This document shows positions 1 to 64,000 of a stretch of DNA of 64,000 nucleotides, piece after piece. The translations under genes were made by a program, and so were the position numbers. Source of the stretch: Kiritimatiellia bacterium. GTDB taxonomy: Bacteria > Verrucomicrobiota > Kiritimatiellia > RFP12 > UBA1067. The stretch spans positions 16,488-80,487 of the forward strand of contig JAVEYH010000004.1 of assembly GCA_034003585.1 (NCBI GenBank). Reading direction: 5' to 3'. The notes beneath the pieces were generated by a model, which saw only the letters and a list, made by a program, of their open reading frames with translations, did not search any database and was not told the origin of the DNA. Each line of letters starts with the position of its first letter. Position 1 is the first letter of the stretch.

Positions 1-462
1 GTGCCGGCGGGCGAGGTTCAGATAGTGTTTGGCGCGTGCGGAGGGTTCGAGACGCAGGGAGGTCTCCAGAAACCGGACGGCCTGAGCGTATTCCCGCAGT
101 TCGTAGTGGCAGACGCCCAGTTCGCGGTTGGGGAAATACCCCTCAACGAAATGCAAACCGTAGGTGCGGGCGCGCCACATGTCGCGGGGGTTCGCGAACT
201 TGGCACCGCGGATCAGGCCCAGGCAGCGTTGGAAATCCGCCTGCGCCTCGGCCGTCCGCCCCTGCTTCAGCAGCGCCGCGCCGCGCGCGTAGTAGTTCCA
301 CCAGTTGTGCCGGTACAGCGTTCCGGTCCCATCCGCGGGCTCAGGTGAGCGGCAGCCGGCAAAAGCCGCCAGCAACAGGATCGCGGCGGCCGCTTGGCTC
401 CGGGAGGCTGCGCGGCGGATGCGTTCCGCTCCGGAAAACCCTCTGCCACGGGCATCCATCAT
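1..462 (-). CDS. TPR-repeat lipoprotein (3' end runs off the window start); last gene of the sigma/anti-sigma operon
   Basis: Manual minus-strand translation, frame with codons ending at 300, 297 and so on. Start MMDARGRGFSGAERIRRAASRSQAAAAILLLAAFAGCRSPEPADG has a lipobox LAAFAGC. It is followed by TPR-like helices (WNYYARGAALLKQGRTAEAQADFQRCL...HYLNLARR). The frame is open to position 1. This gene is absent from the ORF track. Confidence 0.55.
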   Translation of the reverse strand, partial: MMDARGRGFSGAERIRRAASRSQAAAAILLLAAFAGCRSPEPADGTGTLYRHNWWNYYARGAALLKQGRTAEAQADFQRCLGLIRGAKFANPRDMWRARTYGLHFVEGYFPNRELGVCHYELREYAQAVRFLETSLRLEPSARAKHYLNLARRH

Positions 463-476
463 GGGTCACCTCTGCG

Positions 477-1253
477 TTATGCGCCTCCGGCATCCCCTTT
501 GCGCACCAGATCCTGGATCATGTTTTCGGCGGAGGAGCCGGCTTGACGGAGAAAGGCGTCCACGCCGGAGTACTGGCCGGTCCAATCGCCCACCGTACGC
601 GGGCCCGCTTTCGCATGCACGGTCACGGAAAGGGCGCCGCCGCGCAATTCCCGCACGCGCATCGAGAACTCCAGTCCCGCGGGCAGGACATCCGAACGCT
701 GCGCGAGCGCCGTGCGCAGGGCGGCGTTCAGCGCGATCTGGCACCGTTTGACCTCATAGCGGGTGAGGGCCTTGACCCCCGGTTCCCGCTGCTCCGTCCC
801 CCGCAGCACCAGAGGCTCGAACGACGGCCGCGTCCACACGGGCGTGTCCGAATAGCGGAAAGCGGGCAGCAGCAGCACATAGAGGGCCGCGGCCAGACTC
901 CCGACCCCTGCGGCAGCGCGGATCGAAAAGGTCATCCACCCGGTCACACCCCTGCGCCGTGCCGCGCGCGGCGCTTCCGCCTCCCAGGAGCGGACAGCCG
1001 CCGTGACGAGCCGATCCCCCTCCTCCTCTGCCGGAGCCGTCTGACGCAGGGCGACCCGCAGTACCCGTTCCATCCGGCGCGACTCCGCGAGCCGTTTCCG
1101 CAGCTCCGGATCCGCGGCCGCCTCGCGCTCGAACGCCCGCCGCGGCCCGCGTTTCAGTTCCCCGTGCAGAAAGGCCCACAGCCTCTCTTCCCGCGCGGTT
1201 GTGTCTTCCGTATTCACCTTGTGCCCCCCTCTTCCGGCGCCGGCCTGTTCCAC
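477..1253 (-). CDS. Anti-sigma factor, single-pass membrane protein
   Basis: GTG start (revcomp of cac at 1251-1253) with an in-frame stop immediately upstream. N-terminal LWAFLHGEL...FERE...DPELRKRL resembles the anti-sigma N-domain. It has one TM segment (LAAALYVLLLPAF) and a periplasmic C-domain. It lies directly downstream of the ECF sigma gene on the same strand. Confidence 0.55.
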   Translation of the reverse strand: MEQAGAGRGGHKVNTEDTTAREERLWAFLHGELKRGPRRAFEREAAADPELRKRLAESRRMERVLRVALRQTAPAEEEGDRLVTAAVRSWEAEAPRAARRRGVTGWMTFSIRAAAGVGSLAAALYVLLLPAFRYSDTPVWTRPSFEPLVLRGTEQREPGVKALTRYEVKRCQIALNAALRTALAQRSDVLPAGLEFSMRVRELRGGALSVTVHAKAGPRTVGDWTGQYSGVDAFLRQAGSSAENMIQDLVRKGDAGGA

Positions 1254-1362
1254 CGCCTATCCGTACTGTCGCACGACCCCGGCCAAATCTTCCCGAAAAA
1301 AAAGTCCGCGTCCTTCCCCGGAAGAGTCGGAGGAAGGCGCGGCGTCCGGTGCGGGTCTGCCG

Positions 1363-1968
1363 TCACGGCTGCGGCGGGTCATCCGACGCGCTCAGCCGGG
1401 CGCGGAGTTTCTCGAGTCCGCGCGAGAGCCTGCTGCCGACCGTATTGATTGGGATCCGGTGTTTTTCGGAGAGGTCGCGATAAGAAAGCCCTTCGGCATA
1501 AAACTCCCGGATCAGACCGCGGCTGGGGGCATCCAGTTCCGCCAGCGCGCGCCGCACCGCCGCGGCGCGCTCCCCGCGCACCAGTTCGGCAACCGGGTCG
1601 AAGGCCGGTCCCGCGGTTGGCTCGCGCTCTTGCCATTCGCCGTCCTCGTCCCACTCTCCCAGCGGCAGCCACCGGCGTTCCTCCCGGATCCGCCTGCGGA
1701 GCCGGTCAATGCAGTGGTGGAAACAGATCCGCTTCACGAAAGCAGGCAGGGCGCGCTCGTCTTTCAGACGGTCCACCGACCGCGTGATGGCGAGTCGGAT
1801 GCCTTGCGCGACATCCTGGCGGGTGTGGAAATCGAAATGCCATTTCGGCCAGGATACGATGGATACGATCACCGGGTCATAGGCCTCAAAAAAACGTTCC
1901 CACGCCGCGGCGTCATTCCGCAGTAGGGCTTCGGTCAGGGTATTATCCGAAACAAGGTCCGCTTGCAC
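1363..1968 (-). CDS. ECF (sigma-70 family, group IV) RNA polymerase sigma factor
   Basis: Sigma-70 region 2 (ERFFEAYDPVIVSIV...) and region 4 HTH (LSYRDLSEKHRIPINTVGSRLSRGLEKLRARL). The track ORF starts at TTG 2136. Region 2 begins about 10 aa after a GTG at 1968 (VQADLVSDNTLTEALL), which is proposed as the start. The start is uncertain. Confidence 0.75.
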   Translation of the reverse strand: MQADLVSDNTLTEALLRNDAAAWERFFEAYDPVIVSIVSWPKWHFDFHTRQDVAQGIRLAITRSVDRLKDERALPAFVKRICFHHCIDRLRRRIREERRWLPLGEWDEDGEWQEREPTAGPAFDPVAELVRGERAAAVRRALAELDAPSRGLIREFYAEGLSYRDLSEKHRIPINTVGSRLSRGLEKLRARLSASDDPPQP

Positions 1969-2125
1969 ACAGAAAACTCCTTGAAGAACATTGACAACAT
2001 ACCGGTTTTTATGGGAAGAAGGAAGTCCTTTCAAACGACAGTACGCAATGTCGGGGAACCGGGTTTCCCGGCCCGCCGGGAACGGCGGGGCCGTCACGGC
2101 CGGAAACGGCCGGAGGGAACGCGCG

Positions 2126-3916
2126 ATGTGTCGCAATCAGACAATAACCGGACAGGCGGGAACGGCACGGATCGCGGACCGCAAACGCCGCGCGTTTGCG
2201 GCGGCGGCGCTCCTGCTCATCGCGCGGACCGCCCGGCCGGAAAGCTTCACGATCCAGACCCCGGCCGGCCCCATCCCGATCCCCCTCACGCATGTCGGCC
2301 CCGGCGGCACGGCCCTGCGTCCCGCGGCCCCGTCCGTGCCGGCGTTCACCGCGCCGACCATCTTCTCCGCGCCGCTGCCCAGCGGTTCGGGCGCGCGGGC
2401 CCTCGGTCTGGCCGGCGCCTTCACCGCGGTGGCGGACGACGCCACGGCCGCCTCGTGGAACCCCGCCGGACTCACCCAGCTCGAACGACCCGAGTTCTCG
2501 CTCGTCTACCGGCTGGACCGGGAGCACAACCGCCACTGGTCCGGCGATGACGGCTACCGTGTGGGGGACGACGATTTCTACGGCAACGCGCTCAACTACC
2601 TGAGCGCGGTGATACCCTTCCGGATGTTCGAGCGGAACGCGGTCTTCTCCCTCAACCTCCAGGAAGTTTTCGATTTCACCCAGCGGTTCCATGCCGATTT
2701 CTCGCGGCGCTCCTCCAGCGCGGAACGCCGCACGGACAGCGGCTCTTCCAGCGAGACGCTCCACTACCCGTATGATTTCACGGACGAAAACGGGTACGGG
2801 TATCGCCTTGACATCACCGAGTACCTCACGACCCACCGCTTCGCCACGCTCTACCAGCAACTGGCCTCCGGCACGCTGGGACGTCTGCATTTTGACCAGG
2901 AGGGGAGCGTGCAGGCGTTCAGCCCGGCCCTGGCGGTCGAGATCACCCCGCGCTTTTCCCTCGGCATCGCCGTGAACGTCTATCAGGACGCCCTGCTGGG
3001 CGCGGACAAGATCCGCTCGCACACGCGCGCCCGGTATTCGGGCCAGTTGGACAGCCGCGCGCAGATCACGGAGACCCAAACCACCTCGGGCCAATGGGAA
3101 TATTCGGGCGAATACACCAGTCCCAGCCTGTCGATCCCTCTGGACCCGGAGTCCGGCGAGGTACCGCCCTATTCGACCACGGAGACCACGGATGAGCTGA
3201 CCCAACTGCAGTATGAGGGGTATTACGATGTGGCGGACCGCATCGATGATTTCCGCGGCATCAACGCCACCCTCGGCGCGATGTGGCACGCCACCGAGAA
3301 GCTGACCTTCGGCTTCTGCCTCGACCTGCCCTGGACCGCGCGCGCGCGCCAAACCAAAACCGTGCGCGCCGGCGTCCGGGTGCCGGGCCACCCGGAAGCC
3401 GACACCGAGACGTTTTCGCGCATCGCCAAGGATGTCGCGTTCGACTTTCCGCTCTACTGGGCGCTGGGCGCGGCCTGGCACTGGAACAACCGGCTCACGA
3501 CCTCGCTGGACCTCAGCCAGACCCAGTGGTCCCGTTACGCGTTCAAGGCCGACGGCGAACCCCGCACCAACCCGCTGGACGGCTCGCGCCACGGGGACCA
3601 CCCGATCGACGACTGCTGGGCGGTCCACACCGGCACGGAGTATCTTTGGGTGCTCGCCCGCACGGAGATCCCGTTCCGCGCCGGCGTTTTCTGGGAGCAG
3701 CGCCCGGCGATCGGTTCTCCTGACGAGTACTGGGGCTTCAGCCTCGGCTCCGGGTTCTCGATCGGCAAAGGCGAAAACAAGGTGATCTTCGACGTGGCGT
3801 ATCTTTTCTCCTGGGGGAACGACGTGATGGGAACGCTGGTTCCCGGACAGAAGGACACCCTGGGCACGGATGTGCAGCGGCATGAGGTTTTTCTCTCGTG
3901 TATCTACCACTTTTAG
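2126..3916 (+). CDS. FadL/TodX-family outer-membrane beta-barrel channel (hydrophobic-compound transporter family)
   Basis: NPAG motif near the N-terminus (ASWNPAGL) and long beta-rich sequence. C-terminal aromatic residue (…SCIYHF) is typical of OMP barrels. Signal-like N-terminus after ATG 2126 (MCRNQ…RRAFAAAALLLIARTA). Divergent from the ECF sigma gene. Confidence 0.65.
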   Translation: MCRNQTITGQAGTARIADRKRRAFAAAALLLIARTARPESFTIQTPAGPIPIPLTHVGPGGTALRPAAPSVPAFTAPTIFSAPLPSGSGARALGLAGAFTAVADDATAASWNPAGLTQLERPEFSLVYRLDREHNRHWSGDDGYRVGDDDFYGNALNYLSAVIPFRMFERNAVFSLNLQEVFDFTQRFHADFSRRSSSAERRTDSGSSSETLHYPYDFTDENGYGYRLDITEYLTTHRFATLYQQLASGTLGRLHFDQEGSVQAFSPALAVEITPRFSLGIAVNVYQDALLGADKIRSHTRARYSGQLDSRAQITETQTTSGQWEYSGEYTSPSLSIPLDPESGEVPPYSTTETTDELTQLQYEGYYDVADRIDDFRGINATLGAMWHATEKLTFGFCLDLPWTARARQTKTVRAGVRVPGHPEADTETFSRIAKDVAFDFPLYWALGAAWHWNNRLTTSLDLSQTQWSRYAFKADGEPRTNPLDGSRHGDHPIDDCWAVHTGTEYLWVLARTEIPFRAGVFWEQRPAIGSPDEYWGFSLGSGFSIGKGENKVIFDVAYLFSWGNDVMGTLVPGQKDTLGTDVQRHEVFLSCIYHF

Positions 3917-3927
3917 CGGAGTCGCGC

Positions 3928-4524
3928 ATGATGAGACGTCCGGTACAGAGTCGGATCCGGCTGGCCCTCGCCGGGTGCCTGGCGGCGACCGCGTTCGCGG
4001 CGTCCGCGCAGAACGGTGTCCGCGAAAACGGCGAGACGCCGGAGGCGCTCGCGCGCCGCGCCGCCGCCGCGGAGCGGGCCTGCCGGACCAATGAGGCGAT
4101 CTCCCTGTATGAGCGGCTGATCGGACGCGACGCCTCCCGCGAGCCGCTGGCCGTGGCGCGGCTGGCCGAACTCCACGCCGGCCGCGGGGACGCGCGCGAG
4201 GCCCTCGCCTGGGCCGCGCGCGCTGCGGCGCGCCACCCCGCTCCCCAGGCGTATCAGGCGGGCGTGCTGACGCGCCTCGGCCAACTCAGCGAGGCCGACC
4301 TGCTGCTGCGCGAGGCCCTCGCCCGCGAAACCGAACCCCGCCGCCGCGTGCCGCTGCTCTGGCAGCAGGCCGAGGTCCAGGAGCGTCTCGGCCAAACGGC
4401 GGCGGCCCTGTCCACCCTGCGCGCGGCGCGCGGCCTTGTCGAGGACCCCGCGACGCGGGGCGTGACCGACCGACGCCTCGCTGAGCTGGAACGCCGCGCC
4501 GCCGCGCCGGAGAAAAGCCCATGA
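3928..4524 (+). CDS. Secreted TPR-like helical-repeat protein
   Basis: ATG ATG at 3928/3931. Signal peptide MMRRPVQSRIRLALAGCLAATAFAASAQ. Ala/Leu/Arg-rich helical repeats. Its stop overlaps the start of the giant gene (ATGA at 4521-4524). Confidence 0.5.
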   Translation: MMRRPVQSRIRLALAGCLAATAFAASAQNGVRENGETPEALARRAAAAERACRTNEAISLYERLIGRDASREPLAVARLAELHAGRGDAREALAWAARAAARHPAPQAYQAGVLTRLGQLSEADLLLREALARETEPRRRVPLLWQQAEVQERLGQTAAALSTLRAARGLVEDPATRGVTDRRLAELERRAAAPEKSP

Positions 4525-7500
4525 AAACCCACGTCCCCTACACCTTGCCGCAATGCGCCGCCCGAATCTTCGGGATGCTCCGGCTGGCAGCCTGCCTCGC
4601 CGCGGCACCGCGGGCCGGGGCGGTCGATTATTTCGTGAACGATGACCTGATGCCGGACGACCAGTTCTGCACGGCACCGGGCAACGACGGCAACGACGGC
4701 CTGAGCGCCGCCGCGCCGCTGCGCTCCCCCGCCGCGCTGCTGAGCCGCTACACGCCTGTTGTCGGCGACACGCTTTACATCGACTCCGGAACCTATGCGC
4801 TAACCCAGGATCTGGAGCTGCCGAGCACGGGCCCCGGCGACCCCGGCTCCGGTCCCTGGCTCCGCGTGATCGGCACAGGCCAAACGGTCCTGGATCGGCT
4901 GAACCCCGGCGCGGAGAGCTGCTGCGTGCGCGTCCGCCAGGATTGCACCCGCATCGAAGGGCTGATCTGCCGCAAGGCGGGCACCGGCATCCGCATCCAT
5001 CCGGAGACGTGCCGCAACGCCGTTCTGGAACAAAACACCCTGACCGCCAACACGGTTGCGGGCGTGGCGATCGGAGCCGACCCCGGCAGCGAGGGGCATG
5101 ACACGTACACGCTCCGCAACAACCTCTGCCACAACAACCCGACCGGCATCGATGTGCAGGGAGGCGACGGGTTCCATCTGGCCTACGCCACCCTCGAGAA
5201 CAACACGATCGTGGTGTACAACGGCAACGGCGTGGTTTGCGGCGGACGCGCCGGAGGCATGACGCTGCGCAACAACATCATCTCGGTCAAGGGCGACGGC
5301 GCCTGCCTCGCCATCACGCAGGCCGGCGCCATCGGCTCCTCGGATTTCAATAATCTCCACGCATATGGCGAAGGCCGCATCGCGCAGCAACTTGAAGAAA
5401 ACACGCTCCACCTCTTTTCCACGCTCTCCGCCTGGCGCGCCGCGAGCGGTTTCGATTACGCGAGCCTGAACCGCGATCCGCTTTTCGTGCAGCCGGAAAC
5501 CGGAAACTTCCACTTGAGCAGCCGCGAGGGCTCCTGGCGGAAAACAGGCTGGGCCGCGGATCCGGTGACCAGCCCCTGCCTCGACGCGGGCGACCCCTCT
5601 TCGCCGATCGGCGGCGAGCCGGCGCCCAACGGCAACCGCGTCAACCTCGGTGCGTTCGGCGGCACCCCGGAAGCCTCGCTGAGCGAACCCGGCCGGACGC
5701 TCACCCTGCTCGCCCCGCTCGGGGGAGAGTCCTGGAGCGGCGACGGGGTCACGGTGGCGTGGAACGGCACCGGCGCCGGTTGGAGCGCGGAAGATACGGT
5801 ACGCCTCGAGTGGGCCGTTGCCGGCACCGGTTCCTATACCTTCTGGGAGACGCTGCCGGACGCCTCGGCCCTCGCCCCGCAGGGCCGTTACGTCTGGCAT
5901 CCGCCCGCCAACGGCACCGCCAGTTACCTGCTGCGCGTGGTCTGCAATGCGGACGCGGCCGTGTCCGCGATGACCGCGCAGGCGGGCACGGTGGTGCGTC
6001 AGCCCCGCACCTATTACGTCAACGATGCGTCGGTGGAGGGCGACCTCTTCTGCGCCGGGCCGGGCAACGACGGCAACACCGGGCAGTCGACGAACAGCCC
6101 GCTCCCGTCGCTCCAAAAACTGTTGGCGCAGTATACGCTTCAACCCGGCGACACCGTATACGCCGACACCGGGCTGTATAATCTGGACAGCAACGTCGTC
6201 ATCGACGCCCAACACAGCGGTTCGGCGGAACTGCCCGTCACCCTGATCGGCGCGCGCGGCGGCACGCGCCTGATCCGTTCCGCGAACGGCTCGGACCGCT
6301 GTTGCCTCGACGTCAAGGCCGACCACCTCCGCATCGGGGGGTTCGCCTGCGAATCCGCCGAGATCGGCATCCGGATCCAGGCCGACGCGGCGCGGCACGT
6401 CCGTTTGACGGCGAACCGCTGCCGCAGCAACAGCGTCTGCGGCATCCAGATCACACCGATGGCAGGCGGCTACGGCGAGATGTTTCAACTGCTGCAGAAT
6501 GTGGTGACGGATAACGGCGCGGGGTTGTATCTGCAGGGTGACGCCGACGTGTGGGGAGGGCGCGCGCAGTTTTTGATTGAGAACAACACCATCCGCAACA
6601 CGGGGCACGCCGTGTACCTGCTGAACGGCAACCGGGTCGCGCGCCGCATCAATGTGCTGAAGAACAACATCCTCGTCGCCACCGGCGGAGAGAGCGCCTG
6701 CATCGCGGCCTTGATCAAATCGGTGCACTATTCCGATTACAACGTGCTGCGGGCCCCCAACGGCTCGGTCGGACACTTGTTCTACGATCCCGCTGACCCC
6801 GACCCAACCCCCCTGACCGATCTTTCGCTTTGGCGCACCGCCACGGGCGGACAGGATTCGCACAGCCTCTCCGCCGACCCGCTTTTCGTTTCCCCCGCGC
6901 AGGACGATTTCCGGCTGCGTTCCGACTCCCCCTGCGCGGATGCCGGGGTGATCAGTTTCTGGATGGCGGGCTTGACGGACCCCGACGGGCAGCCGCGCGT
7001 TGCGGGCGTCACAGTTGATATCGGCGCGTACGAACTGAATGTCCGGGTCTCGCTGCGCCTGCTGCTGCAAGGCCCGTTCCAAGGATACGGCCCCACGTAT
7101 CTCATGAGCCCCGCGCTCTCCGAAAGCGGCGTTCTGCCGCTGACCTCGCCCTACGCCGATGACCCGCGCCGCGTCACGCAAATTCCCCAGGGAGTCACCG
7201 ATTGGGTCCTGCTCCAGTTCCGCCGCGCACCCGCCGCACCGTCCCTCCTCACAACCAGCGCGTTCCTGCGGCAGGACGGGTGGGTCGTGGGCGAGGATGG
7301 CTCGACCAACCTCGTTCTCAATCTTCCCCGAACCAACACCTATCATGTGGTCGTCAAACACCGCAACCACCTCGCTGCCATGTCGGCCCAAGCCGTCGGC
7401 TTCTCCGACCAAGCATTGGGTTATGACTTCACGACAGGGCCGGGGAAATACTTCGGCGGCGAAAGCGCCTGCGCCGAGGTTTCGGGGTACGCGGGAACTT

Positions 7501-10500
7501 TCTTCGCCCTCCGCGCGGGTGACGTGGACGGCGACGGCAGGGTCGGTGCCGCGGACGAGGCGGTCTGCCTCAGCATGACCGAGGCCACCGCCTCCGCATA
7601 CCGCCGTTCCGATGTGACGCTGGACGGGAGCGTCACCTTCCAGGATGATTGGACCCCCGTCGCCGCCGCCGCGGTTTCAAACTCCGTTTCGCCGGTGCCC
7701 AACCCCGGCACGGCACTGACCGGCGCCCTCTGGGTCAAACCCTCCCGCGCGACCCTCGCCCCCGGAGGTTCGCTCGCCCTCACCTGTCCCGCATATGCCG
7801 TCTCCAACACTTCCGCCGCTGCCGCCGTGCGCGCCGTGACGTTCAATGCGAGCAATGACACCCTTGTCGCCTGGCAGTTCGCGCAGACCAACGGCAATTC
7901 GACCCTGACGGCGTCCGGCGCCGCCGCGGCGCTCTACACCGCCGGCACCGTCACCGGCGTCACCGACGTGGTGACCGCCTGGGACAGCGCGGAGCGGATC
8001 GGCCGCGCCTTCCTGAACGTGGTCGGCACGCAAACCGTGGCCGCCGCGGGGCAGGCGCTGATTCTCGCGGGCCGGACCTCGGAGAGCGACCCCCTCTGGC
8101 CCGCCACCGAGTATCTGGCGGACACCGCCTACACCACGCTGCGTTACCGGGGGTTCTCCAAAGAGACGATCCATTATTTCAGCCCCGAACCGCTTCAGGA
8201 CGTTGACGGCAACGGCGAATGGGATGACATCGACGGCGCCGCCACCCTGGCCGCCGCGGCCCACGCCTTCACCAACACGGTCACCGGCGCCAACCGCCTG
8301 CTCGTCTATCTGGTCGACCACGGCGGGTTCTCCTCCGGCGAGGGTTATTTCCGGCTCAGCAACACCAACACCCTCAGCGCGACCCAGCTCGACGCCTGGC
8401 TGGACGCGCTGCAGGACCGCGACCAGACGCCGGTCACCGTGCTGCTCGACTTCTGTTATGCCGGGAGTTTCCTTCCCGCGCTCACCTACACCGGCACCGC
8501 CGAGCGGATCGTGATCGCGGCCTGCGGCGCTGCGCAGCCCAGTTATTTCGTGTCCGGCGGACTGGTCAGCTATTCGGCCGCCTTTTTCACGGGCGTGATG
8601 CTGGGGTACGATGTGCTGGCCTGCCACGAGATGGCCCAAAACGCCATGGGCACCTATCAGACCGCGATGCTGGACGACGATCACGACGGTGCCGACACCG
8701 AAGGGGACGGGGACGTCGCGCACGTCACGGTCATCGGCCCCACGGGTGTCGCGGCGGGCGACATGCCGCAAATCGGTGAAGCCTGCGGCAACCAGGTGCT
8801 CGCGGACGGCACCTCCGCCACCCTCTGGATCGGCAGCGTCACGGGCCCGCATCCGATCGCCGAGGCCTGGTGCCACATCGTGCCGCCGGGGTATGACCCC
8901 GATCCGGACCAGCCGGTCACGGCCCTGCCGCGGTGCGGCCTCACTTACGATACCGCGAGCGGACACTACACCGTGACCTACGACGGCTTCACCGCCGCAG
9001 GCACGTATCCCATAACCTTTTATGTGCGCGACATCGAAGACAACGTTTCCCCGCCGCGCACCGTGTACATCTCGCAAGTCGGGTTCGACGACCGCGCCAT
9101 CCTGGTCGCGGGGTGCGCCACCAACAGCGCCGACTGGCCCGCGGTGCGTTACCTGACCCAGCTCGCGTACGACACCCTGCGCCTGCGCCTGTTCACCCCC
9201 GACCGGATCCGCGTGCTCGCGCCCGTGGCGGAGTGGGATCTGGACGGCGACGGCACGAACGACGTCGCGGGACTGGCCGGCACCGGCACGTTCCATCAGG
9301 CCATCACCGAGTGGGCCGGGACCCAACCGACGGACCGGCTGACTTTCCTGCTGCTCGGCCAGGGCGTGAGCAACGCGCTGTGCCTCACCGCGGAAGAACG
9401 CCTTTCCGCCAACGCGCTCGCCGACCGGCTCCACGCGTACCAGAGCACCAACCCGATTCCCGTCAACCTGATCCTGGACTTCTCGGGCGCCGGCGCCTTC
9501 ATCCCCGCACTCGCCGACCCCGAACTCGCCGCCAACGCCCCGGAGGCGACCCGCATCGTGATGGCCAGCGCGCATCCGGGACGCGCGGCGCTCTTCGCCA
9601 ACAACGGCACGGTCAGCTTCTCGCAATACCTGCTCTCCGGCGTCATCGCGGGCAAAACGCTCGGCGACGCCTACACCGACGCGCGCCGCGCGATCCGCCG
9701 CATTTCCGGCAACACGCGGCAGCGCGCCCAGATTGACGACAACCTGAACGGCGAGCCCAGCGAGAAAGACACCGACGGCGCGCTGGCCGACGAGACCTAT
9801 CTCGGTTTCGCCTTCGTGACCGGCGCCGACGCGCCGGTCATCGGCTCCGTCACGCCGCGCCTCGTCTGCCCCGGCGGCCCCGTAACCCTCTGGGCCGCGG
9901 GAATCGCGGGCATGCACCCGATCTCCAACGTCTGGTGCGTGATCACCCCGCCCGGCCAGACCGGCACCGGCGACCTGCCCAGCGTCAGCCTGACATGGAA
10001 CGCGCTGTCCGAACGGTACGAGGCGGAGTGGGACGGCATGACGCAACCCGGACTCTACACGCTGACCTTCCTCGCCGCGGACACGGCGGGCCAGGTCTCC
10101 GATCCGGTCCAGTCGGAAGGGATTCTCGCCGACGCCTATGAGCCGGACGACCGGGCGGATCAGGCGGCGCTGTATGACGGAGACCCGCAGATCCGGACTC
10201 TTCATGCCACGGAGGACGAAGACTGGGTCCGCGTGTTTCTGCTCCAGGACTGGATTTACGACATCGAGACCTACCATTTCAGCGAACCGTTCGACACCAT
10301 GCTCGAACTCTACCGGGAAATGCCGGCCGGCTCCCTGGAACGCATCAATCAGGCTGACGAAGAGGGCTCGGACTCGGGCGAGTTTCTGGGAATCGATTAT
10401 CCCGAGACCGGCTGGTATTGGGTGCGGGTCCTGCCTTTCCGTGAGGGCACCAACACCCTCGGCGGATACGAACTGAGCATCGACGTGCCCGCCGCGGACG

Positions 10501-11492
10501 GGGCCGGGGCGCTGATCGTGCTGGCCGTGGACGATGTGACCCTGGGCGCCCTGCCCGCCGGTTCCTACGCCTCGGTCACCGGGCAGGGCGATCTCCCGTT
10601 CAACGGATCCAAAAACATCACCTTCACCGGCCTGCCTTACGGCACCTACCAGGTGACGGTCCCGCTTCCCGCGCACCACATCGCGCGGGAGGACCCGTCC
10701 ACCCCCGGACAGGTGCAGAGCCTGACCAACACCTATTACGCCAATCCGCGCCAGGTGGTGATCTCCGGTTCCTGGCGACTGGCCGGGTTCGAACTGCTCT
10801 CCACGCTCGCCGTCACCTCGGCTGTCGTGCGCGACGCCTACACGCACGCCTTTTTGCCGGAAGTCCGCTTCGCCTTCACGGCGGCCTCCGGCGCGCTGAC
10901 CGGACAGGTGGCGGAGGGCAGCGTCCTGCTGACCGATTACGCCGACGCCTGGCTCAGCGGGGCGGACGGGCGCGCGCCCTCCAACATCGTGCTCGGCGCC
11001 TGCGACTGGGATCTGGCCCTCTCGCTGGCAGGGTACCAGACCTCAACCGTGGCGGCAGCGGTCAGCAACCTGCCGGCCGGCGCCTCCGCCGCGCTCGGCA
11101 CGCTGTATCTGATTCCCGCAGACACCAATGCCAACACCGTGGCGGATGCGTGGGAGGCGCTGCATTTTCCCGACGGGCTCGACAAGGAGGGCGACGCCGA
11201 TGAGGACGGCCTCAGCAATTACGGGGAGTATTTGTGCGGCACCCTCCCCCACGACGCCTCCAGCGTGCTCAGCATCCTCGATGCCGCTGCCGATCCCTCG
11301 GCCGCACACCTCACTTGGGCCGTGACCGCAGGCCGCACCTACACGGTCGAGGCCTTTGAAACGCTGGGAGGCACACCGGTGACGTACGGGCCATGGGAGG
11401 CCACTACCGGCCAGACCCTCATGCAGTGGAACGACCCGGACACGTCACTCTACGCGACCCGTTTCTACCGGGTCCGCCTGCAGGAGCCCTGA
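4521..11492 (+). CDS. Giant secreted multidomain protein (2323 aa): 2 pectate-lyase-fold beta-helix domains + active clan-CD (C11/C13/caspase-like) peptidase domain + degenerate second copy + PPC-like domain + Asp-rich TSP3-like C-terminal region
   Basis: Signal peptide MKTH…LAACLAAAPRAGA. Parallel beta-helix repeats appear twice (NNLCHNNPTGIDVQGG…DPLFVQPETGNFHLSS and NNTIRNTGHAVYLL…DPLFVSPAQDDFRLRS). Clan-CD motifs LLVYLVDHGG (His1267, nt 8319-8321) and VLLDFCYAGSF (Cys1312, nt 8454-8456). The second copy has LLLGQG (Gln1614, nt 9360-9362) and ILDFSGAGAF (Ser1655, nt 9483-9485). PPC-like DEDWVRVFL…YDIETYHF. C-terminal DKEGDADEDGLSNYGEY. Confidence 0.85.
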   Translation: MKTHVPYTLPQCAARIFGMLRLAACLAAAPRAGAVDYFVNDDLMPDDQFCTAPGNDGNDGLSAAAPLRSPAALLSRYTPVVGDTLYIDSGTYALTQDLELPSTGPGDPGSGPWLRVIGTGQTVLDRLNPGAESCCVRVRQDCTRIEGLICRKAGTGIRIHPETCRNAVLEQNTLTANTVAGVAIGADPGSEGHDTYTLRNNLCHNNPTGIDVQGGDGFHLAYATLENNTIVVYNGNGVVCGGRAGGMTLRNNIISVKGDGACLAITQAGAIGSSDFNNLHAYGEGRIAQQLEENTLHLFSTLSAWRAASGFDYASLNRDPLFVQPETGNFHLSSREGSWRKTGWAADPVTSPCLDAGDPSSPIGGEPAPNGNRVNLGAFGGTPEASLSEPGRTLTLLAPLGGESWSGDGVTVAWNGTGAGWSAEDTVRLEWAVAGTGSYTFWETLPDASALAPQGRYVWHPPANGTASYLLRVVCNADAAVSAMTAQAGTVVRQPRTYYVNDASVEGDLFCAGPGNDGNTGQSTNSPLPSLQKLLAQYTLQPGDTVYADTGLYNLDSNVVIDAQHSGSAELPVTLIGARGGTRLIRSANGSDRCCLDVKADHLRIGGFACESAEIGIRIQADAARHVRLTANRCRSNSVCGIQITPMAGGYGEMFQLLQNVVTDNGAGLYLQGDADVWGGRAQFLIENNTIRNTGHAVYLLNGNRVARRINVLKNNILVATGGESACIAALIKSVHYSDYNVLRAPNGSVGHLFYDPADPDPTPLTDLSLWRTATGGQDSHSLSADPLFVSPAQDDFRLRSDSPCADAGVISFWMAGLTDPDGQPRVAGVTVDIGAYELNVRVSLRLLLQGPFQGYGPTYLMSPALSESGVLPLTSPYADDPRRVTQIPQGVTDWVLLQFRRAPAAPSLLTTSAFLRQDGWVVGEDGSTNLVLNLPRTNTYHVVVKHRNHLAAMSAQAVGFSDQALGYDFTTGPGKYFGGESACAEVSGYAGTFFALRAGDVDGDGRVGAADEAVCLSMTEATASAYRRSDVTLDGSVTFQDDWTPVAAAAVSNSVSPVPNPGTALTGALWVKPSRATLAPGGSLALTCPAYAVSNTSAAAAVRAVTFNASNDTLVAWQFAQTNGNSTLTASGAAAALYTAGTVTGVTDVVTAWDSAERIGRAFLNVVGTQTVAAAGQALILAGRTSESDPLWPATEYLADTAYTTLRYRGFSKETIHYFSPEPLQDVDGNGEWDDIDGAATLAAAAHAFTNTVTGANRLLVYLVDHGGFSSGEGYFRLSNTNTLSATQLDAWLDALQDRDQTPVTVLLDFCYAGSFLPALTYTGTAERIVIAACGAAQPSYFVSGGLVSYSAAFFTGVMLGYDVLACHEMAQNAMGTYQTAMLDDDHDGADTEGDGDVAHVTVIGPTGVAAGDMPQIGEACGNQVLADGTSATLWIGSVTGPHPIAEAWCHIVPPGYDPDPDQPVTALPRCGLTYDTASGHYTVTYDGFTAAGTYPITFYVRDIEDNVSPPRTVYISQVGFDDRAILVAGCATNSADWPAVRYLTQLAYDTLRLRLFTPDRIRVLAPVAEWDLDGDGTNDVAGLAGTGTFHQAITEWAGTQPTDRLTFLLLGQGVSNALCLTAEERLSANALADRLHAYQSTNPIPVNLILDFSGAGAFIPALADPELAANAPEATRIVMASAHPGRAALFANNGTVSFSQYLLSGVIAGKTLGDAYTDARRAIRRISGNTRQRAQIDDNLNGEPSEKDTDGALADETYLGFAFVTGADAPVIGSVTPRLVCPGGPVTLWAAGIAGMHPISNVWCVITPPGQTGTGDLPSVSLTWNALSERYEAEWDGMTQPGLYTLTFLAADTAGQVSDPVQSEGILADAYEPDDRADQAALYDGDPQIRTLHATEDEDWVRVFLLQDWIYDIETYHFSEPFDTMLELYREMPAGSLERINQADEEGSDSGEFLGIDYPETGWYWVRVLPFREGTNTLGGYELSIDVPAADGAGALIVLAVDDVTLGALPAGSYASVTGQGDLPFNGSKNITFTGLPYGTYQVTVPLPAHHIAREDPSTPGQVQSLTNTYYANPRQVVISGSWRLAGFELLSTLAVTSAVVRDAYTHAFLPEVRFAFTAASGALTGQVAEGSVLLTDYADAWLSGADGRAPSNIVLGACDWDLALSLAGYQTSTVAAAVSNLPAGASAALGTLYLIPADTNANTVADAWEALHFPDGLDKEGDADEDGLSNYGEYLCGTLPHDASSVLSILDAAADPSAAHLTWAVTAGRTYTVEAFETLGGTPVTYGPWEATTGQTLMQWNDPDTSLYATRFYRVRLQEP

Positions 11493-11520
11493 ACGGAGCG
11501 TTGCGCGTTCAAGTTCCCCT

Positions 11521-12504
11521 TTACCCTGGCCCACCCCAGCGGGCGGCGGGCTTGCCTCTGTCCTGGGCGGAGGTGTTGGCATAACAGTAGGCGCAGAGGT
11601 GGGGGCAGGTGTTATACATGCCGATATCCTTGCTGACGATGCAGCCGCACGCCTTGCGCTGGCCTTTGTCCTTGAGGTGCGGACGCGACGGGGCGGCGAA
11701 CAGATCCGGCCGGTAACCCAGGAACGCCATCAGCGCCGGGTCGTGCGGGAACAGCTCGATCATCAGGCGGTCATCGATGCAGCGGTTGTGCGAGATCCCA
11801 TATGACGCCAGATCCATTTTCTCCGCGCAGGTGGCGAGTTGCAGGCCCCACCCTTTGTTCAGCCCCGCGATCCCCGCCGCGAAGGCCCGCATTTCGTCGG
11901 GCCGGAACTCCCGTGCGCGGATCCCGGCGCGCGCGAGGTTGCGGGCCACCCTGGCATAGGTCAGGATGTCGGCAAAGCTGAACACCAGTTTCTCCGTATA
12001 CGGCGCAAGCGCGTCACCGACGCGCCGACACTTCTCCAGCAGGCCCGGCACAGACAGCGCATCCGTCAGGATCAGAGGGTCGAAGCGCCAGATGACCCGC
12101 CTCTTCCCCAGTCGTTCCGAAAGCGCCTTGAACGTCGCGATCCGTTGTGCCAGCGGCGGGACATGCGGCTCCAGTCCCTCGTTCCCATAGTCGTTGACCG
12201 TATACTGAAAGTAGTAATGGAGCCCCCGCTTCTCGATCTCCGGAAGATGGGGGATCAGGGGTTGCGGGTTCTTGCTCCAGAAGACCATGACGCGGGTTTT
12301 CCGGAAAGAGACCTCTTGCGGCACGCGGGTAAAGGGATTGATCCATTCCACAACGCCGCGTGCCAGACTCTTGACCAACCATTCCGGGAAAAAAGCGGGG
12401 ATGTCCGTGGAACGGCTGGCCGAGACGATCACCGGTTCGACCGCCGGCCGCGCCTTGCCCGTTCTCTTTTGCTGCGCATTCACGTTGCCGGTTGATGCCC
12501 CCAT
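11521..12504 (-). CDS. DUF1848-family protein (conserved C-terminal Cys cluster)
   Basis: VIVSASRSTDIPAFFPEWL near the N-terminus. C-terminal KACGCIVSKDIGMYNTCPHLCAYCYAN matches my recollection of the DUF1848 signature. Start chosen at ATG 12504 (MGASTGN…). The track ORF extends to 12801, probably through non-coding sequence. Start is uncertain. Confidence 0.55.
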   Translation of the reverse strand: MGASTGNVNAQQKRTGKARPAVEPVIVSASRSTDIPAFFPEWLVKSLARGVVEWINPFTRVPQEVSFRKTRVMVFWSKNPQPLIPHLPEIEKRGLHYYFQYTVNDYGNEGLEPHVPPLAQRIATFKALSERLGKRRVIWRFDPLILTDALSVPGLLEKCRRVGDALAPYTEKLVFSFADILTYARVARNLARAGIRAREFRPDEMRAFAAGIAGLNKGWGLQLATCAEKMDLASYGISHNRCIDDRLMIELFPHDPALMAFLGYRPDLFAAPSRPHLKDKGQRKACGCIVSKDIGMYNTCPHLCAYCYANTSAQDRGKPAARWGGPG

Positions 12505-12565
12505 GAAAACACCGGTAGTGTAACCATTCCGTTTCCCGTGGAAAGGACAATATGGCGGAGGCATG

Positions 12566-12594
12566 TTGACGCTCATAAGGTATTCTGGTACCAT
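12566..12594 (+). promoter_or_regulatory. Candidate sigma-70-like promoter upstream of nirBD (TTGACG -17 bp- TACCAT) in an AT-rich divergent intergenic region
   Basis: TTGACG at 12566-12571, 17-nt spacer, TACCAT at 12589-12594. The region is locally AT-rich relative to the ~67% GC background. No experimental support. Confidence 0.2.
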
Positions 12595-12673
12595 AATGCT
12601 TCTTTTGTCCGCAGCGGACAGCGGGTAAACAGGCACAGGACCTCCATTTTTAACGAAAGCACCAAGTAAAACC

Positions 12674-15397
12674 ATGGGGATTAGGCAAAAACTCGTCATC
12701 ATCGGCAGTGGCATGGCCGGCGGCAAACTCGCGGAAGAACTTGTCGCGCGCGCCCCTGAGCGGTTCGATCTCACCGTCATCGGGAACGAACCCCACGGCA
12801 ACTACAACCGGATCAAGCTGGTCGTGAAGCTCAAGGAGCCCGACTTGCCTGACCTGTTCCTGAACACGTCCCGTTGGTACGCCGAGAACGGCATCATCGC
12901 CTGCCTGGGTCATGCCGCGAAGTCCATCGACCGTCAGGCCAAAACGGTCAGCACGGCCGACGGCAGCATCTTTCCCTATGACCGCCTGGTGCTGGCGACC
13001 GGCTCGCACCCGATCATCCCGCCCATGAAAGGGCTGGACCTGCCGGGCGTGTTCGCGCTCCGCCGCCTCGACGATGTCGCGCGCGTCACCGACTATTTGC
13101 GCGACAAGCACGAGGTGACCGTGGTCGGCGGCGGACTGCTGGGACTGGAACTCGCGCTCATGCTGCGCCTGCTCGGCAAACGCGTCACGGTCTCCCACCT
13201 CATGCCGACCCTGATGGAGATGCAGCTTCCGGAAGAGGCGGGCCGCTACCTGCAGCGTCATCTGGAAGGCCTCGGCATCTCGTTCGTCATGGGCACCTAC
13301 ATCACCGAACTGCTTGGCTCAACAGCCGGCGTTGCCGAAGCCCGCTTCAAAGACGGCAGCGCGATCACGACCGACGCCGTTTTCTTCAACTGCGGGATCC
13401 GCCCCAACATCGACCTCGCCCAGGCTGCCGGTCTCCTCTGCAACAAAGGCATCGCGGTCAACGCACGCCTCCAGACCAGCGAGCCTGACATCTACGCCTG
13501 CGGCGAGTGTGTCGAGTTCAAGGGACAGACCTGGGGCCTGGTCGCGCCGGTCTATGAGCAGGCCCGGACACTGGCCGCCGTGCTATGCGGCGAGGACGCC
13601 GTTTACGCGCCCGCGAACACAACGCCCACACGCCTCAAATCCGACATCCCCGTGATCAGCATGGGGACCTTCAAGCCGGACGCGCACGACGAAGTGACGC
13701 TGTTCACCGACCCGGCATCCGCGACCTACAAGCAGTTGATCATCCGCGACAACACGCTCGTCGGCGCGGTGCTTGTCGGCGAAGATCTCAACGCCGACCT
13801 GATCGGCCTGCACTACACCGCAAAAATCCCAGTCCCGTCCCGCCGCGCCGACCTGCTCTTTCCCGGCGCCCGCGCCGGTGACGCCATCGTTGACGGCACC
13901 CTCATTCCCGACGAAGCCCAGGTCTGTGACTGCAACGGCGTCTCCGCCGGCACCATCCGCCGCTCGATCCATCAGGGGCATGACACGCCCTTGAAGGTCA
14001 TGACCAACACCAAAGCCGGCACGGGCTGCGGCAACTGCAAGAACAAGATCAAGGCCTTGCTCATCTCCGAAATCGGGGAACTGCGGGCCGATCCGGCCGA
14101 ACACTATTACGTGCCCGGCATCGCCATGGACCGGCCGGCGCTGACCGCGTTCATCCGCGCGAACGGGCTGCGCGCCGTGTCGCATATCCTGGCCGCAATC
14201 CCCGGAGCAACCGACGACTCGAAAACCCGCATGGGTCTGGATTACCTGCTCAACTACATCTGGCACGCAGAGTATACGGTCGAAAACGACGCCCGTTGCG
14301 CCAATGACCGCTATTCCGGCAACATCCAGAACGACGGCCGCTACAGCGTGATCCCCAGCATCCCCGGCGGCGTCGCCACAGCCGCGCAGCTCCGGGCCAT
14401 CGCCGAAGTGGCTGACCGGTACGGCGCCATGATCAAGGTGACCGGCTCCGACCGCATCGGCCTTTATTCGATCCAGAAAAAAGACCTGCGGGAGGTCTGG
14501 CGCAGCCTGCAGATGAATTCGGGACACGCCTTTACCAAGAGTTTCCGCGCCTGCAAATCGTGTGTGGGTGCCACGCACTGCCGGTTCGGCTTGATGGATT
14601 CGCTCGCGCTGGGACAGCGCCTGGGCAACCGCTACCGCGGCGTGATGGGGCCGGCCAAGGTCAAGCTGGGCGTCTCCGGCTGTCCCCGCAACTGCTCGGA
14701 GGCCACAATCAAAGACTTCGGCGCCGTGGCCGTGGAAGGCGGCTGGGATATCTACATCGGCGGCAACGGCGGCGCACACGTCTACGTCGCCCAAAAGATA
14801 GCGCAGGTCAAGACCGATGACGAGGTCGTCCGCATCTGCGACCGGTTTTACGAATACTTCCGCCGCCACGCGAAATATGGCGAACGCTCGGCGCACTTCG
14901 TGGAACGCCTCGGCCTCAAGACCGTCGCCGATGCCATCTTGAACGCGCCTCCGCAGGAGCTGGAAGAACTCGAAACGCGGTTTCAGCAGACGCTCGACCG
15001 TTACCGCGATCCGTGGCAGGACGAGGTCTCTCTCGACAACGAATCGGTCGGCGCAACCGACCGCGATGCGGAGGGCTTCACCGTGCTTGCCAACAGCTCC
15101 GACATCCCGGTTGGCACCTCCCGACTCTTCCACATCGACGACACACCCGTCGCCGTCTTCCACGGACGCGACGGGAGCTGGGTGGCAGCGCACGGCGTCT
15201 GCCCGCACAAGAGCGGCCCGCTCGTCGACAGCATCTACGGCAATGGCCGGCTGTTCTGCCCACTCCACAGCTATTCGTTCGATGTCGTGACCGGCGCATG
15301 CGACAATCCCGATATCCGACCGGTTCAGATTTACGAAACCGCTGTCAGCGACGGGCGGCTCAAGGTTCGCCTCGTGCCCGGCGACACAGCCCGATAA
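12674..15397 (+). CDS. nirB: Assimilatory NAD(P)H nitrite reductase, large subunit fused to Rieske small subunit (NirB-NirD fusion)
   Basis: N-terminal FAD/NAD Rossmann fold (KLVIIGSGMAGG). BFD-like 2Fe-2S domain (CDCNGVSAGTI…CGNC). Sirohaem/4Fe-4S nitrite-sulfite reductase motifs (CKSCVGATHC, GCPRNC). C-terminal Rieske NirD motifs (CPHKSGPL…CPLHSYSF). Confidence 0.9.
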   Translation: MGIRQKLVIIGSGMAGGKLAEELVARAPERFDLTVIGNEPHGNYNRIKLVVKLKEPDLPDLFLNTSRWYAENGIIACLGHAAKSIDRQAKTVSTADGSIFPYDRLVLATGSHPIIPPMKGLDLPGVFALRRLDDVARVTDYLRDKHEVTVVGGGLLGLELALMLRLLGKRVTVSHLMPTLMEMQLPEEAGRYLQRHLEGLGISFVMGTYITELLGSTAGVAEARFKDGSAITTDAVFFNCGIRPNIDLAQAAGLLCNKGIAVNARLQTSEPDIYACGECVEFKGQTWGLVAPVYEQARTLAAVLCGEDAVYAPANTTPTRLKSDIPVISMGTFKPDAHDEVTLFTDPASATYKQLIIRDNTLVGAVLVGEDLNADLIGLHYTAKIPVPSRRADLLFPGARAGDAIVDGTLIPDEAQVCDCNGVSAGTIRRSIHQGHDTPLKVMTNTKAGTGCGNCKNKIKALLISEIGELRADPAEHYYVPGIAMDRPALTAFIRANGLRAVSHILAAIPGATDDSKTRMGLDYLLNYIWHAEYTVENDARCANDRYSGNIQNDGRYSVIPSIPGGVATAAQLRAIAEVADRYGAMIKVTGSDRIGLYSIQKKDLREVWRSLQMNSGHAFTKSFRACKSCVGATHCRFGLMDSLALGQRLGNRYRGVMGPAKVKLGVSGCPRNCSEATIKDFGAVAVEGGWDIYIGGNGGAHVYVAQKIAQVKTDDEVVRICDRFYEYFRRHAKYGERSAHFVERLGLKTVADAILNAPPQELEELETRFQQTLDRYRDPWQDEVSLDNESVGATDRDAEGFTVLANSSDIPVGTSRLFHIDDTPVAVFHGRDGSWVAAHGVCPHKSGPLVDSIYGNGRLFCPLHSYSFDVVTGACDNPDIRPVQIYETAVSDGRLKVRLVPGDTAR

Positions 15398-15405
15398 GGA
15401 TCGCG

Positions 15406-16068
15406 ATGCACTCCTCTTCCCGCTCCGAAAACCCATCCGCCTCCGCCTGGCAAATCACGGTTTGCCGCGGCGCGGAATCGTGCACGGCAGGACTGGTCCG
15501 GCTCTCCGTGCTCGCGATCGAGCTGGAGCAGGCGGTGCGGTATGCGGGCTGGGCCGACCATTTGCGGCGCGCGTATCCGGACGGGTTCCGGCCGCACCAC
15601 CGGCTCCGCATCGCGGTGGCGGCCTGCCCCAACGGCTGCTCGCAACCGCAGATCTGCGACCTTGGGCTGATCGCGTGGTCCGCGCCGCTTGTCGACGCGC
15701 AGGCCTGCACCGGTTGCGGCACCTGTCTGCCCGCCTGCCGCGAAAGCGCGCTGGCCCTCACACAACAGCGGATCACGTTCGCGCCGCCGCGTTGCGTGGG
15801 ATGCGCGGCCTGTTCACGCGTTTGCGGCGCTGGCGCGTTGCGCAAGGGGCCGCTTTCGTTCCGTCTGCTGCTCGGAGGCCACCTCGGACGCCATCCCGCC
15901 TGGGCGGAGGAACTTCCTCCCCGGCTCCTCCCGCACCAGATCGGGCCTGCCGTGGAGCGGGTCATCCGCCTGCTCATCCTGCAAATCCGACCGAATGAAC
16001 GGGTCGGTCAAACGGTCCGGCGTCTGGGACTCGCCGCCTTTGCAGAGGCACATGCGTCGGAAACATAG
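15406..16068 (+). CDS. 4Fe-4S dicluster ferredoxin-domain protein downstream of nirBD (possible electron-transfer partner)
   Basis: ATG at 15406 with AAGGA RBS, 9 nt after the nirBD stop. Cys motifs CPNGC, CTGCGTCLPAC and CVGCAACSRVC. Confidence 0.55.
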   Translation: MHSSSRSENPSASAWQITVCRGAESCTAGLVRLSVLAIELEQAVRYAGWADHLRRAYPDGFRPHHRLRIAVAACPNGCSQPQICDLGLIAWSAPLVDAQACTGCGTCLPACRESALALTQQRITFAPPRCVGCAACSRVCGAGALRKGPLSFRLLLGGHLGRHPAWAEELPPRLLPHQIGPAVERVIRLLILQIRPNERVGQTVRRLGLAAFAEAHASET

Positions 16069-16090
16069 ATCCGGTTGGGACATCCCCGCG

Positions 16091-16125
16091 TGCAGAGGCC
16101 GCAGTTGGCACAGGCCCGTTTTTTT
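16091..16125 (+). terminator. Weak hairpin + T7 tract after the nirBD-fdx operon
   Basis: GGCCgcagttggcacaGGCCcg followed by ttttttt (16119-16125). The stem is short. Confidence 0.3.
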
Positions 16126-16141
16126 CTCAGGTATCGTGCGG

Positions 16142-18352
16142 TCACTCCCATTGCACAACCGCGAGCAGATAGGTCTTTAGGCGCGGCACGGTCACCTCGA
16201 ACCTCTGCCCCGTCCTCCGCCCCTGCGTCGGCGCGTGCGGTGTCGCCTCATCGGGCGTGAGGAACTCAACCGACTTCACCCGTTTCCCTGCCGGGATCTC
16301 GAGCGTGAGGCCGATGCCGTCCACCTGGGGATGTTCGCGCACGCTGTAGTTCACGAAATGCGCGAGCAGCCGGCCGGCCTCCGGCTGTCTGACACACGAG
16401 AGCGCCACATAGGGCGGGGCCTCCTCCACTGTGACGGGCATCGGCCGACCCGCTGCCCAACGGACCGCCTCCAGCAACTCCTCCCGGTTCGCGGGGCTTT
16501 TCCAGTAGGAACTGGAGGGCTCGGCGCCCCCGGGTTTCTTGAGACCGGGACGGATCTGCGGCAGATACACCGCCCGCCCCTTGCCGTACCGGCTCCGGAC
16601 CGGCACGCCCGCCCCTTCCCCGGTAAAACCCTCCAGTTCCCGGACCAGGCTGCTGTGGCGGTACCATTTGGAATCGACCGACCAGGGGCGCTGGCTGATC
16701 TTCACGCCGGGCGGATAGGGCAGGTCCGCATCGAACAGATCGCGCAGGGCCAGCCGGTGGCGGCGGCGGCGCCAGCCGTCGTAGAGCGACGTCGCTCCCG
16801 TGATCACCACCCCTCCCCCGGCCGCGACATACGCGCGGATCTCTTCGGCCTGCCCGTCGCTCAGGCACTCCTGGTCCGCGAGAACCAGCACCCCGACTTG
16901 GGCGAGAGCGCCGGCCGTCAGATGTCGGTCGAACCGAATGTCGAACGGGATCTTCCCCTCAATCAGCGCCTGTTCGAACAGCAGGGTGCCGTACCGGGTG
17001 TCCGCGGCGCCGTACGCCATGGTGGCAAAGGTTCGGAGCACCGCCACCGGCGCCACGGGCTCAGTCCGCAGATAATACTGCGAGTGGTCATGGAAGAACC
17101 GGACGTAGCGGCGCGTCTCCTCCTCCCAATATCGGGGCGAGAGCAGCGCGCCGACATACCCCAGGCAGTTCCGGTTGTAAGCCAGGGTTTCCGCCATCAT
17201 GAGCCGGTCATGGCCCACCTGCGCAAAGGCGAGATTGCCCAGGGAGCGGCCGATCAGATACGACCGGATGCGGCTGGACATGGCGCCGTTGGGCTGCATG
17301 CCGGGTTCCGGCAGCCCCTCCGCCCAAACGGCCTCGGTCGGCGCGAGAATCCGCGGCCAGTCCACGCCTTTGGTCCACGCCTGGTTCTCCCCCTTCTCCC
17401 CGTGCGGGTTGCTCTCCACCACCACCTCGGGGTTAAGGCGCTTGATCGTCTGCCGCATCTCCTCCAGATATTCGCCGACCGCCTGACAGCGGAAGTCCGT
17501 CCACTCCTGAAACAGCGGATCCCGCATCGGATGCGACGTCAGCTCGACAGCGGGCGGCACGACATGGCGCACGTCACGGAATCCGAAACGGTCCTCCAAC
17601 TGCTCCGGCGAGTATTTGTTCCGGAGGAACGCGCGGAAGTCCCGGATCGCCAGCGGATGATGGAAGTTCTCCGGCCTGCCGTAGTTCACCGAGTTGTCAA
17701 AATGAATCAGGTCCACCTTCGCTTCCAGCACGGCCTTTTTCAGCACGCGCCGGATATAGGCCCGGTATCCGGGATGCCCGATATAGGGAATCCTGCGGAA
17801 GGTCTGCGTTCCATGATACGTGACCGGCTTCCCGAGATAATCCGGCACCAGCCACTCTGCGGCCCGGGGCTCTTCCAGCAGCAGCGATTCGTAACAGAGC
17901 GTGTTGCCGATGTACGCGCCGACGCGCAGGCCGTGCTTGCGGCAACAGGCCGCGAACGCGCGCGCGCGCTCCATGTACGGCCCCTCGCCTTTGAGGCCGT
18001 GGCCCTTGAAGTAGTGCGTGATCACCAGGGTGACGCCCGCCTCCTTGAGCCGCCGGACCGTGTCCTCGGACATGCGCTCCTCATACGCGTCGAGATAGTC
18101 GACCGCCAATTCGCCCCAGCGGCGCTGCGTGGGGGGCTCGCAATCCCAGCCGCCCGCCACAACCAGTGGCGTCGCATCCAGCCAGTTCGGCCGCTGTGCG
18201 GCGCGCGCGGATTCGGTCTCGCGCAGCGCGCGGCCGGACGTGTCCGTCCCGTGCGCCTGCGCCGCGCCCTGCGGCAGTCGCGCGCAGGAGGTCAGCAGCA
18301 GCGCGCACAGCGCGGGGACGCCACGGAAAACAAAGCCGGTTGCATCACGCAT
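16142..18352 (-). CDS. Secreted putative glycoside hydrolase (TIM-barrel, GH42-like) with C-terminal class-I glutamine-amidotransferase-like domain
   Basis: ATG 18352 with AAGGAG SD. Signal peptide MRDATGFVFRGVPALCALLLTSCA. GATase1-like segment GVLVLADQECLSDGQAEEIRAYVAAGGGVVITG, as in beta-galactosidase trimerisation domains. Family assignment is tentative. Confidence 0.5.
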   Translation of the reverse strand: MRDATGFVFRGVPALCALLLTSCARLPQGAAQAHGTDTSGRALRETESARAAQRPNWLDATPLVVAGGWDCEPPTQRRWGELAVDYLDAYEERMSEDTVRRLKEAGVTLVITHYFKGHGLKGEGPYMERARAFAACCRKHGLRVGAYIGNTLCYESLLLEEPRAAEWLVPDYLGKPVTYHGTQTFRRIPYIGHPGYRAYIRRVLKKAVLEAKVDLIHFDNSVNYGRPENFHHPLAIRDFRAFLRNKYSPEQLEDRFGFRDVRHVVPPAVELTSHPMRDPLFQEWTDFRCQAVGEYLEEMRQTIKRLNPEVVVESNPHGEKGENQAWTKGVDWPRILAPTEAVWAEGLPEPGMQPNGAMSSRIRSYLIGRSLGNLAFAQVGHDRLMMAETLAYNRNCLGYVGALLSPRYWEEETRRYVRFFHDHSQYYLRTEPVAPVAVLRTFATMAYGAADTRYGTLLFEQALIEGKIPFDIRFDRHLTAGALAQVGVLVLADQECLSDGQAEEIRAYVAAGGGVVITGATSLYDGWRRRRHRLALRDLFDADLPYPPGVKISQRPWSVDSKWYRHSSLVRELEGFTGEGAGVPVRSRYGKGRAVYLPQIRPGLKKPGGAEPSSSYWKSPANREELLEAVRWAAGRPMPVTVEEAPPYVALSCVRQPEAGRLLAHFVNYSVREHPQVDGIGLTLEIPAGKRVKSVEFLTPDEATPHAPTQGRRTGQRFEVTVPRLKTYLLAVVQWE

Positions 18353-18368
18353 CGCGTTGCTCCTTCTG

Positions 18369-19670
18369 TCAGGGTGTCGGGGGCATATACAGGAACAGAT
18401 GCGACCGCCGCTCGCTCTCGCCCAGATAGAGCGTGCCGTCATCCCCCACGGTCATGGCGTCAAACTGCTGTCCGCGCCAGTAATAGTGCGGGCTGCGGTC
18501 CGCGATCAGAAGCCCGAGGTCCGTAAATCCGCCTGTGACGGGGTCAAAGCAATAGAACTGGCACGGCCGGGAGGCGGAGCGTTCGCCCGCCATCAGATAG
18601 ACCCGCCCGTCCCGTCCGACGGCCAGGCAGCGGATGCGGCGCGACGCGCGCGGCTTGCCGTGGTTGATCACCTGCAGGGTCGCGGGGTTTAGCGCAAAGA
18701 GGTAGCCGTCGGAACTCCCGCCGTAGATCAGGCCCGAGGGGGCTTGCGCGAACATCTCCGCCACCGCGTAATCTGTATAGAATTGCAGATGGTAATCGTC
18801 CCCCGGAATCCGTGCCTGGGCTTCCGCCATTTGCTTGCCCTTCGGGCAGTAATACCGGAGCCGGCCGCCGGTGGAGGAGAAAAAGACCCGCCCCGTGCCC
18901 GGATCGCAGATCAGCGCGCGCGGCAGGCTCCGCCAGTGCCGCTCGGGGCCGCGGAACACGATTTGGCTGTCGACTTCCCCCAGATCCCTCACGCGCCCCC
19001 GGCGGAGGTCATAGACGAAAAAATGGCCGTCGGGATAGGTCAGCCCGTACACCTCCTCACCCGCCGCGTCCGAGGTCAGCGCATAAATCGCGTTGCGCGC
19101 GACCGGAATCCCCAGATCCTCCGTCTCGCACAGCATGTCGGGCAGTCTCACCCGGCCGTTGCTCTGCTGCGGGCGGTAGCGGTAGAGATGGCCGCCGGCA
19201 TACCCGCTGTAGTGGCGCCGGATGTCCTGCCACAAAATCTTGTCCGCTTCGTTTCCCCTGCCGATGCCGCCCTCGGAGAGGGGAATCTCGCGGAACAGGT
19301 CGCGCCCGGTGCCGAGATAGAGGTTGCCCTCGCGATCCTCCGCGAGCGCGTGATGGACCCCCTCCTCCGCCGCGATCCGCCCCAGATGGCGCACCTTGTT
19401 GAGGGCGGGATCGAACAGGAAAAGATAGGCGGATTCCCCTGAGGTCGCCCCGTAAATCAACCCGTCGCGCGCAGTCAGCAGCGAGGTGATCGCGCTGCTG
19501 TTCGCCGGAATCTCATTGACCCCGGCGTACCCGAGTTCGCGCAGGTCGATCCGCTGCCGGTGGCGGATGTTGACCTGCGCCCAATCCTGCGCCCTCCCCG
19601 AAAACGCGCAGACCGTCAGCGCCAGCCAGAGCGCGGAAAGCAACGCCGCCCGGTTTCGCTTCTCCCTCAT
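18369..19670 (-). CDS. Secreted beta-propeller-like protein of unknown function (paralogue of the upstream gene)
   Basis: ATG 19670 with GGGGAGAG SD and a 4-nt ATGA overlap with the upstream gene. Signal peptide MREKRNRAALLSALWLALTVCAFSG. Repeated GxLY/GxxYxL and D-L-G blade-like motifs. Confidence 0.55.
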   Translation of the reverse strand: MREKRNRAALLSALWLALTVCAFSGRAQDWAQVNIRHRQRIDLRELGYAGVNEIPANSSAITSLLTARDGLIYGATSGESAYLFLFDPALNKVRHLGRIAAEEGVHHALAEDREGNLYLGTGRDLFREIPLSEGGIGRGNEADKILWQDIRRHYSGYAGGHLYRYRPQQSNGRVRLPDMLCETEDLGIPVARNAIYALTSDAAGEEVYGLTYPDGHFFVYDLRRGRVRDLGEVDSQIVFRGPERHWRSLPRALICDPGTGRVFFSSTGGRLRYYCPKGKQMAEAQARIPGDDYHLQFYTDYAVAEMFAQAPSGLIYGGSSDGYLFALNPATLQVINHGKPRASRRIRCLAVGRDGRVYLMAGERSASRPCQFYCFDPVTGGFTDLGLLIADRSPHYYWRGQQFDAMTVGDDGTLYLGESERRSHLFLYMPPTP

Positions 19671-20971
19671 GACTCTCCCCCCTCCTGCGGGCGGAAAAGG
19701 ATCAACTGCAGCGCGACCGGCACCTCGCCGACCTGCGCCGTGGCCTCTTTCGGATCGCGCACCTCGACCTCCCCGCACAGGTAGAGCGTGCCGTCCGGCC
19801 CGACCGATGCCGCCTCACAGCCGAACACCCGGCGGCCGTCGCGGGTTTGCAACATCCCCCGGTCGATCCGCTTCCCCTTGCGGAGATCGTATTCGATCAG
19901 GTGATGCCGCCGGGCGTTGCCGAAGGTTTCGACATAGCCGCCGAGCGTGTATTCGCGCGCCGAGGGGGCGAAGAAGATCCGTTGCCGTTCGCTGTCCAGG
20001 GCAAAGGCCAGTGTGGAGTACGGGGCATCGCGGCGGTCGAGAAACGCACCGTGACACAGTTTGGCCAGCGGGGTGACCTCCCCCTCCCGGCCGGCGTGCG
20101 GATCGTAGCGGAACAGGATGGAGCCGCTGCCGCAGGTCACGCCGTATGCGACCTTACGGACCGGATCCCATTCGATGGCCCGCCAGTCATAGGTCCGGTC
20201 AAGCATCGGATTCCCGAGCTGGGCCGGGAAGGCGGTCGGATCATGGGGCAACCGGACCGCGAGATCAACCACTTGCTCGCTCTCCGCGTCGTACTTCCAG
20301 ACGCGCCCGACCGGAAAACAGCCGTAGACGTTTCCGCGGTCATCGCAAAAAATATCGCGGCACACGTCCCAGTTGGCCACGCGCCCGAAATTCCTCGTGA
20401 CCCGCGTTTTGAGATCGAACCGGTAGAAGTATCCGGTGAACCCCACGCCGAACAGGTACCCGCGTTTCGGATCAAGGGTCAGCGGGTAACAACCGATCCC
20501 CTGATCCACCAGACCCATTTTCTCCAGCCTGCCGCTGCGCGGATCGAACTTCATCCAGTGGCCGCCCTCCCAACTGGTGTAGTCGATACTGCGCGGACCC
20601 GCGCCGTTGTTCATGGGCACGAAGTAGAGATTGCCCTCGTCATCCTCGACCGGCCGGTGATGGATCTTGCTGGCCGTGCGGACCCCCTTGCCCCGTTCGC
20701 CCAAAAAGGCCGCCAGATCGAACAGCAGCGTGTTGCGCCGCTCCTCCGGCCGGTAGACATAGAAACTGGAGGTGATCCCCTCCGTGATCAGCCCGGTGTA
20801 CACCGCGCCGTTGCGGGCGGCGTACAGGCCGTCCCACATGTAGTAGTCTTTGCCCGGATACGCGACCGCCTCCACCAGGCAGAGGTCCGATTCCCCGGCC
20901 GGCGCCGCGCACACCGCGGCGAGGAGAAACGCGAAGCCAAGCCGTTTCGTCATCCTGTTCACTCTCCGCAT
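19667..20971 (-). CDS. Secreted beta-propeller-like protein of unknown function
   Basis: Signal peptide MRRVNRMTKRLGFAFLLAAVCAAPAG. Alternative start at 20953. Repeated blade-like motifs (GNLYFVP, GNVYGCF, GTLYLCGE). Confidence 0.55.
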   Translation of the reverse strand: MRRVNRMTKRLGFAFLLAAVCAAPAGESDLCLVEAVAYPGKDYYMWDGLYAARNGAVYTGLITEGITSSFYVYRPEERRNTLLFDLAAFLGERGKGVRTASKIHHRPVEDDEGNLYFVPMNNGAGPRSIDYTSWEGGHWMKFDPRSGRLEKMGLVDQGIGCYPLTLDPKRGYLFGVGFTGYFYRFDLKTRVTRNFGRVANWDVCRDIFCDDRGNVYGCFPVGRVWKYDAESEQVVDLAVRLPHDPTAFPAQLGNPMLDRTYDWRAIEWDPVRKVAYGVTCGSGSILFRYDPHAGREGEVTPLAKLCHGAFLDRRDAPYSTLAFALDSERQRIFFAPSAREYTLGGYVETFGNARRHHLIEYDLRKGKRIDRGMLQTRDGRRVFGCEAASVGPDGTLYLCGEVEVRDPKEATAQVGEVPVALQLILFRPQEGGES

Positions 20972-22986
20972 CTTTCCGCCTCCCGCAGCAAATCGCCTGT
21001 CGTGTACTTCCCCAGCGCACCGAAAACCACATCGGAAAAGCGGTGCCGCAGGCCTTTCGCAACCACCGTTTCCCAAGCCGGCGGCGCGTCGGTCAGCCGC
21101 ACCGCACCGAACCGCGCGGGCTCTGCGACTGCGGCATGCAGCGCGGGGGTCACGGCCCAGGATGACGCGTGCAGCGCGACCGGCCCGTTCCCGCACGTCT
21201 CCCCCAGATAGCGCGCGGCGGCCAGCAGATCCTCCGTCCGGATGCCGACCAGCGAACGCCCCAACAGATAGGCCATCATGGCCGGCCCCTCATCCCACGT
21301 GATGCCGGCCGACCAGACGCCGTACCGCTCGCCTTCCGTCTCGCCCACGCCGGAGAGATCCAGTGCCAGCACCGCCCGTCCCTCCGCGCGCGCCAGCCTC
21401 GCCGCCTCCGCTGCCGCCTGCCCCTTGCCCTGCCCGTGGGCCAACAGTACCGGTGTTCCGCGCGCCGGTCCCGAAGGCCGCAAGAACACGGCGGGCAGGG
21501 GGTAACGCGCATCGCGCCACAGCACCAGCCGGCTGATCCGGACCCCGTGCTCCGTTTCGCCGGTTTCGCGTTCGCAAACCCGCAAGGCGGGGATATCGGC
21601 GAGACGGCGCACGCCCGCCTTGCGCCGAACGGCCTCCGCCAGCGCGCTTCCGGTCAGACGGACCCGCGCGGCCGCGGCCTCCGCGGCCCGCGCGCGCATG
21701 AGATCGTAAACCGATTTCGCGCCGGGCAGCGTCAGCACCGCGCCCGTTTCCGTGACCTGCGCCTCCCGGACGCTCAGATGCGTATCCGGGCACATCGCGA
21801 ACCGCGCGCCGGGAGAAAGCCACCGCACCATCCAACGCACCGCCGCCTCACGCAAAGGCGGCGCCCAGGTGTGCGGTCCCGCGTACTCTTCGAGCGTGAT
21901 GCGCTCCGCCGCGCCGAGCGCGGCGTACACGGCGCAGACCTGTCCCACCGTCTCGCGCGTCACGTGGATCGGGTTGAAATCCTGTTGCGCGGCGCAGACA
22001 CAGGTGGGCCGGACCGCGCGCATCAGCAGCCAGCCCGCGTGTTCCAGACCGAAGGCCATCTGGCCGTACAGGTTCTGCTCCGCATCCGGCGGACCGAAGC
22101 CGAGATTCGGCCCGTCCGGCGGACCGCGGCGCTCCAGCAGCGCCTGCATGGACGTGATATAGCAACTGGGTGAAGCCGCCGTGATGCGCTCGTCCAGTGC
22201 CGCGAGAAAAGTCGTGAGGGTGCCGCCGCCGCTGTTGCCCATGCACCCCAGGCGCGTTTTGTCCACCTCCGGACGCGAGGCCAGATAATCCAGGGCGCGC
22301 ATGCCGTCCCACACCATGAACCGCGCCGTACTCCATCCGAGCAGCGTCGCGGGAACATGGATATGATTGTGGCCCCGCCCGAGGTTGGCGACCGAACCCT
22401 GCAGCCGCTCGCCCTGCTCCAGCGGATCATAGACCAGCGCCGCCATGCCGTTGGCCGCGGCCAGCGCGGCCCCGTTCTGATATTTGACGGCGGCCTTGCC
22501 CTCCTTGCTGTGCCCGCAAGGCACCAGCACCCCGGGATAGGGCGGCGCGTGGCGCTCGGGCAGCGGCAGGAAGAGCAGCGCGGTCACATGCAACCCGGGC
22601 TGGCTTTCAAACACCACCTTTTCCACCCGGCACACCCCGGTCCGGATTTCGCCTGTCACGCGCGCGTTCAGCGGCGTGCGTCCGGGATAACCTCCGAGAG
22701 CCCCGGAACACGCCGCGCGCATTTGCTCCCGCCACGCCCCGAAGGTCCGGCGATCGCCGAGGGCCGCGTAGTTCTCTCGGCTTCGCCGCGCCGCCCGCGC
22801 CATGTCGTTGGACAGCGCGTAATATAGCGCCAGCCGGTGCGGTCCGCCCGCCTCCGTCTCACGGAGGACGGGCCTGCGCAACGCGTCGGCAATCGCGCTG
22901 CCAGCCGAAACGTCCGCCGCGACGATCAGGGGAAGCACGGCACCCAACACGCCCGCGACGCCCTTGCGGACCCGGCCGCGCATCAT
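20959..22986 (-). CDS. Secreted tandem alpha/beta-hydrolase (acetyl-xylan-esterase / dienelactone-hydrolase-like)
   Basis: ATG ATG at 22986/22983. Signal peptide MMRGRVRKGVAGVLGAVLPLIVAADVSA. Nucleophile elbow GNSGGG in the first domain. The second half is also alpha/beta-hydrolase-like (LHASSWA). Confidence 0.65.
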   Translation of the reverse strand: MMRGRVRKGVAGVLGAVLPLIVAADVSAGSAIADALRRPVLRETEAGGPHRLALYYALSNDMARAARRSRENYAALGDRRTFGAWREQMRAACSGALGGYPGRTPLNARVTGEIRTGVCRVEKVVFESQPGLHVTALLFLPLPERHAPPYPGVLVPCGHSKEGKAAVKYQNGAALAAANGMAALVYDPLEQGERLQGSVANLGRGHNHIHVPATLLGWSTARFMVWDGMRALDYLASRPEVDKTRLGCMGNSGGGTLTTFLAALDERITAASPSCYITSMQALLERRGPPDGPNLGFGPPDAEQNLYGQMAFGLEHAGWLLMRAVRPTCVCAAQQDFNPIHVTRETVGQVCAVYAALGAAERITLEEYAGPHTWAPPLREAAVRWMVRWLSPGARFAMCPDTHLSVREAQVTETGAVLTLPGAKSVYDLMRARAAEAAAARVRLTGSALAEAVRRKAGVRRLADIPALRVCERETGETEHGVRISRLVLWRDARYPLPAVFLRPSGPARGTPVLLAHGQGKGQAAAEAARLARAEGRAVLALDLSGVGETEGERYGVWSAGITWDEGPAMMAYLLGRSLVGIRTEDLLAAARYLGETCGNGPVALHASSWAVTPALHAAVAEPARFGAVRLTDAPPAWETVVAKGLRHRFSDVVFGALGKYTTGDLLREAERCGE

Positions 22987-23150
22987 TGGAAGGATTCTTT
23001 CATGACACACTCTTCCCCGTCGTGCCCTTTGTGGCCTTCGTGTGAGAAACAACTTGTTTTTTATTGCTGTTGTGGGTTGGTAAGGCACCAACCTCATCGG
23101 GGTGCCCGCGGCGGGCTCGGGAAAAACCGCCCTGCCCGAGTCTCCCCGAA

Positions 23151-25811
23151 TCAGTTGAGCGAGATCACCGTGCCCGGCGGGATGACGGCCAGATACCCCT
23201 GCCCGTCCAACCGGAACCGCTTGCCGCCGTACTGGATCGCGGCAAGTTGCTCCGGCGTCAGGCCGGCCGCGTCCGTGCCGAAACGCAGCGTTTGCGCACC
23301 AAGCGTACCGGTCAGCGTCAGCGTGCCGGTCCAGGTCTTGTCGTTGCTGTCGGCAAAGCTGACCGCCGCGCTGCCGTCGCCCAGCGCGATCACGCTGTCA
23401 GCCAGCAGTTCGAGCGCCGCGAAGGCGTTGGTGTTCCCGCCCGCATCCAACACCGCCCCGCGCAGCACCAGCTCGTTCTTGCCGTCCGTGTAAAGGTTGT
23501 CCGCGCCCAGCCGCAACCCGCCGCCGATCACCGACACGCTGCCGCGGTAAGTCTGCGGCCCGGTGAGCTCCAGAACCCCGTCGCCGCTCTTCACCAGACT
23601 GCCGCCGATGCTGTCACTGCTGATCGTGCCGGTCAGCCGGGCGTCCACCGCCGCGGACCCGTTCCGCACGCGGAACTCGCGCGGATAGAGATACAGGTCC
23701 AGATCGTTCTCGAAGATCAGCGTGGCGTCGGCATACGGCGAACTCAGCACAAAGGGTTTCCCGTCCGGGACGAAATAGGAGAGGCCCCACGTCAGTTTGG
23801 CGCCCGCCCCGCCCAGATTCACGGTCCGGTCTTGGCCGTACGCGCTGAACCCGCCGCCACCGAAGAAATTGACGCTGTCGCTCGAATTGTTGCTGACCAG
23901 GCGCGAGTAGTCGCCCGGCGTTTCGCCGTTCACGTCCGCGCCCAACTCCAGCACCGCCTCGCCCGCGATGTAATGGCGGCCCGATGTCCAGGTGTAGTTC
24001 CCCATCGCGCGGATCGTGCCGCCGACCATGTACAGGGTGGAGGCGATCGGATTCACCATCTCGATCAGCCCGCTGCCCCCCAGCGTGAAGACTTTGGACC
24101 CCGTCACCGCCCAGGTGAATTTTTCCGTGCCGTAATGAAAGAGGTAACTCGAAGCCTGACTTCCGTGCGTGCCGTTCGTGATGGTGACCGGGTGTGCGCC
24201 GTATGCCAGAATGCCTCTTCCGACAGCGGTATTGTCGGTCTGGATCAGCTTTCCGCCCAGGTCCAGCGTGACCGGGTTGTCCGTCGCGTTCAGCGTCAGG
24301 GTCGAAAAACTGAGATTGGCCGTACGCGTGAGGTCGCCGTCCAGGATCAGGTGGTCGCCGTTATAACTGGACGCGTTCGCTTCCGTGAGCGCCACGGCGT
24401 TGGTGTTCCGCACGATGCGGTTTTCCGCATCCTGGGCCGGGAACCCGACATGCCCCGTCGCGTCCCGGATCATCAGGTAGGCGTCCCCGCCGTCACGGGA
24501 GAGGAGAACCCCGTTGACATTCCGGACGGCGCCCGCATCCGGGAGCAGGGCGTTCGTGGTGCGCAACGCGGCGTTTCCCGCCAACTCAAAGAAGACATGG
24601 GCGGTCGAACCCGTCACCACCAGCCCGTCCAGGATCACCTCCGTGCCGTCCCCTCCGTTGCCGTCGATCCGCAGCCGGTTCGCCCCGAATAGGATTGAGG
24701 AGCAGATTCCGAACTGTTGGACTGTCGTGTTCCCGGAGCCCGACTTGCCGAGGATTTCCAGCGCGCCGTTATCAAGGTTCAGCGTCCGCCCCGCCGCAAA
24801 CAGGCGGTTGCTGCCCGCGCCTTCGCTGTCGCGGGAGAAATCCGCGATCAGGGTCCCGCCCTTGACACGGATGTCCGGATTCACCCCGGCCGGCTGGCCG
24901 GGGAAGGTGTTGTGGCCGGTCAGCCGCCAGATGCCCGAGCCCTCTTTTTCAAAACGCGTCACATCGTCGGCCAGATCCCCGTCAATGCGCCCCTCGCCCT
25001 CCGAGATGCCGCCGAACCAGTATTTGCCGTTGCTGCCCCCATCACTCGACGAAACCGCGCCGGTGAGGCGCAGCCCGCCGCACGCGCTGTCGTTCCGCAG
25101 GATCGGGCTGGCGTCGCGCCGGGTAAGATAGGTCCGGTCCGAAACCGCGTCCCGCGTGCCGATATAGCTGTAATACTCCTGATAGCGCCCGCCGAATTGG
25201 GTTCCGGTCCCGAAGGCGCACGGTTCGCCGCCGTCAGCCAGGGAGGTGAAGAACATCCGCCAGTAACTGCCGCTCGCGTAGACAATCCCCGTGAAGGCGT
25301 TGTCCGGATGGCTCAGCCGGACCGTCGGTTTGCCGTAGACCGTCGAGAGGTACAGGTTGACGTCGCCCGTCATCCGCGCGTCCACCGCCATTTGGCCGAA
25401 CCCCGAAAGGTAGCGCGTCCCCGTGCCGGCGAAGGCGAGGGTCAGCCCGCGGGCGAAGGTCACCCAACTGGCCGCGTTCTGCGGGCCGATGATGAACGAG
25501 CCGTTGAGCGTGACCGTGGCGCTACCCTCCACCCTCACCTGGTGTGTCACGCCGGCGGCGGTCCCGAAGTTCAGGTCGGCGTTTGCGGTGTAGTCCTCCG
25601 TAAACGTCAGGGTCACGCTCTCCGTGATCCCGCTGAAATCATCATCGATCACCCCGCCGTCCCAGTTGGCGGAATTATTGATGTCCGTGCCCGCGGTTCC
25701 GCCCGGCACGCCCGCACCCTTCCATCCGGCCCATGCCGATGCCTGCGCCAACAGCAGCAGCAGCGAAAAACAACACACACGCATTCTTTTCATTCTGTTT
25801 TCCCGTCTCAT
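23151..25811 (-). CDS. Secreted autotransporter-associated beta-strand-repeat protein (PATR-repeat surface protein)
   Basis: Start at ATG 25811 with AAGGAGG SD 7 nt upstream. Signal peptide MRRENRMKRMRVCCFSLLLLLAQASAWA. Many Gly/Thr/Ser-rich beta-strand repeats (GGTLxLxG…, ELTGPQTYRGSVSVIGGGLRLGADN). Confidence 0.7.
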   Translation of the reverse strand: MRRENRMKRMRVCCFSLLLLLAQASAWAGWKGAGVPGGTAGTDINNSANWDGGVIDDDFSGITESVTLTFTEDYTANADLNFGTAAGVTHQVRVEGSATVTLNGSFIIGPQNAASWVTFARGLTLAFAGTGTRYLSGFGQMAVDARMTGDVNLYLSTVYGKPTVRLSHPDNAFTGIVYASGSYWRMFFTSLADGGEPCAFGTGTQFGGRYQEYYSYIGTRDAVSDRTYLTRRDASPILRNDSACGGLRLTGAVSSSDGGSNGKYWFGGISEGEGRIDGDLADDVTRFEKEGSGIWRLTGHNTFPGQPAGVNPDIRVKGGTLIADFSRDSEGAGSNRLFAAGRTLNLDNGALEILGKSGSGNTTVQQFGICSSILFGANRLRIDGNGGDGTEVILDGLVVTGSTAHVFFELAGNAALRTTNALLPDAGAVRNVNGVLLSRDGGDAYLMIRDATGHVGFPAQDAENRIVRNTNAVALTEANASSYNGDHLILDGDLTRTANLSFSTLTLNATDNPVTLDLGGKLIQTDNTAVGRGILAYGAHPVTITNGTHGSQASSYLFHYGTEKFTWAVTGSKVFTLGGSGLIEMVNPIASTLYMVGGTIRAMGNYTWTSGRHYIAGEAVLELGADVNGETPGDYSRLVSNNSSDSVNFFGGGGFSAYGQDRTVNLGGAGAKLTWGLSYFVPDGKPFVLSSPYADATLIFENDLDLYLYPREFRVRNGSAAVDARLTGTISSDSIGGSLVKSGDGVLELTGPQTYRGSVSVIGGGLRLGADNLYTDGKNELVLRGAVLDAGGNTNAFAALELLADSVIALGDGSAAVSFADSNDKTWTGTLTLTGTLGAQTLRFGTDAAGLTPEQLAAIQYGGKRFRLDGQGYLAVIPPGTVISLN

Positions 25812-25869
25812 GCCGACCTCCTTTTTATCATTTCCCACCCCTCTGCGATCACGCCCCGCACAAACTCTT

Positions 25870-28620
25870 TCAATGCCGTCCCGGCAACCCCTGTTCGCGC
25901 ACGCCCGGCGCCTCGGTCACCGGCCACGTGGCGCGCAGCCGGTCCTGATATAAGCCGATCCGCTCCACCGGGATCGGCTTGAAGCCGAGTTTGAAGGCGG
26001 GCGACTCCGGCCTGAGCCGGTAGTCGTCCCGGTCCGGATCGACAAACAGCGGATCCGCGAGGATCGAGCGGGTGTCGAATCCCGCGGCCTGCCACCCCGA
26101 CCACTCATCCATCAACTCCGCCTCCCGCAGCTCGGCCCCGTCCAGCCAGACCGGGCCTTTGCCGTTAAAGGCCGTCACCCGCAGACAGAGCGTCTTCAGC
26201 GCCGGGTCGTATCCCGGTTCGCCCGCGCCGGGCAGGCGGAAACAGAACGTGTGGCACGCCCACTCCGGACCGGCGGGAACATGCTTTTCGTGGACATGCC
26301 AGGAGCGGTTGGTCCCGCGCGCCCGGTCGGTTTCCGCCATCAGCCGCACCGGGGTGTCGCGCCGCAGCGCCCGCGTTTGGATCCGGCATTGGTACGCGGC
26401 GCCGGCCCTCACCGGCACCGGAGCGCTCGACAGGGTGACCCATCCCCGTGTGCGTTGAATCCCGCCGGTGGGCGCGAGGGCGGTGAGGCACACGGCGCGC
26501 GCGCCCGCCGCGCGCGTCCCGCTCGTCAGGGCCGCGCCGCCCCCGAAGGGCATGAGGCCGCTGACCTCCCATCCCTGCGGCGCGCCGTTCGTGCCGGCCG
26601 CCTCGAATCCGGGATTCGTAAGCAGATTCGGCCCGCGCACGGATGCGGCCTGCAGCCAGCCGGTCCGGGGCGTGTGTCCGCCGTGCCAGATGAGATTGCG
26701 GTCGAACACGTTCTCCTGCGGAAAGTCGTTCCGGCTCAACCGGTACAGCGCGGACGCCGGGTCCCGATAGGCGATGATGTTGCGTTCAAACCGGTTGCCC
26801 GACATGCGCCAGGCGGTTTCCAGCTCCATCTTGCCGATTTCCGGAATCTTCGCGTAGGCGGGCAGGCCGCGAAACCGCGCGAAGGTCTGCAGATGGCGCG
26901 TGACCACGTCCGAAGACGGGTCATGGCCGGAGAAGGTGACCTGCCGCAAGCCGTGTTCGACGAGGATGTTGTTTTCGATACGGTTATCGCGTCCGGCATG
27001 GACAAACACGCCGCCGAGCGCCGAACGCGCCAAAATGTTGCCGTACACCCGCGTGCCGCTGTGATCATCGTCCAGATAGATGCAGCACGAACTGTGCGGC
27101 CAGCCCCAGGTGCCGTCCGCATGCCGACCGTACCCCATCACGTCATGAATGAAATTGTGGCGGATGACCTGCCCCCGGATGTGCCAGTTGCCGCCGTTGT
27201 AGTAGCCGCCGGTATCTTCGGTCTCCAGATTCGTGTGCCGGATGTGGTTGTACTCGACCAGGCAGTCATTGCCGCCGCCGTAGATGCCGCTGCGCGTGGT
27301 GTCGTGAATCAGGTTGTGCGAAACGCGCAGCCCGACACCCCGCATCACCACTCCCGCGGCATGGCCGTTCAGGGCGCCGACATGATGGATGTAGTTGTTG
27401 TCCACGACATGCCCAGCCGGCGCGAGGGTCTCCGGGTCGCCCCCGGCGATCACAATTCCCTGGCCGCAGGTGTCCCACACGTCATTGCCGATTACCGCGC
27501 AGGCCTTTCCTTCCTCGATCCGGACAGCGGCGTACCCGCCGATCCCGTGAATGCGGTTGCCGGCGATCAGGCAGTTGGTCGCGGCCGTGACCGTGACGCC
27601 ATACCCGTCACATTCGGCGATCTCGAAACCGCGCAGGGTGATCCACGCCGCGCCGGGGTTGATCCGGATCAGATCCCCGATGACCGGCACGCGGATCTCG
27701 GCGCCGTCCAAGGGGCCGGGGGGCCAGAAATAAAGCCGGTTGGCCGCCGCATCGTGGTACCACTCGCCCGGCGCGTCCAACTCCTCGAACAGGCCGCGCA
27801 CATAATAGCGGTCGCCCGGCCGGATCGTTTGCGACGCCTGCGAAACAATATCGCGTGTCAGCGTGATCTGCCGCCGCGCCGCATCAACCGACCGGATCGG
27901 CACCCGGCCGCTGCGCCAGTTGTAGCGGGGGAAGAGAATTACCTCTCCCTCCTGGGGCCGGGCCCAGCTCCGCCAGTCCCCGGGTTTGCAGGTGACCACG
28001 CGCCGCGTCTCATTCGGGAGGGTCGCGGACTTGCGCACGGGGTCGCCCGCCACATACGCGAACCCGCCGCCGTGCGGGTTGGCGGGATCGGCATTCGGAT
28101 AGCGGGCGAGCGGTTGCCGCGTCCCGCAGAAAAAGAGCTGGCTGAGCCGCGCGCCCGCGGGCAACGGCAGCGTCAGCGGGGCCTGCAGGACTTTTCCCGC
28201 ATGCGGCTCGAACCCCGTCACCCGGCGGGCGCCCGAGAGCAGGGGCCGTTCACCCGTTTCGGCGCGGTACACCACCGGCGCCTCCGCCGTGCCGCCATCC
28301 TCTGCCGACAGCTCGAAGGTTTGCGACAGCGCAAAACACCCGCCGCGCACAATGACCGCCGCACCGCCCGCGGGCAGGCCGCCCGCGATCCGCGCCGCGC
28401 GGATCGCGTCCCGCGCGCGCTCCAAGGATGCGAAGGGGCGCACCCGGGTTCCCGGATTGGCGTCCGAACCGTCCGGCGCCACATAAAAACAGAGCGCGGG
28501 CTCGGGGGCCTCCGCAACCGCGGCGGCGTCCTGCGGGGAATGCCGGCAGCCCGCCACCATCAGACACGCCAGAAAACCGGCACCGACACCCGGACAGAGA
28601 AAGCCTGGCTTCCGCAGCAT
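25870..28620 (-). CDS. Right-handed beta-helix lipoprotein (pectate-lyase fold) with internal CBM4/9-like module
   Basis: ATG 28620 with GGGAGG SD. Lipobox LMVAGC. PbH1 repeats (NCLIAGNRIHG, NDVWDTCGQGIVIAGG, SHNLIHDT). Mid-section NPGFEAAGTNGAPQGWEV. C-terminal DPLFVDPDRDDYRLRPESPAFKLGFKPIPVERIGLY is shared with 46622..48766. Confidence 0.75.
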   Translation of the reverse strand: MLRKPGFLCPGVGAGFLACLMVAGCRHSPQDAAAVAEAPEPALCFYVAPDGSDANPGTRVRPFASLERARDAIRAARIAGGLPAGGAAVIVRGGCFALSQTFELSAEDGGTAEAPVVYRAETGERPLLSGARRVTGFEPHAGKVLQAPLTLPLPAGARLSQLFFCGTRQPLARYPNADPANPHGGGFAYVAGDPVRKSATLPNETRRVVTCKPGDWRSWARPQEGEVILFPRYNWRSGRVPIRSVDAARRQITLTRDIVSQASQTIRPGDRYYVRGLFEELDAPGEWYHDAAANRLYFWPPGPLDGAEIRVPVIGDLIRINPGAAWITLRGFEIAECDGYGVTVTAATNCLIAGNRIHGIGGYAAVRIEEGKACAVIGNDVWDTCGQGIVIAGGDPETLAPAGHVVDNNYIHHVGALNGHAAGVVMRGVGLRVSHNLIHDTTRSGIYGGGNDCLVEYNHIRHTNLETEDTGGYYNGGNWHIRGQVIRHNFIHDVMGYGRHADGTWGWPHSSCCIYLDDDHSGTRVYGNILARSALGGVFVHAGRDNRIENNILVEHGLRQVTFSGHDPSSDVVTRHLQTFARFRGLPAYAKIPEIGKMELETAWRMSGNRFERNIIAYRDPASALYRLSRNDFPQENVFDRNLIWHGGHTPRTGWLQAASVRGPNLLTNPGFEAAGTNGAPQGWEVSGLMPFGGGAALTSGTRAAGARAVCLTALAPTGGIQRTRGWVTLSSAPVPVRAGAAYQCRIQTRALRRDTPVRLMAETDRARGTNRSWHVHEKHVPAGPEWACHTFCFRLPGAGEPGYDPALKTLCLRVTAFNGKGPVWLDGAELREAELMDEWSGWQAAGFDTRSILADPLFVDPDRDDYRLRPESPAFKLGFKPIPVERIGLYQDRLRATWPVTEAPGVREQGLPGRH

Positions 28621-28633
28621 ACACGCCTCCCGT

Positions 28634-30031
28634 TCAGACCGCGAGCGACCAGGGTTTGCGGTAGGCCACCCCCAGCAGACGATCCGCCTCCGGATCGTTC
28701 AGGAACCGTTCCGCAACCGGATCCCATTTGAGGGTCTTGCGCCCGAGACGCAGTCCGATGTTCGCCAGGTGCGCGATGGTGATCGTGCGGTGGCCGGTCT
28801 CGCACGGCGAGATCACCGGTTTGCCGGTCAGGATCCCCTCGATGAAATTCCGCTCGTGGTTGCCGCTCACGTAGAGCTTCACCTCGTCATCGCGGATTTT
28901 CTCGCGGATCATCTCGGCCGGCGTGGTCTCCAATTTCCCGGCGCACACATACAGCTTCCGGTCGTTCTCGCCGTGGAATCGGAGAAAGCGGTTCTGCTTC
29001 TCGCCGAACTCCGTGGAGGCGTGGACGCGCGTGCCGTCGGCATACACGATCTCAAAGCTGTATCGGGGCGCGACATTGTAGAGGCTCTCCGGCCGGTCCA
29101 GCTCGCCCCAGAGGTTCTCGATCGCGACCGGCCCGGTCTCATCCGTTCCCAAAGCCCATTGGAGCACATCGATGAAGTGCGCCCCGTGATCGGTCAGCAT
29201 GCCGCCGCCGTAGTCGAAGTTGTTGCGCCACTGCATCGGCAGATGCAGCTTCGGAATGTACGGGCGGACCGGCGCGGGGCCGAGCCAGAGGTCGAAATCC
29301 ACATAGGGCGGCGGCTGGGGCCAGGGCGTTTCGCTGAGCTGCGCCTCGGTTTTGCCGAAGGTCCGCAACGTGCCCGGAAGCCCCAGTTCGATCTTGTGCA
29401 GCCTGCCGAGACGACGGTTGCGGATGAACTCCGCCGCGATCCGGCGGTACGGGTCGCTCGAACGGCCCTGCGAGCCGGTCTGGAACACGACCCCGTGCTT
29501 CCGGACCGCCTCGCACAGGGCCCGCCCCTCCGCCACACTGTTCGCCAGCGGCTTCTGCCCGTAGATGTGCTTGCCTTTGCGCGCCGCCCAGATTCCGATC
29601 AGCGCGTGCCAGTGGTCCGGAGTGGTCACGCACACCGCGTCCAGTCCGCGGTCATCGAGCATCTCCCGGAAATCCGCGAACGCGCGGCAGCCGTTGTAGC
29701 CGGCCTTGCCCTCTCGCTCCGCGTAAAACGCATTCACCTGGCGCCGTCCCGGTTCGCGCCCGCCGGGCATTTCCGCCTTGTATCCGTAACACGGGCCTTC
29801 CGACACCGGATCGCAGACTGAGACCACCTGCACGTTGTCCAGGTTCAGGAAATTCTTGAGGTTGGCGTTCAGCCCCATCACGCCGCACCCGATCAGACCG
29901 AGCGTGACGCGGCCGGACGGCACGGGCCGTTTGGCCGCGCGTCCTTTGTAGGCGACGCACCCCGACGGAATCACAACCGGCGCCGCCAGCGCCCAACCCG
30001 TTCCGGCCTTGAGAAATGCCCGACGCCTCAT
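28634..30031 (-). CDS. TAT-secreted Gfo/Idh/MocA-family oxidoreductase
   Basis: ATG 30031 with AAGGGGA SD. Twin-arginine signal MRRRAFLKAGTGWALAA. Rossmann fold LGLIGCGVMG. Typical Gfo/Idh/MocA C-domain. Confidence 0.85.
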   Translation of the reverse strand: MRRRAFLKAGTGWALAAPVVIPSGCVAYKGRAAKRPVPSGRVTLGLIGCGVMGLNANLKNFLNLDNVQVVSVCDPVSEGPCYGYKAEMPGGREPGRRQVNAFYAEREGKAGYNGCRAFADFREMLDDRGLDAVCVTTPDHWHALIGIWAARKGKHIYGQKPLANSVAEGRALCEAVRKHGVVFQTGSQGRSSDPYRRIAAEFIRNRRLGRLHKIELGLPGTLRTFGKTEAQLSETPWPQPPPYVDFDLWLGPAPVRPYIPKLHLPMQWRNNFDYGGGMLTDHGAHFIDVLQWALGTDETGPVAIENLWGELDRPESLYNVAPRYSFEIVYADGTRVHASTEFGEKQNRFLRFHGENDRKLYVCAGKLETTPAEMIREKIRDDEVKLYVSGNHERNFIEGILTGKPVISPCETGHRTITIAHLANIGLRLGRKTLKWDPVAERFLNDPEADRLLGVAYRKPWSLAV

Positions 30032-30213
30032 CGTCCGTCCCCTTTCATTCAAATTACGTTCATGCGTCACCCCCCCGTTCGGGAGGTCCCTTTGACAACC
30101 AATAAGCACTGTACCGGAGAGGAGGGAAAGCCGCAATTTCTAAAAACCGCGTTTGACTTATGTTTTCGCGACATCTTTTTTTTGCGCTTGCAATCAACCC
30201 CGAATCCGGGAAA

Positions 30214-31443
30214 ATGGCCTTTGTGATTAAAACCATCCGCATCACCGTGCCGCAGGTGGCCGTACTGCTGGAAACGTCACACGGCGTTTCCCGCATGGAG
30301 TTGCAGGGCATTCTGAAATACGCGCGGGTGCACGGGCCGTGGAGCATCCATAACACGCTGGGGGGCACCCGCGACCTGAAGGTGCCGGACCTGCGCCATT
30401 GGAAAGGCGACGGCATCATCGGCCGCGTCACGACCGGCGCCATCGCGCGCGACATCCTCGCCTCGCGACTGCCGGCCGTGCTGTTCAACCCGGGCGAACC
30501 GTTCCTGAACCGCGCGCACCCGCTCTCGAAATGCAGCCGCACCCGCAGCGACAATGTGGCGATCGGACGGTTGGCGGCCGAATATTTCATGCGGCGCGGC
30601 TTCGCGCAGTACGCCTACGTCGGCGAGCCGGGAGGCATCAGTTGGTCCGTATGGCGCCAGGAGGCGTATGCGGCCCGGCTGGAGGAGGCGGGGCATTGCT
30701 GCCTCGCCTATCCCCTGCCGCCGAGAACCCGAAAGGCCTGGGACATCGAGCGAACGCTCCTCTGCGCCTGGCTGCGGCGGCTGCCGAAACCGGTGGCGGT
30801 TTTCGCGGCCAACGACCGCCGCGCGCAGCAGGTGCTCGACGCGTGCCTTGTCTCGGATATCGCGGTCCCGTACGAGGCGGCCGTGCTGGGCGTCACCAAC
30901 GACCTGCTGATCTGCGAGACCTCGATCCCGCCGCTCTCCAGCATCGCCCTCGATACCGAGCGGGCGGGATATGAGGCGGCCCGCATGCTGGACGAGCGGA
31001 TGCACAACCCGCGCATTCCCCGTGAGGTCTTCACTTACGGGCCGACCGGTGTGGTCACGCGCGCGTCGACCGAAGACCTGCGCGTGTCGGACAAACTGGT
31101 GATCCGCGCCCTGGAGTTCATCCGCGTCAACGGCGGACTGATGATCCGCGTCCCGGATGTCGCCGACCAACTGGGCGTCACCTGCCGCTGCCTCGAGCGC
31201 CGCTTCGCGCGAACGGTCGGGCAGTCGGTCCACGAGACGATCCAGCACGCCCGGCTCACCTCGGTCTGCGCGATGCTGACGGAAACCGACCTGCCGCTTG
31301 CCGCGATCTCGAAGCGCTGCGGCTTCACCCTGCCGAACCACCTCTGCACCCTGTTCAAAACCCGGTTCGGCCTGACCATGCGCGAGTACCGCAAGCGCGA
31401 GCAGGCGCGGGCCGCCAACCACCCCCCCCTGCCCAGCACATGA
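30214..31443 (+). CDS. XylR-like transcriptional regulator (periplasmic-binding-protein-like sugar-sensing domain + AraC-type HTH)
   Basis: ATG 30214 (MAFVIKTIRITVPQ…). C-terminal AraC HTH (IRVPDVADQLGVTCRCLERRFARTVGQSVHETIQHARLTSVCAMLTETDLPLAAISKRCGF). Divergent from the oxidoreductase gene. Confidence 0.8.
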   Translation: MAFVIKTIRITVPQVAVLLETSHGVSRMELQGILKYARVHGPWSIHNTLGGTRDLKVPDLRHWKGDGIIGRVTTGAIARDILASRLPAVLFNPGEPFLNRAHPLSKCSRTRSDNVAIGRLAAEYFMRRGFAQYAYVGEPGGISWSVWRQEAYAARLEEAGHCCLAYPLPPRTRKAWDIERTLLCAWLRRLPKPVAVFAANDRRAQQVLDACLVSDIAVPYEAAVLGVTNDLLICETSIPPLSSIALDTERAGYEAARMLDERMHNPRIPREVFTYGPTGVVTRASTEDLRVSDKLVIRALEFIRVNGGLMIRVPDVADQLGVTCRCLERRFARTVGQSVHETIQHARLTSVCAMLTETDLPLAAISKRCGFTLPNHLCTLFKTRFGLTMREYRKREQARAANHPPLPST

Positions 31444-31641
31444 CGGCTCGGCAAACCGTTGCCGCCCCTTCCCGCAGGGTGTCACAACTCCTCATTCCTC
31501 CTTCCTCGTTCCCGGTTTCCGTTCACGTACAGCAATTCTCATTATGGCCTTTTCCCCGGAATCGCTATCGGGATCGAAATCGATGAACCCCGCCTGGAAC
31601 ACCGGCTTCCCCAGATCCCGCGCGTTTGCTATGATGCGGCC

Positions 31642-33243
31642 ATGTTGCGTTCCTTCCTGGCTGGCGCCGCGTTCCTGCTGACGTGCCTTTCCGCGTCCGG
31701 AGCGGCGGCGCGGTTCACGCCCCCCCGGAACTACCCGAACATCGGGCTGGAATTGCCGGGCCTCGATGCGGCGCGGGCCGATCCCGTGCCGATGCCGCAG
31801 GCGCAGACCTTTCTGTTCGCCGGCGACGGCACGCTGTCGCGCGAAGACCGCTTTCAGCCGTTCGAACTCTGGTACGGAGCGCAGTGTTGCGCGCGGTGGC
31901 GTGATGCGGCGGGCAACCGGCTCGTCCTCGGACGCGCCACCCGCCGGTTGCCGGCTTTTGCCGAAGAGACCGTTTCGCGTGAACGCTTCGAACAGGCACT
32001 GCGGGCCGGGGCCGGCAGCGGGGAAATCCGCGACCGCGAGACGCTCAACGAATGGGTCGCGACCTTCGCGGACACCCCGGTTTACGAGCCCGAGCCTTTG
32101 CGGCTGAACGCCTTCGCGCTGGACGAGGTCCTGTTCTATCCCTGCGGGGAGGCGGAGAAACTCGTCTACGCCTTCCTTCCCCGCCGCCGGGGCGCTGCCG
32201 CCCGGCCCGACTGGTTCTGCGTCACGTTCCACGCGCCCGGCGCGACTGACCCCAACGCGCTGCGCGAGCACTTCGAGGCGGCGTTCCTCTGTTCAATCAG
32301 CCAGCCCTCGCGCGCGGAGGCGGACCAGGGGCCACAGGCGGAAGAACTGGAGATCCGCGGCCCCGAGGGCGCGCGCCTCCCTGACCTGACGGACCATCCC
32401 GTGCGCCGCGAGGCGCGCAAGAGCGTGGAGAATTACGGCGACTGGTGGTTCGCGGAGACCGGGGACGCCATGATCCTGTCCGATGCCGACACCGATCTCG
32501 GCAAGCGCCTGATCCAGACGCTGCAGGAGACGCTCCCCCCGCTGCGGCAGGCGTTCGCCCAACTGGTGCCGCCCCTCACGCGCGACCGCGACATCGCCCT
32601 GCTGCGCCTCTTCCAGCGGCGTCCCGACTACGCGCACTACACCGGTCCGGCGTACGCGTGGACCGGCGGCATGTGGATGCCCGGACGGCGCGAGCTGGTG
32701 TTGCCGCTGGACGCCGACCCCCAAGCCATCCTGCGCACGGTGCGGCACGAGTCCTTTCACCAGTACCTCTCGTTCGCCTACGGCATGGTGCCCGCCGCGC
32801 CCTGGTTCAATGAGGGCCACGCCTGTTTTTTCGAGAACGCCCGCACGGATGCGGAGGGGCGCGTGATCCTCGATGAGGACACCGACCGCGTCTTCCTGCT
32901 GCTGGACCATCTCGATACGGCGCTCACCCTCCTGCCCCACCTGCTGCACGCCTCCTACGAGGAGTTCTACGCCGGTCTCAGCACCGGCCGCCGCCTGAAG
33001 TACGCCATGGCGTGGGCTCTGGTCTACTACCTGCAGAAGGGCGCGCCGACCGAACGCAACACGCCCTTTCAGCAGATCCTGCCGGCGTATGCCGACGCGC
33101 TGGCGCGCGAGCTGGACGGCGCGAAGGCCACCGAGGCGGCTTTCGCCGGAGTGGATATGGCCGTTTTCCTCGACACCTTCCGCGAGTTCTGGTTGAAACG
33201 GCGCGGCACCGCCATGCGCTACGACCCGCTGCAACAACGTTGA
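31642..33243 (+). CDS. Secreted putative gluzincin metallopeptidase (HExxH…NEG motif, M1-like minimal core)
   Basis: ATG 31642. Signal peptide MLRSFLAGAAFLLTCLSASGAAA. HESFHQYLSFAYGMVPAAPWFNEGHA has the same spacing as the M1 HExxH-(x)18-E signature (HELAHQWFGN…WLNEGFA). Confidence 0.5.
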   Translation: MLRSFLAGAAFLLTCLSASGAAARFTPPRNYPNIGLELPGLDAARADPVPMPQAQTFLFAGDGTLSREDRFQPFELWYGAQCCARWRDAAGNRLVLGRATRRLPAFAEETVSRERFEQALRAGAGSGEIRDRETLNEWVATFADTPVYEPEPLRLNAFALDEVLFYPCGEAEKLVYAFLPRRRGAAARPDWFCVTFHAPGATDPNALREHFEAAFLCSISQPSRAEADQGPQAEELEIRGPEGARLPDLTDHPVRREARKSVENYGDWWFAETGDAMILSDADTDLGKRLIQTLQETLPPLRQAFAQLVPPLTRDRDIALLRLFQRRPDYAHYTGPAYAWTGGMWMPGRRELVLPLDADPQAILRTVRHESFHQYLSFAYGMVPAAPWFNEGHACFFENARTDAEGRVILDEDTDRVFLLLDHLDTALTLLPHLLHASYEEFYAGLSTGRRLKYAMAWALVYYLQKGAPTERNTPFQQILPAYADALARELDGAKATEAAFAGVDMAVFLDTFREFWLKRRGTAMRYDPLQQR

Positions 33244-33362
33244 GATTTTCATTTGCGCGGCCCGGCGGCCATCCGCTATCATACCCCCATTCATCAACGG
33301 TTCCGGCGTGACGGCCGCCCGCATGCGCGCGGGATCCGGCACGGCCACCCAAGGAGGACATC

Positions 33363-33533
33363 ATGGCTTATCAGATCACAGACAAGTGCGTGGCGTGCGG
33401 ACTCTGCAAAGACGCGTGCCCGGTGGAGGCGATCAGCGAAGGCGCCCCGATCTACACGATCGACGCCGACAAGTGCATCGACTGCGGCGCCTGCGCGGGC
33501 GAGTGCCCGAACGAGGCGATCATCGCGGGCTGA
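33363..33533 (+). CDS. 2[4Fe-4S] ferredoxin, 56 aa (not in ORF track)
   Basis: AAGGAGGA SD 6 nt before ATG 33363. Translation MAYQITDKCVACGLCKDACPVEAISEGAPIYTIDADKCIDCGACAGECPNEAIIAG has two CxxCxxCxxxCP motifs. TGA at 33531-33533. Confidence 0.8.
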   Translation: MAYQITDKCVACGLCKDACPVEAISEGAPIYTIDADKCIDCGACAGECPNEAIIAG

Positions 33534-33565
33534 TTTCCGCGCGGATTGGGTCGGACAACAAGGGC

Positions 33566-33600
33566 GGCAGGTCTATCCTGCCGTCTTTTTTTTCGTTTTT
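33566..33600 (+). terminator. Rho-independent terminator after the ferredoxin gene
   Basis: Stem CGGCAGG(33566-33572)/CCTGCCG(33578-33584), loop TCTAT, followed by tcttttttttcgttttt. Confidence 0.6.
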
Positions 33601-33677
33601 TCCGGGGTTCCTCCGCGGGGTTTCCCCTTGAACCGGAGGGAACGACACGCTACGCTATCGGCCATCGGGTCTTCGTT

Positions 33678-35165
33678 ATGCGGTACGCGATCGTTTCCGA
33701 CATCCACGCGAATTTCACGGCCTGGCGGACCGTGCTGGCCGACATCGCCGACATCCGGGCGGATCAGATCATCTGCCTCGGCGACGTGGTGGGGTATGGC
33801 CCGCAGCCTGTGGCCGTGCTGGAGTCGGTTTACCGGACCGTGCATGTGACGCTGATGGGCAACCACGACGCGGCGGTCTGCGGCCGGCTGGATCCCGGGC
33901 TGTTCCAGCCGCATGCCCGCGCCGCCGTGCTGCGCCACCGCGCGCAACTTTCCGCCGCGGGCATCGCGTGGCTCGAACGGCTCCCGCTGGTCCTGACCGC
34001 GCCGGAGTTCCGTTGCGCGCATGGGGACTTCTCCAACCCGCCCGCCTTTTACTACATCCTCGACGAGCAGGACGCGTGCCCGTCGTGGCAGGCCACGCGG
34101 GAACCGCTGCTCTTCGCGGGACACACCCATCTGCCGGGCATCCATGTCAGCGGACCGAGCGGGCGGGCCCATTTTTTGGAACCCCGCGACTTCACGCTCG
34201 AACCGGGAAAACGGTATATCGTCAATCCGGGCAGTGTGGGGTATCCGCGAACAGGGCCGTTCCGTTCCTCCTACTGCCTGTACGACGATCAGGCCGGGAC
34301 CGTCGTGTTCCGCCAGCTCCCGTTCGACGATGAGGCCTACCGCGCGGCCCTGCGCGAGGCGGGCCTGGAAGGCGCGCCATGGCTGGAGCGGTTGGCGTTG
34401 CGCCGTCACCGTCCCGCGGTCCGCGCGCGGCTCTCCTTCGCGAACCCGGTCACGGCGAGCCAATCGGGGCGACTGTCCGCGTGCCGTCGCGGTGCGGCGG
34501 CACGGGCCGCGCGCCGCCTCGCGTTCGGTCTTCTGGTGTTCGGGGCCGCGGGAACCGGGGGCCGCCTCGCCTTCCGTGCCGGACACTCCGCGGCCGAAGC
34601 CCCCCCCATGATGCCGGACTTCGAGCTGCCGGTACGGGCCGCCGAGCCCCTGATGTTCTCCGGAGAGAACCTGCTGCCGCCGTTGCCGGAGTCCATCGCC
34701 CCGGACCGACGGCTCGACGGGTGGCGCTACGCCTTGGAGGAGCGCGGCCGGCAGACGCTTGCCCTCGGACTGCGCGACGGCGGGCTCACGCTGGTGGTGC
34801 GGCATGACGGCACCCGGCGTTTCCAGTTGGAATCCCCGCTGATCGATCTGGCGGGGACCCGGATCACGGCTGTGCGCCTGGCCGCGCGCGTGCGGAAACC
34901 CGGGCCGTTCGCGGGGTCCGCCACCGTCCAACTGGTCACCTACACCCGTCTGCCGCATGACCTGCTGCAGCGGGGCCGCACCGAACAGTACGAGTTGCGC
35001 ACCGCGCGGCGCCGACTCGCGCCGCCCGGGGCCGAACGCAATGTGCGGATCCGGCTCGGCCGCGCCGTCACACATGTGCGTTTCCGTGTGGAGGCCACCT
35101 TCGACGGGGTTCTGGAAATCGAACAGCCCTCCCTTCGCGCGGAACCGGAAGGACACACACCATGA
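33678..35165 (+). CDS. PPP-family (ApaH/PrpE-like) metallophosphoesterase with C-terminal TM segment and ~250-aa domain of unknown function
   Basis: ATG 33678. Motifs SDIHAN, GDVVGYGPQP and GNHD, in the same order as the ApaH GDxHG/GDxVxRG/GNHD(E) motifs. Hydrophobic segment LAFGLLVFGAAGTGG. The beta-rich C-terminal region has no recognisable motif. Confidence 0.65.
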   Translation: MRYAIVSDIHANFTAWRTVLADIADIRADQIICLGDVVGYGPQPVAVLESVYRTVHVTLMGNHDAAVCGRLDPGLFQPHARAAVLRHRAQLSAAGIAWLERLPLVLTAPEFRCAHGDFSNPPAFYYILDEQDACPSWQATREPLLFAGHTHLPGIHVSGPSGRAHFLEPRDFTLEPGKRYIVNPGSVGYPRTGPFRSSYCLYDDQAGTVVFRQLPFDDEAYRAALREAGLEGAPWLERLALRRHRPAVRARLSFANPVTASQSGRLSACRRGAAARAARRLAFGLLVFGAAGTGGRLAFRAGHSAAEAPPMMPDFELPVRAAEPLMFSGENLLPPLPESIAPDRRLDGWRYALEERGRQTLALGLRDGGLTLVVRHDGTRRFQLESPLIDLAGTRITAVRLAARVRKPGPFAGSATVQLVTYTRLPHDLLQRGRTEQYELRTARRRLAPPGAERNVRIRLGRAVTHVRFRVEATFDGVLEIEQPSLRAEPEGHTP

Positions 35166-36025
35166 TTGAACGCATTCCCGACGAAGTCTGGGCCTTTGAC
35201 TGTGAATGGGTGCCGGATCTGCAGGCGGGCCGCCTGCTGTACCGCCTGCCGGAGGAGCTGCCCTCCCGGGAAGTGCTGCGCGTCATGTGGGAACAGGGCG
35301 GCGCGACAGCGGAAAATCCGACCCCGTTTCTGAAAACGATCCTCTGCCGCGTGGTTTCGGTGGCCACGGTGATCCGGCGCGTATCCCGCAAGGGCGAGGT
35401 GCGGCTCTTTCTGCAGGCCCTGCCCGAAGCGCCCGATGATCCGGCGCAAGATGAGGCCCACATCCTGCGGCGGTTTCTGGTGGACGGCGTGGCGGCGCGC
35501 AATCCGCAACTGGTGGGCTTCAATTCGCGCAACGCCGACCTGCGCATTCTCACGCAGCGCGCGTTCGTCCACGGTCTGCCCCAACCGGCACTCTGCGGCC
35601 GTCTGGCGGCGAAGCCGTGGGAGAGCCTGGATGTGGACCTCATGGAGCGGATCAGCGGATTCGGCAAGACCTATGCGGTCTCGCTGAACGAACTGGCCAC
35701 GCTGTCCGGCATTCCGGGCAAGCTGGACACCTGCGGCGATGACGTGTGCGGCCTCTGGTACAGCGGCCAGCGGAAAAGAATCGTGGAGTACAATTGCCTC
35801 GACGCCCTCACCACCTATCTGGTGTGGCTGCGCATGGCCTATTTCTCGGGGTGTTTCGACGCCGAAGGCTACCGCGCCGAACAAAGCCGCCTGCACGCGC
35901 TGATCCGGGAACGCCTGCTCAACCCGGAAGACGCCTACCTGCGCGCGTACCTCGACGCGTGGCGCGATCTGAAACGCCGCACCGGCCAGTTGGACGACGG
36001 CGTCTTCCCGCCCGACGATCAGTGA
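35162..36025 (+). CDS. DEDDy-type 3'-5' exonuclease (RNase-H-like, PolB-exonuclease-related)
   Basis: ATGA overlap with the upstream gene. Exo I motif WAFDCEWVPD, Exo II GFNSRNADLRIL, Exo III YNCLDALTTYLVWL (YxxxD). Confidence 0.6.
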   Translation: MIERIPDEVWAFDCEWVPDLQAGRLLYRLPEELPSREVLRVMWEQGGATAENPTPFLKTILCRVVSVATVIRRVSRKGEVRLFLQALPEAPDDPAQDEAHILRRFLVDGVAARNPQLVGFNSRNADLRILTQRAFVHGLPQPALCGRLAAKPWESLDVDLMERISGFGKTYAVSLNELATLSGIPGKLDTCGDDVCGLWYSGQRKRIVEYNCLDALTTYLVWLRMAYFSGCFDAEGYRAEQSRLHALIRERLLNPEDAYLRAYLDAWRDLKRRTGQLDDGVFPPDDQ

Positions 36026-36798
36026 ACGCCGCGTTTGCTGGCCTGGAAGAACTCGACCAGCGTCCGGATCTCCGGCAGATCCGTTACCTCATATTTGATC
36101 CGCTCCAGCGCCTGACTGCGGTTGAGGCCCTCACGGTAGAGCAGCTTGTACGCCTCTTTCAGCGCGGCACGCACCTCGGCCGGAAAGCCCCGGCGCTGCA
36201 ACCCCACGATGTTCGGGCCGATTACGCGCACCTCAGCGCCCACATTGTCCGTCACCATGAACGGCGGGCAGTCCTGGCGGATTTTGGTGGCGCCGCCGAT
36301 CATGGCGTGCGTGCCGATGCGGCAGAACTGATGAATCCCGGTCATCCCGGAGATGACCGCGAAATCTTCCACCGTCACCTCGCCGGCCAGCGTCGCGACA
36401 TTGGACATGATCACGTGATGCCCCACGACGCAGCCGTGCGCGATATGGCAGTAGGCCATGATCAGGCAGTGACTGCCGATCCGCGTCACCTCGCCCGGTT
36501 TGGTCCCGAGATGCACGGTCGAGAATTCACGCAACACCGTTCCGTCGCCCACCTCAACGTAGGTGACATCCCCCTCCTGGTACTTCAGATCCTGCGTTTT
36601 CATGCCGACGCAGGCGAAGGGGAAGATTTGGCAGCCCTTGCCCAGCGTGGTGTGCCCCACCACATGCGCGTGCGCCTGCAGCACCGTGCCGGCCCCGATC
36701 CGGACATCCGGCCCCACCATCGCATAGGGTCCGACCTCCACATCGCTGTCGAGTTCGGCCCGGGGGTCCACAATCGCTGTCGGGTGAATGTTCGCCAT
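36019..36798 (-). CDS. lpxA: Acyl-[ACP]--UDP-N-acetylglucosamine O-acyltransferase
   Basis: ATG 36798 with GGAGGAA SD. Hexapeptide-repeat left-handed beta-helix (MANIHPTAIVDP…IGAGTVLQAHAHVVGHTTLG…). C-terminal helical domain typical of LpxA. Confidence 0.9.
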   Translation of the reverse strand: MANIHPTAIVDPRAELDSDVEVGPYAMVGPDVRIGAGTVLQAHAHVVGHTTLGKGCQIFPFACVGMKTQDLKYQEGDVTYVEVGDGTVLREFSTVHLGTKPGEVTRIGSHCLIMAYCHIAHGCVVGHHVIMSNVATLAGEVTVEDFAVISGMTGIHQFCRIGTHAMIGGATKIRQDCPPFMVTDNVGAEVRVIGPNIVGLQRRGFPAEVRAALKEAYKLLYREGLNRSQALERIKYEVTDLPEIRTLVEFFQASKRGVH

Positions 36799-36824
36799 AC
36801 GTTCTTCCTCCGTTGCTTCGGATA

Positions 36825-37916
36825 CTACAGGTTTTTGGAAAGGAGCCAGGCCGCGAGAGCCAGACAGACGCCGACCGGCAGCCACAGCAGCGCGTACGGC
36901 TGCAGCGCCGGGTACTTGTCCAGCGACTGCAGCAGGATCACGCAAAGATAGTAGGCCATCGCCACAACCAGGCTGACCGCCATGCCGACGGTGGATTCCT
37001 TGCGCTGGGTGCGGATACCGAGCGGCACGCCGATCATGACGAAACACAGCGACGCGAACGCGTACACGTAGCGCATGTGGTATTCGGTGCGGTAGATGCT
37101 GAGCAGCCGGCGCATCGCCCCGCGCGACAGACCCCGGACGTTACCGCGCACCCCGCGGATTGCCCGCCGCAATTCGCCGAAATGGAAATCCTTCTCTTTG
37201 CGGACATAACCGCGCCGTTTCAGCGCTTCGGGGATCACGTGCCGGAACCGGTCCGCGGAGGCCACTCCGGGGCGGTTGAACTCGATCGGGTCGACCCGCA
37301 CCTTGTACATCTCCAGCACGATATCGGCCCCGTTGGTGGTGACCAGCGCCTTCTCCGCACGGATCTCGCGGGTGAGGCCCTCCTGACTGTGATCAAACAC
37401 GATGAGGTCCTGAATCCAGTTGCCCTTCTTGCGCGCGAACCAGAGGGTCATCCGGGGAAAGTCGGTGATGAAGCGGCCCGACTCCAACAGATCCAATCCC
37501 ACATCCACACTGATCAGCGAACGCAGGTTACGGCGCACCTCGTGGCTGCGCGGCACGATCTCATGGTTGATGTACAAACCGATCAGCGTGCAGAACACCC
37601 CCACCAGCAGAGGCCATTTCATAATGGCGAGCAGATTCACCCCGCAGGCCCGCATGGCCGAGATCTCACTGTCGGCCGAGAGGCGGCTGAACACCAGCAG
37701 CGCGCTGACCAGCAGCGCGAGCGGCAGGGTGAGCCGGAGGGTTTCGGGGAACCCCACAAGCAGGAAGAGCCCGACCGCGCGGGGCGGCAGGCCTTCGATC
37801 ATGAGCTGCGTGATCCGGACCAGCAAACCGATCGTCATCACAAACGACAGGATCAGCCAGGCCAGCACAAACGCGCCCAGAAAGGCCTGCAACACATATC
37901 GCTCCAGAATCTTCAT
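36825..37916 (-). CDS. LptF/LptG-family LPS export permease (YjgP/YjgQ)
   Basis: ATG 37916 (MKILERYVLQAFLGAFVLAWLILSFVMTIGLLV…). Six predicted TM helices plus a periplasmic beta-jellyroll-like insert. A TATAAT sequence lies 7 nt upstream of the ATG, suggesting a possible leaderless transcript. Confidence 0.85.
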   Translation of the reverse strand: MKILERYVLQAFLGAFVLAWLILSFVMTIGLLVRITQLMIEGLPPRAVGLFLLVGFPETLRLTLPLALLVSALLVFSRLSADSEISAMRACGVNLLAIMKWPLLVGVFCTLIGLYINHEIVPRSHEVRRNLRSLISVDVGLDLLESGRFITDFPRMTLWFARKKGNWIQDLIVFDHSQEGLTREIRAEKALVTTNGADIVLEMYKVRVDPIEFNRPGVASADRFRHVIPEALKRRGYVRKEKDFHFGELRRAIRGVRGNVRGLSRGAMRRLLSIYRTEYHMRYVYAFASLCFVMIGVPLGIRTQRKESTVGMAVSLVVAMAYYLCVILLQSLDKYPALQPYALLWLPVGVCLALAAWLLSKNL

Positions 37917-37938
37917 GCCCGCTATTATATAGCACAAA

Positions 37939-37977
37939 AGGCCGCAGAAGAAACGGCTGTTTCTTTGCGGCCTTCCG
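37939..37977 (-). terminator. Rho-independent terminator of OmpA-like gene A
   Basis: On the minus strand, GGCCGCAAAGAAAC-agcc-GTTTCTTCTGCGGCC followed by TTTTGTG. Immediately precedes the lptF/G start. Confidence 0.5.
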
Positions 37978-38007
37978 ATCGCATCGCCCCCGCGGACGGC
38001 GGAAGCG

Positions 38008-39279
38008 TTACGGGTTCACATACTTGACCTTGTCGGCGTTGGTGCCCGCGCCGCGGATGTAGATCTCCACGCGACGGTTCTCGGGATTCCCGTTGACCAG
38101 GTCGGGCTGGACCTTGGGCCGGCTGTAGCCGTACCCCACGGCGCTCAGGCGCGACGCGGTCACGCCCTTGCCCGCCATATAGGACTGCACCGCCTGGGCC
38201 CGGCGCTCGGAGAGATCCTGATTGTACTTCTCGCTCGAACGCGTCCGGCGGTCCGCATGGCCCTCGATCACCGCCGTGGCCTGCGGGTTACGCTGCAACA
38301 CGCGCACGACCTGATCGATGTCCTTGAAGTATTCGGGCTTGATCACCGTGGTGTCATAATCGAACTGGATGTAGACCTCGAACAGCATCAGGTCATCGGA
38401 GGGATCCAACGGGTTGGTCTTGTCCTCGATCACCTCGTGCCCGTCCGCCACGCCGCCCTTGTCGGTGTCGCGGTCCAGCGGGCTGGTCTTGTGGGTGAAC
38501 ACCTCGGCCCCGTCCTTGAGCCCGTCGAAATCGGTGTCCGGATTGAGCGGGTTGGTTTTGTAGACCTTGACCTCATCGCCGTCCGTCAGCCCGTCGCCGT
38601 CGGTGTCTTTGTTGAAGGGGTCGGTCCCGAGCTTCGCCTCCTCTTCGTCGGTCAGCCCGTCGCCGTCCGAATCCTTGGGCAGGGCCGCAACCGCCGCCGC
38701 GCCCTCGCTGACACGGCTGTCGCGGCTACCGCCGAAACGGTAAACCACCCCGGCATCCACCGTGTACTGCATCTCATGCCGCTTATCGACCGACATCAGT
38801 GCCCGGCTGTCAGCCCGGAGAGAGAAGTTGTCGGTCAGATGATACATGGCACCCAGGCCAATCCGCGGCCCCGTCAGAGTAGAGCGGTCCCCCTCTTCAA
38901 ACACATTGCGGTCCGCCATATACACGGCCCAACCTGCCGAAAGGAACGGGTCGAATCGGCTGTACCGGTCGAAATGATACAGCGCATCAACCCCCAACCC
39001 GTACATGCGCTGCTTTTTCTGCGTCCAGCGCTCGTTGTTGGTCATGTTGGGCGCGAAAGACGCCTCCGTCTCCACCGACCAGTGGTCGGTGAGATCGTAA
39101 CCGAGACGCAGGTTGAGATTCAACCCCTCGTCAATCGCCTGATTCCCCTCAGGGAAAATCATTCCGATCCCGGGATTGACATACCAGCGGGGCGCATCGA
39201 CCAGCTCATCGGCCTTCACCTGCGAACACAAGATCCCAGCGGCCGCAACCGCTGAAAGTATCAGTCTTGATGTGCTCAT
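38008..39279 (-). CDS. OmpA-family outer-membrane protein with N-terminal beta-barrel, thrombospondin-type-3 Ca-binding repeats and C-terminal OmpA peptidoglycan-binding domain (copy A)
   Basis: AAGGAGGAATCGG SD. Signal peptide MSTSRLILSAVAAAGILCSQVKA. TSP3 repeats DSDGDGLTDEEEAKLGTDPFNKDTDGDGLTDGDEV…NPDTDFDGLKDGAEV. OmpA domain …EGHADRRTRSSEKYNQDLSERRAQAV…. Confidence 0.85.
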   Translation of the reverse strand: MSTSRLILSAVAAAGILCSQVKADELVDAPRWYVNPGIGMIFPEGNQAIDEGLNLNLRLGYDLTDHWSVETEASFAPNMTNNERWTQKKQRMYGLGVDALYHFDRYSRFDPFLSAGWAVYMADRNVFEEGDRSTLTGPRIGLGAMYHLTDNFSLRADSRALMSVDKRHEMQYTVDAGVVYRFGGSRDSRVSEGAAAVAALPKDSDGDGLTDEEEAKLGTDPFNKDTDGDGLTDGDEVKVYKTNPLNPDTDFDGLKDGAEVFTHKTSPLDRDTDKGGVADGHEVIEDKTNPLDPSDDLMLFEVYIQFDYDTTVIKPEYFKDIDQVVRVLQRNPQATAVIEGHADRRTRSSEKYNQDLSERRAQAVQSYMAGKGVTASRLSAVGYGYSRPKVQPDLVNGNPENRRVEIYIRGAGTNADKVKYVNP

Positions 39280-39366
39280 CCGATTCCTCCTTATAGTCCA
39301 AAGTTGAAATGAGTTTACCGGAAGCGGGAGCGTGACGCAACAAGAATCGGATTACATGACATTCTT

Positions 39367-39429
39367 TTAAGATTGCGCCCATGCCGCGTCCACAACGGCC
39401 TGCACCACACATCGCTCCAGAATCTTCAT
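39367..39429 (-). pseudogene. Truncated, diverged 5' fragment of lptF/G carried along in the tandem duplication
   Basis: 20 codons. The first 6 aa are identical to the intact lptF/G N-terminus, then mismatches and a TAA stop. Confidence 0.6.
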
Positions 39430-40990
39430 GGGCGCTGTTATATAACAAAAAGGGCCGCAGAAGAAACGGCGGTTTCTCTGCGGCCTTCCGATCGCGACGT
39501 TCCCGCGTGCGGCGGAAGCGTTACGGGGTCACATACTTGACCTTGTCCGCGTTGGTGCCCGCGCCGCGGATGTAGATCTCCACACGGCGGTTCTCGGGGT
39601 TCCCGTTGACCAGATCGGGCTGGACCTTGGGACGGCTGTAGCCGTACCCCACCGCGCTCAGGCGCGACGGGGTCACGCCCTTGCCCGCCATGTAGGACTG
39701 CACCGCCTGGGCCCGGCGCTCGGAGAGATCCTGATTGTACTTCTCGCTCGAACGCGTCCGGCGGTCCGCATGGCCCTCGATCACCGCCGTGGCCTGCGGG
39801 TTGCGCTGCAGCACGCGCACGACCTGGTCGATGTCCTTGAAGTATTCGGGCTTGACCACCGTGGTGTCATAATCGAACTGGATGTAGACCTCGAACAGCA
39901 TCAGGTCGTCGGAGGGGTCCAGCGGGTTGGTCTTGTCCTCGATCACCTCGTGCCCGTCCGCCACGCCGCCCTTGTCGGTGTCGCGGTCCAGCGGGTTGGT
40001 CTTGTAGGTGAACACCTCGGCCCCGTCCTTGAGCCCGTCGAAATCGGTGTCCGGATTGAGCGGGTTGGTCTTGTAGACGTTGACCTCATCGCCATCCGTC
40101 AACCCGTCGCCGTCGGTGTCCTTGTTGAAGGGGTCGGTCCCCCGTTTCGCCTCCTCGTCGTCGGTCAGCCCGTCGCCGTCCGAGTCCTTGGGCAGGGCCG
40201 CCACCGCCGCGGCGCTCGCCGCCGCCGCACCCGCCGCGCCGCCGCCGAAGCGGTAAGCGACGCCGGCATCCGCCGTGTAGATGAATTCGCAGGTCTGATC
40301 CAGCGCCATGAAGGCCCGCGTATCCGCACGCAGCGACCAGCGGTCATTCAGGTGATACATGAGGCCCGCGCCCAGGCGCGGGCCGACCACGCTGTACTCG
40401 CTGCCTTCGCAGAACACATTGTCATTCGCGCGATAATAACCGAAACCGGCGGCCAGATAGGGGTCGAGCCGGTTATACCGGTCGAAGTGGTACAGCCCGT
40501 CCACAAACAGGCCGCGCACACTCTGTCCGCCGAGCCCGTCCTCCGAACCGGAGGAACCCACGCCGGGCCACCAGCATCCGTCTCTGCATCCTCCGTCCCA
40601 ACCGCCTCCCGCGCCGCCGTCATCCCGTCCGTCCCGCCCGTTGCTGGTGATGTTGGGCGCCCAGGAGACCCCGCCTTCAACCGACCAGTGCTCGGACAGA
40701 TCATACCCCAACCGCAACAGCAGGTTCAGACCCTCATCCACCGGCTGGTTGCCCTCGAAGAACATCATGCCGACACCCGGGCTCACATACCAGCGGGGCG
40801 CATCGGTCCACTCCTCGGCCTTCCCCTGTGAACACGCGATCCCAACGGCCGCAACCGTTGAAAGCATCCGTCTTGCTTTGCTCATCCGATTCCTCCTTCA
40901 TGTTCTAAGGTCATGGCTACTTTACCGGAATCGGAAGCGCGACGCAACAAGAACCGGATTACATGACATTTTTTTAAGATTGCGCCCATG
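39385..40990. repeat. Tandem duplication unit B (paralogous copy; contains a decayed lptF/G 5' fragment at 39367..39429 on the minus strand)
   Basis: Minus-strand fragment ATGAAGATTCTGGAGCGATGTGTG…TAA encodes MKILERCVVQAVVDAAWAQS*, against MKILERYVLQAFLGAFVLAW in the intact gene. The terminator hairpin copy is at 39447..39490. Confidence 0.7.
39521..40885 (-). CDS. OmpA-family outer-membrane protein with TSP3 repeats (copy B; carries an extra Gly/Asp-rich insertion)
   Basis: Signal peptide MSKARRMLSTVAAVGIACSQGKA. Insertion NITSNGRDGRDDGGAGGGWDGGCRDGCWWPGVGSSGSEDGLGG is absent from copy A. The TSP3 and OmpA domains are near-identical to copy A. Confidence 0.85.
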   Translation of the reverse strand: MSKARRMLSTVAAVGIACSQGKAEEWTDAPRWYVSPGVGMMFFEGNQPVDEGLNLLLRLGYDLSEHWSVEGGVSWAPNITSNGRDGRDDGGAGGGWDGGCRDGCWWPGVGSSGSEDGLGGQSVRGLFVDGLYHFDRYNRLDPYLAAGFGYYRANDNVFCEGSEYSVVGPRLGAGLMYHLNDRWSLRADTRAFMALDQTCEFIYTADAGVAYRFGGGAAGAAAASAAAVAALPKDSDGDGLTDDEEAKRGTDPFNKDTDGDGLTDGDEVNVYKTNPLNPDTDFDGLKDGAEVFTYKTNPLDRDTDKGGVADGHEVIEDKTNPLDPSDDLMLFEVYIQFDYDTTVVKPEYFKDIDQVVRVLQRNPQATAVIEGHADRRTRSSEKYNQDLSERRAQAVQSYMAGKGVTPSRLSAVGYGYSRPKVQPDLVNGNPENRRVEIYIRGAGTNADKVKYVTP

Positions 40991-41010
40991 CCGCGACGCA
41001 AACGGGATTC

Positions 41011-41055
41011 CCGGAAAAAAATACGGCCCGCCACGTTCCCCCGTGGCGGGCCCGC
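41011..41055 (-). terminator. Rho-independent terminator (perfect 12-bp stem + U7) ending the lnt operon
   Basis: + strand aaaaaaatac-GGCCCGCCACG-ttccc-CCGTGGCGGGCCC. On the minus strand the hairpin is followed by UAUUUUUUU. Confidence 0.6.
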
Positions 41056-41230
41056 ATCCTTGCGGACACAAGCCCCGCATGAGTCTGCGTGCTTCTGTAC
41101 GCACCCCGAATGTCCGAACCTGGCGTTCTCTAGCGCGGGAAAGGGCTGCTTTCCGGCGTCGGAACACTGGGCGAGCGTAGCGCATGCCCAGTTCGCGTTC
41201 TATTATGCAACCCTCATGCCAACCGGCGCG

Positions 41231-42940
41231 TCAGAAGTCCCAAACCCGTTCGGCGGGCTTTTTCGCAGACGCGAAGGCACAGACGGCCCGACCTCCGGCG
41301 CTCAGAACGGCCTGCCCGTCTCCCGTGGTCAGACGCAGGGGGCCGCACCCCCGGTGGCGCAGCACAGCAGCCGTCAACAGTGCCTTTTCCAACCCGTCCC
41401 CGCGCCGGTAGTTCCACACCTCATCGGGTTGCGCGAGCCGCGCGGCCCCGTCGTAGATGGAGTCCCCGGGCCAGGCGGCGAGCCGCGCGACCAGTTCGCT
41501 TTCCGACAGTCCTGCGGCACCCGTCAGGCTCACCGGGTTCCGCTCCAGCGCGGCCTTGACAAACGGGGCGTACGGCGTGCGGGTCAGGTCGCGCCAGACG
41601 TAAAAGGCCAGATCGGCGGCGGGGTTGACCTCCCGCAAAGCCTCCACCCGCGCAATCACCTCCCCGCGCGTCAGATCCACCGGCAGCAGAACCGGCGGCG
41701 GGCCGTTCTCAAACGTCACGCCCGCGGCATCCGGCAACCGCGGCGCCGTGTGGCAAAAACGCTTCAACTGCTCGACCATGTCGGCCGCGCTCATGCAGGC
41801 GTCGCCGATGGCGTCGCGCAGCGCCTGCAGGTCTTCGGGCCGGTCCAGATCGATGGCGCGCTCGCGCACAAACGCCTCGATGTCGTTCAGCACGATCTTA
41901 CACGGGCAGCACGAGGCCGCAAAGGTCTCCATCGGGATCATGGCCAGCAATTTATCGCGCGTGGCGTCCGTGACCTTGTACGGGCACTCCTGCTCAAACC
42001 GGAAGGCCTGCTCCAGCGCCAGATAGCGATTCACCCCGTGAACCGGCCAGCGCACCACGAAACACTGCCGGCACTGCGGATCCTGCCGCAGGAAATTACC
42101 CAGAATCTCCGGCGTGAGCGGAGTCTTCAGATACGCGCGCAACCCGGCGGCGAACCGCCCGTACGCTTCGGACGCGATCGTGGCGCGCGGGTAGAGCATG
42201 TGGATCCAGCCCGTGGAGTGCGAGACGATCGTCACCCGTTCGTTCTCCAGCGCCCGGCGCGCCTGGCCCGAAATCTGGGTGCCGTTGAACCACATCGCTT
42301 TGGTCACCAGCCGCCGGTTGTTGATGAGCACGCCGTCGTCCACCTCCACGAAATTCTGGGAGTGCAGGGGCGTGGCCATCAGAAACACCTTCTCCAGCGG
42401 CAGGCCCGCCACCACATACAGCGCCGCGGCGTAGAGCGCGGCCAGCGAGACACACTCGCCCGCACCGGTGGCGTACCCCTCACGGTACCGGAACGCGTCC
42501 ATGGCCTCGATCGTCTCGGTCTTCCAGTAGGGGATCACCTCCGAGGCGTATTTGTCCAGGCCGAAATGGGTGCGGATGTCGATGTCGAAGTAGTAGGTGT
42601 CGCCCTGATAGCCGAACAGCGCGTTGGACTGCGCGATCACCTCGGGCGCGAGGAACCCGGCGAACCGATCGAGCTCGCGGCGCTGATCGGTCAGCCCCCA
42701 CGTCTCCAAATCCAGATTGAACACGTAGTGGTCCATGATGTACTGCTTCAGGCGCAGCAGCCTGCGGTAGGGCTTCATCTTGCGGATCCCCTTGAACCAA
42801 GGATCCTCGCGCCACTGCCAGAGGCGCGGCGACATGATGTTCGCCAGCACCAGGCTGTACATCAGCTCCGGAAAAACGAAAATCTCCATGTCGGACAACG
42901 TGACGGCCGACGAATACCGCTCCAGTTCCTCCCGGGTCAT
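41231..42940 (-). CDS. Hypothetical protein co-transcribed with lnt (possible transglutaminase-like/papain-fold Cys-His-Asp hydrolase; tentative)
   Basis: ATG 42940 (MTREELERYSSAVTL…) overlaps the lnt stop (ATGA). Motif YATGAGECVSLAALYAAALYVVAG. No signal peptide. The track ORF start at 43279 lies in the Gly/Arg-rich antisense of lnt and is rejected. Confidence 0.5.
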   Translation of the reverse strand: MTREELERYSSAVTLSDMEIFVFPELMYSLVLANIMSPRLWQWREDPWFKGIRKMKPYRRLLRLKQYIMDHYVFNLDLETWGLTDQRRELDRFAGFLAPEVIAQSNALFGYQGDTYYFDIDIRTHFGLDKYASEVIPYWKTETIEAMDAFRYREGYATGAGECVSLAALYAAALYVVAGLPLEKVFLMATPLHSQNFVEVDDGVLINNRRLVTKAMWFNGTQISGQARRALENERVTIVSHSTGWIHMLYPRATIASEAYGRFAAGLRAYLKTPLTPEILGNFLRQDPQCRQCFVVRWPVHGVNRYLALEQAFRFEQECPYKVTDATRDKLLAMIPMETFAASCCPCKIVLNDIEAFVRERAIDLDRPEDLQALRDAIGDACMSAADMVEQLKRFCHTAPRLPDAAGVTFENGPPPVLLPVDLTRGEVIARVEALREVNPAADLAFYVWRDLTRTPYAPFVKAALERNPVSLTGAAGLSESELVARLAAWPGDSIYDGAARLAQPDEVWNYRRGDGLEKALLTAAVLRHRGCGPLRLTTGDGQAVLSAGGRAVCAFASAKKPAERVWDF

Positions 42941-44637
42941 CCCGCATCCCCCTCTCCCCGGCGCGCGCGCCGGTCCCGCACGGCCCCGGCCGCGAGCAGC
43001 ATCGCGAACACGGCCGCGCCGGGCATCCCCAACATCCAATCCCCCCACACCGTATAGGGCGCGCGCAACGGAACCTCCGGCACCGTCACGGGCGTCACCA
43101 GGAACCCGTCGAAATCCGCGACCGCGCCGCCGGATTCCAGCCGTTTGACGCGCCCCACCGCATCCACCGCGCACGACACGCCGGAATTCGCGGCCCGCAC
43201 CAGCGGCACCCCGTTCTCCACGGCGCGGAACACCGCCTGCTGCTGGTGCTGCAACGGCTCGACCGACCCGCTGAACCACGCGTCGTTGGTCATCAGCACC
43301 AGCAGCCGCGCGCCCGCGCGCACCGCCTCCCGGCTCAACGAGGGAACCGTGTCCTCAAAACAGATCAGCGGGCCCAGACTCAGGGTCCGGCCCGCGGCCC
43401 GCGCCACATGCAGGGGCCCCGGCCCGCGGCCCGGCGTGCAGCTCACGCCGGTCGGCGCGAAACGCTGCAGCCACGGGACGAACTTATCGCCGGGGATATA
43501 TTCGCCGAACGGAACCAGATGCCGCTTGCGGTAACGCCCCAACGTCTCGCCGGTCGCGGAAACAAGCCAAGCGGCGTTATAATAGCGGCATCCTTCAGGC
43601 GCCACGCGCGAAACCTTGACGTGCTCGATCTCCAGCGCGCCGGTCAGCAGCGGGGCGCCGGCCGCCGCCGCACCCTCCCGGATCACACGCATCGTATCGG
43701 CGTCGTAAGGCACGGAGCCCATGACCGCGGTCTCGGGCCAGACCACCAGATCCGGCTTGGCCGCGCCCACGAGGCGGGACTGGCTGACCAGCCGTTCCCA
43801 CTGCGTCCGCACCGTTTCGTCGTTGACCGTAAAAATGCAGGGCGCGTTCGGCTGGATCAGCGCGATCCGGCACACGCCGCTTTGCCGCGCCTCCCGGTCC
43901 CACGCGCGGACCCGCCCCATGCCCCAGAACCACACGGCGAGCACCGCAACCAGCGGCAGGAAGGTCTCGGCCGAACGCGCCAGCCTCCCCGCCCAACCGC
44001 ACACCGGACCGGCCGTCGGCGGAAGCGGACGGCACCGCGCGATGAACGGTTCCGCCACCCGTTCCAGCAGGCTCGCCACCGCGCCGTTACCCATCACGAG
44101 CAGCGCGGATACTCCGTAGACGCCCGTGACCGACGCCACCTGGATCAGGGCCGTGTTGTCCACCTGGCTGACCCCCAGAAAGTTCCAGGCGAAGCCGGAG
44201 AGCAACCGTCCCCGCGCAACCTCGGCCCCGACCCACAACAGGGGATCGAGCACCGCCACCGCCGCCACGCGCCGCCATCCCGGAATCTGCCCTGCCCAAC
44301 CCCAGACGCGGGCCGAGGCCGATCCGGTCACAGCCAGGAACAGCGCGCACCAGGCCGCCAGCGCCCCCTGTCCCAGCAGCACCAGAAACCACGGGCCGTT
44401 GTTGCGGATGATCGCCGGGAACCAACTCAACGTCAGAAGCCAGAAGAGCATCCCGCACAGCCACGACCAGCCGAACGCCTCACGCGGCCGGCTCCGACGG
44501 ATCACCAGAAACAGCGGGGCCAGCGCCATCCACATGCCTTCCGCCTGCGCCTGCGGCGGAAACGCCGCCCACATCAGCAGGCCGCTCGTGCCCGCCGCCG
44601 CCCCCTTGACCCACCCCGTCCTCAATCGTGCTGTCAC
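42937..44637 (-). CDS. lnt: Apolipoprotein N-acyltransferase
   Basis: GTG start at 44637. N-terminal membrane helices (…AFPPQAQAEGMWMALAPLFLV…) align with the E. coli Lnt N-terminus. C-terminal CN-hydrolase domain with WPE, RKRHLVPFGEYIP and ICFE motifs. Confidence 0.85.
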   Translation of the reverse strand: MTARLRTGWVKGAAAGTSGLLMWAAFPPQAQAEGMWMALAPLFLVIRRSRPREAFGWSWLCGMLFWLLTLSWFPAIIRNNGPWFLVLLGQGALAAWCALFLAVTGSASARVWGWAGQIPGWRRVAAVAVLDPLLWVGAEVARGRLLSGFAWNFLGVSQVDNTALIQVASVTGVYGVSALLVMGNGAVASLLERVAEPFIARCRPLPPTAGPVCGWAGRLARSAETFLPLVAVLAVWFWGMGRVRAWDREARQSGVCRIALIQPNAPCIFTVNDETVRTQWERLVSQSRLVGAAKPDLVVWPETAVMGSVPYDADTMRVIREGAAAAGAPLLTGALEIEHVKVSRVAPEGCRYYNAAWLVSATGETLGRYRKRHLVPFGEYIPGDKFVPWLQRFAPTGVSCTPGRGPGPLHVARAAGRTLSLGPLICFEDTVPSLSREAVRAGARLLVLMTNDAWFSGSVEPLQHQQQAVFRAVENGVPLVRAANSGVSCAVDAVGRVKRLESGGAVADFDGFLVTPVTVPEVPLRAPYTVWGDWMLGMPGAAVFAMLLAAGAVRDRRARRGEGDAG

Positions 44638-44646
44638 CCTCAGTCC

Positions 44647-45171
44647 CTACACCTTCTTGTACGCGCACCAGACAAACGACACGATCGCCGCGCCCCAGAG
44701 CACCGCGACACAGTACCACGGCGACAGGCCCGTCACCTGCGGCAGGGTCAGCGGCCCGCGATCAAACCACGCCAGCACGCTCGCCCTGAGCCAGGGCTCG
44801 GCCTCGGCATAGAGCGCCGCGCCCGCGAGCATGCCCGCGAGCACAAACAGCGCGTGCCACCGCCCCTCCGCCACCGCGCCCACCGCGGTACCCGGGCAGA
44901 GCCCCGCATACGCCCACCCCGCGCCGAACAACAGCCCCCCGACGATCACGCCCGCGTGCAGCGGCCGGGGACTCATCGTGATCCGCCCCGCCTCCGCCAA
45001 CAGTTGCAGCCCCACGCTGCCCACCAGAATCGCCGAGAACAGGAATTTCACGACCGTCATGTCACGAAACAGCAGGGCGCCGACCTGCCTGTCGAAGCGC
45101 AGCACCCCGGCCTTCTGCATCAGGAAGCCGAACAGGCACCCGGTCACCAGCCCCAAAAGCGGCTCACTCAT
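44647..45171 (-). CDS. YeeE/YedE-family (putative sulfur-compound/thiosulfate transporter) membrane protein, half-size subunit
   Basis: Four TM helices. Conserved Cys motif AYAGLCPG. 8-nt overlap with the upstream half gene. Confidence 0.65.
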   Translation of the reverse strand: MSEPLLGLVTGCLFGFLMQKAGVLRFDRQVGALLFRDMTVVKFLFSAILVGSVGLQLLAEAGRITMSPRPLHAGVIVGGLLFGAGWAYAGLCPGTAVGAVAEGRWHALFVLAGMLAGAALYAEAEPWLRASVLAWFDRGPLTLPQVTGLSPWYCVAVLWGAAIVSFVWCAYKKV

Positions 45172-45712
45172 ACACATCCCCCCGCTTGCCGATCGACCGG
45201 GCGAGCACCGCCCCGCCCATGAAAAAACAGGCCATCCCGACCAGACCGCTCACCGAAAGCTGCATCACCCCGCTGAGCCCGAGCCCGCTCGGGCACCCCC
45301 CGGCCAGCCGCGCCCCGAACAAAGCCACCGCCCCGCCCAGAAACCCGCCCGCCGCGCGCTTCGCCACATTCGGTCCGAAACGCTTGCGCCAGCGTTCCGG
45401 CACCCATTCGGATTCGAAGGTGCGGCCGCCCAACGCCGCGATCAGGGCACCCAGGGCGATCCCGCACACCAAACCGGCCTGCCAGTCCCAGACGCCTTTG
45501 TGCTTTTTCAGGTAATCGTTCCGGGCCGCGTGCTCCGGGATGATCCGCCGCTCGATTTCCGCCGCGGCCCGCACAACCGTGGTGGAGGTTCCGAAATATA
45601 CGGTGCGTCCCGTGACTCGTGTCGTGGCGTACGCCGACGCGATCGCGAGCAGGCCGGTCAGCGCGCCCGTCAGATAGGGATTCCAGCGGCGCTCCCGTTT
45701 TTTGCCGATCAT
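45164..45712 (-). CDS. YeeE/YedE-family membrane protein, half-size subunit
   Basis: ATG 45712 with GGGAAAGGAG SD (MIGKKRERRWNPYLTGALTGLLAIASAYA…). Conserved Cys motif LAGGCPSG. The track ORF start at 46063 is rejected because it reads through the divergent panD promoter region. Confidence 0.6.
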   Translation of the reverse strand: MIGKKRERRWNPYLTGALTGLLAIASAYATTRVTGRTVYFGTSTTVVRAAAEIERRIIPEHAARNDYLKKHKGVWDWQAGLVCGIALGALIAALGGRTFESEWVPERWRKRFGPNVAKRAAGGFLGGAVALFGARLAGGCPSGLGLSGVMQLSVSGLVGMACFFMGGAVLARSIGKRGDVYE

Positions 45713-45848
45713 TCCGTCTCCTTTCCCGCGTCCGGACTGCACGAAGTTAAGCATAACACGCCCCGGGAGACGGGTCAACGGCGCGCGAATCCGCACTTGC
45801 ATAATCCGGTACGCCCGCTTATCCTGTGCCGCGCTTGAAGGGAATCCC

Positions 45849-46208
45849 ATGTACTGCACGCTGCTGAAAGCCAAACTGCACCACCTCCGGGTGACGCAGG
45901 CGGATAAGGAGTACGAGGGCAGCCTGACGATCGACGAGGATCTGATGGACGCCGTCGGCATCCTGAATTTCGAAAAACTGCTGGTCGCCAATCTCGACAA
46001 CGGCGAGCGGTTCGAGACGTATGCCATCCGCGGCCCGCGCGGCAGCGGCGTGGCATGCCTCAACGGCGCGGCTTCCTATAAGGGCCAGATCGGCGACCGC
46101 CTGATCGTGATGGTGTGGTGCCTGCTGGACGACGCCGGGCGCGCGGCGCACCACCCCCGGATCGTGCGCCTCGACGAACGCAACCGCATCGTGGCCGCCG
46201 CCGTCTGA
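45849..46208 (+). CDS. panD: Aspartate 1-decarboxylase
   Basis: MYCTLLKAKLHHLRVTQADKEYEGSLTIDEDLMDAVGILNFEKLLVANLDNGERFETYAI… is collinear with E. coli PanD, including the G-S pro-enzyme cleavage site region (YEGSLTID). Confidence 0.9.
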   Translation: MYCTLLKAKLHHLRVTQADKEYEGSLTIDEDLMDAVGILNFEKLLVANLDNGERFETYAIRGPRGSGVACLNGAASYKGQIGDRLIVMVWCLLDDAGRAAHHPRIVRLDERNRIVAAAV

Positions 46209-46301
46209 TCGCGGCCATCCAAATCTTTTCTTCTGCGCGGTTGACATCCGCACCCGGGGATGGTTAAATACCCCGACTTTTTCGCACAGAAAAGGGCCTG
46301 T

Positions 46302-46377
46302 GGGGGTATAGCTCAGTTGGTAGAGCGCTTGAATGGCATTCAAGAGGTCGGGGGTTCGACTCCCCCTACCTCCACCA
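46302..46377 (+). tRNA. tRNA-Ala (anticodon GGC), CCA encoded
   Basis: Cloverleaf folded by hand. Acceptor GGGGGTA/TACCTCC with G3:U70. Anticodon loop ATGGCAT. T-arm GGGGGTTCGACTCCCCC. 3' ACCA. Confidence 0.9.
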
Positions 46378-46621
46378 CGTATCAGCCCGGCCGCTGGGGC
46401 CGGCACTCTGCGAGTTGAACGCTGCGCGTTCACGCCGCCCTCCCGTTCCTGACCCCAACCTGTCTAAGACGGCACTCCGCTTTCGCCGCTTGAACCCCGC
46501 GGTTTCGTTGTGTACTATCGGGTTCGATGAATCGTGTTCCGTTTTCCCTTCGTCCGGGTACGGCAAATCGCGGCCGCGCGGCTGACGGCGGGATCGGATG
46601 CGATCAGGGGGAGGAAATCGT

Positions 46622-48766
46622 ATGAATCGGGCTTGGGGATGCGTTGTTCCGCTTTCGATCGGCTTGTTGCTGAGCGGCTGTTCCGGCATCGGCGTGACAC
46701 AGAAGGGGACGGTGCTGCACGTCGCGCCGGACGGGAACGACGCCTGGAGCGGACGGCTGGAGCGGGCCGCAAACCATGACGGCCCCCTGGCGACGCCGGA
46801 CGGCGCGCGCCGGGCGGTGCGCGCCTTGCGGGCATCCGGCGCCTTGCCGCCGGGGCCGGTGACGGTTCTTTTCGCGCCAGGCGTCTACCGGCAAGCCGCG
46901 CCGCTGTATTTCACGGGACAGGACGCGGGAACCGCGGAGTCGCCGGTCCGATATGTGGCGCGGCCCGGAACGGATGTGGTTTTTTCGGGCGGCATCGCGG
47001 TCCCTCCCGCTTGGGAAATCCAGGACGACGTGGCGGCAGCCCGGCTGGAGGCAGCGGCACGGCCGCATGTCCGGATCTATGATATCGGGAACGGCCGACT
47101 GCCGGAAATCCCCGAGCCGGGCAAGAATGCCTGGTTCGCCCCGCTCTGGTCATCGGAAAACAAAATCCCGCTGACCGCCGCCCGCTGGCCGAACGCGGGT
47201 TTCGCGAAAATCGCGGACGCCAAGCGTACGAAAAAAGGTGTGGCCCCTTCGCCGGAGGAGAACGGATTCACCTATGCGGGTGACCGCCCGGACCGGTGGG
47301 CCGGGGAGGCGGACCCGCGCGTCTCCGGTTTTCTGGGAAACGACTGGGCCGCGGCGAACGTGCGCGTCGCCTCGATCGATCCCGCCCGCAAGCGCATCAC
47401 GCAGGGCAAGCCTTCCAGCGCGTACGGATTCCGGAAAGGCGGCCGCTGGTTCGGCTACAATCTTTTGTGCGAGTTGGACGCGCCCGGGGAGGTTTACGCC
47501 GACCTGAAGGCCAAACGCCTGTTCCTGTGGCCAAGGGCGGAAAAGAAAAACGCGGAACTTGAGGTCGCCGGGTGCCGGACGCTCCTGATTCTTCGGGAAA
47601 CCGCCCATCTCGCGTTCGAGGGGATCACCTTCACCTCCGGACTGGAGTCCGGTGTCGAAGTCGGACAGAGCGAAGACCTGGCGTTCGTGCGTTGTCAGTT
47701 CCGCTCCATCGCGGGAACGGGGCTGCGCATGGATGCCGTGCGCCGCGTGCGGGTGGCCGGGTGCGAGTTCACCCATTTGGGGGCGGGCGGAATCTCCGCC
47801 TCGTCGGGCGACGCCCTGCAATTGACGCCCGGCGGGCTGGTCATCGACAACAATCATTTCGCGTTTTTCGGCCTCACCTCCCTCAGTTATGCGCCGGCCC
47901 TCCAGCTTAGCGGCTGTGGCGCGCGGGTGACGCACAACCTGTTTCATGACGGCCCCCATGCGGCAATCCTGTTCGGAGGCCGTGAACACCACATCGTCCA
48001 CAATGAGATTCACAGCGTCTGTCTGGTGGCCGGAGAAATGGGCGCGATCTATACCGGACGGGACTGGACCCTGGTCGGCAACGTGATCGAGGGAAATTTC
48101 ATCCACGACATCTACCGCCCGTGCCCGCAGCCCACCCGGGGCATCATGCTGGATGACGGCGCGGGTGGTCTGACCATACGGAACAACCTTTTTGTGCGCT
48201 GCGCCGAGGGCCTCTGCCTGTCCGCGATCGGCAACGTGGTCTCCAACAACGTGTTCGTCGCGTGCTTCCCATCGATCGGGGCCTGGCGGAACTGGACCGC
48301 TCCGGAAGAGTTCGACCTGTCCCTCCGGAACAACGACACGCGGCTCGCGCGGCTGGCGAAGGTGCCGGTGGATGAAGCGCCGTGGAAGGAGCGCTACCCG
48401 GAATTGGCGATGCTTCGCGACGCCATCCGGGACCGGAAACCGCGCCCTGCGGCGACCTACAGCCGGATTGTCTCCAACGTGGCCTGGCAGGGCGGGGACG
48501 AGTGGATCCACAACCACTACAAGACCTTCGGCGGATGGGTGATCGAAAACAACTCGGTAGCGGAAGATCCGCTGTTCGTCTCGCCCGAACGGGACGATTA
48601 CCGTCTCCGGCCCCAGTCGCCCGCGCTCAAAATGGGGTTCCGTCCTCTGCCCATCGGAAAAATGGGGCTGTATGCCAGTTCCGAGCGGGCGGTATGGCCG
48701 GTTCCGCATCCGGTCTCCACCGGATGCGGCAACCTGAAGTATGTTCCGGAATCCGGCAAACCATGA
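46622..48766 (+). CDS. Right-handed beta-helix lipoprotein (paralogue of 25870..28620)
   Basis: GGGGGAGGAAATCGT SD before ATG 46622. Lipobox LLLSGCSG. PbH1 repeats. C-terminal DPLFVSPERDDYRLRPQSPALKMGFRPLPIGKMGLY. Confidence 0.75.
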   Translation: MNRAWGCVVPLSIGLLLSGCSGIGVTQKGTVLHVAPDGNDAWSGRLERAANHDGPLATPDGARRAVRALRASGALPPGPVTVLFAPGVYRQAAPLYFTGQDAGTAESPVRYVARPGTDVVFSGGIAVPPAWEIQDDVAAARLEAAARPHVRIYDIGNGRLPEIPEPGKNAWFAPLWSSENKIPLTAARWPNAGFAKIADAKRTKKGVAPSPEENGFTYAGDRPDRWAGEADPRVSGFLGNDWAAANVRVASIDPARKRITQGKPSSAYGFRKGGRWFGYNLLCELDAPGEVYADLKAKRLFLWPRAEKKNAELEVAGCRTLLILRETAHLAFEGITFTSGLESGVEVGQSEDLAFVRCQFRSIAGTGLRMDAVRRVRVAGCEFTHLGAGGISASSGDALQLTPGGLVIDNNHFAFFGLTSLSYAPALQLSGCGARVTHNLFHDGPHAAILFGGREHHIVHNEIHSVCLVAGEMGAIYTGRDWTLVGNVIEGNFIHDIYRPCPQPTRGIMLDDGAGGLTIRNNLFVRCAEGLCLSAIGNVVSNNVFVACFPSIGAWRNWTAPEEFDLSLRNNDTRLARLAKVPVDEAPWKERYPELAMLRDAIRDRKPRPAATYSRIVSNVAWQGGDEWIHNHYKTFGGWVIENNSVAEDPLFVSPERDDYRLRPQSPALKMGFRPLPIGKMGLYASSERAVWPVPHPVSTGCGNLKYVPESGKP

Positions 48767-48779
48767 GACGGCGCCCGCC

Positions 48780-50195
48780 TCACTTTTCCACGGTCAGCGC
48801 CACATAAGCCAATTCCGCGTCCGGCAGGCCCGCACACCCTTTCACCTCGATAACCGCGTGGGTCGCCTTGTCCGGCGCCACGGCTTCGAGCCGGGATTCC
48901 GGATGGCCCAGCGCATGTTCCGCAAGCGCTTTCCCCTCGCGCGCGTGCGTGGCGAAGCGCAGCACGGCCTCGGCTCCCGGACGTTTCCACTCGACTTGCA
49001 CGCGGCAGACCTGCCCCGGCCTGACGGGCACCGCCTCGGTTCGCCAACCCCGGTCCCGCCCGCGCCGGTACCACATGTCCCGATGGTCAGGCGAGGTCCA
49101 CCGCAAGGCGAAGGCCGGATTGCGCAGCAAATTTCCGGGTGCCCGGGCAGGCGGCAAGGCGAGGTCGCACACGGTCTCCGCGCCGGAGATTGTGACCGGG
49201 CCTTCGAACAGCTCGCTGCCGGGACGCACCGCCAGCAGACGATACGCGCCGGGCGGGAGATTGCGGAACCGGTACACGCCCTGGGCGTCCGCCAGCGTCG
49301 AATACGAGGTGCCGGCGAGCATCACTTTGGCCGGCAGGACCCCCAACGGGCCCGGCACGGTCTCGCCGGTGACGCGCCCCTGCAGCACCCCGCCGCCGGG
49401 AGCGGCGGCAAGCAAGGCGCCGAGCGTGGCGCACAGGTCGGCGGCATTGCGGGCCGAAGCGTTGGCGCACGCGAGGATCAGCGGTTCGGCGGCCGCGCGG
49501 TCTCCGGCCGCGACCAACGGCTTGATGCGGTTGGCGATTTCAACCGTCTCGGCGTTCAACCGCTCCTGATTCGCCCAGTAGGCTTCAAAAGCGGAAGCGT
49601 CGTCGCTTCCCAGCACACGGGGAACATACCCCGCAATGCTGATCTGCTTGCCGTTCACCCAGTTTTCCATCGGCCCGTGCAGCGGGCCGTGTTCGAGTAT
49701 CGCGTGGGGCGGCGCGCCGGTATCCTCCGTGAAATGCAGCAGCGCCCCCACCCAGCGCGCGGCGTTCTGCGCGTTTTCCGTACGCAGCGCCTGCAGCGCG
49801 CGGCGGAAGTAGTGGCGGAACAGCACTTTGCTGTGTGCGCCGTACTTGCCGCTCTCGCACAGGAAAGCGTGCGACGTTTGAAGATGCGTGGGGCGCTCGG
49901 GCGAGAACAGATAGTCGTCGTAATAATAGGCCCCGCTCCACTCCATCCAAAGATCCGGCACCCAGCACGTGCTGCGGAGCTGCGCCGTTTCCGGGCCCAG
50001 CGCGCGGGCCAGCGGCGCGTCCGGCCCGATGGCGGCGACCGCATTCTGGGTGATGTCCGGATGGGGGCCCCACGCGAACAGGCTGCCCGCAACCAGAAGG
50101 CCGGCCAGGGCCAGCCCTTTTCTCAACCCGTCACAACCGCATACAGACGCGGGCCGCCCACCCGGGCGTAAAGGCAAAACAATATCCTTTTTCAT
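48780..50195 (-). CDS. Secreted zinc-dependent phospholipase C / S1-P1 nuclease-superfamily protein with carboxypeptidase-regulatory-like beta-sandwich domain
   Basis: Signal peptide …LVAGSLFA is followed by W-G-P-H, the N-terminal Trp as in S1/P1 nuclease and Zn-PLC. HFTEDTGAPPH resembles HFxGDxxQPxH. CarboxypepD_reg-like segment GRVTGETVPGPLGVLPAKVMLAG…YRFRNLPPGAYRL. Confidence 0.5.
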   Translation of the reverse strand: MKKDIVLPLRPGGRPASVCGCDGLRKGLALAGLLVAGSLFAWGPHPDITQNAVAAIGPDAPLARALGPETAQLRSTCWVPDLWMEWSGAYYYDDYLFSPERPTHLQTSHAFLCESGKYGAHSKVLFRHYFRRALQALRTENAQNAARWVGALLHFTEDTGAPPHAILEHGPLHGPMENWVNGKQISIAGYVPRVLGSDDASAFEAYWANQERLNAETVEIANRIKPLVAAGDRAAAEPLILACANASARNAADLCATLGALLAAAPGGGVLQGRVTGETVPGPLGVLPAKVMLAGTSYSTLADAQGVYRFRNLPPGAYRLLAVRPGSELFEGPVTISGAETVCDLALPPARAPGNLLRNPAFALRWTSPDHRDMWYRRGRDRGWRTEAVPVRPGQVCRVQVEWKRPGAEAVLRFATHAREGKALAEHALGHPESRLEAVAPDKATHAVIEVKGCAGLPDAELAYVALTVEK

Positions 50196-50247
50196 GCTGA
50201 CAGCATGCGGGATCTGCCCGGGTCTGTCAAGCCGCACCCAAAGGCGG

Positions 50248-51285
50248 TCACCCCTCCGCCAGCCGGGCGAGCAGCGTATCGGTCTGACCGTCCGTGCCGA
50301 TGGTGATCCGGAGATACTCGCCGGTCGCCGGGCCGGGGAAGTAACGCACCACGATCTTCGCCGCCTTGAGCGCGTCGAAGACCCTTTTCGCTTTCCCGTC
50401 CGGCGGGCGCGCGAAGAGGAAATTGGTTTGCGAATCGCAGACGCGCCAGCCCCGGCCGCGCAGTTCGCGCGTCAGGCGCTCGCGCGTCGCGCGGATTTTC
50501 CGGACGTTCTCACGCATGTGGGGCAGGTCGTTCAGCGCGGCCAGACCCACCGTCTGCGTAATCATGTCGAGATTGTAGGAATCCTTGATCTTGTACAGCG
50601 CGGCGATCAGCGGTTCCGGGCCGACGACGTACCCGAGGCGGAGCCCGGCCAGCGAGAAGGATTTGGAGAGGGTGCGCATGACCAGCGTGTTGGCCTGGCC
50701 CGCCTCCAGGGCGAGATCCATGCAGGACGTGTCAGCGAAATCGCCGTACGCCTCGTCAATCAGCACCACGCCGTCGAACGCGCGGCAGAACGCGGTCACC
50801 ACCGGCTTTTCATACAGCATGCTGGTGGGCGCGTTCGGGTTGGTCATCAGAAACAGCGAGGCCCGGTACTCCGCCGGCATGCGCCAGCGGAAATCCGGCG
50901 TCAGCGCCACCGGCCGTTTTTCCACGTTCCGGATCTCCGCCAGCACCGGATAGAGCGAATACGAGGGCACAAAGTAGCCGATGCCGCCGTCGTTCTCCAC
51001 AAAGGCGTAGGTGCTGAGCGCGAGGATCTCATCCGAGCCGTTGCCGATGAAGATCTGGCGGTCCGAACAGCCGTGGATCTCCGCGAGGCGCTGACGCAGC
51101 GCGTGGAAGAGCGGATCGGGGTAGAGGCGCAACCGGGAGCAGTCGAACGCGGCCAGTGCCTCCGCCACGCGGGGGCTGGGCGGATAGGGGTTCTCGTTGG
51201 TGTTGAGCTTGATGATCCCCGGATCGCGCGGCTGTTCGCCGGGGGTGTAGGCCTGCAGGGTCGCAATGTTCTGGCGGATGTACAT
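50248..51285 (-). CDS. hisC: Histidinol-phosphate aminotransferase
   Basis: ATG 51285 (MYIRQNIATLQAYTPGEQ…). Motifs IKLNTNENPYPPSP and MRTLSKSFSLAGLRLGY (PLP-binding Lys) are typical of HisC. Confidence 0.85.
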   Translation of the reverse strand: MYIRQNIATLQAYTPGEQPRDPGIIKLNTNENPYPPSPRVAEALAAFDCSRLRLYPDPLFHALRQRLAEIHGCSDRQIFIGNGSDEILALSTYAFVENDGGIGYFVPSYSLYPVLAEIRNVEKRPVALTPDFRWRMPAEYRASLFLMTNPNAPTSMLYEKPVVTAFCRAFDGVVLIDEAYGDFADTSCMDLALEAGQANTLVMRTLSKSFSLAGLRLGYVVGPEPLIAALYKIKDSYNLDMITQTVGLAALNDLPHMRENVRKIRATRERLTRELRGRGWRVCDSQTNFLFARPPDGKAKRVFDALKAAKIVVRYFPGPATGEYLRITIGTDGQTDTLLARLAEG

Positions 51286-51496
51286 GATCGGATAGTGTAT
51301 CAGATTCCGCGCGGCGGGCAACGGAATCGGTTGGCGAACGAGGCAGTGCGAACGGGGCGCGTGTTCTGCTCGTGGCCTGGCCGGGAACGCGGGTGCCCCC
51401 ACTCACAATTGGGTTTCAGGTTCCGGGTTTCTGGTTTCAGGTTGCGCGATGAAACGTTCCGTGATTCCGCGCGAGACTTTTTGCGCGAAACGTGGT

Positions 51497-51514
51497 GGCG
51501 GGCGGGGACGCCCG
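51497..51514. repeat. REP-like GC hairpin GCGGGCG-GGGA-CGCCCGC (second copy at 63403..63420)
   Basis: An identical 29-nt block GCGGGCGGGGACGCCCGCGCTCCCGACTC occurs in two intergenic regions. Confidence 0.4.
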
Positions 51515-51597
51515 CGCTCCCGACTCGCCCGTCCACCTTTTCACCGGAAACGCGTGACCTTCGCCCCTCCGCGGTCACGAACCGGTTCCGCGCCTCC

Positions 51598-52530
51598 TTA
51601 CCGGAGGCGTTCGACCGCAATGGTGTAGCGGAAGCGCGCGGACGCGTTGGGGGCGAGCGCGAGCGGCTCGTGGAAGATCATGGCGGGGCCCGCGACATAG
51701 TAGCCGCGGCCCCGGTGCGCCGTGACACTGTGCCGCGCGAACCAGGGCGAGGGATGGCGCGGGTTTTCGGGATGATCGCGAAAAGTGATGCGGGCGCGGG
51801 CGCCGGACGCGGCCGCAACCGCGACGACTTCCATGCGCGCGGCCGGCTCGCCACAGGTCATGGCGTTTGTCCGCCCCGCCTCCTGGGTGTACGTGTAGGT
51901 AAAGCCCGGACTGTCGGCAAAGCGCCACATCAGCCCCGCGTACCCGCCGGTGGCCCACACGCCCTGCCCGTCGCGCTTCGCGGGCGTGGCGGAGAAAACC
52001 GCGCCCTCCTCCCGCGCAAAGAAGGTGCTGTCCCACTCGATCGTGTAATTCCCGTCCGGCGCGGTTTCCACCCGTACGGCGCGTTGCTCGCGCACCAGGG
52101 TCCGGCCGCCCGCCGCGTAGTCGATCATGGCTTCGGCGCGGAAGGTCAGGTCCGGCGCGGGCGTGACGGTTTGCGCGACCACCCGCGTGACCCCACCCTT
52201 GGGGTCGGGCTCCCAGAAGTTCTTGCCGTTGATCATCTTCCAGGAAAACCAGAAGCCGAGGTGCCAGGCGTGGTCCGCGGGACGGAAGTTTGTGAGCACG
52301 TCATCCGTGCCCGGGATCGCGAGCGGGTGAAAATACGGTTTGCCCTCTTCGCTTTGCGGCACGTAGGTCCAGCAGGTCCGGTCGCCGAGGCGCATCGAAA
52401 CCGCGCCGGTGGTGGGGTCCGTGACGAACCGCCGCGCCTCCTGAGCGCGCAGAAGGGGCCCCCGGCCGAGAGCCCCCAGCGCGAAGACCAAAGCGACACG
52501 GCACCCGAAACGCGTTCCCTTCAAACCCAA
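51598..52530 (-). CDS. DUF6807 (PmoA-like) family secreted protein
   Basis: TTG start at 52530 supported by a strong GGAAGGAGGGG SD. Signal peptide MGLKGTRFGCRVALVFALGALG. This family is commonly paired with Gfo/Idh/MocA oxidoreductases in PVC bacteria (recollection, not searched). Confidence 0.55.
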   Translation of the reverse strand: MGLKGTRFGCRVALVFALGALGRGPLLRAQEARRFVTDPTTGAVSMRLGDRTCWTYVPQSEEGKPYFHPLAIPGTDDVLTNFRPADHAWHLGFWFSWKMINGKNFWEPDPKGGVTRVVAQTVTPAPDLTFRAEAMIDYAAGGRTLVREQRAVRVETAPDGNYTIEWDSTFFAREEGAVFSATPAKRDGQGVWATGGYAGLMWRFADSPGFTYTYTQEAGRTNAMTCGEPAARMEVVAVAAASGARARITFRDHPENPRHPSPWFARHSVTAHRGRGYYVAGPAMIFHEPLALAPNASARFRYTIAVERLR

Positions 52531-52679
52531 GAGCCCCTCCTTCCGGCGTCACCGCCACTGCGCGCCGTCGAACGTTTTCAGCACACCGCCCACTTTGACG
52601 GAATCGCCGGTTCTCGGCGTCAGGCCCGCCAACAACAGCGCACACCATCCCGCTTTCATCCGGACTCCCCCGCTTTCCC

Positions 52680-53936
52680 TCACAAGAGTTCCTCACACTT
52701 TTTCCGCAACGCCTCGGCGATCAGTTGGTAGGCCTCGCCCGACCAGTGGTACTGGTCCCCGGCGGCGAGATCCAGGCGGTCCTGCAGTAGCGCGTAGAGA
52801 TCGACCCGCTCGATCTTCTCTTCCCGCACGACCTGATCCGCCAGCGTGTTGATCCGGAGGACAACGGGGTTCAACTCGCCCAGCCCGGTGACCGGACGCC
52901 CTCTCGCGGTGTGCGGTGTGGTCGCGGCCCAAACCAGCTTGGCCTTCGGGGCGCCTTTGCGGAACGCCCGGATCATGTTGCGCACCACTTCCCGGATCTG
53001 CTCGTCGGTCACCTTGTCCGGCGTCCACTGCAGCGAATGCAGCCCGTTGTTGAACACGATGATGTCGAACGGCGCGACCGACGCCGCGGCCTCGAACGCG
53101 GCGGCCGGGAAGTGGCCGACCCCGCCGACAAAGTGGCACCAGTGGTAGCAATGGGCCTTGTCTTTCAGGAGCGCGGTGAAGCGGTCGCCGTATCCCATCG
53201 AGATCGAATCACCGTAGTACAGGATGCGCGGCAGCGGCCTGTCGGGCCTGACCGGCAGGCGCACCAGCCACCCCTTGCCGCCGACGTAGCCGTTCTTCAT
53301 CGTGTCCGCCGACTCACCGGGCAGATAATACTTCCGGTCCGGGCCGTACACCTTCAGTGAGAGGACCTCATAGTTCGCGATGCGCGCCTGGCCCTTCCGG
53401 GGCGGCGTGCGGCCGACCCATACGGGCGCGAGGTTCGGCGTGACGCGCAGCAGATACTGCGGCCCGGCCGCGCCATTCTGATAAACGGCCACCGCACCGT
53501 CGCGAACAGCGAACACCAGCCGCCAGACCTGGTTGCTGGAAGCGCGGAAACTGTTGCGCGCGTAGGCGATGCCGTTGACTGTGGCGGTCAGCGGGCTGCC
53601 CACGCGCCCCCATTTCAGCGCCTCCAGGGCGAACCCGGTGTCCGAAACGCGCTGATCGAGCAAACACAGGGCACCCGGCTCCTCCAGTTCGTTGAAGCGG
53701 ACCGCCATCTCGATGGTGAAACAGGAGGGATCCGGGATGGCGCGGTTGGGGATGGCGAAGGCACTCGCGCCATCCATCCGCACCCGTCCCTCGACACGCT
53801 CAATTCGTCCGGTTGTCGCGGCGAACGGCGAGGCCGCCAGATCCCACAGCGGAACCGGCGCGCGGTCCGGTTGCGCAAAAACGGTCCCTGTCAGCGCGGC
53901 CAGCACCGCGCCCGCCCCAAGCATCCCTCTTTTCAT
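52680..53936 (-). CDS. Secreted SGNH/GDSL-family hydrolase with N-terminal LamG/concanavalin-like domain
   Basis: ATG 53936. Signal peptide MKRGMLGAGAVLAALTGTVFA. GDSIS block (YYGDSISMGYG). C-terminal D-x-x-H-region motif (DQYHWSGEAYQ). Confidence 0.65.
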   Translation of the reverse strand: MKRGMLGAGAVLAALTGTVFAQPDRAPVPLWDLAASPFAATTGRIERVEGRVRMDGASAFAIPNRAIPDPSCFTIEMAVRFNELEEPGALCLLDQRVSDTGFALEALKWGRVGSPLTATVNGIAYARNSFRASSNQVWRLVFAVRDGAVAVYQNGAAGPQYLLRVTPNLAPVWVGRTPPRKGQARIANYEVLSLKVYGPDRKYYLPGESADTMKNGYVGGKGWLVRLPVRPDRPLPRILYYGDSISMGYGDRFTALLKDKAHCYHWCHFVGGVGHFPAAAFEAAASVAPFDIIVFNNGLHSLQWTPDKVTDEQIREVVRNMIRAFRKGAPKAKLVWAATTPHTARGRPVTGLGELNPVVLRINTLADQVVREEKIERVDLYALLQDRLDLAAGDQYHWSGEAYQLIAEALRKKCEELL

Positions 53937-54042
53937 AACGCTATCCCCGTTCCGGGCATGCGTCCGCATGCGCCGGAGATGAATGAAAGATATTGAATCA
54001 ACGATACTACAGCCTCCGGCAGCGCACAAGGGAAGAAACCGT

Positions 54043-55449
54043 TCATGAAACCGGGACTTCCGCGGAACCCAAGTCCAACGGCGCGTTGGTTTGCCATGCG
54101 CCGCGGGTGAAATCAGGAATCTCGGCGGCTGCCGAGCGGTGAGACACGGAATACTCGCTCAGCGGCGCGATGCAGCTCCACGAGGCGGCGTCATAGACAT
54201 CCTGGTCGAGGGGCCGGCCGTTACGCAGACAATCGATCAGCCGCCAGTCCATGAGAAAATCCATGCCGCCGTGTCCGCCCACCTGTTTGGCGAGCGCACC
54301 CACTTTTTTGACGAGTTCAGGGGTATACCGCTCCTCCAGTTTCTGCATCTCCTCCGGTTTCAGCCAATGATGCCCGCCCAGCGCGATGCGCGGCGGCAAC
54401 GGCCATTTCATGGCAACCGCCTTGGTGCCCTGCACCAGGTGCGTGCGGGAGTAGGGACGGGGCGTGGTGACATCGTGCTGCGACAGGATGGTCCTTCCTT
54501 TGACCGTATGCACCATTGTGTTATTCATGTTGCCCCGGTATGACTTGCCGGCAAACGGCTTGTAAAACGCATCCGTGGCAGCCAGCTCATCAATCATGCG
54601 CGCCATCACGAAATCGGCGGACTGCATGGACACCAGATAGTCCATCCGGTCGCCGCGATTGATGTTCATGATCTGGCAGATCGGCCCCATGCCATGGGTC
54701 GGATAGAGGTTCCCGTTGCGCGCCTCTTCCTTAAGCCGCCACATCTCCGCATAGTACGTCTTGTCCAGATAGAGCGGCCGATTGAAATGCAGATAACTGC
54801 CTTCCCCGTGAATGATCTCGCCAAACAGCCCCTGCCGCGCCATATTCAGCGTCAGCAGTTCGAAGAAGTCGTAGCAACAGTTTTCCAGCATCATGCAGTG
54901 CTTGCGGGTGCGTTCCGAGACCTCAACCAACTGCCAGCACTCCTCCACCGTTTTTCCCGCGGGCACCTCCACGGCCACGTGCTTGCCGCACTTCATGGCA
55001 TAGACCGCCATCGGCGTGTGCAGGGCCCAGGGCGTACAGAAATAAACCAGGTCGATGTCGGGCGACTCGCAAACCGCCTTCCATCGCTCGCTGCTGCCCG
55101 CGTAGCCTTTGGCCGGAGGGAATCCTTTTTTGGAGATGATCTGCTGGCAAGCGTCGACCCGGTCTTGATACAGGTCACTGAACGCCGCGAATTTCACGCC
55201 CTCCAGAAAGGTGAAGCGCTCCACCGCGCCGACGCCGCGCCCGCCGAATCCGCCGCCGCGCGCGCCCACGCCGATGAAGCCGATCCGGATCTGGCCGATC
55301 TTCGGCGCGGCGTAGCCGCACATGTTGAAGGGTTGCGTTTGCGGCGGTTGCGGCGGTTGCCTGCGCATGCCGGCCCGCAGTTCGCCAGCCGCAAACATCC
55401 CCGTGCCGCACATCGCCGTTTTCAAAAAGGACCGCCGTTTCTGCTTCAT
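54043..55449 (-). CDS. TAT-secreted Gfo/Idh/MocA-family oxidoreductase
   Basis: GGGAGGAAAGT SD. Twin-arginine signal MKQKRRSFLKTAMCGTGMFAAG. Rossmann fold IRIGFIGVGARGG. Confidence 0.85.
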   Translation of the reverse strand: MKQKRRSFLKTAMCGTGMFAAGELRAGMRRQPPQPPQTQPFNMCGYAAPKIGQIRIGFIGVGARGGGFGGRGVGAVERFTFLEGVKFAAFSDLYQDRVDACQQIISKKGFPPAKGYAGSSERWKAVCESPDIDLVYFCTPWALHTPMAVYAMKCGKHVAVEVPAGKTVEECWQLVEVSERTRKHCMMLENCCYDFFELLTLNMARQGLFGEIIHGEGSYLHFNRPLYLDKTYYAEMWRLKEEARNGNLYPTHGMGPICQIMNINRGDRMDYLVSMQSADFVMARMIDELAATDAFYKPFAGKSYRGNMNNTMVHTVKGRTILSQHDVTTPRPYSRTHLVQGTKAVAMKWPLPPRIALGGHHWLKPEEMQKLEERYTPELVKKVGALAKQVGGHGGMDFLMDWRLIDCLRNGRPLDQDVYDAASWSCIAPLSEYSVSHRSAAAEIPDFTRGAWQTNAPLDLGSAEVPVS

Positions 55450-55585
55450 ACTTTCCTCCCTTGTTCACATCATATCATTTCCCCGTTTCCTATAAAAAGC
55501 CGGATTCACGCAGAACAACTATCAGAAAAACAAACTTGCGCGTTTCGCCAAGACGCCGTTTATGCGCTATAGACCCGGCGCGTAA

Positions 55586-55688
55586 GGAATAAGGGCAGGA
55601 AACGCCGGGGTCGGCATCGGAACCGGTATCGGCAGCCAAAGGGGTTTTCGACCCCGATTCCGATACCGGCCCCGAACCGTTCCAAGAC
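55586..55688 (+). repeat. Hairpin-forming intergenic repeat, copy R1 (family shared with 59714..59812 and 63313..63396)
   Basis: GGGGTCGGCATCGGAACCGGTATCGG-CAGCCAAAGGGGTTTTCGA-CCCCGATTCCGATACCGGCCCCG…TTCCAAGAC. The arms are an imperfect inverted repeat. Confidence 0.55.
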
Positions 55689-55819
55689 CCGTTGGTGACC
55701 CGCGCGATGACCTTTGCCATCCTGCGCACATGAACCTGACAGGCGGCAGCGACGTTTGATATTCTGGACCAACGGAATCCTTCCGGCGGTCCGGGCGGTT
55801 TCCTCGAAAGGAGCACATC

Positions 55820-56935
55820 ATGAGAAAGCGGTTGGTTTCGTTTCTGGCGATGATGACGGGGTTGGCGGCGTGGGCCGGAGCGCAACCGCTCGGTCCGGAG
55901 CGGATGACGGAGGTGAGGGCTTCGGTCCGCAAAGGACTCGGCTGGCTCGCGGCGCAGCAGAAACCCGGCGGATTCTGGTCGGACGACAAGATGCCGGCCC
56001 TGACCGCGCTGCCGCTATGGGCGATCGCCGGCGCCGGCGAGAGCGCGTTCCGGGAGGAGGCCGACCGCGCGGTGGCCTACCTGTTGTCCAAACAGCAGCC
56101 GGACGGCGGCATTTACACCCCCATGCCCGGGCGGAAAGGCGGCGGACTCGGCAATTACAACACCTCCATCTGCGTGGCGGCGCTGCACGCCACCGGGCGG
56201 CGCGAGGTCATGCCCGCGGTCCTGAAGGCCCGTACCTACATCGCGTCCTCGCAGCACACGGGCGACGACTGGCATGCGGGCGGGTTCGGGTACGACAAAG
56301 ACGCGGGGCGGCGCTATTCCGATCTGAACAATACCCATTTCTCCCTCGACGCCATGCGGCGCACCCAGAGCGCCGAGGAGTTCCGTCCCGCGGGCGTGAA
56401 GCGCGCGGACATCAACTGGGACGCGGCCCTCCGCTATGCCCTTCAGTTGCAGAACACCGAGGGCGAGACCGCTGGCGGGTTCGCCTACAACACGCAGGAT
56501 CCGAAAGGCGGCGTTTCCACCAACGCCGCGGGCCGCGTGATGCTGCGCGCGTACGGCAGCATGTCGTACGCGGGGCTGCTCTCGCTGATCCACGCGCAAC
56601 TCGACAAACAGGATCCGCGCGTGCGTTCGGTCGTGGCGTACGGCTCGCGCTTCTGGACCCTGGAGGAGAATCCCGGCCAGGGTCAACAGGGGCTGTATTT
56701 CTACTACAACGTCGTCTCGCGCGCGCTCAGCGCCGCAGGTCTCGACGCGCTGCCGAAACACGCCGCGCCGGGCGAGATCCGCTGGCGCGAGGATCTCGTC
56801 CGCAAGCTGATGGCCCTGCAGCGGCCCGACGGCTCCTGGGTCAATGAGAACAACCGCTGGTGGGAGAACGACCCGGTGCTGGCCACCGCCTACTCGTTGC
56901 TGGCTTTGGAATTCGCCTCGGGCCTGACACGGTGA
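55820..56935 (+). CDS. Secreted prenyltransferase/squalene-oxidase-repeat (terpenoid-cyclase-like alpha/alpha toroid) protein
   Basis: AAAGGAGCA SD. Signal peptide MRKRLVSFLAMMTGLAAWAGA. Repeated QxxDGGW/F motifs (QQKPGGFW, QQPDGGIY, QRPDGSW). Confidence 0.65.
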   Translation: MRKRLVSFLAMMTGLAAWAGAQPLGPERMTEVRASVRKGLGWLAAQQKPGGFWSDDKMPALTALPLWAIAGAGESAFREEADRAVAYLLSKQQPDGGIYTPMPGRKGGGLGNYNTSICVAALHATGRREVMPAVLKARTYIASSQHTGDDWHAGGFGYDKDAGRRYSDLNNTHFSLDAMRRTQSAEEFRPAGVKRADINWDAALRYALQLQNTEGETAGGFAYNTQDPKGGVSTNAAGRVMLRAYGSMSYAGLLSLIHAQLDKQDPRVRSVVAYGSRFWTLEENPGQGQQGLYFYYNVVSRALSAAGLDALPKHAAPGEIRWREDLVRKLMALQRPDGSWVNENNRWWENDPVLATAYSLLALEFASGLTR

Positions 56936-56959
56936 CGCGGCGGCGGGCGCCGCGCGGCC

Positions 56960-59143
56960 TCACGCCTTGAGGCGCGCGGTCAGCGTGGTCCGGCGCTCGC
57001 GGACCTGGTTGGCCTTGATCGCGATGGCGACGGCGCGGGAGGAGCCGACCACCAGCACCAGCCGTTTGCCGCGCGTGATGGCGGTGTAGAGCAGGTTGCG
57101 CTGCAGCAGCTTGTAATGTTGCGTGTGCATCAGAACGATCACCGCCGGGTACTCGCTGCCCTGCGACTTATGGATCGAGCAGGCGTAGGCGAGGACCAGC
57201 TCGTCGAGTTCGCTTTGCGCATAGGCCACGGGCCGGCCGTCGAACAGCACGGTCAGCGAACGGTCCTCCGCGTCCACCTCGCGGATGAAGCCGATGTCGC
57301 CGTTGAACACTTCTTTGTCGTAATTGTTGCGGAGCTGCATCACGCGGTCGCCGCGGCGGAAGCCCGAGGCCCCGCGCATCAAAGTGGGCCCGTCGGGATT
57401 GAGCGCCGCCTGGATCACCTCGTTCAGGTTTTCGGTGCCGAGCAGATTCCTGCGCATGGGGGTCAGGACCTGCACTTCGGTCAGCGGATCGAACCCGAAC
57501 TTGCGGGGGATCCGTTGCGTCATGAGCTCGAGCGTGCGCGCGATGATCCGGTCCGGTTCGCTGGTTTCGACAAAATAGAAGTCGCTCTCGCCGCCGCGGG
57601 TCTCGAACGGTTCGCCGCGGTTGACACGGTGCGCGTTGCGCACGATCAGTCCGGAGGTGTCCTGACGGAAGATCGTGTCCAGCCGGCAGAAGGGGATCAT
57701 GCCGGAAGCGATCAGATCGCGCAGGACATTGCCGGGACCGACGCTCGGCAACTGGTCGGTATCGCCCACCAGAATCAGGGTGACGGCATGCGGCAGGGCC
57801 TGCAAAAACTGATCCATCAGGCGGATGTCGATCATCGAGGTCTCGTCCAGAATGAAGCAGTCGCCCGTCATGGGGTTCTCGTCGTTGAACTCGAACCGGC
57901 CCTGACTCGGGTTGAACTTCATCAGGCGGTGGAGGGTCTGGGCCTCGCGGCCGGTGGCCTCGGACATACGTTTGGCGGCGCGGCCGGTCGGCGCGGCCAG
58001 GCGCACATCGAGTTTGCGCGCCCCGAAGATCTCGGTGAGGGCGCGGATGATCGTGGTCTTGCCGACGCCCGGGCCGCCGGTGATGATCGAGACCTTCGCG
58101 TTCAGGGCGTTGCACAGGGCCTCGCGCTGGAGCGGCGCGAGGCGGATCCCCATTTTGTTTTCCGCCCACGCCAGCGCCTTGCCGGTATCGATCGGCCTGA
58201 AGGGCCGCGGCGCGTCGAGAAGCAGACGCAGTTTGGCGGCCACCCGGGTTTCGGCCCGGCAGAGATCCCGCAGATAGACGCGGTTCTCCTCTTTCACCAG
58301 TGAGCCCTTCTCGTATTCCTGCGCCAGGGCCCCGGCGAGGATCTCCACCGAGATGTCCAGCATCTCCTGGGCGTGCAGCAGCAGGTCGGCGTCCACCGTG
58401 AAACAGTGACCGCCGTCTTCGGCCTCCGTGCGCAGGGTATGGATCAGGCCCGCGCACGCGCGCAGCTCGGAATCGTGCGGGATGCCCACGCTGAGCGCGA
58501 TGGCGTCCGCGCTTTTGAACCCGATGCCCCAGACATCCTCGCAGAGCCGGTAGGGGTTGCGCTTGACGACGGCGATGGAATCGGCGCCGTACTGCCGGTA
58601 GATGCGGGAGGCCTTGGCCGTGCCGATGCCGTGGGACTGCAGGAAGATCATGATTTCGCGCACGCCGCGTTGCTCGGTCCACGATTCCTTGATGAGCTTG
58701 CGCCGGCCTTCGCCGATGCCTTCCACCTCACGCAGGCGGCCGGATTCGCGGTCAATGACATCCAGCGTCTGCTCGCCAAACCGGTCCACGATGCGTTTGG
58801 CGAAGGTGGGGCCGATCCCCTTGATCATGCCGCTCGCCAGATAGCGGCGCAACCCCTCGACCGAGGTGGGCGTGATGCAGGTGATGACGCGCGCCTGAAA
58901 CTGTTGGCCGTGGGATTTGTGGCGGACCCACACGCCTTCGGCGTGCAGTTCCTCTCCCTCCCAGACCGCGGCACAGGTCCCGACCACGGTCACGAGTTCG
59001 TCGCGGCCCCGCAGACGCGACTGCGGCCGGATATGACAGACCGTATACCCGTTCTCGTCATTGCGGTAGACGATGGACTCCACGGTGCCGGTCACGCTCT
59101 CTTCCGCTGCGGATTCTTGAGGGTTCTGTGTCGGGACAGTCAT
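56960..59143 (-). CDS. recD2: ATP-dependent RecD-like DNA helicase (RecD2 type)
   Basis: N-terminal domain + helix-hairpin-helix. Walker A GGPGVGKTT. SF1 motifs (LILVGDTDQLPSVGPG, …SIHKSQGSEYPAVIV). Length ~727 aa, as in RecD2. Confidence 0.85.
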   Translation of the reverse strand: MTVPTQNPQESAAEESVTGTVESIVYRNDENGYTVCHIRPQSRLRGRDELVTVVGTCAAVWEGEELHAEGVWVRHKSHGQQFQARVITCITPTSVEGLRRYLASGMIKGIGPTFAKRIVDRFGEQTLDVIDRESGRLREVEGIGEGRRKLIKESWTEQRGVREIMIFLQSHGIGTAKASRIYRQYGADSIAVVKRNPYRLCEDVWGIGFKSADAIALSVGIPHDSELRACAGLIHTLRTEAEDGGHCFTVDADLLLHAQEMLDISVEILAGALAQEYEKGSLVKEENRVYLRDLCRAETRVAAKLRLLLDAPRPFRPIDTGKALAWAENKMGIRLAPLQREALCNALNAKVSIITGGPGVGKTTIIRALTEIFGARKLDVRLAAPTGRAAKRMSEATGREAQTLHRLMKFNPSQGRFEFNDENPMTGDCFILDETSMIDIRLMDQFLQALPHAVTLILVGDTDQLPSVGPGNVLRDLIASGMIPFCRLDTIFRQDTSGLIVRNAHRVNRGEPFETRGGESDFYFVETSEPDRIIARTLELMTQRIPRKFGFDPLTEVQVLTPMRRNLLGTENLNEVIQAALNPDGPTLMRGASGFRRGDRVMQLRNNYDKEVFNGDIGFIREVDAEDRSLTVLFDGRPVAYAQSELDELVLAYACSIHKSQGSEYPAVIVLMHTQHYKLLQRNLLYTAITRGKRLVLVVGSSRAVAIAIKANQVRERRTTLTARLKA

Positions 59144-59161
59144 GGAAAACCCACCACGGAA

Positions 59162-59512
59162 TCAGGCGTACGGGAGGATCACGGCGGCGAGGACCAGCGG
59201 CGCGGCGCCGGGGTTCTCCACACCGTGCTCGCCGCCCTTGCCGGTGAGCACGGCGTCGCCCGCGGCGACCGGGATGGCACGGCCGTTTTCCAGAATCAGC
59301 CCCTGTCCGGAGAGCACGAGGTAAATCTCATCCTCCGCCTCGTGCCGATGGGTGCCGATCGAACCGCCCGGCGGGATCACCAGGCGCGCGCAGAGGCGCG
59401 CCTTGGCGCCGAACGCCTCCGGCCGGAACCAGTGCTCGACCTGCACGGTGCCGGTGCCGCCGCGCATGTTCTCGCGCCGTTCCACCTCCCGCTCTTGATC
59501 GCGTGTGATCAT
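59162..59512 (-). CDS. Cupin-domain protein
   Basis: ATG 59512 with GGAAAAGGGGG SD. His-containing cupin motifs (GGSIGTHRHEAEDEIYLVLSG…GGEHGVEN). Confidence 0.65.
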   Translation of the reverse strand: MITRDQEREVERRENMRGGTGTVQVEHWFRPEAFGAKARLCARLVIPPGGSIGTHRHEAEDEIYLVLSGQGLILENGRAIPVAAGDAVLTGKGGEHGVENPGAAPLVLAAVILPYA

Positions 59513-59643
59513 CCTTGCCCCCTTTTCCGCGCGTGTCCGCACTTCGCGGCACTGCGGGGCCTGACCCCGCCTGCCGTGATCCGGAATATACCATAACCCC
59601 GCAAACGGTCAACCGGCCCATTCCGCATCCGCGGCGAAGGGGT

Positions 59644-59926
59644 GCATCCCCGTTTCCCTGACTCCCGTCAACGAGTCGCGCGGGGATGCAGCCATTCACA
59701 TAATGCGGCGATTGGCCTCTCGGGTTCGGCGTCGGGTTCGGCATCGGGACCGAAAACCCTTTGGCTGATGAACCCGATTCCGAACCCGACCCCGACGCCG
59801 ACGCCGAGGGTTCCGTCATCAGCAGGATTGCCGGCATGGATGGCCGCGAGACCGCACCCGTTCACAGCGAAGCGGCACACGTTCCCGTACACGGGGAACC
59901 GGGCGGAGTCAGGGAAACGGGGATGC
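59644..59926. mobile_element. MITE-like non-autonomous element (~283 bp): perfect 22-bp terminal inverted repeats flanking a copy (R2, reverse orientation) of the hairpin repeat
   Basis: The TIR GCATCCCCGTTTCCCTGACTCC at 59644..59665 is exactly reverse-complemented at 59905..59926. The internal core 59714..59812 is homologous to R1 and R3. No transposase gene is present. Confidence 0.4.
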
Positions 59927-60069
59927 GCCTGAATCTGACTTGCAGGATCACGATTGTTTGATATATAAACGAACGGTCTCACAAAATTCTAAAAAAAGCC
60001 GGAAGGGGAAATCTGCATCTCCGGTTGGATGGGGGGAACAAGAAAGTGGCATCTGAGAAACTGAGGCGT

Positions 60070-63000
60070 ATGTCTCTACTCTGCGCGAGACGTAAAGAAA
60101 TTGTGTTCGCAACCGTAGTCGCTGCGGTGTGGTCGAATTTCGCGGCGACGATTGAGGTCAAGCCTGGCGACGGGACGATCGCCGCGGCGGTGGAGAAACT
60201 GCGCGTGCTCCGCGCCGGGCAACCTGATGAGCCGGTTACGGTCCGACTCGCCGGCGGCGTCTATGAACTCGCGGGCACGATCCGGCTCACGGCGAAGGAC
60301 GCGACCGCTCCGGTCCTTTTTACGGCGGCGGACGGTGCGGAGGTCCTCGTGTCCGGCGGACGGTGTTTGAAGGGCGGGCGTGTCGATGGCGGCGTCGTCA
60401 AATTTCCGGTGCCGGAATGGAAAAACGGCTCGTGGAAGATCGAGCAGCTCTATATCAACGGACGGCGCGCGCTCCGTCCCTCTGTGCCAGAGAATCAGTA
60501 CTTCTATCCTGAGGGGCGTATCGACGATCCGGAGGACGCCGAGAAGGCGAAGGCCGACGCTGCGAAGGGCAATCCGCGCAAAGTCAAAGCCGCGTACGAC
60601 CGCTTCATCGCCGCGCCGGGACAGATCCCGGAGGAATGGAAAGGTGTCGAGGTGATCGTGCCGCACGGCTGGGTGATCACTCGCGCGCGGATCAAAAGCT
60701 ACAATCCGGCCACGCGCGAGACCGTCATCGACGGCGGACGCCCCGGCTATATGCACGACATCACGACCGACCGGCACTATCGCCTCGAGAATGTGAAGGC
60801 GGCGTTCGGCAAGCCCGGCGAGTGGTACGCCGACACCGGGTCCGGCGAGATTTTCTACACGCCGCTCAAGACGGAGAAGGCGGATTCGCTCGAAGTCGTC
60901 GCGCCGCGGCTCCACACACTGTTCGTGGTCGAGGGAGACCCCGCCTCGAACCGTAAGGCCGGCAACATCACCTTCGAGAAGATCACCTTTGCCCACACCG
61001 CGTTCGTGCTGCCTGACGGCGGCTGCGCCGATCACCAGGCGAGTCTTGACCACGCCGGGGCAATCGTCGCGCGCTTCGCGGACAATGTCGTTGTTCAGGA
61101 CTGCGACATCCGTCGTACCGGCGGCTGGGGCGTGAAGTTCGAAGGCGGCTGTACAGGATGCGCCGTGCGCGACTCGCGGCTTTTCGACCTCGGCGCGGGC
61201 GGTGTCGAGATCGGTTCGCCGAAACGCGGCATCCGGAAAAACAACCGCGCGGAATACACGGAGCGCTGCGCGGTGGAGCGGTGCTTCATTGAGTGCGGCG
61301 GACGCGTCCATCCGGCGGCGATCGGCGTCGCCGTGACGCTCGCGGGGCACAACCTCGTCTCGCACAACACGATCCGCGACTTTTATTACAGCGCGGTCAG
61401 CGTCGGGCACGACTGGGGCGACGGCAATCCCGCCGCGGCCGGCAATATCGTCGAGTGGAACCACATCTACGACATCGGCCAGCGTGTCCTCTCCGACCTC
61501 GCCGCGGTTTACACGCTCGGCGAGCAGCCCGGCACCGAGATCCGGAACAACCTGATCCACGACGTCTGGACGGCCCGTTATGGCGCGCAGGGCGTCTATC
61601 TCGACCAGGGATCGAAATACATCACCGTCTCGAACAACGTCATCGTCCGTGCGCTGGAGGCGTCGTTCTCCAGCGCGGCCGGCGCGTGCGGACACAACCT
61701 TTTCGCGAACAACATCTTCATGTTCCCGCGCCGCTACGCCGCGTGGCTCTATTCCGAGAAGGATTACGGGAATTGGATGCCGAAACACAGGCACAGCCCC
61801 GGCCACCAGCTCTTCATCGAGCGCAACATCTTCCTCGGCGACGAGAATCTCAAGGGCATGTTCCCCGCGGAAGGGCGCCAGCCGCTTTCCGACCGCATCC
61901 ACTTCAAGGGCAACACGTGGTGGAACATTGGCTGGCCGGAGGATTTCAAGTTCAGTTCGTGGACGAAGGGGACCAACGTCCTTGACGTCGTCACCGAGGA
62001 CGATCCCCCGGAAGCGTTCTACCAGTCGCCGAAACAGTGGCGCGACCGTCTGCGGCTGAAGGTTCCGTCAGAGGACGTGGCGAACTTCCTTGCGAAGACA
62101 GACGGCGATGTCGTGGCCGATCCGCTTCTCGCGATGCCGTATGGCAGCGAGGCGTTCCTCTTCCCCGCGCCGGACTCGCCGGCCGTCAAAAACGGGTTCG
62201 TTCCGTTCGACCTTTCGCGCGAGGTCGGTGCCGGGAAGCCGCACGCGAAGGGCAAGCCGCGCATGACGCGGCCGGAGAACGCGACACAGACCTTCCCTCG
62301 CGCGCCCCTCAGTCCGTCCGCCCAGAGAACGCTCGCGAAAGCGGAGTCTGCGGCAAAAGACACGCTCCGGCTGATCGTCTTCAAACAACGGTTCACCGGC
62401 GGCGGTGCCGGATTCGCGCTTCTCTTCCGCACGCCAAACGGGAAGAACTATCTCTTCGACGCCGGCAACGGAGGCAACTGCGTTGTGCCGTTCAGTTGCG
62501 GCCGCGACGAGATCGACCATTATCTATACGAGCACGACATCCGCAAGCTGGACGGCGTGATCGTCTCGCATTCGCACGGGGACCATTTCGGCGGCCTCAT
62601 CTGGCTCGCTGACAAATACAAGGCGGACAAGTTCTGGGATTCGGGCTACACCTTCCCGGGATCGGACGGCGCGGGCGAGGATGGCTGGGCGAAGATTCTT
62701 CGCGAGAAGATGCTCCGCTTCCATCCGGACATGGCTTGTATCAAGGTCCGCCGCGGGGACAAGATGGACTGGGACGCCGATTTGGACGTAACCGTCATCA
62801 ATCCGCCGCCGGGCGCCGGCATCCCCGTTCTGGATAACGACAAGCGCCCAAAGAACGACACCCCGGGCCACCACCTGCTCAACGCGAACGCGATCGGGAT
62901 TCGCGTCAAGTTCAAGGACGTCGTGTTCCAGGTGAACGGTGATATCCAGGAGGACTACGCCCACGAGCACCTCTTCCCGTTTATCAGGGAGGCGTACGCC

Positions 63001-63318
63001 GAGAACGACCGCAAGGTGGACGTGCTGGTGGCCCTCAGCCACGGCATCCACGCGACGCGCGAGGAGGCGGAGTTGTCCCGTCCGAAAATCGCGCTCGGCA
63101 GCATCTATTTCGACGGCGCGCCCAAGAACTGGTGCCGGCAGTGGGCGCGGGAGCGCGGGGTTCTCAACCGCGAATTCGAGGCCGTCGGCGCGAAATGCTT
63201 CGATTCGGGTGTGTGGGGAACGGTTGCCGTGACGAGCGATGGCAAAACCTGCTACGCCGAGACCGAGTTCAAGAAACCCCGCAAGGGCGTTTCCGAATAC
63301 AAACAACACGGAAAATAA
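60070..63318 (+). CDS. Right-handed beta-helix protein fused to a C-terminal metallo-beta-lactamase-fold hydrolase domain
   Basis: Start ATG 60070 (MSLLCARRKEIVFATVVAAVWSNFAATIEV). GTG 60025 is an alternative start. PbH1 repeats (VQDCDIRRTGGWGVKFEGGCTGCAVRDS…, SHNTIRDFYYSAVSVGHDWG). C-terminal MBL motif VIVSHSHGDHFGGLIWL. Confidence 0.7.
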   Translation: MSLLCARRKEIVFATVVAAVWSNFAATIEVKPGDGTIAAAVEKLRVLRAGQPDEPVTVRLAGGVYELAGTIRLTAKDATAPVLFTAADGAEVLVSGGRCLKGGRVDGGVVKFPVPEWKNGSWKIEQLYINGRRALRPSVPENQYFYPEGRIDDPEDAEKAKADAAKGNPRKVKAAYDRFIAAPGQIPEEWKGVEVIVPHGWVITRARIKSYNPATRETVIDGGRPGYMHDITTDRHYRLENVKAAFGKPGEWYADTGSGEIFYTPLKTEKADSLEVVAPRLHTLFVVEGDPASNRKAGNITFEKITFAHTAFVLPDGGCADHQASLDHAGAIVARFADNVVVQDCDIRRTGGWGVKFEGGCTGCAVRDSRLFDLGAGGVEIGSPKRGIRKNNRAEYTERCAVERCFIECGGRVHPAAIGVAVTLAGHNLVSHNTIRDFYYSAVSVGHDWGDGNPAAAGNIVEWNHIYDIGQRVLSDLAAVYTLGEQPGTEIRNNLIHDVWTARYGAQGVYLDQGSKYITVSNNVIVRALEASFSSAAGACGHNLFANNIFMFPRRYAAWLYSEKDYGNWMPKHRHSPGHQLFIERNIFLGDENLKGMFPAEGRQPLSDRIHFKGNTWWNIGWPEDFKFSSWTKGTNVLDVVTEDDPPEAFYQSPKQWRDRLRLKVPSEDVANFLAKTDGDVVADPLLAMPYGSEAFLFPAPDSPAVKNGFVPFDLSREVGAGKPHAKGKPRMTRPENATQTFPRAPLSPSAQRTLAKAESAAKDTLRLIVFKQRFTGGGAGFALLFRTPNGKNYLFDAGNGGNCVVPFSCGRDEIDHYLYEHDIRKLDGVIVSHSHGDHFGGLIWLADKYKADKFWDSGYTFPGSDGAGEDGWAKILREKMLRFHPDMACIKVRRGDKMDWDADLDVTVINPPPGAGIPVLDNDKRPKNDTPGHHLLNANAIGIRVKFKDVVFQVNGDIQEDYAHEHLFPFIREAYAENDRKVDVLVALSHGIHATREEAELSRPKIALGSIYFDGAPKNWCRQWARERGVLNREFEAVGAKCFDSGVWGTVAVTSDGKTCYAETEFKKPRKGVSEYKQHGK

Positions 63319-63396
63319 GCATTGGCTTCGGGGGCGGCATCGGAATCGGGTCCGTCAGCCAAGGGGGGGGGGTCGGCCCCGATGCTTTTCCAAGAC
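63313..63396 (+). repeat. Hairpin-forming intergenic repeat, copy R3 (shortened), containing an 11-G homopolymer
   Basis: …AATAAGcattggcttcGGGGGCGGCATCGGAATCGGgtccgtCAGCCAAGGGGGGGGGGGTCGGCCCCGATgcTTTTCCAAGAC. Followed by REP hairpin 63403..63420. Confidence 0.5.
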
Positions 63397-63402
63397 GTTG
63401 TT

Positions 63403-63420
63403 GCGGGCGGGGACGCCCGC
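63403..63420. repeat. REP-like GC hairpin GCGGGCG-GGGA-CGCCCGC (copy 2)
   Basis: Identical to 51497..51514. Confidence 0.4.
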
Positions 63421-63543
63421 GCTCCCGACTCCGCGTACTTCAGCGTTACGCGTTGGACGTTGCGCGTTGAACGTTTCGATCCTTCTTCCCCGTTCCCTGT
63501 CCCGCGACTGCGGCACCTCAACGGTAACGCGCACCCGCGCGGC

Positions 63544-64000
63544 TCACTCTGCCGCCGGTTTGCGCAGGCGGAGCTGGCCGCAGGCGGCGTCCGCGTCCCG
63601 GCCGCGCGACTGGCGCAGCGTGGTCGCGAGCCCGGCCCGGAGCAACCGGTCCAGAAACGCGAGGCAGATGCGGTCCCCGGGGCGTTCGCCGTCAAACCCC
63701 TCGACCGGCGAGAGCGGAATGAGGTTGACTTTGCAGGGCATGCCGCGCAACAGGCGGACCAGGGCATCGGCATGCTGCGGCGCGTCGTTGAGGCCTTTGA
63801 CCAGCGTGTACTCAAAGGTGACGACGCGTCCGGTCTTCTCAAAATAAGCGCGGCAGGCCGCGATCACTTCCGCCACGGGCCAGCGCCGGTTGACCGGCAT
63901 CAGCCGGCTGCGCAGCGCGTCATCCGGCGCGTGCAGCGAAACCGAGAGTTCAAACTGGATGCCCTCTTCGGCCAGGCGCCGGATGCCGGGCACGACGCCG
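63544..64000 (-). CDS. rlmN: Radical-SAM 23S rRNA/tRNA adenine-C2 methyltransferase RlmN family, C-terminal part (5' end beyond window)
   Basis: …LRGMPCKVNLIPLSPVEGFDGERPGDRICLAFLDRLLRAGLATTLRQSRGRDADAACGQL matches the RlmN/Cfr C-terminal region, including the catalytic-Cys GQL motif. Confidence 0.75.
   Translation of the reverse strand, partial: GVVPGIRRLAEEGIQFELSVSLHAPDDALRSRLMPVNRRWPVAEVIAACRAYFEKTGRVVTFEYTLVKGLNDAPQHADALVRLLRGMPCKVNLIPLSPVEGFDGERPGDRICLAFLDRLLRAGLATTLRQSRGRDADAACGQLRLRKPAAE

Follow-up and report, generated by a model that had tools for sequence, protein, structure and literature searches.

A conserved Kiritimatiellia gene cassette pairing an ECF sigma factor with an extended FadL-type outer-membrane protein: a possible envelope signalling and output unit

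The window analysed here is a stretch of 64,000 nucleotides from a Kiritimatiellia genome, and it begins with two divergently oriented groups of genes, whose coordinates are collected in Table 1. All the genes named in the original prediction are present where it had placed them. Those encoding the outer-membrane protein (OMP), the small TPR protein and the giant protein are closely packed, with a gap of 11 nt followed by an ATGA overlap at 4521-4524, in agreement with the earlier remark that the stop of the TPR gene overlaps the start of the giant gene. A contig that is 100% identical to positions 1-4130 of the window (L094) shows the sequence past the left end, where a membrane-anchored caspase/CHAT gene lies just beyond the edge, after the TPR lipoprotein gene; the sigma operon does not, therefore, end at the lipoprotein as had been stated. 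Both this protease gene and the putative second promoter, before the anti-sigma gene, had been overlooked.

Table 1. Position and strand of the features at the left end of the window, with the evidence or remarks for each.
Feature	Position	Strand	Evidence or remark
TPR lipoprotein, N-terminal 154 aa	1..462	minus	gene cut by the left edge of the window; translation, TPR_1/TPR_2 matches
Single-pass anti-sigma factor, 246 aa	477..1217	minus	alternative upstream start at 1253
ECF-type motif GGGAAG-N17-CGAC	1268..1294	minus	~50 nt before the anti-sigma start codon
ECF (group 4) sigma factor, 201 aa, GTG start	1363..1968	minus	TIGR02937
ECF-type motif GGGAAG-N17-CGAC	2013..2039	plus	87 nt before the OMP start codon
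Predicted 5' untranslated leader of the OMP operon	2046..2125	plus	RNA fold
Extended FadL/TodX-family OMP, 596 aa	2126..3916	plus	Pfam Toluene_X and AlphaFold2 fold
Small secreted (periplasmic) TPR protein, 198 aa	3928..4524	plus	weak TPR matches, signal peptide
Secreted giant protein, 2323 aa	4521..11492	plus	Pfam and NCBIfam; Peptidase_C13 matches in orthologues
C-terminal 130-aa module of the giant	11100..11489	plus	TSP3-like motif and β-sandwich

The sigma factor is recognised by TIGR02937 (62.8 bits, cut-off 42.9) and by Sigma70_r4_2 (35.5 bits, cut-off 25.7), the region 2 match of 19.5 bits staying under its cut-off of 24. As it carries only the sigma-2 and sigma-4 domains it belongs to the ECF (group 4) factors, and no ECF subfamily model reached its cut-off; its start agrees with the gene call on the identical contig. 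The next gene downstream encodes the cognate anti-sigma factor, and this adjoining pair is kept in 26 loci. In the anti-sigma factor a helical, anti-sigma-like domain at the N-terminus is followed by a single transmembrane helix and by some 110 aa of periplasmic domain, which is conserved and for which the structure model is of low confidence. Matches to PF13490 (zf-HC2) were obtained in 14 of 17 family members (best E 1.5e-5), the family profile weakly matches RslA (3hug_B, E 0.12), and the identical protein P0273 bears the JGI name 'anti-sigma factor RsiW'. The alignments show an invariant Arg-Gly pair about 20 residues past the membrane helix, R151-G152 when the 258-aa form is numbered. Profile comparison finds no likeness between the periplasmic domain and the LpoB-like modules of the proteins described below.

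In its full form on the identical contig, the TPR lipoprotein has 715 aa and a lipobox, FAGC, which is kept in the orthologues, and it is located in the outer membrane. Its domains, as found in orthologues, are TPR repeats, a Glucodextran_B-like β-sandwich, an LpoB/CsgG-like domain and a FlgT_C-like domain. The caspase/CHAT protein is anchored in the inner membrane and carries an LpoB/CsgG-like domain as well; because its caspase domain is positioned after the membrane helix, this domain is predicted to be periplasmic in Kiritimatiellia. A relation to the CsgG curli secretion channel was considered and rejected, as the matches cover only profile positions ~43-105 of 210 and overlap the LpoB matches: judged from its sequence, the region is a shared α/β domain and not a channel.

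The OMP had been assigned to the FadL family, which is borne out both by profile, with 47.3 bits against Pfam Toluene_X (PF03349, cut-off 29.7), and by fold, the AlphaFold2 model (pLDDT 82) being a 14-stranded β-barrel with an N-terminal hatch. PF03349 is present in all but one of the 120 OMP homologues among the matches listed. The hatch motif SGSGARALG...DDATAASWNPAGL is near-invariant, and hatch and NPAG motif together are the most conserved part of the protein: over 29 sequences N112 and P113 of the motif SWNPAGL are invariant and G115 is conserved in at least 90%, while at the end of the family consensus, HF, H595 is invariant and the final F596 is found in at least 90%. The protein starts with a signal peptide and some 45 aa of N-terminal extension, which is specific to the clade, follows it and not the presence of the sigma factor, and is also found in sigma-less loci. 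Very long strands are seen between residues ~170 and 388, and in the model these may be read as an extracellular β-pillar; about 250 extra residues make up this long β-extension, which is absent from transport FadLs.

This extension is one of several features that weigh against an ordinary uptake locus, in which the OMP would be a FadL/TodX channel importing a hydrophobic compound, with neighbours forming a catabolic or stress regulon without physical coupling to it. With the NCBIfam FadL equivalog the OMP reaches 17 bits where the cut-off is 585, and it is thus no orthologue of the E. coli FadL protein. The genes adjoining the locus include none for fatty-acid or aromatic catabolism, those downstream of the cassette encoding a DUF1848 protein and a NirB-like reductase, and across phyla the OMP is linked to periplasmic LpoB-like lipoproteins and clan-CD proteases. 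Such uptake would agree with the Toluene_X score above cut-off, with the conservation of the NPAG hatch motif and with the fold, for which no structure is a closer match than FadL, BamG being equally similar; we nevertheless regard it as highly improbable.

The small TPR protein has weak TPR matches and a signal peptide, its Cys is not conserved, and 15 of the 47 loci have an orthologue at this place. In the giant protein the signal peptide is followed by two right-handed β-helix modules (residues ~35-400 and ~500-860), two clan-CD domains, β-sandwich domains and the C-terminal module. The first clan-CD domain is legumain/caspase-like and retains His1267 (nt 8319-8321) and Cys1312 (nt 8454-8456) in the contexts VDHGG and LDFCYAGSF, which are kept in all orthologues, and it is predicted to be an active peptidase; the second (~1560-1760) is degenerate, with Gln1614 and Ser1655 in the dyad positions. 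The description of the giant as a lyase finds no support, going back only to right-handed β-helix matches (Beta_helix, NosD, Disaggr_assoc). Peptidase_C13 scores 30.7 bits in orthologues (cut-off 22.8), the giant in the window giving only a sub-threshold caspase match.

The C-terminal module, composed of a TSP3-like DxDxDG calcium-type motif and a β-sandwich and ending in FYRVRL, has homologues in 223 representative proteins at E≤1e-10, and 85 of the 111 near-full matches end within 8 residues of the protein C-terminus. Its position at the extreme C-terminus of most of its homologues, together with the tight coupling of the OMP, TPR and giant genes, raises the possibility that the locus is a surface-display or anchoring module, in which the OMP would be a docking platform for the giant, in the manner of BamG-BamH or of PorV with T9SS cargo, the small TPR protein a periplasmic chaperone and the clan-CD proteins cargo-processing enzymes. 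The sigma/anti-sigma pair would then only set expression, in response to general envelope stress or to the load of cargo, with no sensor role for the OMP. In agreement with such a role, the C-terminal module also ends non-homologous proteins beside OMP paralogues (a Laminin_G_3 protein in locus L088 and proteins in L021 and L087), a FadL-like OMP lies near all four sampled proteins bearing it, and where a genome has multiple cassettes these carry differing large proteins. However, most proteins with this C-terminal module belong to the giant's own family, and because 46 of the 53 long carriers are relatives of the giant, the module is so far only a candidate for a general sorting tag. Moreover, around 40% of the Kiritimatiellia loci have no giant homologue nearby, the OMP/lipoprotein/CHAT core occurs in other phyla without such cargo and is tied to cyclases instead, and no route across the outer membrane was identified. 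A role restricted to display appears to us somewhat unlikely.

As to regulation, the original prediction had called for an ECF-type promoter before the outer-membrane operon, and a conserved bipartite motif, TTTT-GGGAAGAA-N12-CGACnnTA, is found there and also before the anti-sigma operon. The former site, in its extended form TTTTATGGGAAGAAGGAAG...CGACAGTAC, scores 34.5 bits (31.7 bits leave-one-out), and the latter, with a T-run on its 5' side and AGTAC after it, scores 30.5 bits; no third copy comes near these values in the 64 kb (128 kb of strand), the next best match reaching 12.9 bits. Since the motif precedes both operons, the two are tied to one regulator. From their sequence we infer that the sites are sigma-dependent promoters of the OMP/TPR/giant and anti-sigma/TPR-lipoprotein/caspase operons. 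Downstream of the first one, the predicted leader of the OMP operon is GC-rich and forms three hairpins with the start-codon region paired (fold -49.8 kcal/mol, z -3.5).

Across loci, the strict pattern occurs in the 250 nt before the OMP gene in 10 cases against ~0.5 expected, and just upstream of the anti-sigma gene in 12 against ~0.2. In the Pontiella-type clade the motif is absent and a different conserved palindrome is found instead. The bipartite motif shared by the two operons could belong to another regulator, or be a clade-specific promoter element, with the sigma factor controlling other genes. Such an explanation would account for the lack of AAC, typical of many ECF promoters, in the -35 element GGGAAG, for the 16.3 bits scored before the OMP gene of a sigma-less locus (L086), and for the region upstream of the sigma gene, where the best score is -0.2 bits and autoregulation is not indicated, an ECF sigma gene without its own target motif upstream being unusual. 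On the other hand, with a leave-one-out weight matrix no score below 13.7 bits is found among the 11 loci that bear the sigma and whose OMP identity is 50% or more, while the two sigma-less loci of similar OMP identity score 2.6 and 3.2 bits. The constant spacing of 16-17 nt, the orientation and the distance to the genes are all promoter-like, the occurrence at two places only within 64 kb is restricted, and a -10 element of the CGAC type is also known from other ECF sigmas, among them B. subtilis SigX. We thus find it very unlikely that the motif serves another regulator.

The arrangement of the locus is conserved: the pairing of sigma, OMP and giant, whose conservation in related genomes the original prediction had named as a test, is kept across Kiritimatiellia. 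Among 47 Kiritimatiellia-type loci, the sigma factor is present in 35, the TPR lipoprotein in 39, the caspase/CHAT protein in 32 and a giant homologue in 28, and sigma and OMP genes are divergent in about 30. This recurrence in dozens of genomes places the arrangement far beyond chance. Three loci (L012, L016 and L022) keep OMP, lipoprotein, caspase, TPR protein and giant without the sigma/anti-sigma pair, which indicates that the core has a function beyond gating this anti-sigma factor.

We tentatively propose, with somewhat less than even confidence, that the locus is one copy of a Kiritimatiellia cassette in which an ECF sigma controls a unit for envelope signalling and output. The surface-signalling unit of the original prediction is supported by the motif before the OMP operon as regards regulation by the sigma factor, whereas the input of a signal through the OMP is what we infer. 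The sigma factor of the locus would read both motif-bearing promoters and, once freed, would raise the OMP, the TPR protein and the giant enzyme, and also its own inhibitor together with the lipoprotein and protease genes, which would result in negative feedback. More speculatively, the OMP, the lipoprotein and the caspase-like protease might form an envelope-spanning complex that senses an outer-membrane or surface event, be it a hydrophobic ligand or the state of a giant docked on the β-pillar, and that might inactivate the anti-sigma factor, probably by a cut of its periplasmic segment at the invariant Arg-Gly. The idea of cleavage at this position comes from the invariance of the pair in the juxtamembrane periplasmic segment and from the predicted periplasmic location of the caspase domain; the bacterial orthocaspases of family C14 cleave on the C-terminal side of Arg or Lys. 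Counting against a mechanism with the OMP as sensor, FadL-family proteins are expected to have their N-terminus within the barrel or outside it and not in the periplasm.

The proposed unit resembles FecA/FecR/FecI and the ECF/anti-sigma/SusC systems of Bacteroides PULs in having genes for an ECF sigma and a single-pass anti-sigma beside an OMP gene, an OMP operon with a putative promoter of the sigma-dependent type, and a surface or uptake output. However, known signalling from the surface to ECF sigmas (Fec, Fpv, Bacteroides PULs) uses TonB-dependent transducers, which in Fec and PUL systems have 22 strands, whereas here a 14-strand FadL-fold OMP is found, with no signalling domain identified and, as originally predicted for the TonB box, without the features of such transducers (plug domain, STN signalling domain, TonB box). 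Further differences are that neither the anti-sigma factor in the window nor the 17 family members give a Pfam match to FecR, DUF4880 or DUF4974 (E≤1), that the cassette adds a conserved TPR-LpoB lipoprotein and a caspase/CHAT protease, and that its motif precedes the anti-sigma gene and not the sigma gene. With RseA/DegS/RseP it would share the logic by which an outer-membrane signal leads a periplasmic protease to cut the anti-sigma factor and free the ECF sigma, but the candidate protease, for which such a cut is proposed here, is of clan CD (caspase/CHAT) and not a PDZ serine protease, and no site-2 protease is encoded in the cassette locus. The CRISPR protease Csx29 reportedly cuts a protein that inhibits an ECF sigma. 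It works in a cytoplasmic, RNA-guided system, unlike the cassette, which has envelope proteins as partners and a caspase domain of predicted periplasmic location. Csx29 is a TPR-CHAT protease of type III-E CRISPR (PMC10028731), and with Csx30/RpoE it provides a likeness in the genetic coupling of a TPR-CHAT clan-CD protease to an ECF sigma.

Two other assignments were rejected. For the T9SS PorV/PorU attachment complex, PorV_fam gives 39.3 bits (cut-off 90) in a local N-terminal match only, no C-terminal-domain model matches the giant, and no other T9SS genes occur in the loci; PorU belongs to C25, whereas the cassette proteases are C14/CHAT, and C13-like in the giant. To our knowledge, T9SS is not known in the PVC group. 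For BamG of the Bacteroidota BAM, the NCBIfam model scores 41.6 bits (cut-off 250) and bamA is not found beside the OMP in any neighbourhood examined; in contrast to BamG (PMC12611786), the cassette OMP is multi-copy per genome and its extension much longer.

Beyond Kiritimatiellia, a deeper conserved core is composed of the FadL-type OMP and LpoB/CsgG-like periplasmic proteins. In 8 Desulfobacterota/Nitrospirae loci the neighbour of the OMP is a fusion of an adenylate/guanylate cyclase, CHAT, a membrane helix, TPR and an LpoB/CsgG-like domain, and in Kuenenia (anammox) the operon reads CHASE2-cyclase, caspase-PEGA, TPR-LpoB and FadL OMP. The presence of the core fused to or beside cyclases points to envelope signalling, and suggests that the same outer-membrane sensor core is wired to different cytoplasmic outputs. 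A wider proposal, which we put forward as unlikely in its full extent, is that FadL-family OMP, LpoB/CsgG-like proteins and clan-CD protease would constitute an undescribed envelope-spanning signalling machine: in Kiritimatiellia it would perform TonB-independent cell-surface signalling, with a caspase-like site-1 protease cutting at Arg-Gly and a sigma-driven giant docking by its C-terminal module on the β-pillar, and a simpler form would exist in Desulfobacterota, Nitrospirae and anammox bacteria. We found no description of such a cassette in the literature. If true, a FadL-fold substitute for the transducer together with a caspase-like protease would widen the known routes of information from the outer membrane in Gram-negative cells, and would add to the picture given by PorV and BamG of FadL-family barrels as protein-docking scaffolds, beyond lipid channels. 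Being widespread, multi-copy and accompanied by different giant surface proteins, the cassette likely matters for the building and regulation of the cell surface in polysaccharide-degrading PVC bacteria. It is found in most of the Kiritimatiellia genomes sampled, often in several copies, and two metagenome-assembled genomes contain three modules apiece.

The gene set of the locus (see the table), in a region with a G+C content of about 68%, is backed by third-position G+C, and the predicted overlap between the stop of the small TPR gene and the start of the giant gene is present as ATGA. The outer-membrane protein (OMP) was proposed to be FadL-like, and in agreement it matches the Pfam model Toluene_X (FadL/TodX) with 47.3 bits against a threshold of 29.7, while scoring far under the cut-offs of the NCBIfam FadL, PorV and BamG models. 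A search for OMP relatives returned 871 at E≤1e-5, those with a name belonging all to Kiritimatiellia or to "Lentisphaerae/Verrucomicrobia" MAGs. The cassette is conserved, as the original prediction required, the whole seven-gene layout being repeated in neighbourhoods at 52-70% OMP identity: on one side, next to the sigma and anti-sigma, lie genes for a TPR/Glucodextran_B lipoprotein (about 715 aa) and a Peptidase_C14/CHAT plus CsgG-like protein (about 700 aa), and on the other side the OMP gene is accompanied by those for a small TPR protein and a giant, which measures 2300-3700 aa. A non-redundant set of 47 Kiritimatiellia-type loci, many of which lie on short contigs, gave the following counts: sigma 35, anti-sigma 26, TPR lipoprotein 39, caspase/CHAT protein 32, small TPR protein 15 and giant homologue 28. 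Two MAGs have three separate modules each, and in some modules other large proteins occur, with PKD/F5_F8 type C, Laminin_G_3 or Chlam_PMP domains. Three loci (L012, L016 and L022, the last from the Pontiellaceae isolate B12227) keep all parts of the cassette except the sigma/anti-sigma pair.

Coordinates of the features discussed (window positions, except where a compared locus or contig, L-number, is named)
Feature	Position	Strand	Details
TPR lipoprotein, first 154 aa	1-462	-	lipobox FAGC; gene cut by window edge
Single-pass membrane protein (anti-sigma)	477-1217	-	246 aa
Second motif copy	1294-1268	-	between sigma stop and anti-sigma start; 30.5 bits
ECF sigma	1363-1968	-	201 aa; TIGR02937, 62.8 bits against a cut-off of 42.9
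Motif copy before OMP operon	2013-2039	+	87 nt 5' of OMP start; 34.5 bits
OMP	2126-3916	+	596 aa
Secreted TPR protein	3928-4524	+	198 aa
Giant secreted protein	4521-11492	+	2323 aa
DUF1848 gene	11521-12801	-	
NirB-like nitrite/sulfite reductase	12674-15397	+	fused Rieske domain
tRNA gene	46302-46374	+	
Cassette caspase/CHAT genes	L094 5800-6102; L001 283-2400; L003 4045-6171		
Histidine kinase genes after giant gene	L001 15939-17054; L003 19550-20668		PAS-HisKA
Kuenenia operon	L072 2982-11260		
Cyclase-CHAT fusions	L054 6487-9864; L060 4091-7390; L062 367-3684; L063 5902-9153		
Cyclase-CHAT fusions	L070 4563-7244; L073 13547-16720; L077 14980-18162; L056 5599-8871		
Fragmented FadL-type OMP gene	L091 2960-4607		frameshift or pseudogene

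The sigma operon had been described as ending with the TPR lipoprotein. A public contig (L094) that is 100% identical to window 1-4130 reaches past the left edge, and on it the full lipoprotein has 715 aa and its gene is followed, with a 17-nt overlap, by a further gene of caspase/CHAT type; it was therefore the cut at the window edge that made the operon seem to end with the lipoprotein. The product of this further gene starts with a conserved cytoplasmic GGVNAWK motif and a membrane helix; both features, judged from sequence, characterise the caspase/CHAT protein that other genomes encode in this position. The Kiritimatiellia protein, a homologue of the cyclase-CHAT fusions described below, begins with a short tail in the cytoplasm; its caspase and LpoB-like domains come after the membrane helix, which places them in the periplasm. 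The cassette proteins listed in the table share an N-terminal cytoplasmic GG(V/A)NAWK(I)N(R) motif before the helix, whose conservation suggests an interaction partner in the cytoplasm.

When bipartite words were counted without bias in 30 sigma-OMP intergenic regions, GGGAA...CGAC stood out on the OMP strand: 11 of the 30 had it, and shuffled sequences gave at most 5. The extended consensus consists of a T-run, GGGAAGAA, a spacer of 16-17 nt and CGAC(T/A)nTA. One copy precedes the OMP operon, where an ECF-type promoter had been anticipated, and another the anti-sigma gene, the top score elsewhere in the 64 kb being 12.9 bits. The strict pattern occurs within 250 nt upstream of the OMP at 10 loci (about 0.5 expected) and just upstream of the anti-sigma at 12 (about 0.2 expected). 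Scoring with a leave-one-out matrix gave 13.7 bits or more for each of the 11 sigma-bearing loci whose OMP identity is 50% or higher, and about 3 bits for the two sigma-less loci of similar OMP identity; a more distant sigma-less locus, L086, reaches 16.3 bits. From its sequence the motif has the geometry of an ECF promoter, with GGGAAG in the -35 and CGAC in the -10 position, and the sigma of the locus would read both copies. Autoregulation of the sigma was considered and discarded, as no motif lies upstream of its gene. Searches of 1100-2300 and 11300-12000 for sigma-70-type promoters and terminators gave nothing useful.

In the Pontiella-type clade the GGGAAG-N17-CGAC motif is absent from the sigma-OMP intergenic regions (L023, L024, L028, L031-L034, L036, L037, L039, L042, L043 and L045), many of which have the palindrome GTGGGGGAATCCCCCAC in its place. 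Most loci of this type also have a related element, GTGGTAnAAnCCCCCAC, directly before the OMP start; these elements may serve another regulator or act at the RNA level. At our locus, the OMP operon has a predicted 5' leader (2046-2130, +) whose fold (-49.8 kcal/mol, z -3.5) comprises three GC-rich hairpins and pairs the start-codon region. The leader contains the near-palindrome GGGGAACCGGGTTTCCC; such a modelled fold could be a translational or attenuation element. Rfam returned no known RNA in the locus, its sole match in the 64 kb being one tRNA gene.

The assignment of the anti-sigma relies on its family, as the window protein itself has no Pfam match: the anti-sigma zf-HC2 model is matched by 14 of 17 family members (E-values down to 1.5e-5), a profile of the family has a weak match (E 0.12) in RslA, an anti-sigma of M. 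tuberculosis, and JGI names an identical protein "anti-sigma factor RsiW". Members of the family span the membrane with a single helix and share a conserved domain of about 110 aa in the periplasm, for which Pfam and NCBIfam hold no model, and just seven columns are invariant, including an Arg-Gly pair about 20 residues past the helix. Structure prediction from a 3-sequence alignment reached a pLDDT of 57.9, and Foldseek with this model gave weak matches to TolB N-terminal domains (E about 0.03-0.1). A fold common to the anti-sigma and the LpoB-like modules is unsupported, the hhalign comparison being negative.

The gene set, its conservation and the two common promoter motifs are direct observations, and from them we infer that the sigma drives both operons, in which case the OMP, the TPR protein and the giant enzyme would be its output, and the anti-sigma, the lipoprotein and the protease a negative feedback. 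More speculatively, the OMP, the lipoprotein and the caspase could constitute the input device, with the caspase cutting the anti-sigma at the invariant Arg-Gly. These speculative steps fit the preference of bacterial C14 enzymes for cutting after Arg or Lys and the regulated proteolysis of anti-sigma factors known from RseA/DegS. They also fit the coupling of an ECF sigma to a TPR-CHAT protease in type III-E CRISPR systems (PMC10028731).

The main alternative is that the OMP simply serves, like PorV or BamG, as a dock for the giant and that the sigma pair sets expression only. About 340 of the 596 OMP residues are alignable to FadL-family structures, the remainder comprising about 45 aa at the N-terminus, an extension specific to the clade, and strands 36-53 residues long in the stretch from 170 to 388. 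The extracellular pillar of BamG, made up of its strands 3-7, carries BamH, a surface lipoprotein (PMC12611786), and by analogy the long OMP strands would form an extracellular beta-pillar, in an orientation that is itself deduced. Signalling and docking are mutually compatible. Searching the OMP sequence against solved structures gave no match. An alignment of 29 OMP homologues evidences a near-invariant hatch segment, SGSGARALG...DDATAASWNPAGL, and a consensus HF end, with H595 invariant and the last Phe in at least 90%. A link between the N-terminal extension and the presence of a sigma was rejected, as the extension occurs in every Kiritimatiellia-type OMP, whether or not the locus has a sigma, and the comparison is therefore confounded by phylogeny.

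In favour of a signalling role, at about 30% OMP identity the TPR/LpoB-like and CHAT-like genes are still linked to the OMP in Desulfobacterota, Nitrospirae, Brocadiaceae and others, these loci having neither a sigma nor a C-terminal module of the giant's type. The Kuenenia operon encodes, in order, a CHASE2-adenylate/guanylate cyclase, a caspase-PEGA protein, a TPR-Glucodextran_B-CsgG/LpoB-FlgT_C protein and a FadL OMP; it comes from the anammox Candidatus Kuenenia hertensis, and its TPR-LpoB-FlgT_C protein is a lipoprotein. At eight Desulfobacterota/Nitrospirae loci the FadL-type OMP adjoins one fusion protein of about 900-1125 aa, in which cyclase and CHAT domains, both cytoplasmic, are followed by one membrane helix near residue 650 and a periplasmic part in which TPR repeats (7/8) come before CsgG/LpoB-like domains (with a FlgT_C match in 1/8); a cytoplasmic signalling output is thus fused to a periplasmic LpoB-like module, in an architecture that appears undescribed. 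By its domain composition, one outer-membrane/periplasmic core seems to be wired to different transducers in different phyla; among the comparative arguments, this one speaks most strongly for a core that senses something at the envelope. Searches of the literature on Kiritimatiellota ECF/FadL, on FadL in cell-surface signalling and on PorV in Verrucomicrobia returned no description of the cassette architecture, nor does the ECF reclassification paper mention it. The regulatory logic of an ECF sigma and anti-sigma with an OMP gene as target is familiar, and what is new are the partners, namely a FadL-fold barrel, LpoB-like lipoproteins and clan-CD proteases.

The giant has a cleavable signal peptide, two right-handed beta-helix modules (Beta_helix, NosD, Disaggr_assoc and choice_anch_Q matches) and two clan-CD peptidase-like domains, Peptidase_C13 being above threshold in its orthologues. 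Domain 1 keeps His1267 (VDHGG) and Cys1312 (LDFCYAGSF) in every orthologue, and domain 2 has lost both catalytic residues in every orthologue. The additional designation as a lyase is unsupported beyond the beta-helix fold. Sequence searches of the giant against solved structures gave chance-level matches only. The last 130 aa comprise a TSP3-like calcium motif and a beta-sandwich ending in FYRVRL, a module without a model in Pfam or NCBIfam that is always at the extreme C-terminus of homologues. We considered it as a general sorting tag, an exhaustive search having yielded 4954 matches; 46 of 53 long carriers have further homology with the giant, and the module is therefore best treated as a family feature with few unrelated carriers. 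A few non-relatives adjoining OMP paralogues also end with it. The locus with a broken OMP gene, L091, still has a sigma, C13 proteins and proteins carrying this module. In several close relatives a PAS-HisKA histidine kinase gene follows the giant gene, without counterpart in the window, where a DUF1848 protein and a NirB-like reductase, unrelated to the locus, lie beyond 11492. The longest ORFs of these two divergent genes overlap by about 130 nt at their 5' ends, so that at least one true start is further in. The C-terminal module is absent from two more large genes at 23151-28620 (-), whose products have 895 aa and an autotransporter-type PATR repeat in one case, and 916 aa, a beta-helix and a GH141-like insertion in the other.

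Follow-up and report, generated by a model that had tools for sequence, protein, structure and literature searches.

The locus described here lies in a window of 64,000 nucleotides from a Kiritimatiellia bacterium (contig JAVEYH010000004.1), the whole stretch of DNA analyzed, and comprises two overlapping genes, termed gene A and gene B (Table 1). Gene A (495 amino acids) opens with an ATG at 33678, a start that is confirmed by 54 aligned homologues beginning with the same MRYAIVSD, and the coordinates given for the two genes in an earlier note on this DNA are exact. Gene B encodes 287 amino acids. The stop codon of gene A and the start codon of gene B share the four nucleotides ATGA, with a Shine-Dalgarno-like GGAAGGA placed 8 nt upstream of the gene B ATG, and the translational coupling that the earlier note had read from this overlap is borne out by the sequence. 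Homologues of each gene number in the hundreds, which excludes a chance pair of open reading frames, and genes A and B are real and overlapping. No paralogue of gene A, of gene B, or of the gene A C-terminal domain is found within the window.

Table 1. Positions of genes, domains and flanking elements at the A-B locus (numbering of the window)
Feature	Position	Strand	Basis
Ferredoxin gene, 33363-33533 (56 aa, 2x[4Fe-4S]), and terminator-like hairpin/T-run, 33560-33598	33363-33598	+	ORF; Pfam Fer4; hairpin of 12 pairs
Gene A, predicted bitopic membrane metallophosphoesterase, whole gene	33678-35165	+	ORF and start from 54-homologue alignment; Pfam Metallophos_2 and Metallophos; AlphaFold2 mean pLDDT 85
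Binuclear metallophosphoesterase domain, predicted cytoplasmic, aa 1-243	33678-34406	+	Motifs D8xH10, GD36, GN62H63D, H115, GH149xH151
Single transmembrane helix, ~aa 280-302, after Arg-rich low-confidence linker, aa 244-279	34515-34583	+	AlphaFold2 helix 279-302; hydropathy
β-jelly-roll of CBM type, predicted periplasmic, aa 311-490	34608-35147	+	NLLP and GWRY motifs conserved; P337 and W349 invariant
Coupling junction: GGAAGGA 35147-35153, 8-nt spacer, ATGA 35162-35165	35147-35165	+	Sequence
Gene B, PF10108/COG3298 PolB-like DEDDy 3'-5' exonuclease, 287 aa	35162-36025	+	Pfam PF10108; DEDDy motifs; polymerase profile match
lpxA, convergent	36019-36798	-	ORF; Pfam Acetyltransf_11 and Hexapep; stop overlaps gene B stop by 7 nt

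The ferredoxin gene and its hairpin mark the 5' boundary of the transcription unit, and the convergent lpxA marks the 3' boundary. From these limits, together with the ATGA overlap and the Shine-Dalgarno-like motif, A and B form a chromosomal two-gene operon, with predicted co-transcription and translational coupling, that occurs in one Kiritimatiellia clade only. The search for a riboswitch or other RNA element upstream of the operon gave none, the single sub-threshold match being the terminator hairpin itself, and a scan for σ70 promoters returned no sites with a model that is uninformative for this phylum. The G+C content at the locus shows no anomaly.

Domain Structure of Gene A

The N-terminal domain of gene A (residues 1-243) is a binuclear metallophosphoesterase of the SapH/3RQZ type, predicted to be catalytically intact from its conserved residues. 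Residues 1-203 match the Pfam families Metallophos_2 (57.3 bits, cut-off 27) and Metallophos (50.5 bits, cut-off 21.5), and these scores together with the five metal-ligand motifs place the domain in the calcineurin-like superfamily. The metal ligands D8, H10, D36, N62, H63, H115, H149, and H151 are invariant in the 54 homologues; the segments SDIHAN (D8, H10), GDVVGYGP (D36), and GNHD (N62-D64) picked out in the earlier note are all present. The profile match of residues 1-233 to 3rqz_A has an E-value of 5e-50, and structural superposition by Foldseek gives a TM-score (target) of 0.83-0.86 with 36% identity for 3rqz and of 0.69-0.70 with 22% identity for SapH (PDB code 3qfm).

The domain had been described as an ApaH-like metallophosphatase core, of which the calcineurin-like metallophosphoesterase stands but the term ApaH-like is too specific. 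The NCBIfam equivalog PRK00166 aligns with residues 3-67 only and reaches 27.2 bits where its cut-off is 176; Foldseek places E. coli ApaH (PDB code 9ojd) at an E-value of 8.6e-6 with a TM-score of 0.41. With PRK00166 far below its cut-off, gene A is distinct from a canonical ApaH. Assignment as a YfcE-type phosphodiesterase was likewise rejected on NCBIfam scores (PRK09453, 41.9 bits versus 117; TIGR00040, 29.1 versus 56.25). An arrangement of PolB with a metallophosphoesterase-fold B-subunit resembling PolD DP1 was rejected for the pair, since A is a membrane protein that has SapH and 3RQZ as its nearest relatives.

C-terminal to the phosphoesterase the earlier note had recognized a membrane-spanning segment, which is recovered as a helix in the AlphaFold2 model and as a hydrophobic stretch conserved in the 54 homologues. 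This segment is the strongest hydropathy window of the gene A protein, with a mean Kyte-Doolittle value of 2.3 across the family. An excess of lysine and arginine on its N-terminal flank, seen in 47 of the 54 homologues, indicates an N-in/C-out topology, and the gene A protein has no N-terminal hydrophobic segment and thus no signal peptide. From the flanking charges and the lack of a signal peptide we infer that the phosphoesterase domain lies on the cytoplasmic face of the inner membrane with the jelly-roll directed into the periplasm.

The region beyond the phosphoesterase, previously noted as a β-rich uncharacterized domain of ~250 amino acids, is indeed β-rich but is not a single unit, being composed of the linker of ~35 amino acids (residues 244-279), the transmembrane helix, and a β-sandwich of ~180 amino acids (residues 311-490). 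No Pfam domain matches within residues 244-495. By structural comparison the β-sandwich has the jelly-roll fold of CBM4, CBM16, CBM22, CBM61, and CBM70, with an identity to these matches of 5-15%, at which glycan binding is only putative. No characterized protein was found that joins a SapH/3RQZ-like phosphoesterase to one transmembrane helix and a periplasmic CBM-like domain, and a literature search found no papers linking Kiritimatiellae with metallophosphoesterases.

Gene B Exonuclease

Gene B is a soluble PolB-like DEDDy 3'-5' exonuclease, predicted to be active from its intact catalytic residues. Residues 55-267 match Pfam PF10108 (DNA_pol_B_exo2) with 157.2 bits (cut-off 24; E-value 6e-46). 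The three exonuclease motifs are D13xE15 (ExoI), N121xxxxD126 (ExoII), and Y210xxxD214 (ExoIII); among 51 diverse homologues E98 does not vary, and the conservation of D13, E15, D126, and D214 is 90% or higher. A profile of the PF10108 family of gene B matches the archaeal family-B polymerases (Deep Vent, Pfu-type) over residues 182-322 with an E-value of 7e-13 and Pol ε with an E-value of 1e-6. The stand-alone PolB-like DEDDy exonuclease proposed in the earlier note from its DxE (D13/E15) and YxxxD (Y210/D214) motifs is in agreement with these results. RNase D and RNase T were rejected as identities, with Pfam at E ≤ 0.1 returning PF10108 as the sole match and NCBIfam returning nothing, and gene B is not a housekeeping orthologue of either enzyme. 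Ten longer PF10108 proteins (367-511 amino acids) contain no second Pfam domain that would identify a fusion partner.

The C-terminal tail of gene B, T274-F282 (RTGQxxDGVF), is specific to the clade in which the two genes are paired and is missing from all unpaired orthologues as well as from a sub-clade now losing the linkage, a correspondence that suggests possible co-evolution with gene A. The PF10108 family is without a defined biochemical role (PMC3985635, PMC4611032), and its only experimental datum concerns Cj1132c of C. jejuni, which was pulled down on DNA and the deletion of which lowered the spontaneous mutation rate (PMC4611032).

Conservation of the A-B Pair

The exonuclease loci surveyed are the best 80 of at least 571 matches, obtained with a search alignment of 12 closer sequences, and the set is biased toward relatives of gene B. 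Thirty-five of the 80 are from species-level genomes in which the exonuclease has ~60% identity or more to gene B, and 33 of these carry gene A directly upstream. Gene A is absent from this position in all of the remaining 45, which come from other Kiritimatiellia and several other phyla. An HMM of the gene A N-terminal domain finds no same-strand metallophosphoesterase within 6 kb at any of these 45 loci, and at one of them (L082) a metallophosphoesterase lies 2.6 kb from the exonuclease on the opposite strand. The two genes overlap by 4 nt in 19 of the 33 paired loci, by 8 nt in 5, and by 1 nt in 1; they are separated by 2-36 nt in 7 loci and by 113 and 214 nt in 2.

In a neighbor-joining tree all paired loci fall into a single clade, within which the linkage was lost once, so that the 33 genomes amount to approximately one evolutionary event. 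Two assemblies of sister lineages, CAYQJG01 and JBAWXQ01, carry both genes unlinked. Gene B orthologues at ~50% identity stand alone, with no conserved partner, in the Gamma- and Deltaproteobacteria, Holophagae, Pirellulales, Magnetococcales, and other groups, and unlinked copies of gene A adjoin GH2 or GH95 genes and, in L004, a GGDEF-REC-HD-GYP protein. The linkage has a single origin, within one clade of the Kiritimatiellia, and is absent from all other lineages carrying either gene. The co-occurrence check suggested in the earlier note has a divided outcome: the pairing is kept outside this genome, in 33 other species-level genomes, but is clade-restricted.

Within the paired clade gene B is 60-91% identical, and gene A diverges to ~41% identity. 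The ferredoxin gene (75-96% identity) precedes gene A at 24 or more of the 33 paired loci and at no unpaired locus. Downstream, lpxA is present in 18 of the 33, with lptF/G and ompA also immediately following; dxs takes this position in 6, and other genes occur elsewhere. Across the loci the housekeeping neighbors also include the NQR operon. The divergence of gene A together with the changing downstream neighbors indicates that the pair outlasts the surrounding synteny.

Discussion

A and B form a lineage-specific operon, and its two products probably cooperate at the inner membrane, with nucleotides or the 3' ends of nucleic acids as substrates. The proteins would draw on the same nucleic-acid or nucleotide substrates on the cytoplasmic side of the membrane, where phosphoesterase A may hydrolyze a phosphate ester or anhydride beyond the reach of a DEDD exonuclease, candidates being a 3'-phosphate or 2',3'-cyclic-phosphate end, NpnN, or a di- or oligonucleotide. 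Exonuclease B would then trim the resulting 3'-OH ends to mononucleotides, and the periplasmic glycan-binding-like domain might localize or regulate the phosphoesterase. Retention of the pair in 33 of 35 close loci, mostly with overlapping codons and despite shifting flanks, argues for joint action, and the Cj1132c datum points to a DNA role for the PF10108 family. Against it stand the single origin of the linkage, the two assemblies with both genes unlinked, and the company of gene A elsewhere, which consists of glycoside hydrolases and the GGDEF/HD-GYP regulator rather than nucleic-acid enzymes; it is moreover difficult to see how a periplasmic CBM-like domain would bear on the processing of DNA or RNA ends. 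Taken as a whole, the clade-restricted operon with this mechanism is the explanation preferred here, and it is held tentatively.

A serious possibility, although it too falls short of being probable, is that the operon is historical and the two proteins share no pathway, A and B being unrelated core Kiritimatiellia genes that became adjacent once and were kept so by inheritance and the convenience of co-expression. Gene A would in that case be a glycan-responsive membrane phosphoesterase or signaling enzyme and gene B a general DNA-maintenance exonuclease. The same single origin and unlinked sister-lineage copies are as expected for such a history, as are the stand-alone gene B orthologues of many groups and the GH2/GH95 and GGDEF-REC-HD-GYP surroundings of unlinked gene A. 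It accounts less readily for a pair that persists while its flanks change and gene A drifts to ~41% identity, and for a gene B tail that tracks the linkage. A separate and unlikely reading is that gene A represents a novel type of transmembrane receptor enzyme, in which the glycan-binding jelly-roll controls the metallophosphodiesterase, and that it forms a membrane-associated complex with gene B docked through the RTGQxxDGVF tail, coupling periplasmic polysaccharide sensing to nucleotide-messenger or nucleic-acid 3'-end turnover. Also improbable is a role in second-messenger degradation, proposed by analogy with GdpP, PgpH, or an EAL phosphodiesterase followed by Orn, with the outer CBM-like domain sensing a glycan and controlling phosphodiesterase A acting on Ap4A or a cyclic di- or oligonucleotide, and B finishing the linear product. 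The receptor-like order of outer sensor-like domain, transmembrane helix, and cytoplasmic phosphoesterase is consistent with this, as are the Ap4A hydrolase and phosphodiesterase activities ascribed by the PDB depositors to SapH, the nearest characterized relative, and the gene A neighbor in L004; Orn, which completes c-di-GMP degradation, is itself a DEDD exonuclease. Neither the operon nor its neighborhood in the window encodes a messenger synthase, however, and no riboswitch precedes the operon. Gene B is moreover widespread without gene A and is a PolB-like DEDDy rather than an Orn-like DEDDh enzyme, with a family member, Cj1132c, that binds DNA.

The surroundings of the operon bear on two further readings. 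LpxH and LpxG are calcineurin-like phosphoesterases, and a metallophosphoesterase domain tethered to the cytoplasmic membrane face with lpxA, lptF/G, and ompA immediately downstream in 18 of 33 loci could be an enzyme of the envelope with a membrane-bound pyrophosphate as its substrate, such as an LpxH/LpxG-type UDP-2,3-diacylglucosamine hydrolase; its position beside lpxA and lptF/G would then be meaningful and gene B unrelated. This is very unlikely: NCBIfam gives no match to LpxH, LpxG, or any Lpx model at E ≤ 0.1, neither enzyme is among the 50 best Foldseek PDB matches, lpxA is convergent rather than co-transcribed, 15 of the 33 paired loci lack it, and unlinked gene A copies are not near lpx genes. 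Pairs of a phosphoesterase and a nuclease recur in defense systems, and this generic recurrence is the sole support for the suggestion in the earlier note of a defense or nucleotide-signal setting, in which A and B would constitute an anti-phage or other conflict system with a phosphoesterase and a nuclease effector. Neither protein has a match in PADLOC-DB 2.0 at E ≤ 0.01, which agrees with the remark in that note that the pair matches no named system and means that a defense role would need an undescribed one. The neighbors are the housekeeping genes listed above, the pair sits at a syntenic position of normal G+C content and is inherited vertically in the clade, and gene B shows a degree of identity across the clade that is usual for a core gene. 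Of 50,697 phage records only 3 contain the exonuclease, as do only 15 of 72,556 plasmid records, and the variable or mobile genomic context of a conflict system is not seen. The defense setting is thus unsupported and its probability is slight in the extreme; the pair is no anti-phage system, just as its members are no canonical ApaH and no RNase D or T.

The families of gene A and gene B are both experimentally almost uncharacterized. The PF10108/COG3298 exonucleases retain ~50% identity across many bacterial phyla without an assigned pathway, and a stable, translationally coupled partner within a single clade is one of the few contextual clues to their function. Kiritimatiellia are specialist degraders of complex glycans, and since the gene A architecture is conserved across the class, a route linking glycan availability to cytoplasmic nucleotide chemistry could exist there. 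Were gene A a receptor in complex with gene B, the widespread PF10108 exonucleases would gain their first defined pathway; were the link merely historical, the locus would be an ordinary lineage-specific operon.

Comparison with Known Systems

Gene B shares with the PF10108 family the DxE, NxxxxD, and YxxxD motifs and a profile alignment with the exonuclease domains of archaeal family-B polymerases, and it differs in the RTGQxxDGVF tail and in the coupling to a metallophosphoesterase, both confined to the paired clade. The phosphoesterase domain of gene A has the same fold and all of the metal-ligand motifs of 3RQZ from Sphaerobacter thermophilus, which is without an assigned function, and of the Ap4A hydrolase/phosphodiesterase SapH (Spr1479, PDB code 3QFM) from Streptococcus pneumoniae. 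Both of these proteins are soluble with ~250 amino acids, whereas gene A adds the linker, the transmembrane helix, and the predicted periplasmic CBM-like domain. The likeness to ApaH, the symmetrical Ap4A hydrolase of PPP type, is restricted to GDxxxxGP and GNHD in the N-terminal ~67 residues of gene A, with length and architecture diverging beyond them in keeping with the low equivalog score and TM-score. The outer domain differs from the CBM jelly-rolls (the hyaluronan-binding CBM70, CBM16, CBM61, CBM4, and CBM22) in its low identity, in matching no Pfam or CBM sequence family, and in being joined through a transmembrane helix to a cytoplasmic phosphoesterase in place of a glycoside hydrolase or lyase. 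By analogy, the arrangement may resemble in its logic the sequence of GdpP or PgpH followed by nanoRNase/Orn, where a membrane or extracytoplasmic sensor and a cytoplasmic phosphodiesterase are combined with a separate exonuclease. The catalytic folds are different, with GdpP having a DHH/DHHA1 domain and PgpH an HD domain compared with the calcineurin-like domain of gene A, and Orn being a DEDDh enzyme compared with the DEDDy exonuclease of gene B.

Results

The genes for the phosphoesterase (gene A) and the exonuclease (gene B) had been read as two overlapping genes, and this is borne out by the open reading frames, the shared ATGA and the starts of homologues (features are collected in the table). 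The start of gene A is placed at the in-frame ATG at 33678 rather than the upstream TTG at 33546 because MRYAIVSD is the common N-terminal start of all 54 aligned homologues. At the junction (...GGAAGGACACACACC ATG A...) the stop of A and the start of B share ATGA; 8 nt 5' of the gene B ATG is a Shine-Dalgarno-like motif. Co-transcription and translational coupling are predicted from this arrangement. The hairpin and T-run behind the ferredoxin gene upstream and the convergent lpxA downstream define A and B as a two-gene operon. Gene B and the converging lpxA share their last 7 nt, leaving no room for separate terminators. The locus shows no compositional break (G+C ~66% in the window), and Rfam returns no family at threshold over 33000-36500.

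Features of the locus and its surroundings
Feature	Coordinates	Strand	Remarks
Ferredoxin gene	33363-33533		56 aa, 2x[4Fe-4S]; upstream of A; ORF, Pfam
Hairpin of 12 pairs, then T-run	33560-33598		3' of ferredoxin gene; terminator-like, between ferredoxin and A
Gene A	33678-35165	+	495 aa
Gene B	35162-36025	+	287 aa; second ORF
E98 codon of gene B	35453-35455	+
RTGQxxDGVF tail of gene B	35981-36007	+	aa 274-282
Overlap of gene B with lpxA	36019-36025	+/-	7 nt
lpxA	36019-36798	-	convergent to B, downstream; ORF, Pfam
Outer-membrane protein	38008-39279	-	OMP beta-barrel, bacterial TSP3 repeats, OmpA domain
Outer-membrane protein, tandem paralogue	39521-40885	-	same domains; Gly/Trp/Cys-rich insertion within barrel part
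Large conserved protein	41231-43279	-	~570-680 aa; no Pfam match
Strongest strand asymmetry of the window	44001-46000		GC skew -0.19, AT skew +0.24

Beyond lpxA are lptF/G and then two ompA-type genes, the latter paralogues with near-identical C-terminal halves and with similar short ORFs 5' of them. The large protein encoded beyond them belongs to a cluster (c9, e.g. 10542-12254 in L019, one of the homologous loci) that is syntenic in 14 paired loci, those with A directly upstream of the exonuclease.

Pfam matches gene A to Metallophos_2 and Metallophos over residues 1-203, with no match past residue 203, and the metal ligands Asp-8, His-10, Asp-36, Asn-62, His-63, His-115, His-149 and His-151 are invariant in 54 homologues. 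The earlier description as ApaH-like does not hold, as the NCBIfam equivalogs all score far under their cut-offs (ApaH PRK00166, 27 against 176 and over residues 3-67 alone; YfcE-type PRK09453, 42 against 117; PrpA/B, ~15 against ~330) and other structures are closer. The closest solved relative is 3RQZ, a Sphaerobacter "metallophosphoesterase" deposited without assigned function, which the family profile matches with an E value of 5e-50 over residues 1-233. It is also the top Foldseek match of the AlphaFold2 model (mean pLDDT 85), with 36% identity and a TM-score of 0.83-0.86, followed by SapH/Spr1479 (22% identity, TM-score ~0.7), whose deposition names it an asymmetric Ap4A hydrolase and phosphodiesterase, and alongside it two Pyrococcus hypothetical proteins; ApaH, lambda phosphatase, PP1 and calcineurin are far weaker matches.

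Residues 244-279 are Arg-rich and of low AlphaFold2 confidence, and lead into a helix (279-302) that is the sole strongly hydrophobic window of gene A and is kept across the family. An N-terminal signal peptide is absent, since the catalytic β-strand is the first element of the protein, and Lys and Arg are in excess on the N-terminal side of the helix in 47 of 54 homologues. Together these two features point to an N-in/C-out topology, with the phosphoesterase predicted to be cytoplasmic and the C-terminal domain periplasmic.

Gene B is a typical member of PF10108 (DNA_pol_B_exo2, 157 bits), and no match is found to the Pfam RNase D/T families or to NCBIfam models, so that the housekeeping RNase considered in the earlier note is not what it encodes. 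The motifs are ExoI Asp-13/Glu-15, ExoII Asn-121/Asp-126 and ExoIII Tyr-210/Asp-214, with conservation of the acidic residues at 90% or above across 51 diverse homologues. One residue alone, Glu-98, is fully invariant in this set; it lies apart from the canonical DEDDy motifs and aligns with a Glu of the archaeal PolB exonuclease domain. By profile, the family aligns with archaeal family-B polymerases (E 7e-13) and Pol epsilon in their exonuclease domains, and PF10108/COG3298 is placed as a predicted-exonuclease cluster beside PolB in a classification of RNase H-like proteins (PMC3985635). The one experimental study of the family found in the literature concerns Campylobacter jejuni Cj1132c/WlaX, which was recovered on a DNA bait and whose deletion gave fewer spontaneous ciprofloxacin-resistance mutations (PMC4611032).

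Both genes have many homologues among Kiritimatiellia metagenome-assembled genomes (MAGs). Loci were scanned at one genome per species with an alignment of exonuclease relatives as query, and A was sought at the best 80 of at least 571 matching loci by tblastn with its N- and C-domains and then by ORF inspection. Of these 80, 35 encode an exonuclease with about 60% or higher identity to B, and in all but two of them (L033 and L034) a same-strand A immediately precedes the exonuclease gene, giving 33 paired loci. The pairing thus extends beyond the source genome, in one clade only. Its junctions are overlaps of 4 nt (ATGA, 19 loci), 8 nt (5) or 1 nt (1), or gaps of 2-36 nt (7) and of 113 or 214 nt (2). 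At the 45 remaining loci, where exonuclease identity is 46-55%, tblastn and HMM searches located no A or related metallophosphoesterase within 6 kb, except in L082, which has A on the other strand at a distance of 2.6 kb. The set of 45 comes from other Kiritimatiellia lineages and from MAGs labeled Gamma- and Deltaproteobacteria, Holophagae, Pirellulales, Chthonomonas, Magnetococcales, Entotheonella and Thermoanaerobaculia. In a sister Kiritimatiellia clade (L039, L040, L044, L047, L056, L058, L064 and L080) a ~350-aa protein, by eye like an aminoglycoside-phosphotransferase-fold kinase, is encoded ~18 nt 5' of the exonuclease on the same strand.

Neighbor-joining analysis of all 80 exonucleases places the paired loci in a single clade within which L033 and L034 are nested, indicating that the linkage was gained once and lost once. 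A is preceded by a ferredoxin gene (75-96% identical) in at least 24 of the 33 paired loci (within the range L005-L048), and no unpaired exonuclease or unpaired A has one beside it; what is conserved is therefore a block of ferredoxin, A and B, despite the terminator-like hairpin in the window. The genes 3' of the pair vary (lpxA-lptF/G-ompA in 18 loci, dxs in 6, the NQR operon in L001) and gene A identity drops to ~41% among relatives, so that the pair outlasts its surroundings.

The RTGQxxDGVF tail is a conserved feature of the paired-clade exonucleases, and the DGVF extension occurs in 0 of 45 unpaired orthologues. The tail is missing in a rumen sub-clade of four loci (L033, L034, L036 and L037), two without A and two with a 25-nt gap and no overlap. 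The tail may serve to dock B onto the gene A product; as evidence of co-evolution it is weak, because there is one gain and one loss in total.

Stand-alone A outside the clade has the same architecture (N-domain 51-58%, C-domain 25-31% identical). A GH2 gene lies 24 nt upstream of unlinked A in L004 (4797-12158) and a GGDEF-REC-HD-GYP gene follows on the same strand; a GH95 gene is downstream in L085-L087 (L085 8276-10615; L087 7614-9953), and in L088/L089 unlinked A adjoins a large DUF5122 protein gene. The glycoside hydrolase neighbors may reflect chance in glycoside-hydrolase-rich genomes or a glycan/c-di-GMP connection. The assemblies of L004 and L088 also carry an unlinked exonuclease (L046 and L053, respectively).

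Discussion

Both proteins have intact active sites, and A and B would provide two cytoplasmic activities that act one after the other, either on nucleotides or on the 3' ends of nucleic acids. The phosphoesterase would take what a DEDD exonuclease cannot, namely 3'-phosphate or cyclic-phosphate ends, NpnN and very short oligonucleotides, and the periplasmic CBM-like domain would localize or regulate A. This sequential mechanism is put forward tentatively, at somewhat less than even probability. Its main rival, almost as probable, is a historical operon of two functionally independent enzymes, which is favored by the single origin of the linkage, by the occurrence of both genes unlinked in sister lineages, and by the glycan- and signaling-type neighbors of unlinked A.

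The remaining readings rank below both sequential action and a historical operon. A receptor-type pathway of messenger degradation is improbable, and that A is an Lpx-type envelope enzyme is very unlikely. Least credible, and rejected here, is the defense system entertained in the earlier note, whose domains and coupling stand but whose defense and signaling framing does not: PADLOC matches neither A nor B, the neighbors are housekeeping genes, and just 3 of 50,697 phage and 15 of 72,556 plasmid records contain the exonuclease (26-33% identity), several of these "plasmids" being chromosome-sized. In the searchable literature no description was found of the MPP–TM–CBM-like architecture of A or of the coupling of such a protein to a PF10108 exonuclease; both catalytic families are themselves already known and annotated.

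Follow-up and report, generated by a model that had tools for sequence, protein, structure and literature searches.

How two adjacent genes came to encode outer-membrane proteins with nearly the same periplasmic half and very different membrane barrels is the question raised by a locus in a Kiritimatiellia bacterium, which we examined within a 64,000-nucleotide stretch of its DNA (hereafter the window). On the minus strand, two genes of the OmpA family, A and B, lie head to tail, each within a unit that runs from an upstream region through an intact open reading frame and a hairpin with a U-tract to the start of lptF. The features of the locus are listed below by position in the window.

36825..37916, minus strand: intact lptF/lptG-family permease gene, 363 amino acids, start MKILERY (Pfam LptF_LptG, E=2.5e-65)
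37935..37977, minus strand: terminator hairpin of gene A, a 19-bp stem then UUUUGUGCU; fold -46.4 kcal/mol, z = -3.9
38008..39279, minus strand: gene A, 423 amino acids; signal peptide, A-type 8-stranded barrel, four TSP3 repeats and OmpA-like peptidoglycan-binding domain
39280..39384, minus strand: duplicated upstream region of gene A; 5' UTR, Shine-Dalgarno AAGGAGG and presumed promoter; 84% identical to that of gene B
39385..39429, minus strand: remnant of the start of lptF, 15-16 codons long and 87% identical to the intact gene
39453..39485, minus strand: terminator hairpin of gene B, followed by CUUUUUGUU; z = -2.8
39521..40885, minus strand: gene B, 454 amino acids, of the same architecture as gene A
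40886..40990, minus strand: native upstream region of gene B, by alignment the template of the duplicated upstream region
41025..41052, minus strand: terminator of the upstream 569-residue gene, in the terminator scan an 11-bp stem with 10 GC pairs, then a T-run; also folded as RNA

A sequence-only reading of this DNA had described a perfect tandem duplication with unit A at 37872..39384 and unit B at 39385..40990. The head-to-tail arrangement at these coordinates is confirmed as real: a repeat search paired 37872-38171 with 39385-39684 (91% identity, spacing 1513) and 39314-39398 with 40921-41005 (89% identity, spacing 1607), a MAFFT alignment showed the two units to be collinear over their full length, and a 1.5-kb repeat at such identity is far beyond what chance can account for. 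The duplication is not perfect in sequence, however, as identity ranges from 63% in the barrel to 96% in the OmpA domain. Units A and B abut at ~39385 without a spacer, and homology of the native upstream side to unit A stops at ~40990-41005; the terminator of the 569-residue gene, beyond this point, delimits the duplicated unit.

Alignment, a terminator scan and RNA folding agreed with the sequence-only reading that both units contain the upstream region and the GC-rich, U-tract-bearing hairpin. Each gene is preceded by ~105 nt of upstream sequence with a strong Shine-Dalgarno element, reading AAGGAGGAATCGG-ATG. These regions are presumed to act as promoters; a scan for the sigma-70 consensus returned no match upstream of gene A or B and two weak intragenic matches. 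An Rfam scan of 37700-41300 at E<=1 found no RNA family, and the conserved upstream block is therefore no known riboswitch or leader.

The duplicated unit also carried along the beginning of the neighbouring lptF gene, as had been proposed, although the copied piece amounts to the first 45-47 nt (15-16 codons) and not to 17 codons. This relic lies between genes A and B and differs from the real lptF by 6 substitutions; as the earlier reading had stated, it reads through as a 20-codon pseudo-ORF, MKILERCVVQAVVDAAWAQS followed by a stop, at 39429..39367. The bases AAGATTCTGGAG and GCAGGCC of the relic are common only to the window's own lptF and that of the relative L006, which argues that the relic stems from the organism's own clade. 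The junction coincides with the 3' end of the relic, where microhomology around a CGCG core blurs the crossover within ~39385-39400: the joint passes from lptF codon ~15-16 through CGCG(G) into the upstream region, with the parental sequences at 37872 and 40990. The 32-nt junction sequence had no exact match in a collection of metagenome contigs, from which the window's own contig is missing too. Folded as RNA, the junction region is on a par with shuffled sequences (z = +0.4), and a 9-nt inverted repeat around the relic is probably due to chance.

Both open reading frames are intact and encode OMP_b-brl, TSP3_bac and OmpA domains according to Pfam. The OmpA-like domain PF00691 scores 68.6 bits in A and 67.7 bits in B (gathering threshold 27.2), and the barrel domain PF13505 scores 80.9 and 61.0 bits, with A also matching OprF and OmpA_membrane. 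An AlphaFold model of B shows exactly 8 strands in residues 32-213, with pLDDT mostly >85, and an N-terminal hydrophobic helix (residues 2-19) precedes an AxA-type site (KA-D/E) that is legible in the sequence; by the C-terminal domain, and by the signal peptide with 8-stranded barrel, both proteins belong to the OmpA family. We rejected a reading of the signal peptides (GILC/GIAC) as lipoprotein signals, as the -1/-3 positions misfit a lipobox, other family members lack the cysteine, and an AxA site for signal peptidase I lies ahead of D/E-E. The motif GHADRR...YNQDLSERRAQAV is invariant across the family alignment and, judging from the domain families, the OmpA-like domains are predicted to bind peptidoglycan (DAP) non-covalently through conserved Asp and Arg residues. 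Between barrel and anchor, both proteins carry TSP3 repeats (TSP3_bac, PF18884, E=1.6e-20 in A and 8.5e-22 in B), arranged as four units with a period of 66-69 nt and the motifs KDSDGDGLTD, KDTDGDGLTD, PDTDFDGLKD and RDTDKGGVAD, which are of a predicted Ca-binding type.

The barrels themselves are of two types. The loops of barrel A are short and free of cysteines; in barrel B, loop 2 is long and Gly/Asp-rich, and loops 2-4 contain cysteines. Together with the recombinant tracts discussed below, the distinctive segments are as follows.

38446..38607, minus strand: B-type tract inside gene A (amino acids ~225-278, TSP3 repeats 2-3), a putative gene-conversion footprint from copy B
39959..40783, minus strand: B-type segment of gene B (amino acids ~35-309), nearest to L005, L011, L015 and L097, which are more distant Kiritimatiellia (77-84%)
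40526..40648, minus strand: Gly/Asp/Cys-rich segment of B, predicted extracellular loop L2 (amino acids 80-120), between strands 3 and 4

The L2 segment of B is 31 residues longer than that of A, and residues 84-116 of this loop are disordered in the AlphaFold model (pLDDT < 50). Copy B had been thought to have gained this segment as an insertion after the duplication; on the contrary, every B-type orthologue has a Gly/Asp-rich loop of variable length at the same site, indicating that the loop is ancestral to B-type barrels.

In related genomes, the single-copy state is the rule. About 45 related loci have one gene in the conserved synteny lnt-U569-ompA-lptF-lpxA-exo, with lptF orthologues (363 amino acids) directly downstream of ompA in all of them. 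Among these loci are those of the closest relatives, L006, L113 and L087, with one gene between U569 and lptF and flanking proteins 83-91% identical to those of the window. A separate tandem pair occurs in L088; its junctions differ, it contains no lptF relic and both of its barrels are B-type, which marks it as an independent event. The novel joint in the window and the single gene in relatives are what a tandem segmental duplication by illegitimate, microhomology-based recombination leaves behind.

Comparison of the two copies along their length revealed a mosaic. Identity between A and B is 84-87% in the non-coding flanks and 95-96% across the TSP3 repeats and OmpA domain (C-terminal half: dS 0.15), against 63% in the barrel, where dS is about 1.5 and synonymous sites are saturated (pS 0.65). 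Outside the barrel, neutral divergence between the copies is uniform and low, lying below the species dS to L006 (0.33-0.38); in the C-terminal half, the value of 0.15 between A and B compares with 0.43 and 0.33 to L006, and the upstream region, intergenic region and lptF relic diverge by 13-16%. Barrel A is 89% identical to that of L006 at the nucleotide level, with a dS of 0.32 that equals the species baseline; gene A is vertically orthologous to the only ompA copy of L006. Gene B, by comparison, combines an own-clade signal peptide, a foreign B-type barrel extending through TSP3 repeat 3 and an own-clade OmpA domain. L006 alone aligns with the upstream region, signal peptide, lptF relic and terminator, which argues for an own-clade origin of the duplicated unit.

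The phylogenetic affinities of the barrels point the same way. In neighbour-joining trees built on short alignments, the species clade of the window, L006 and L005 received 100% bootstrap support, as did a clade of A-type barrels (A, L006, L001, L004 and L008), while barrel B grouped with L005, L011 and L015 at 95%; barrel type is thus discordant with the species tree. Among informative sites, barrel A sides with L006 at 147 of 164 (17 for L005) and barrel B with L005 (125 against 28 for L006). Barrel B and its L005 counterpart are separated by a dS of 1.13, with 1.0-1.2 between the two species, and a check for recent horizontal transfer of A-type barrels between the window's clade and the L001 group gave pS values of 0.6-0.75, saturated in barrel and flanks alike. 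Given the saturated barrel dS, the grouping in the trees and the loop shared by B-type orthologues, the comparisons support two old barrel lineages that would have been brought together by recombination. A close donor of barrel B was absent from our genome and metagenome scans, in which the best matches reached 81-84% at the protein level.

The periplasmic parts had been read as kept alike by ongoing conversion or by selection, and the affinities along the genes bear conversion out. At amino acids 225-278 both copies side with L005 (33:10 and 30:13), and at amino acids 346-423 both side with L006 (28:7 and 31:5). The tract at amino acids ~225-278 of A is 70-78% identical to L006, 85-95% to L005 and 93-98% to B, so TSP3 repeats 2-3 of A are B-type, unlike those of its orthologue, which indicates conversion. 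The paralogues are closer to each other than to the orthologue, with an affinity that switches along the gene, as in concerted evolution. This tract has a dS of about 0.17 to B, like the rest of the unit, which argues against a recent conversion, since that would have left less divergence; the direction and number of conversion events are suggested by these patterns. With dN/dS at 0.10 in the C-terminal half and ~0.09 between barrel B and the L005 barrel, both reading frames appear to be under purifying selection.

We consider it probable that the pair arose by a lineage-specific, microhomology-mediated duplication, followed by recombinational exchange of a barrel and concerted evolution. Once the lineage had diverged from its nearest sampled relative, illegitimate recombination at a short microhomology around CGCG would have set two copies of a ~1.5-kb unit, reaching from ~105 nt upstream of ompA to lptF codon 15-16, head to tail. 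The promoter-proximal copy B would then have acquired an anciently diverged barrel together with TSP3 repeats 1-3 by homologous recombination, with the conserved 5' (DAPRWYV) and 3' (TSP3/OmpA) stretches serving as arms. Gene conversion between the neighbours may next have introduced the B-type TSP3 tract to copy A, and would maintain the ~96% identity of the periplasmic halves. This order and number of recombination events is tentative.

Other histories were weighed against this one. That the pair is an assembly artefact, with two strain variants of one locus concatenated, is conceivable for a metagenome assembly, but a second assembly, L086, made from another JGI sample, matches 36057..39799 of the window at 99.97% identity, and its contig covers the C-terminus of B, the relic, the junction, gene A and lptF. 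An independent assembly spanning the junction means that the junction is not an assembly artefact, a possibility that the earlier reading had wanted checked. L086 does end inside the repeat (39799), as assemblies often do; nevertheless, the joined sequences have no more than ~4-5 nt in common, less than a k-mer graph error would need, and the 6 substitutions in the relic and the 13-16% flank differences are those of evolved sequence and not of a duplicated read path, making this explanation extremely improbable. The explanation favoured by the sequence-only reading, a simple recent duplication with rapid divergence of the barrels in situ and a gain of the Gly/Asp-rich insertion by copy B, fits the similar, collinear flanks and C-terminal halves, and diversifying selection is common on surface loops. 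Protein-level selection cannot, however, yield a saturated barrel dS of about 1.5 beside 0.15 in adjacent sequence, barrel B is 77-80% identical in nucleotides to the barrels of other species and only 63% to A, and the loop is no novelty of copy B. We regard such divergence in situ as very improbable and, on these comparisons, as already refuted.

An ancient tandem pair, present in the clade ancestor or earlier, lost elsewhere and homogenised outside the barrel by repeated conversion, would explain the age of both barrel types and their presence at one locus across different lineages, and why the dS between barrel B and L005 equals that between the species, as expected for vertical descent of B. 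Inter-copy recombination would easily delete such a pair to either single-copy state, conversion is demonstrably active and L088 offers a second pair. Yet this history requires many independent losses, with about 45 loci single-copy and the closest relative among them, and two conversion tracts flanking the barrel that coincidentally have the same ~0.15 divergence, including the non-functional relic and non-coding DNA; the L088 pair, moreover, is an independent event. We judge it unlikely. Import of a whole ompA unit with a B-type barrel from a closely related strain, with insertion next to the gene already present through homology-facilitated illegitimate recombination (a homologous crossover on the upstream side and an illegitimate join where lptF and the upstream region share microhomology), would account in a single step for the uniform non-barrel divergence and the foreign barrel. 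The own-clade bases of the relic would make the donor a near relative, and exchange among lineages does occur, as the discordance of barrel types and species tree attests. Against this, genome and metagenome scans contained no own-clade genome with a B-type barrel, a later conversion is still required for the B-type TSP3 tract in A, and the present sequence would look alike under duplication with barrel replacement; import of the whole unit is quite unlikely.

Beyond the duplication followed by barrel exchange that we prefer, the Kiritimatiellia ompA locus might, more tentatively, be a cassette-exchange site at which whole surface barrels are swapped between distant lineages through the 5' and TSP3/OmpA arms. 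Tandem pairs such as A/B and that of L088 would then be intermediates or stable 'two-coat' states, with phage or predator pressure on the loops as a possible driver. The discordant phylogenies of barrel and flanks, the mosaicism of the genes and the fact that tandem duplication has recurred would fit this idea, which we hold to be doubtful.

Proteins A and B resemble E. coli OmpA, P. aeruginosa OprF and A. baumannii OmpA/Omp38 in joining an 8-stranded barrel to an OmpA-like domain, and their C-terminal domain matches PDB chains of OprF (5u1h, E=5e-16), Pal (4g4v and others) and Omp38 (3td3), with E from 1e-16 to 1e-10. Unlike the OmpA/OprF proteins, they have four TSP3 repeats in place of a short Pro-rich hinge, and their barrels are only distantly related in sequence to those of enterobacterial OmpA. 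Residues 234-438 of PDB 5wtl, an 'OmpA family protein', match their TSP3_bac and OmpA-like module, and the same C-terminal module occurs in OmpA-TSP3 proteins of Bacteroidota, Ignavibacteriota and Myxococcota, among many phyla in the genome scan; myxobacterial TraB (Myxococcus) is described as an OmpA protein with thrombospondin type 3 repeats. In A and B, by contrast with these other OmpA-TSP3 proteins, the module forms one protein with an integral 8-stranded barrel, encoded in a Kiritimatiellia-specific envelope-biogenesis cluster, lnt-U569-ompA-lptF-lpxA. More than one ompA-family gene per genome is likewise found in Aeromonas, whose OmpAI and OmpAII are distinct major outer-membrane proteins. 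Their genes are adjacent in A. salmonicida. They differ from A and B in belonging to another phylum and in lacking the TSP3 linker.

Paralogous and mosaic OmpA and porin genes are already well known, and the A/B pair is ordinary surface-protein gene evolution. Diversification of OmpA and OmpF independent of species phylogeny is described for Yersinia ruckeri (PMC7876001), PorB2/3 hybrids for the recombining surface-protein genes of Neisseria (PMC2570943) and OmpA loops as receptors of phage Gp38 (PMC12032242). Such mosaic porin and OmpA genes share with A and B a variable barrel or loops next to a conserved periplasmic part, discordance with the species tree and mosaic tracts; those mosaic porins are alternative alleles, whereas here both barrel types occur in one genome as a tandem pair.

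For annotation, genes A and B should not be merged as an assembly repeat, the 20-codon open reading frame is a relic of lptF and no separate gene, and the 'insertion' of B is a lineage trait. As both genes come with an upstream region, a ribosome-binding site and a terminator of their own and an intact reading frame under purifying selection, the cell most likely makes two tethers from outer membrane to peptidoglycan, with near-identical linkers and anchors and different surface barrels; the alternative surfaces may plausibly matter for recognition by phages or predators. The locus provides a clean, dated case of a major envelope protein diversifying in a barely studied, uncultured phylum, with a junction that still displays the microhomology and the relic of the neighbouring lptF, and in which conversion would keep the anchor unchanged as lineages exchange the exposed barrel.

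Repeat search and global alignment agree on two collinear units that abut with no spacer between them, and the tandem pair proposed by the sequence-only reading is thus borne out. Each unit holds one of two neighbouring OmpA-family genes, arranged head to tail on the minus strand, and both products match the Pfam families PF13505 (outer-membrane beta-barrel), PF18884 (bacterial TSP3 repeats) and PF00691 (OmpA-like). The permease gene downstream of gene A is followed by lpxA; upstream of gene B lie U569 and then lnt.

Features of the locus (window positions)
37872..39384, unit A
39385..40990, unit B
38008..39279, minus strand, gene A, intact ORF of 423 aa
39521..40885, minus strand, gene B, intact ORF of 454 aa
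37916, true start of the lptF/lptG-family permease gene downstream of gene A (363 aa, same length in all orthologues)
41231-42940, minus strand, U569, conserved 569-aa protein with no Pfam match

The mechanical ORF of U569 is 682 aa from a GTG, while its homologues begin at the 569-aa position; nearly every related Kiritimatiellia locus has this gene between lnt and ompA, at 64-88% identity.

In gene direction, each unit comprises an upstream region of ~105 nt with AAGGAGGAATCGG-ATG at its end, the ORF itself, a GC-rich hairpin with a U-run after it (fold z-scores -3.9 and -2.8) and the first 45-47 nt of lptF. The copied piece in unit B, the lptF relic, measures 15-16 codons, one or two short of the 17 initially read, and continues into the upstream region of gene A, giving a 20-codon ORF (MKILERCVVQAVVDAAWAQS*, 39429..39367). 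Because the parental sequences have only a CGCG core in common at the joint, within a loosely similar patch of ~14 nt, it is a microhomology junction; the crossover point within 39385-39400 is no longer legible.

An inverted repeat flanks the relic (39362-39383 and 39427-39448, core GCGCCCATG / CATGGGCGC), and the real lptF start carries GCGGGCATG in place of the core; since RNA folding of this region was not better than that of shuffled sequence, the repeat is probably due to chance. The motif TATATAAT (within 37917-37945) lies 7-9 nt 5' of the lptF ATG, right after the ompA terminator, and its duplicated counterpart, TATATAAC, at about 39435-39445; the two could point to an lptF transcript that is nearly leaderless and to a relic promoter directed into gene A. 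A consensus promoter scan made no call at either motif site.

A duplicated read path in the assembly was considered and ruled out, because 6 of the 46 relic positions depart from the real lptF and the units differ by 13-16% in their non-coding flanks, all evolved sequence, and because the junction is spanned by L086, a contig from a separate JGI sample (3300010346). This contig is 99.97% identical to window positions 36057..39799 and covers the C-terminal part of B, the relic, the junction, gene A, lptF and lpxA.

The duplication, previously called perfect, is far from uniform, with A-B nucleotide identity lowest in the barrel.

Identity between the two copies by segment
Upstream region, 84% nt
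Signal peptide, 85% nt (10 non-synonymous changes, 1 synonymous)
Barrel, 63% nt and 61% aa (pS 0.65; dS about 1.5, saturated)
TSP3, 95% nt
OmpA domain, 96% nt
Intergenic region with terminator, 85% nt
lptF relic, 87% nt

Neutral divergence between A and B is ~0.13-0.17 outside the barrel (dS 0.15 and dN/dS 0.10 in the C-terminal half) and tenfold higher within it. As selection at the protein level could not raise synonymous divergence so far, the barrel segments have a common ancestor much older than that of the rest of the unit. The signal peptides (39208-39279 vs 40814-40885) give a dN/dS of about 3.7, from small numbers over 24 codons.

OmpA-TSP3 proteins are abundant among Kiritimatiellia metagenome bins. 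Across the loci compared (5 fetched by protein identity, ~30 metagenome contigs and ~17 species representatives from GTDB), genes keep the order lnt-U569-ompA-lptF-lpxA-exonuclease with one ompA-family gene per locus, apart from a single further pair described below. The closest relative, L006 (also seen as L113 and L087), has flanking proteins 83-91% identical to those of the window, a dS of 0.33-0.38 for lptF, U569 and the exonuclease, and a single ompA-family gene with a barrel of the A-type lineage; the tandem pair is therefore a derived arrangement, and a rare one.

Barrel A matches that of L006 at 89% identity, with a dS of 0.32 that equals the species baseline; barrel B matches those of the related loci L005, L011 and L015, which belong with it to the B-type lineage, at 77-80%, and that of L006 at 62%. 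The upstream region, signal peptide, terminator and relic of gene B are alignable only with A and L006, and match all other lineages at ~35-50%, effectively unalignable; AAGATTCTGGAG and GCAGGCC in the relic are common only to the lptF of the window genome and L006.

Informative sites (positions differing between L006 and L005) matching L006:L005, by segment in aa of A
Barrel (35-190), A 147:17, B 28:125
TSP3 repeats 2-3 (225-278), A 10:33, B 13:30
aa 279-318, A 11:3, B 10:4
aa 346-423, A 28:7, B 31:5

Gene B thus appears to be own-clade at its two ends, with a B-type stretch between ~codon 35 and ~codon 309, and gene A to be own-clade throughout but for TSP3 repeats 2-3, where it carries a B-type tract. 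No such tract is present in the A-type orthologues (L006/P0002, P0004, P0007), and its presence in A is direct evidence of conversion between neighbours. In neighbour-joining trees with bootstrap, the flanking genes unite the window, L006 and L005 (100%), whereas the barrels place A beside L006 and a more distant group of L001, L004 and L008 (100%) and B with L005, L011 and L015 (95%), so that barrel type is discordant with the species tree. The TSP3 region of L006/L087 resembles that of the distant L001 group at the protein level (FKADTDGDGLTD..YKTDPLNPDTDFDGLSDGDEVKK), and an A-type 'cassette' of barrel and TSP3 repeats seems to be distributed discordantly with the flanking-gene tree.

As the most likely history, we infer that illegitimate recombination would have duplicated a unit that began in the promoter region and ended at lptF codon 15-16, in tandem and after the L006 split. 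Homologous recombination with DNA from a different Kiritimatiellia lineage would then have given the upstream copy a B-type barrel and TSP3 repeats, with crossovers in the conserved DAPRWYV stretch and the TSP3/OmpA region, and conversion between copies would have moved the B-type TSP3 tract to A and kept the periplasmic halves similar. Import of the whole unit from a near relative already carrying the B-type barrel is, in our estimate, unlikely. An older tandem pair lost from most lineages would fit the dS of 1.13 between the barrels of B and L005, which equals that between the two species (1.0-1.2), yet it is unlikely, as it needs many losses and both flanks, non-functional relic included, show uniform low divergence. 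Both copies are under purifying selection, with a dN/dS of about 0.09 for barrel B against L005.

The only other tandem pair, OmpA-TSP3 genes of 462 and 445 aa, occupies 5286-8338 of L088 (ENA ERZ21878245 contig_89), a Kiritimatiellia contig of low GC, immediately upstream of lptF. Its junctions are not those of the window pair: homology there runs from ~90 nt upstream of the ATG to the stop codon, an lptF relic is absent and both barrels are B-like, and the duplication is independent of the window pair. Identity between the copies follows a gradient as in the window pair, from 99% over the 3' half to ~80% over the 5' barrel, and loop 2 again contains an indel. Dispersed paralogues occur too, since the MAG nzgw607 (L010, L016) carries, besides its syntenic copy, one more gene of the family on a different contig and away from the lnt-lptF synteny.

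The Gly/Asp-rich segment that the sequence-only reading took for a gain by copy B occurs, at variable length and often with cysteines, in all B-type orthologues and so does not postdate the duplication; A-type barrels have a short ERWTQKK at this site. The loop is an ancestral feature of one barrel lineage. An AlphaFold model of B (mean pLDDT 82.8) has 8 strands (residues 32-43, 52-62, 67-79, 121-133, 140-153, 165-178, 183-192 and 202-213), with residues 80-120 disordered between strands 3 and 4; given a periplasmic C-terminal domain, the even strand number and the established OmpA topology, these residues probably form extracellular loop L2. A and B share 66% identity over the strands and 45% over those parts of the loops that can be aligned. 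B-type barrels have conserved cysteines in the predicted loops L3 (VFCEG) and L4 (TCEF) that A-type barrels lack, which suggests that only one barrel lineage has surface loops stapled by disulfides. The cysteines of B are residues 100, 104, 159 and 199, two of them in the long L2 besides those in L3 and L4; A-type barrels have none.

Both products share the invariant motif GHADRR...NQDLSERRAQAV and most likely act as OmpA-type tethers, with an outer-membrane barrel, a Ca-binding TSP3 linker and a peptidoglycan-binding domain. An upstream block, a Shine-Dalgarno site and a terminator accompany each gene separately, which makes independent transcription likely; a consensus promoter scan detected none upstream of either gene. 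The pair would thereby present a single periplasmic anchor design with two alternative surface faces. Escape from phages or other surface-recognising agents is a plausible role, by analogy with accounts of OmpA loops as phage receptors (PMC12032242) and of OmpA diversification independent of phylogeny (PMC7876001).

When defining features were tested, the A and B proteins showed those of the OmpA family and of bacterial TSP3 repeats, and the locus those of microhomology-mediated tandem duplication and of paralogue conversion. Other phyla offer well-known examples of ompA genes in tandem or in several copies, and of mosaic genes for outer-membrane proteins. The finding would be no surprise to a specialist; it provides a well-resolved pair in an under-studied phylum, with a pattern that recurs in L088.
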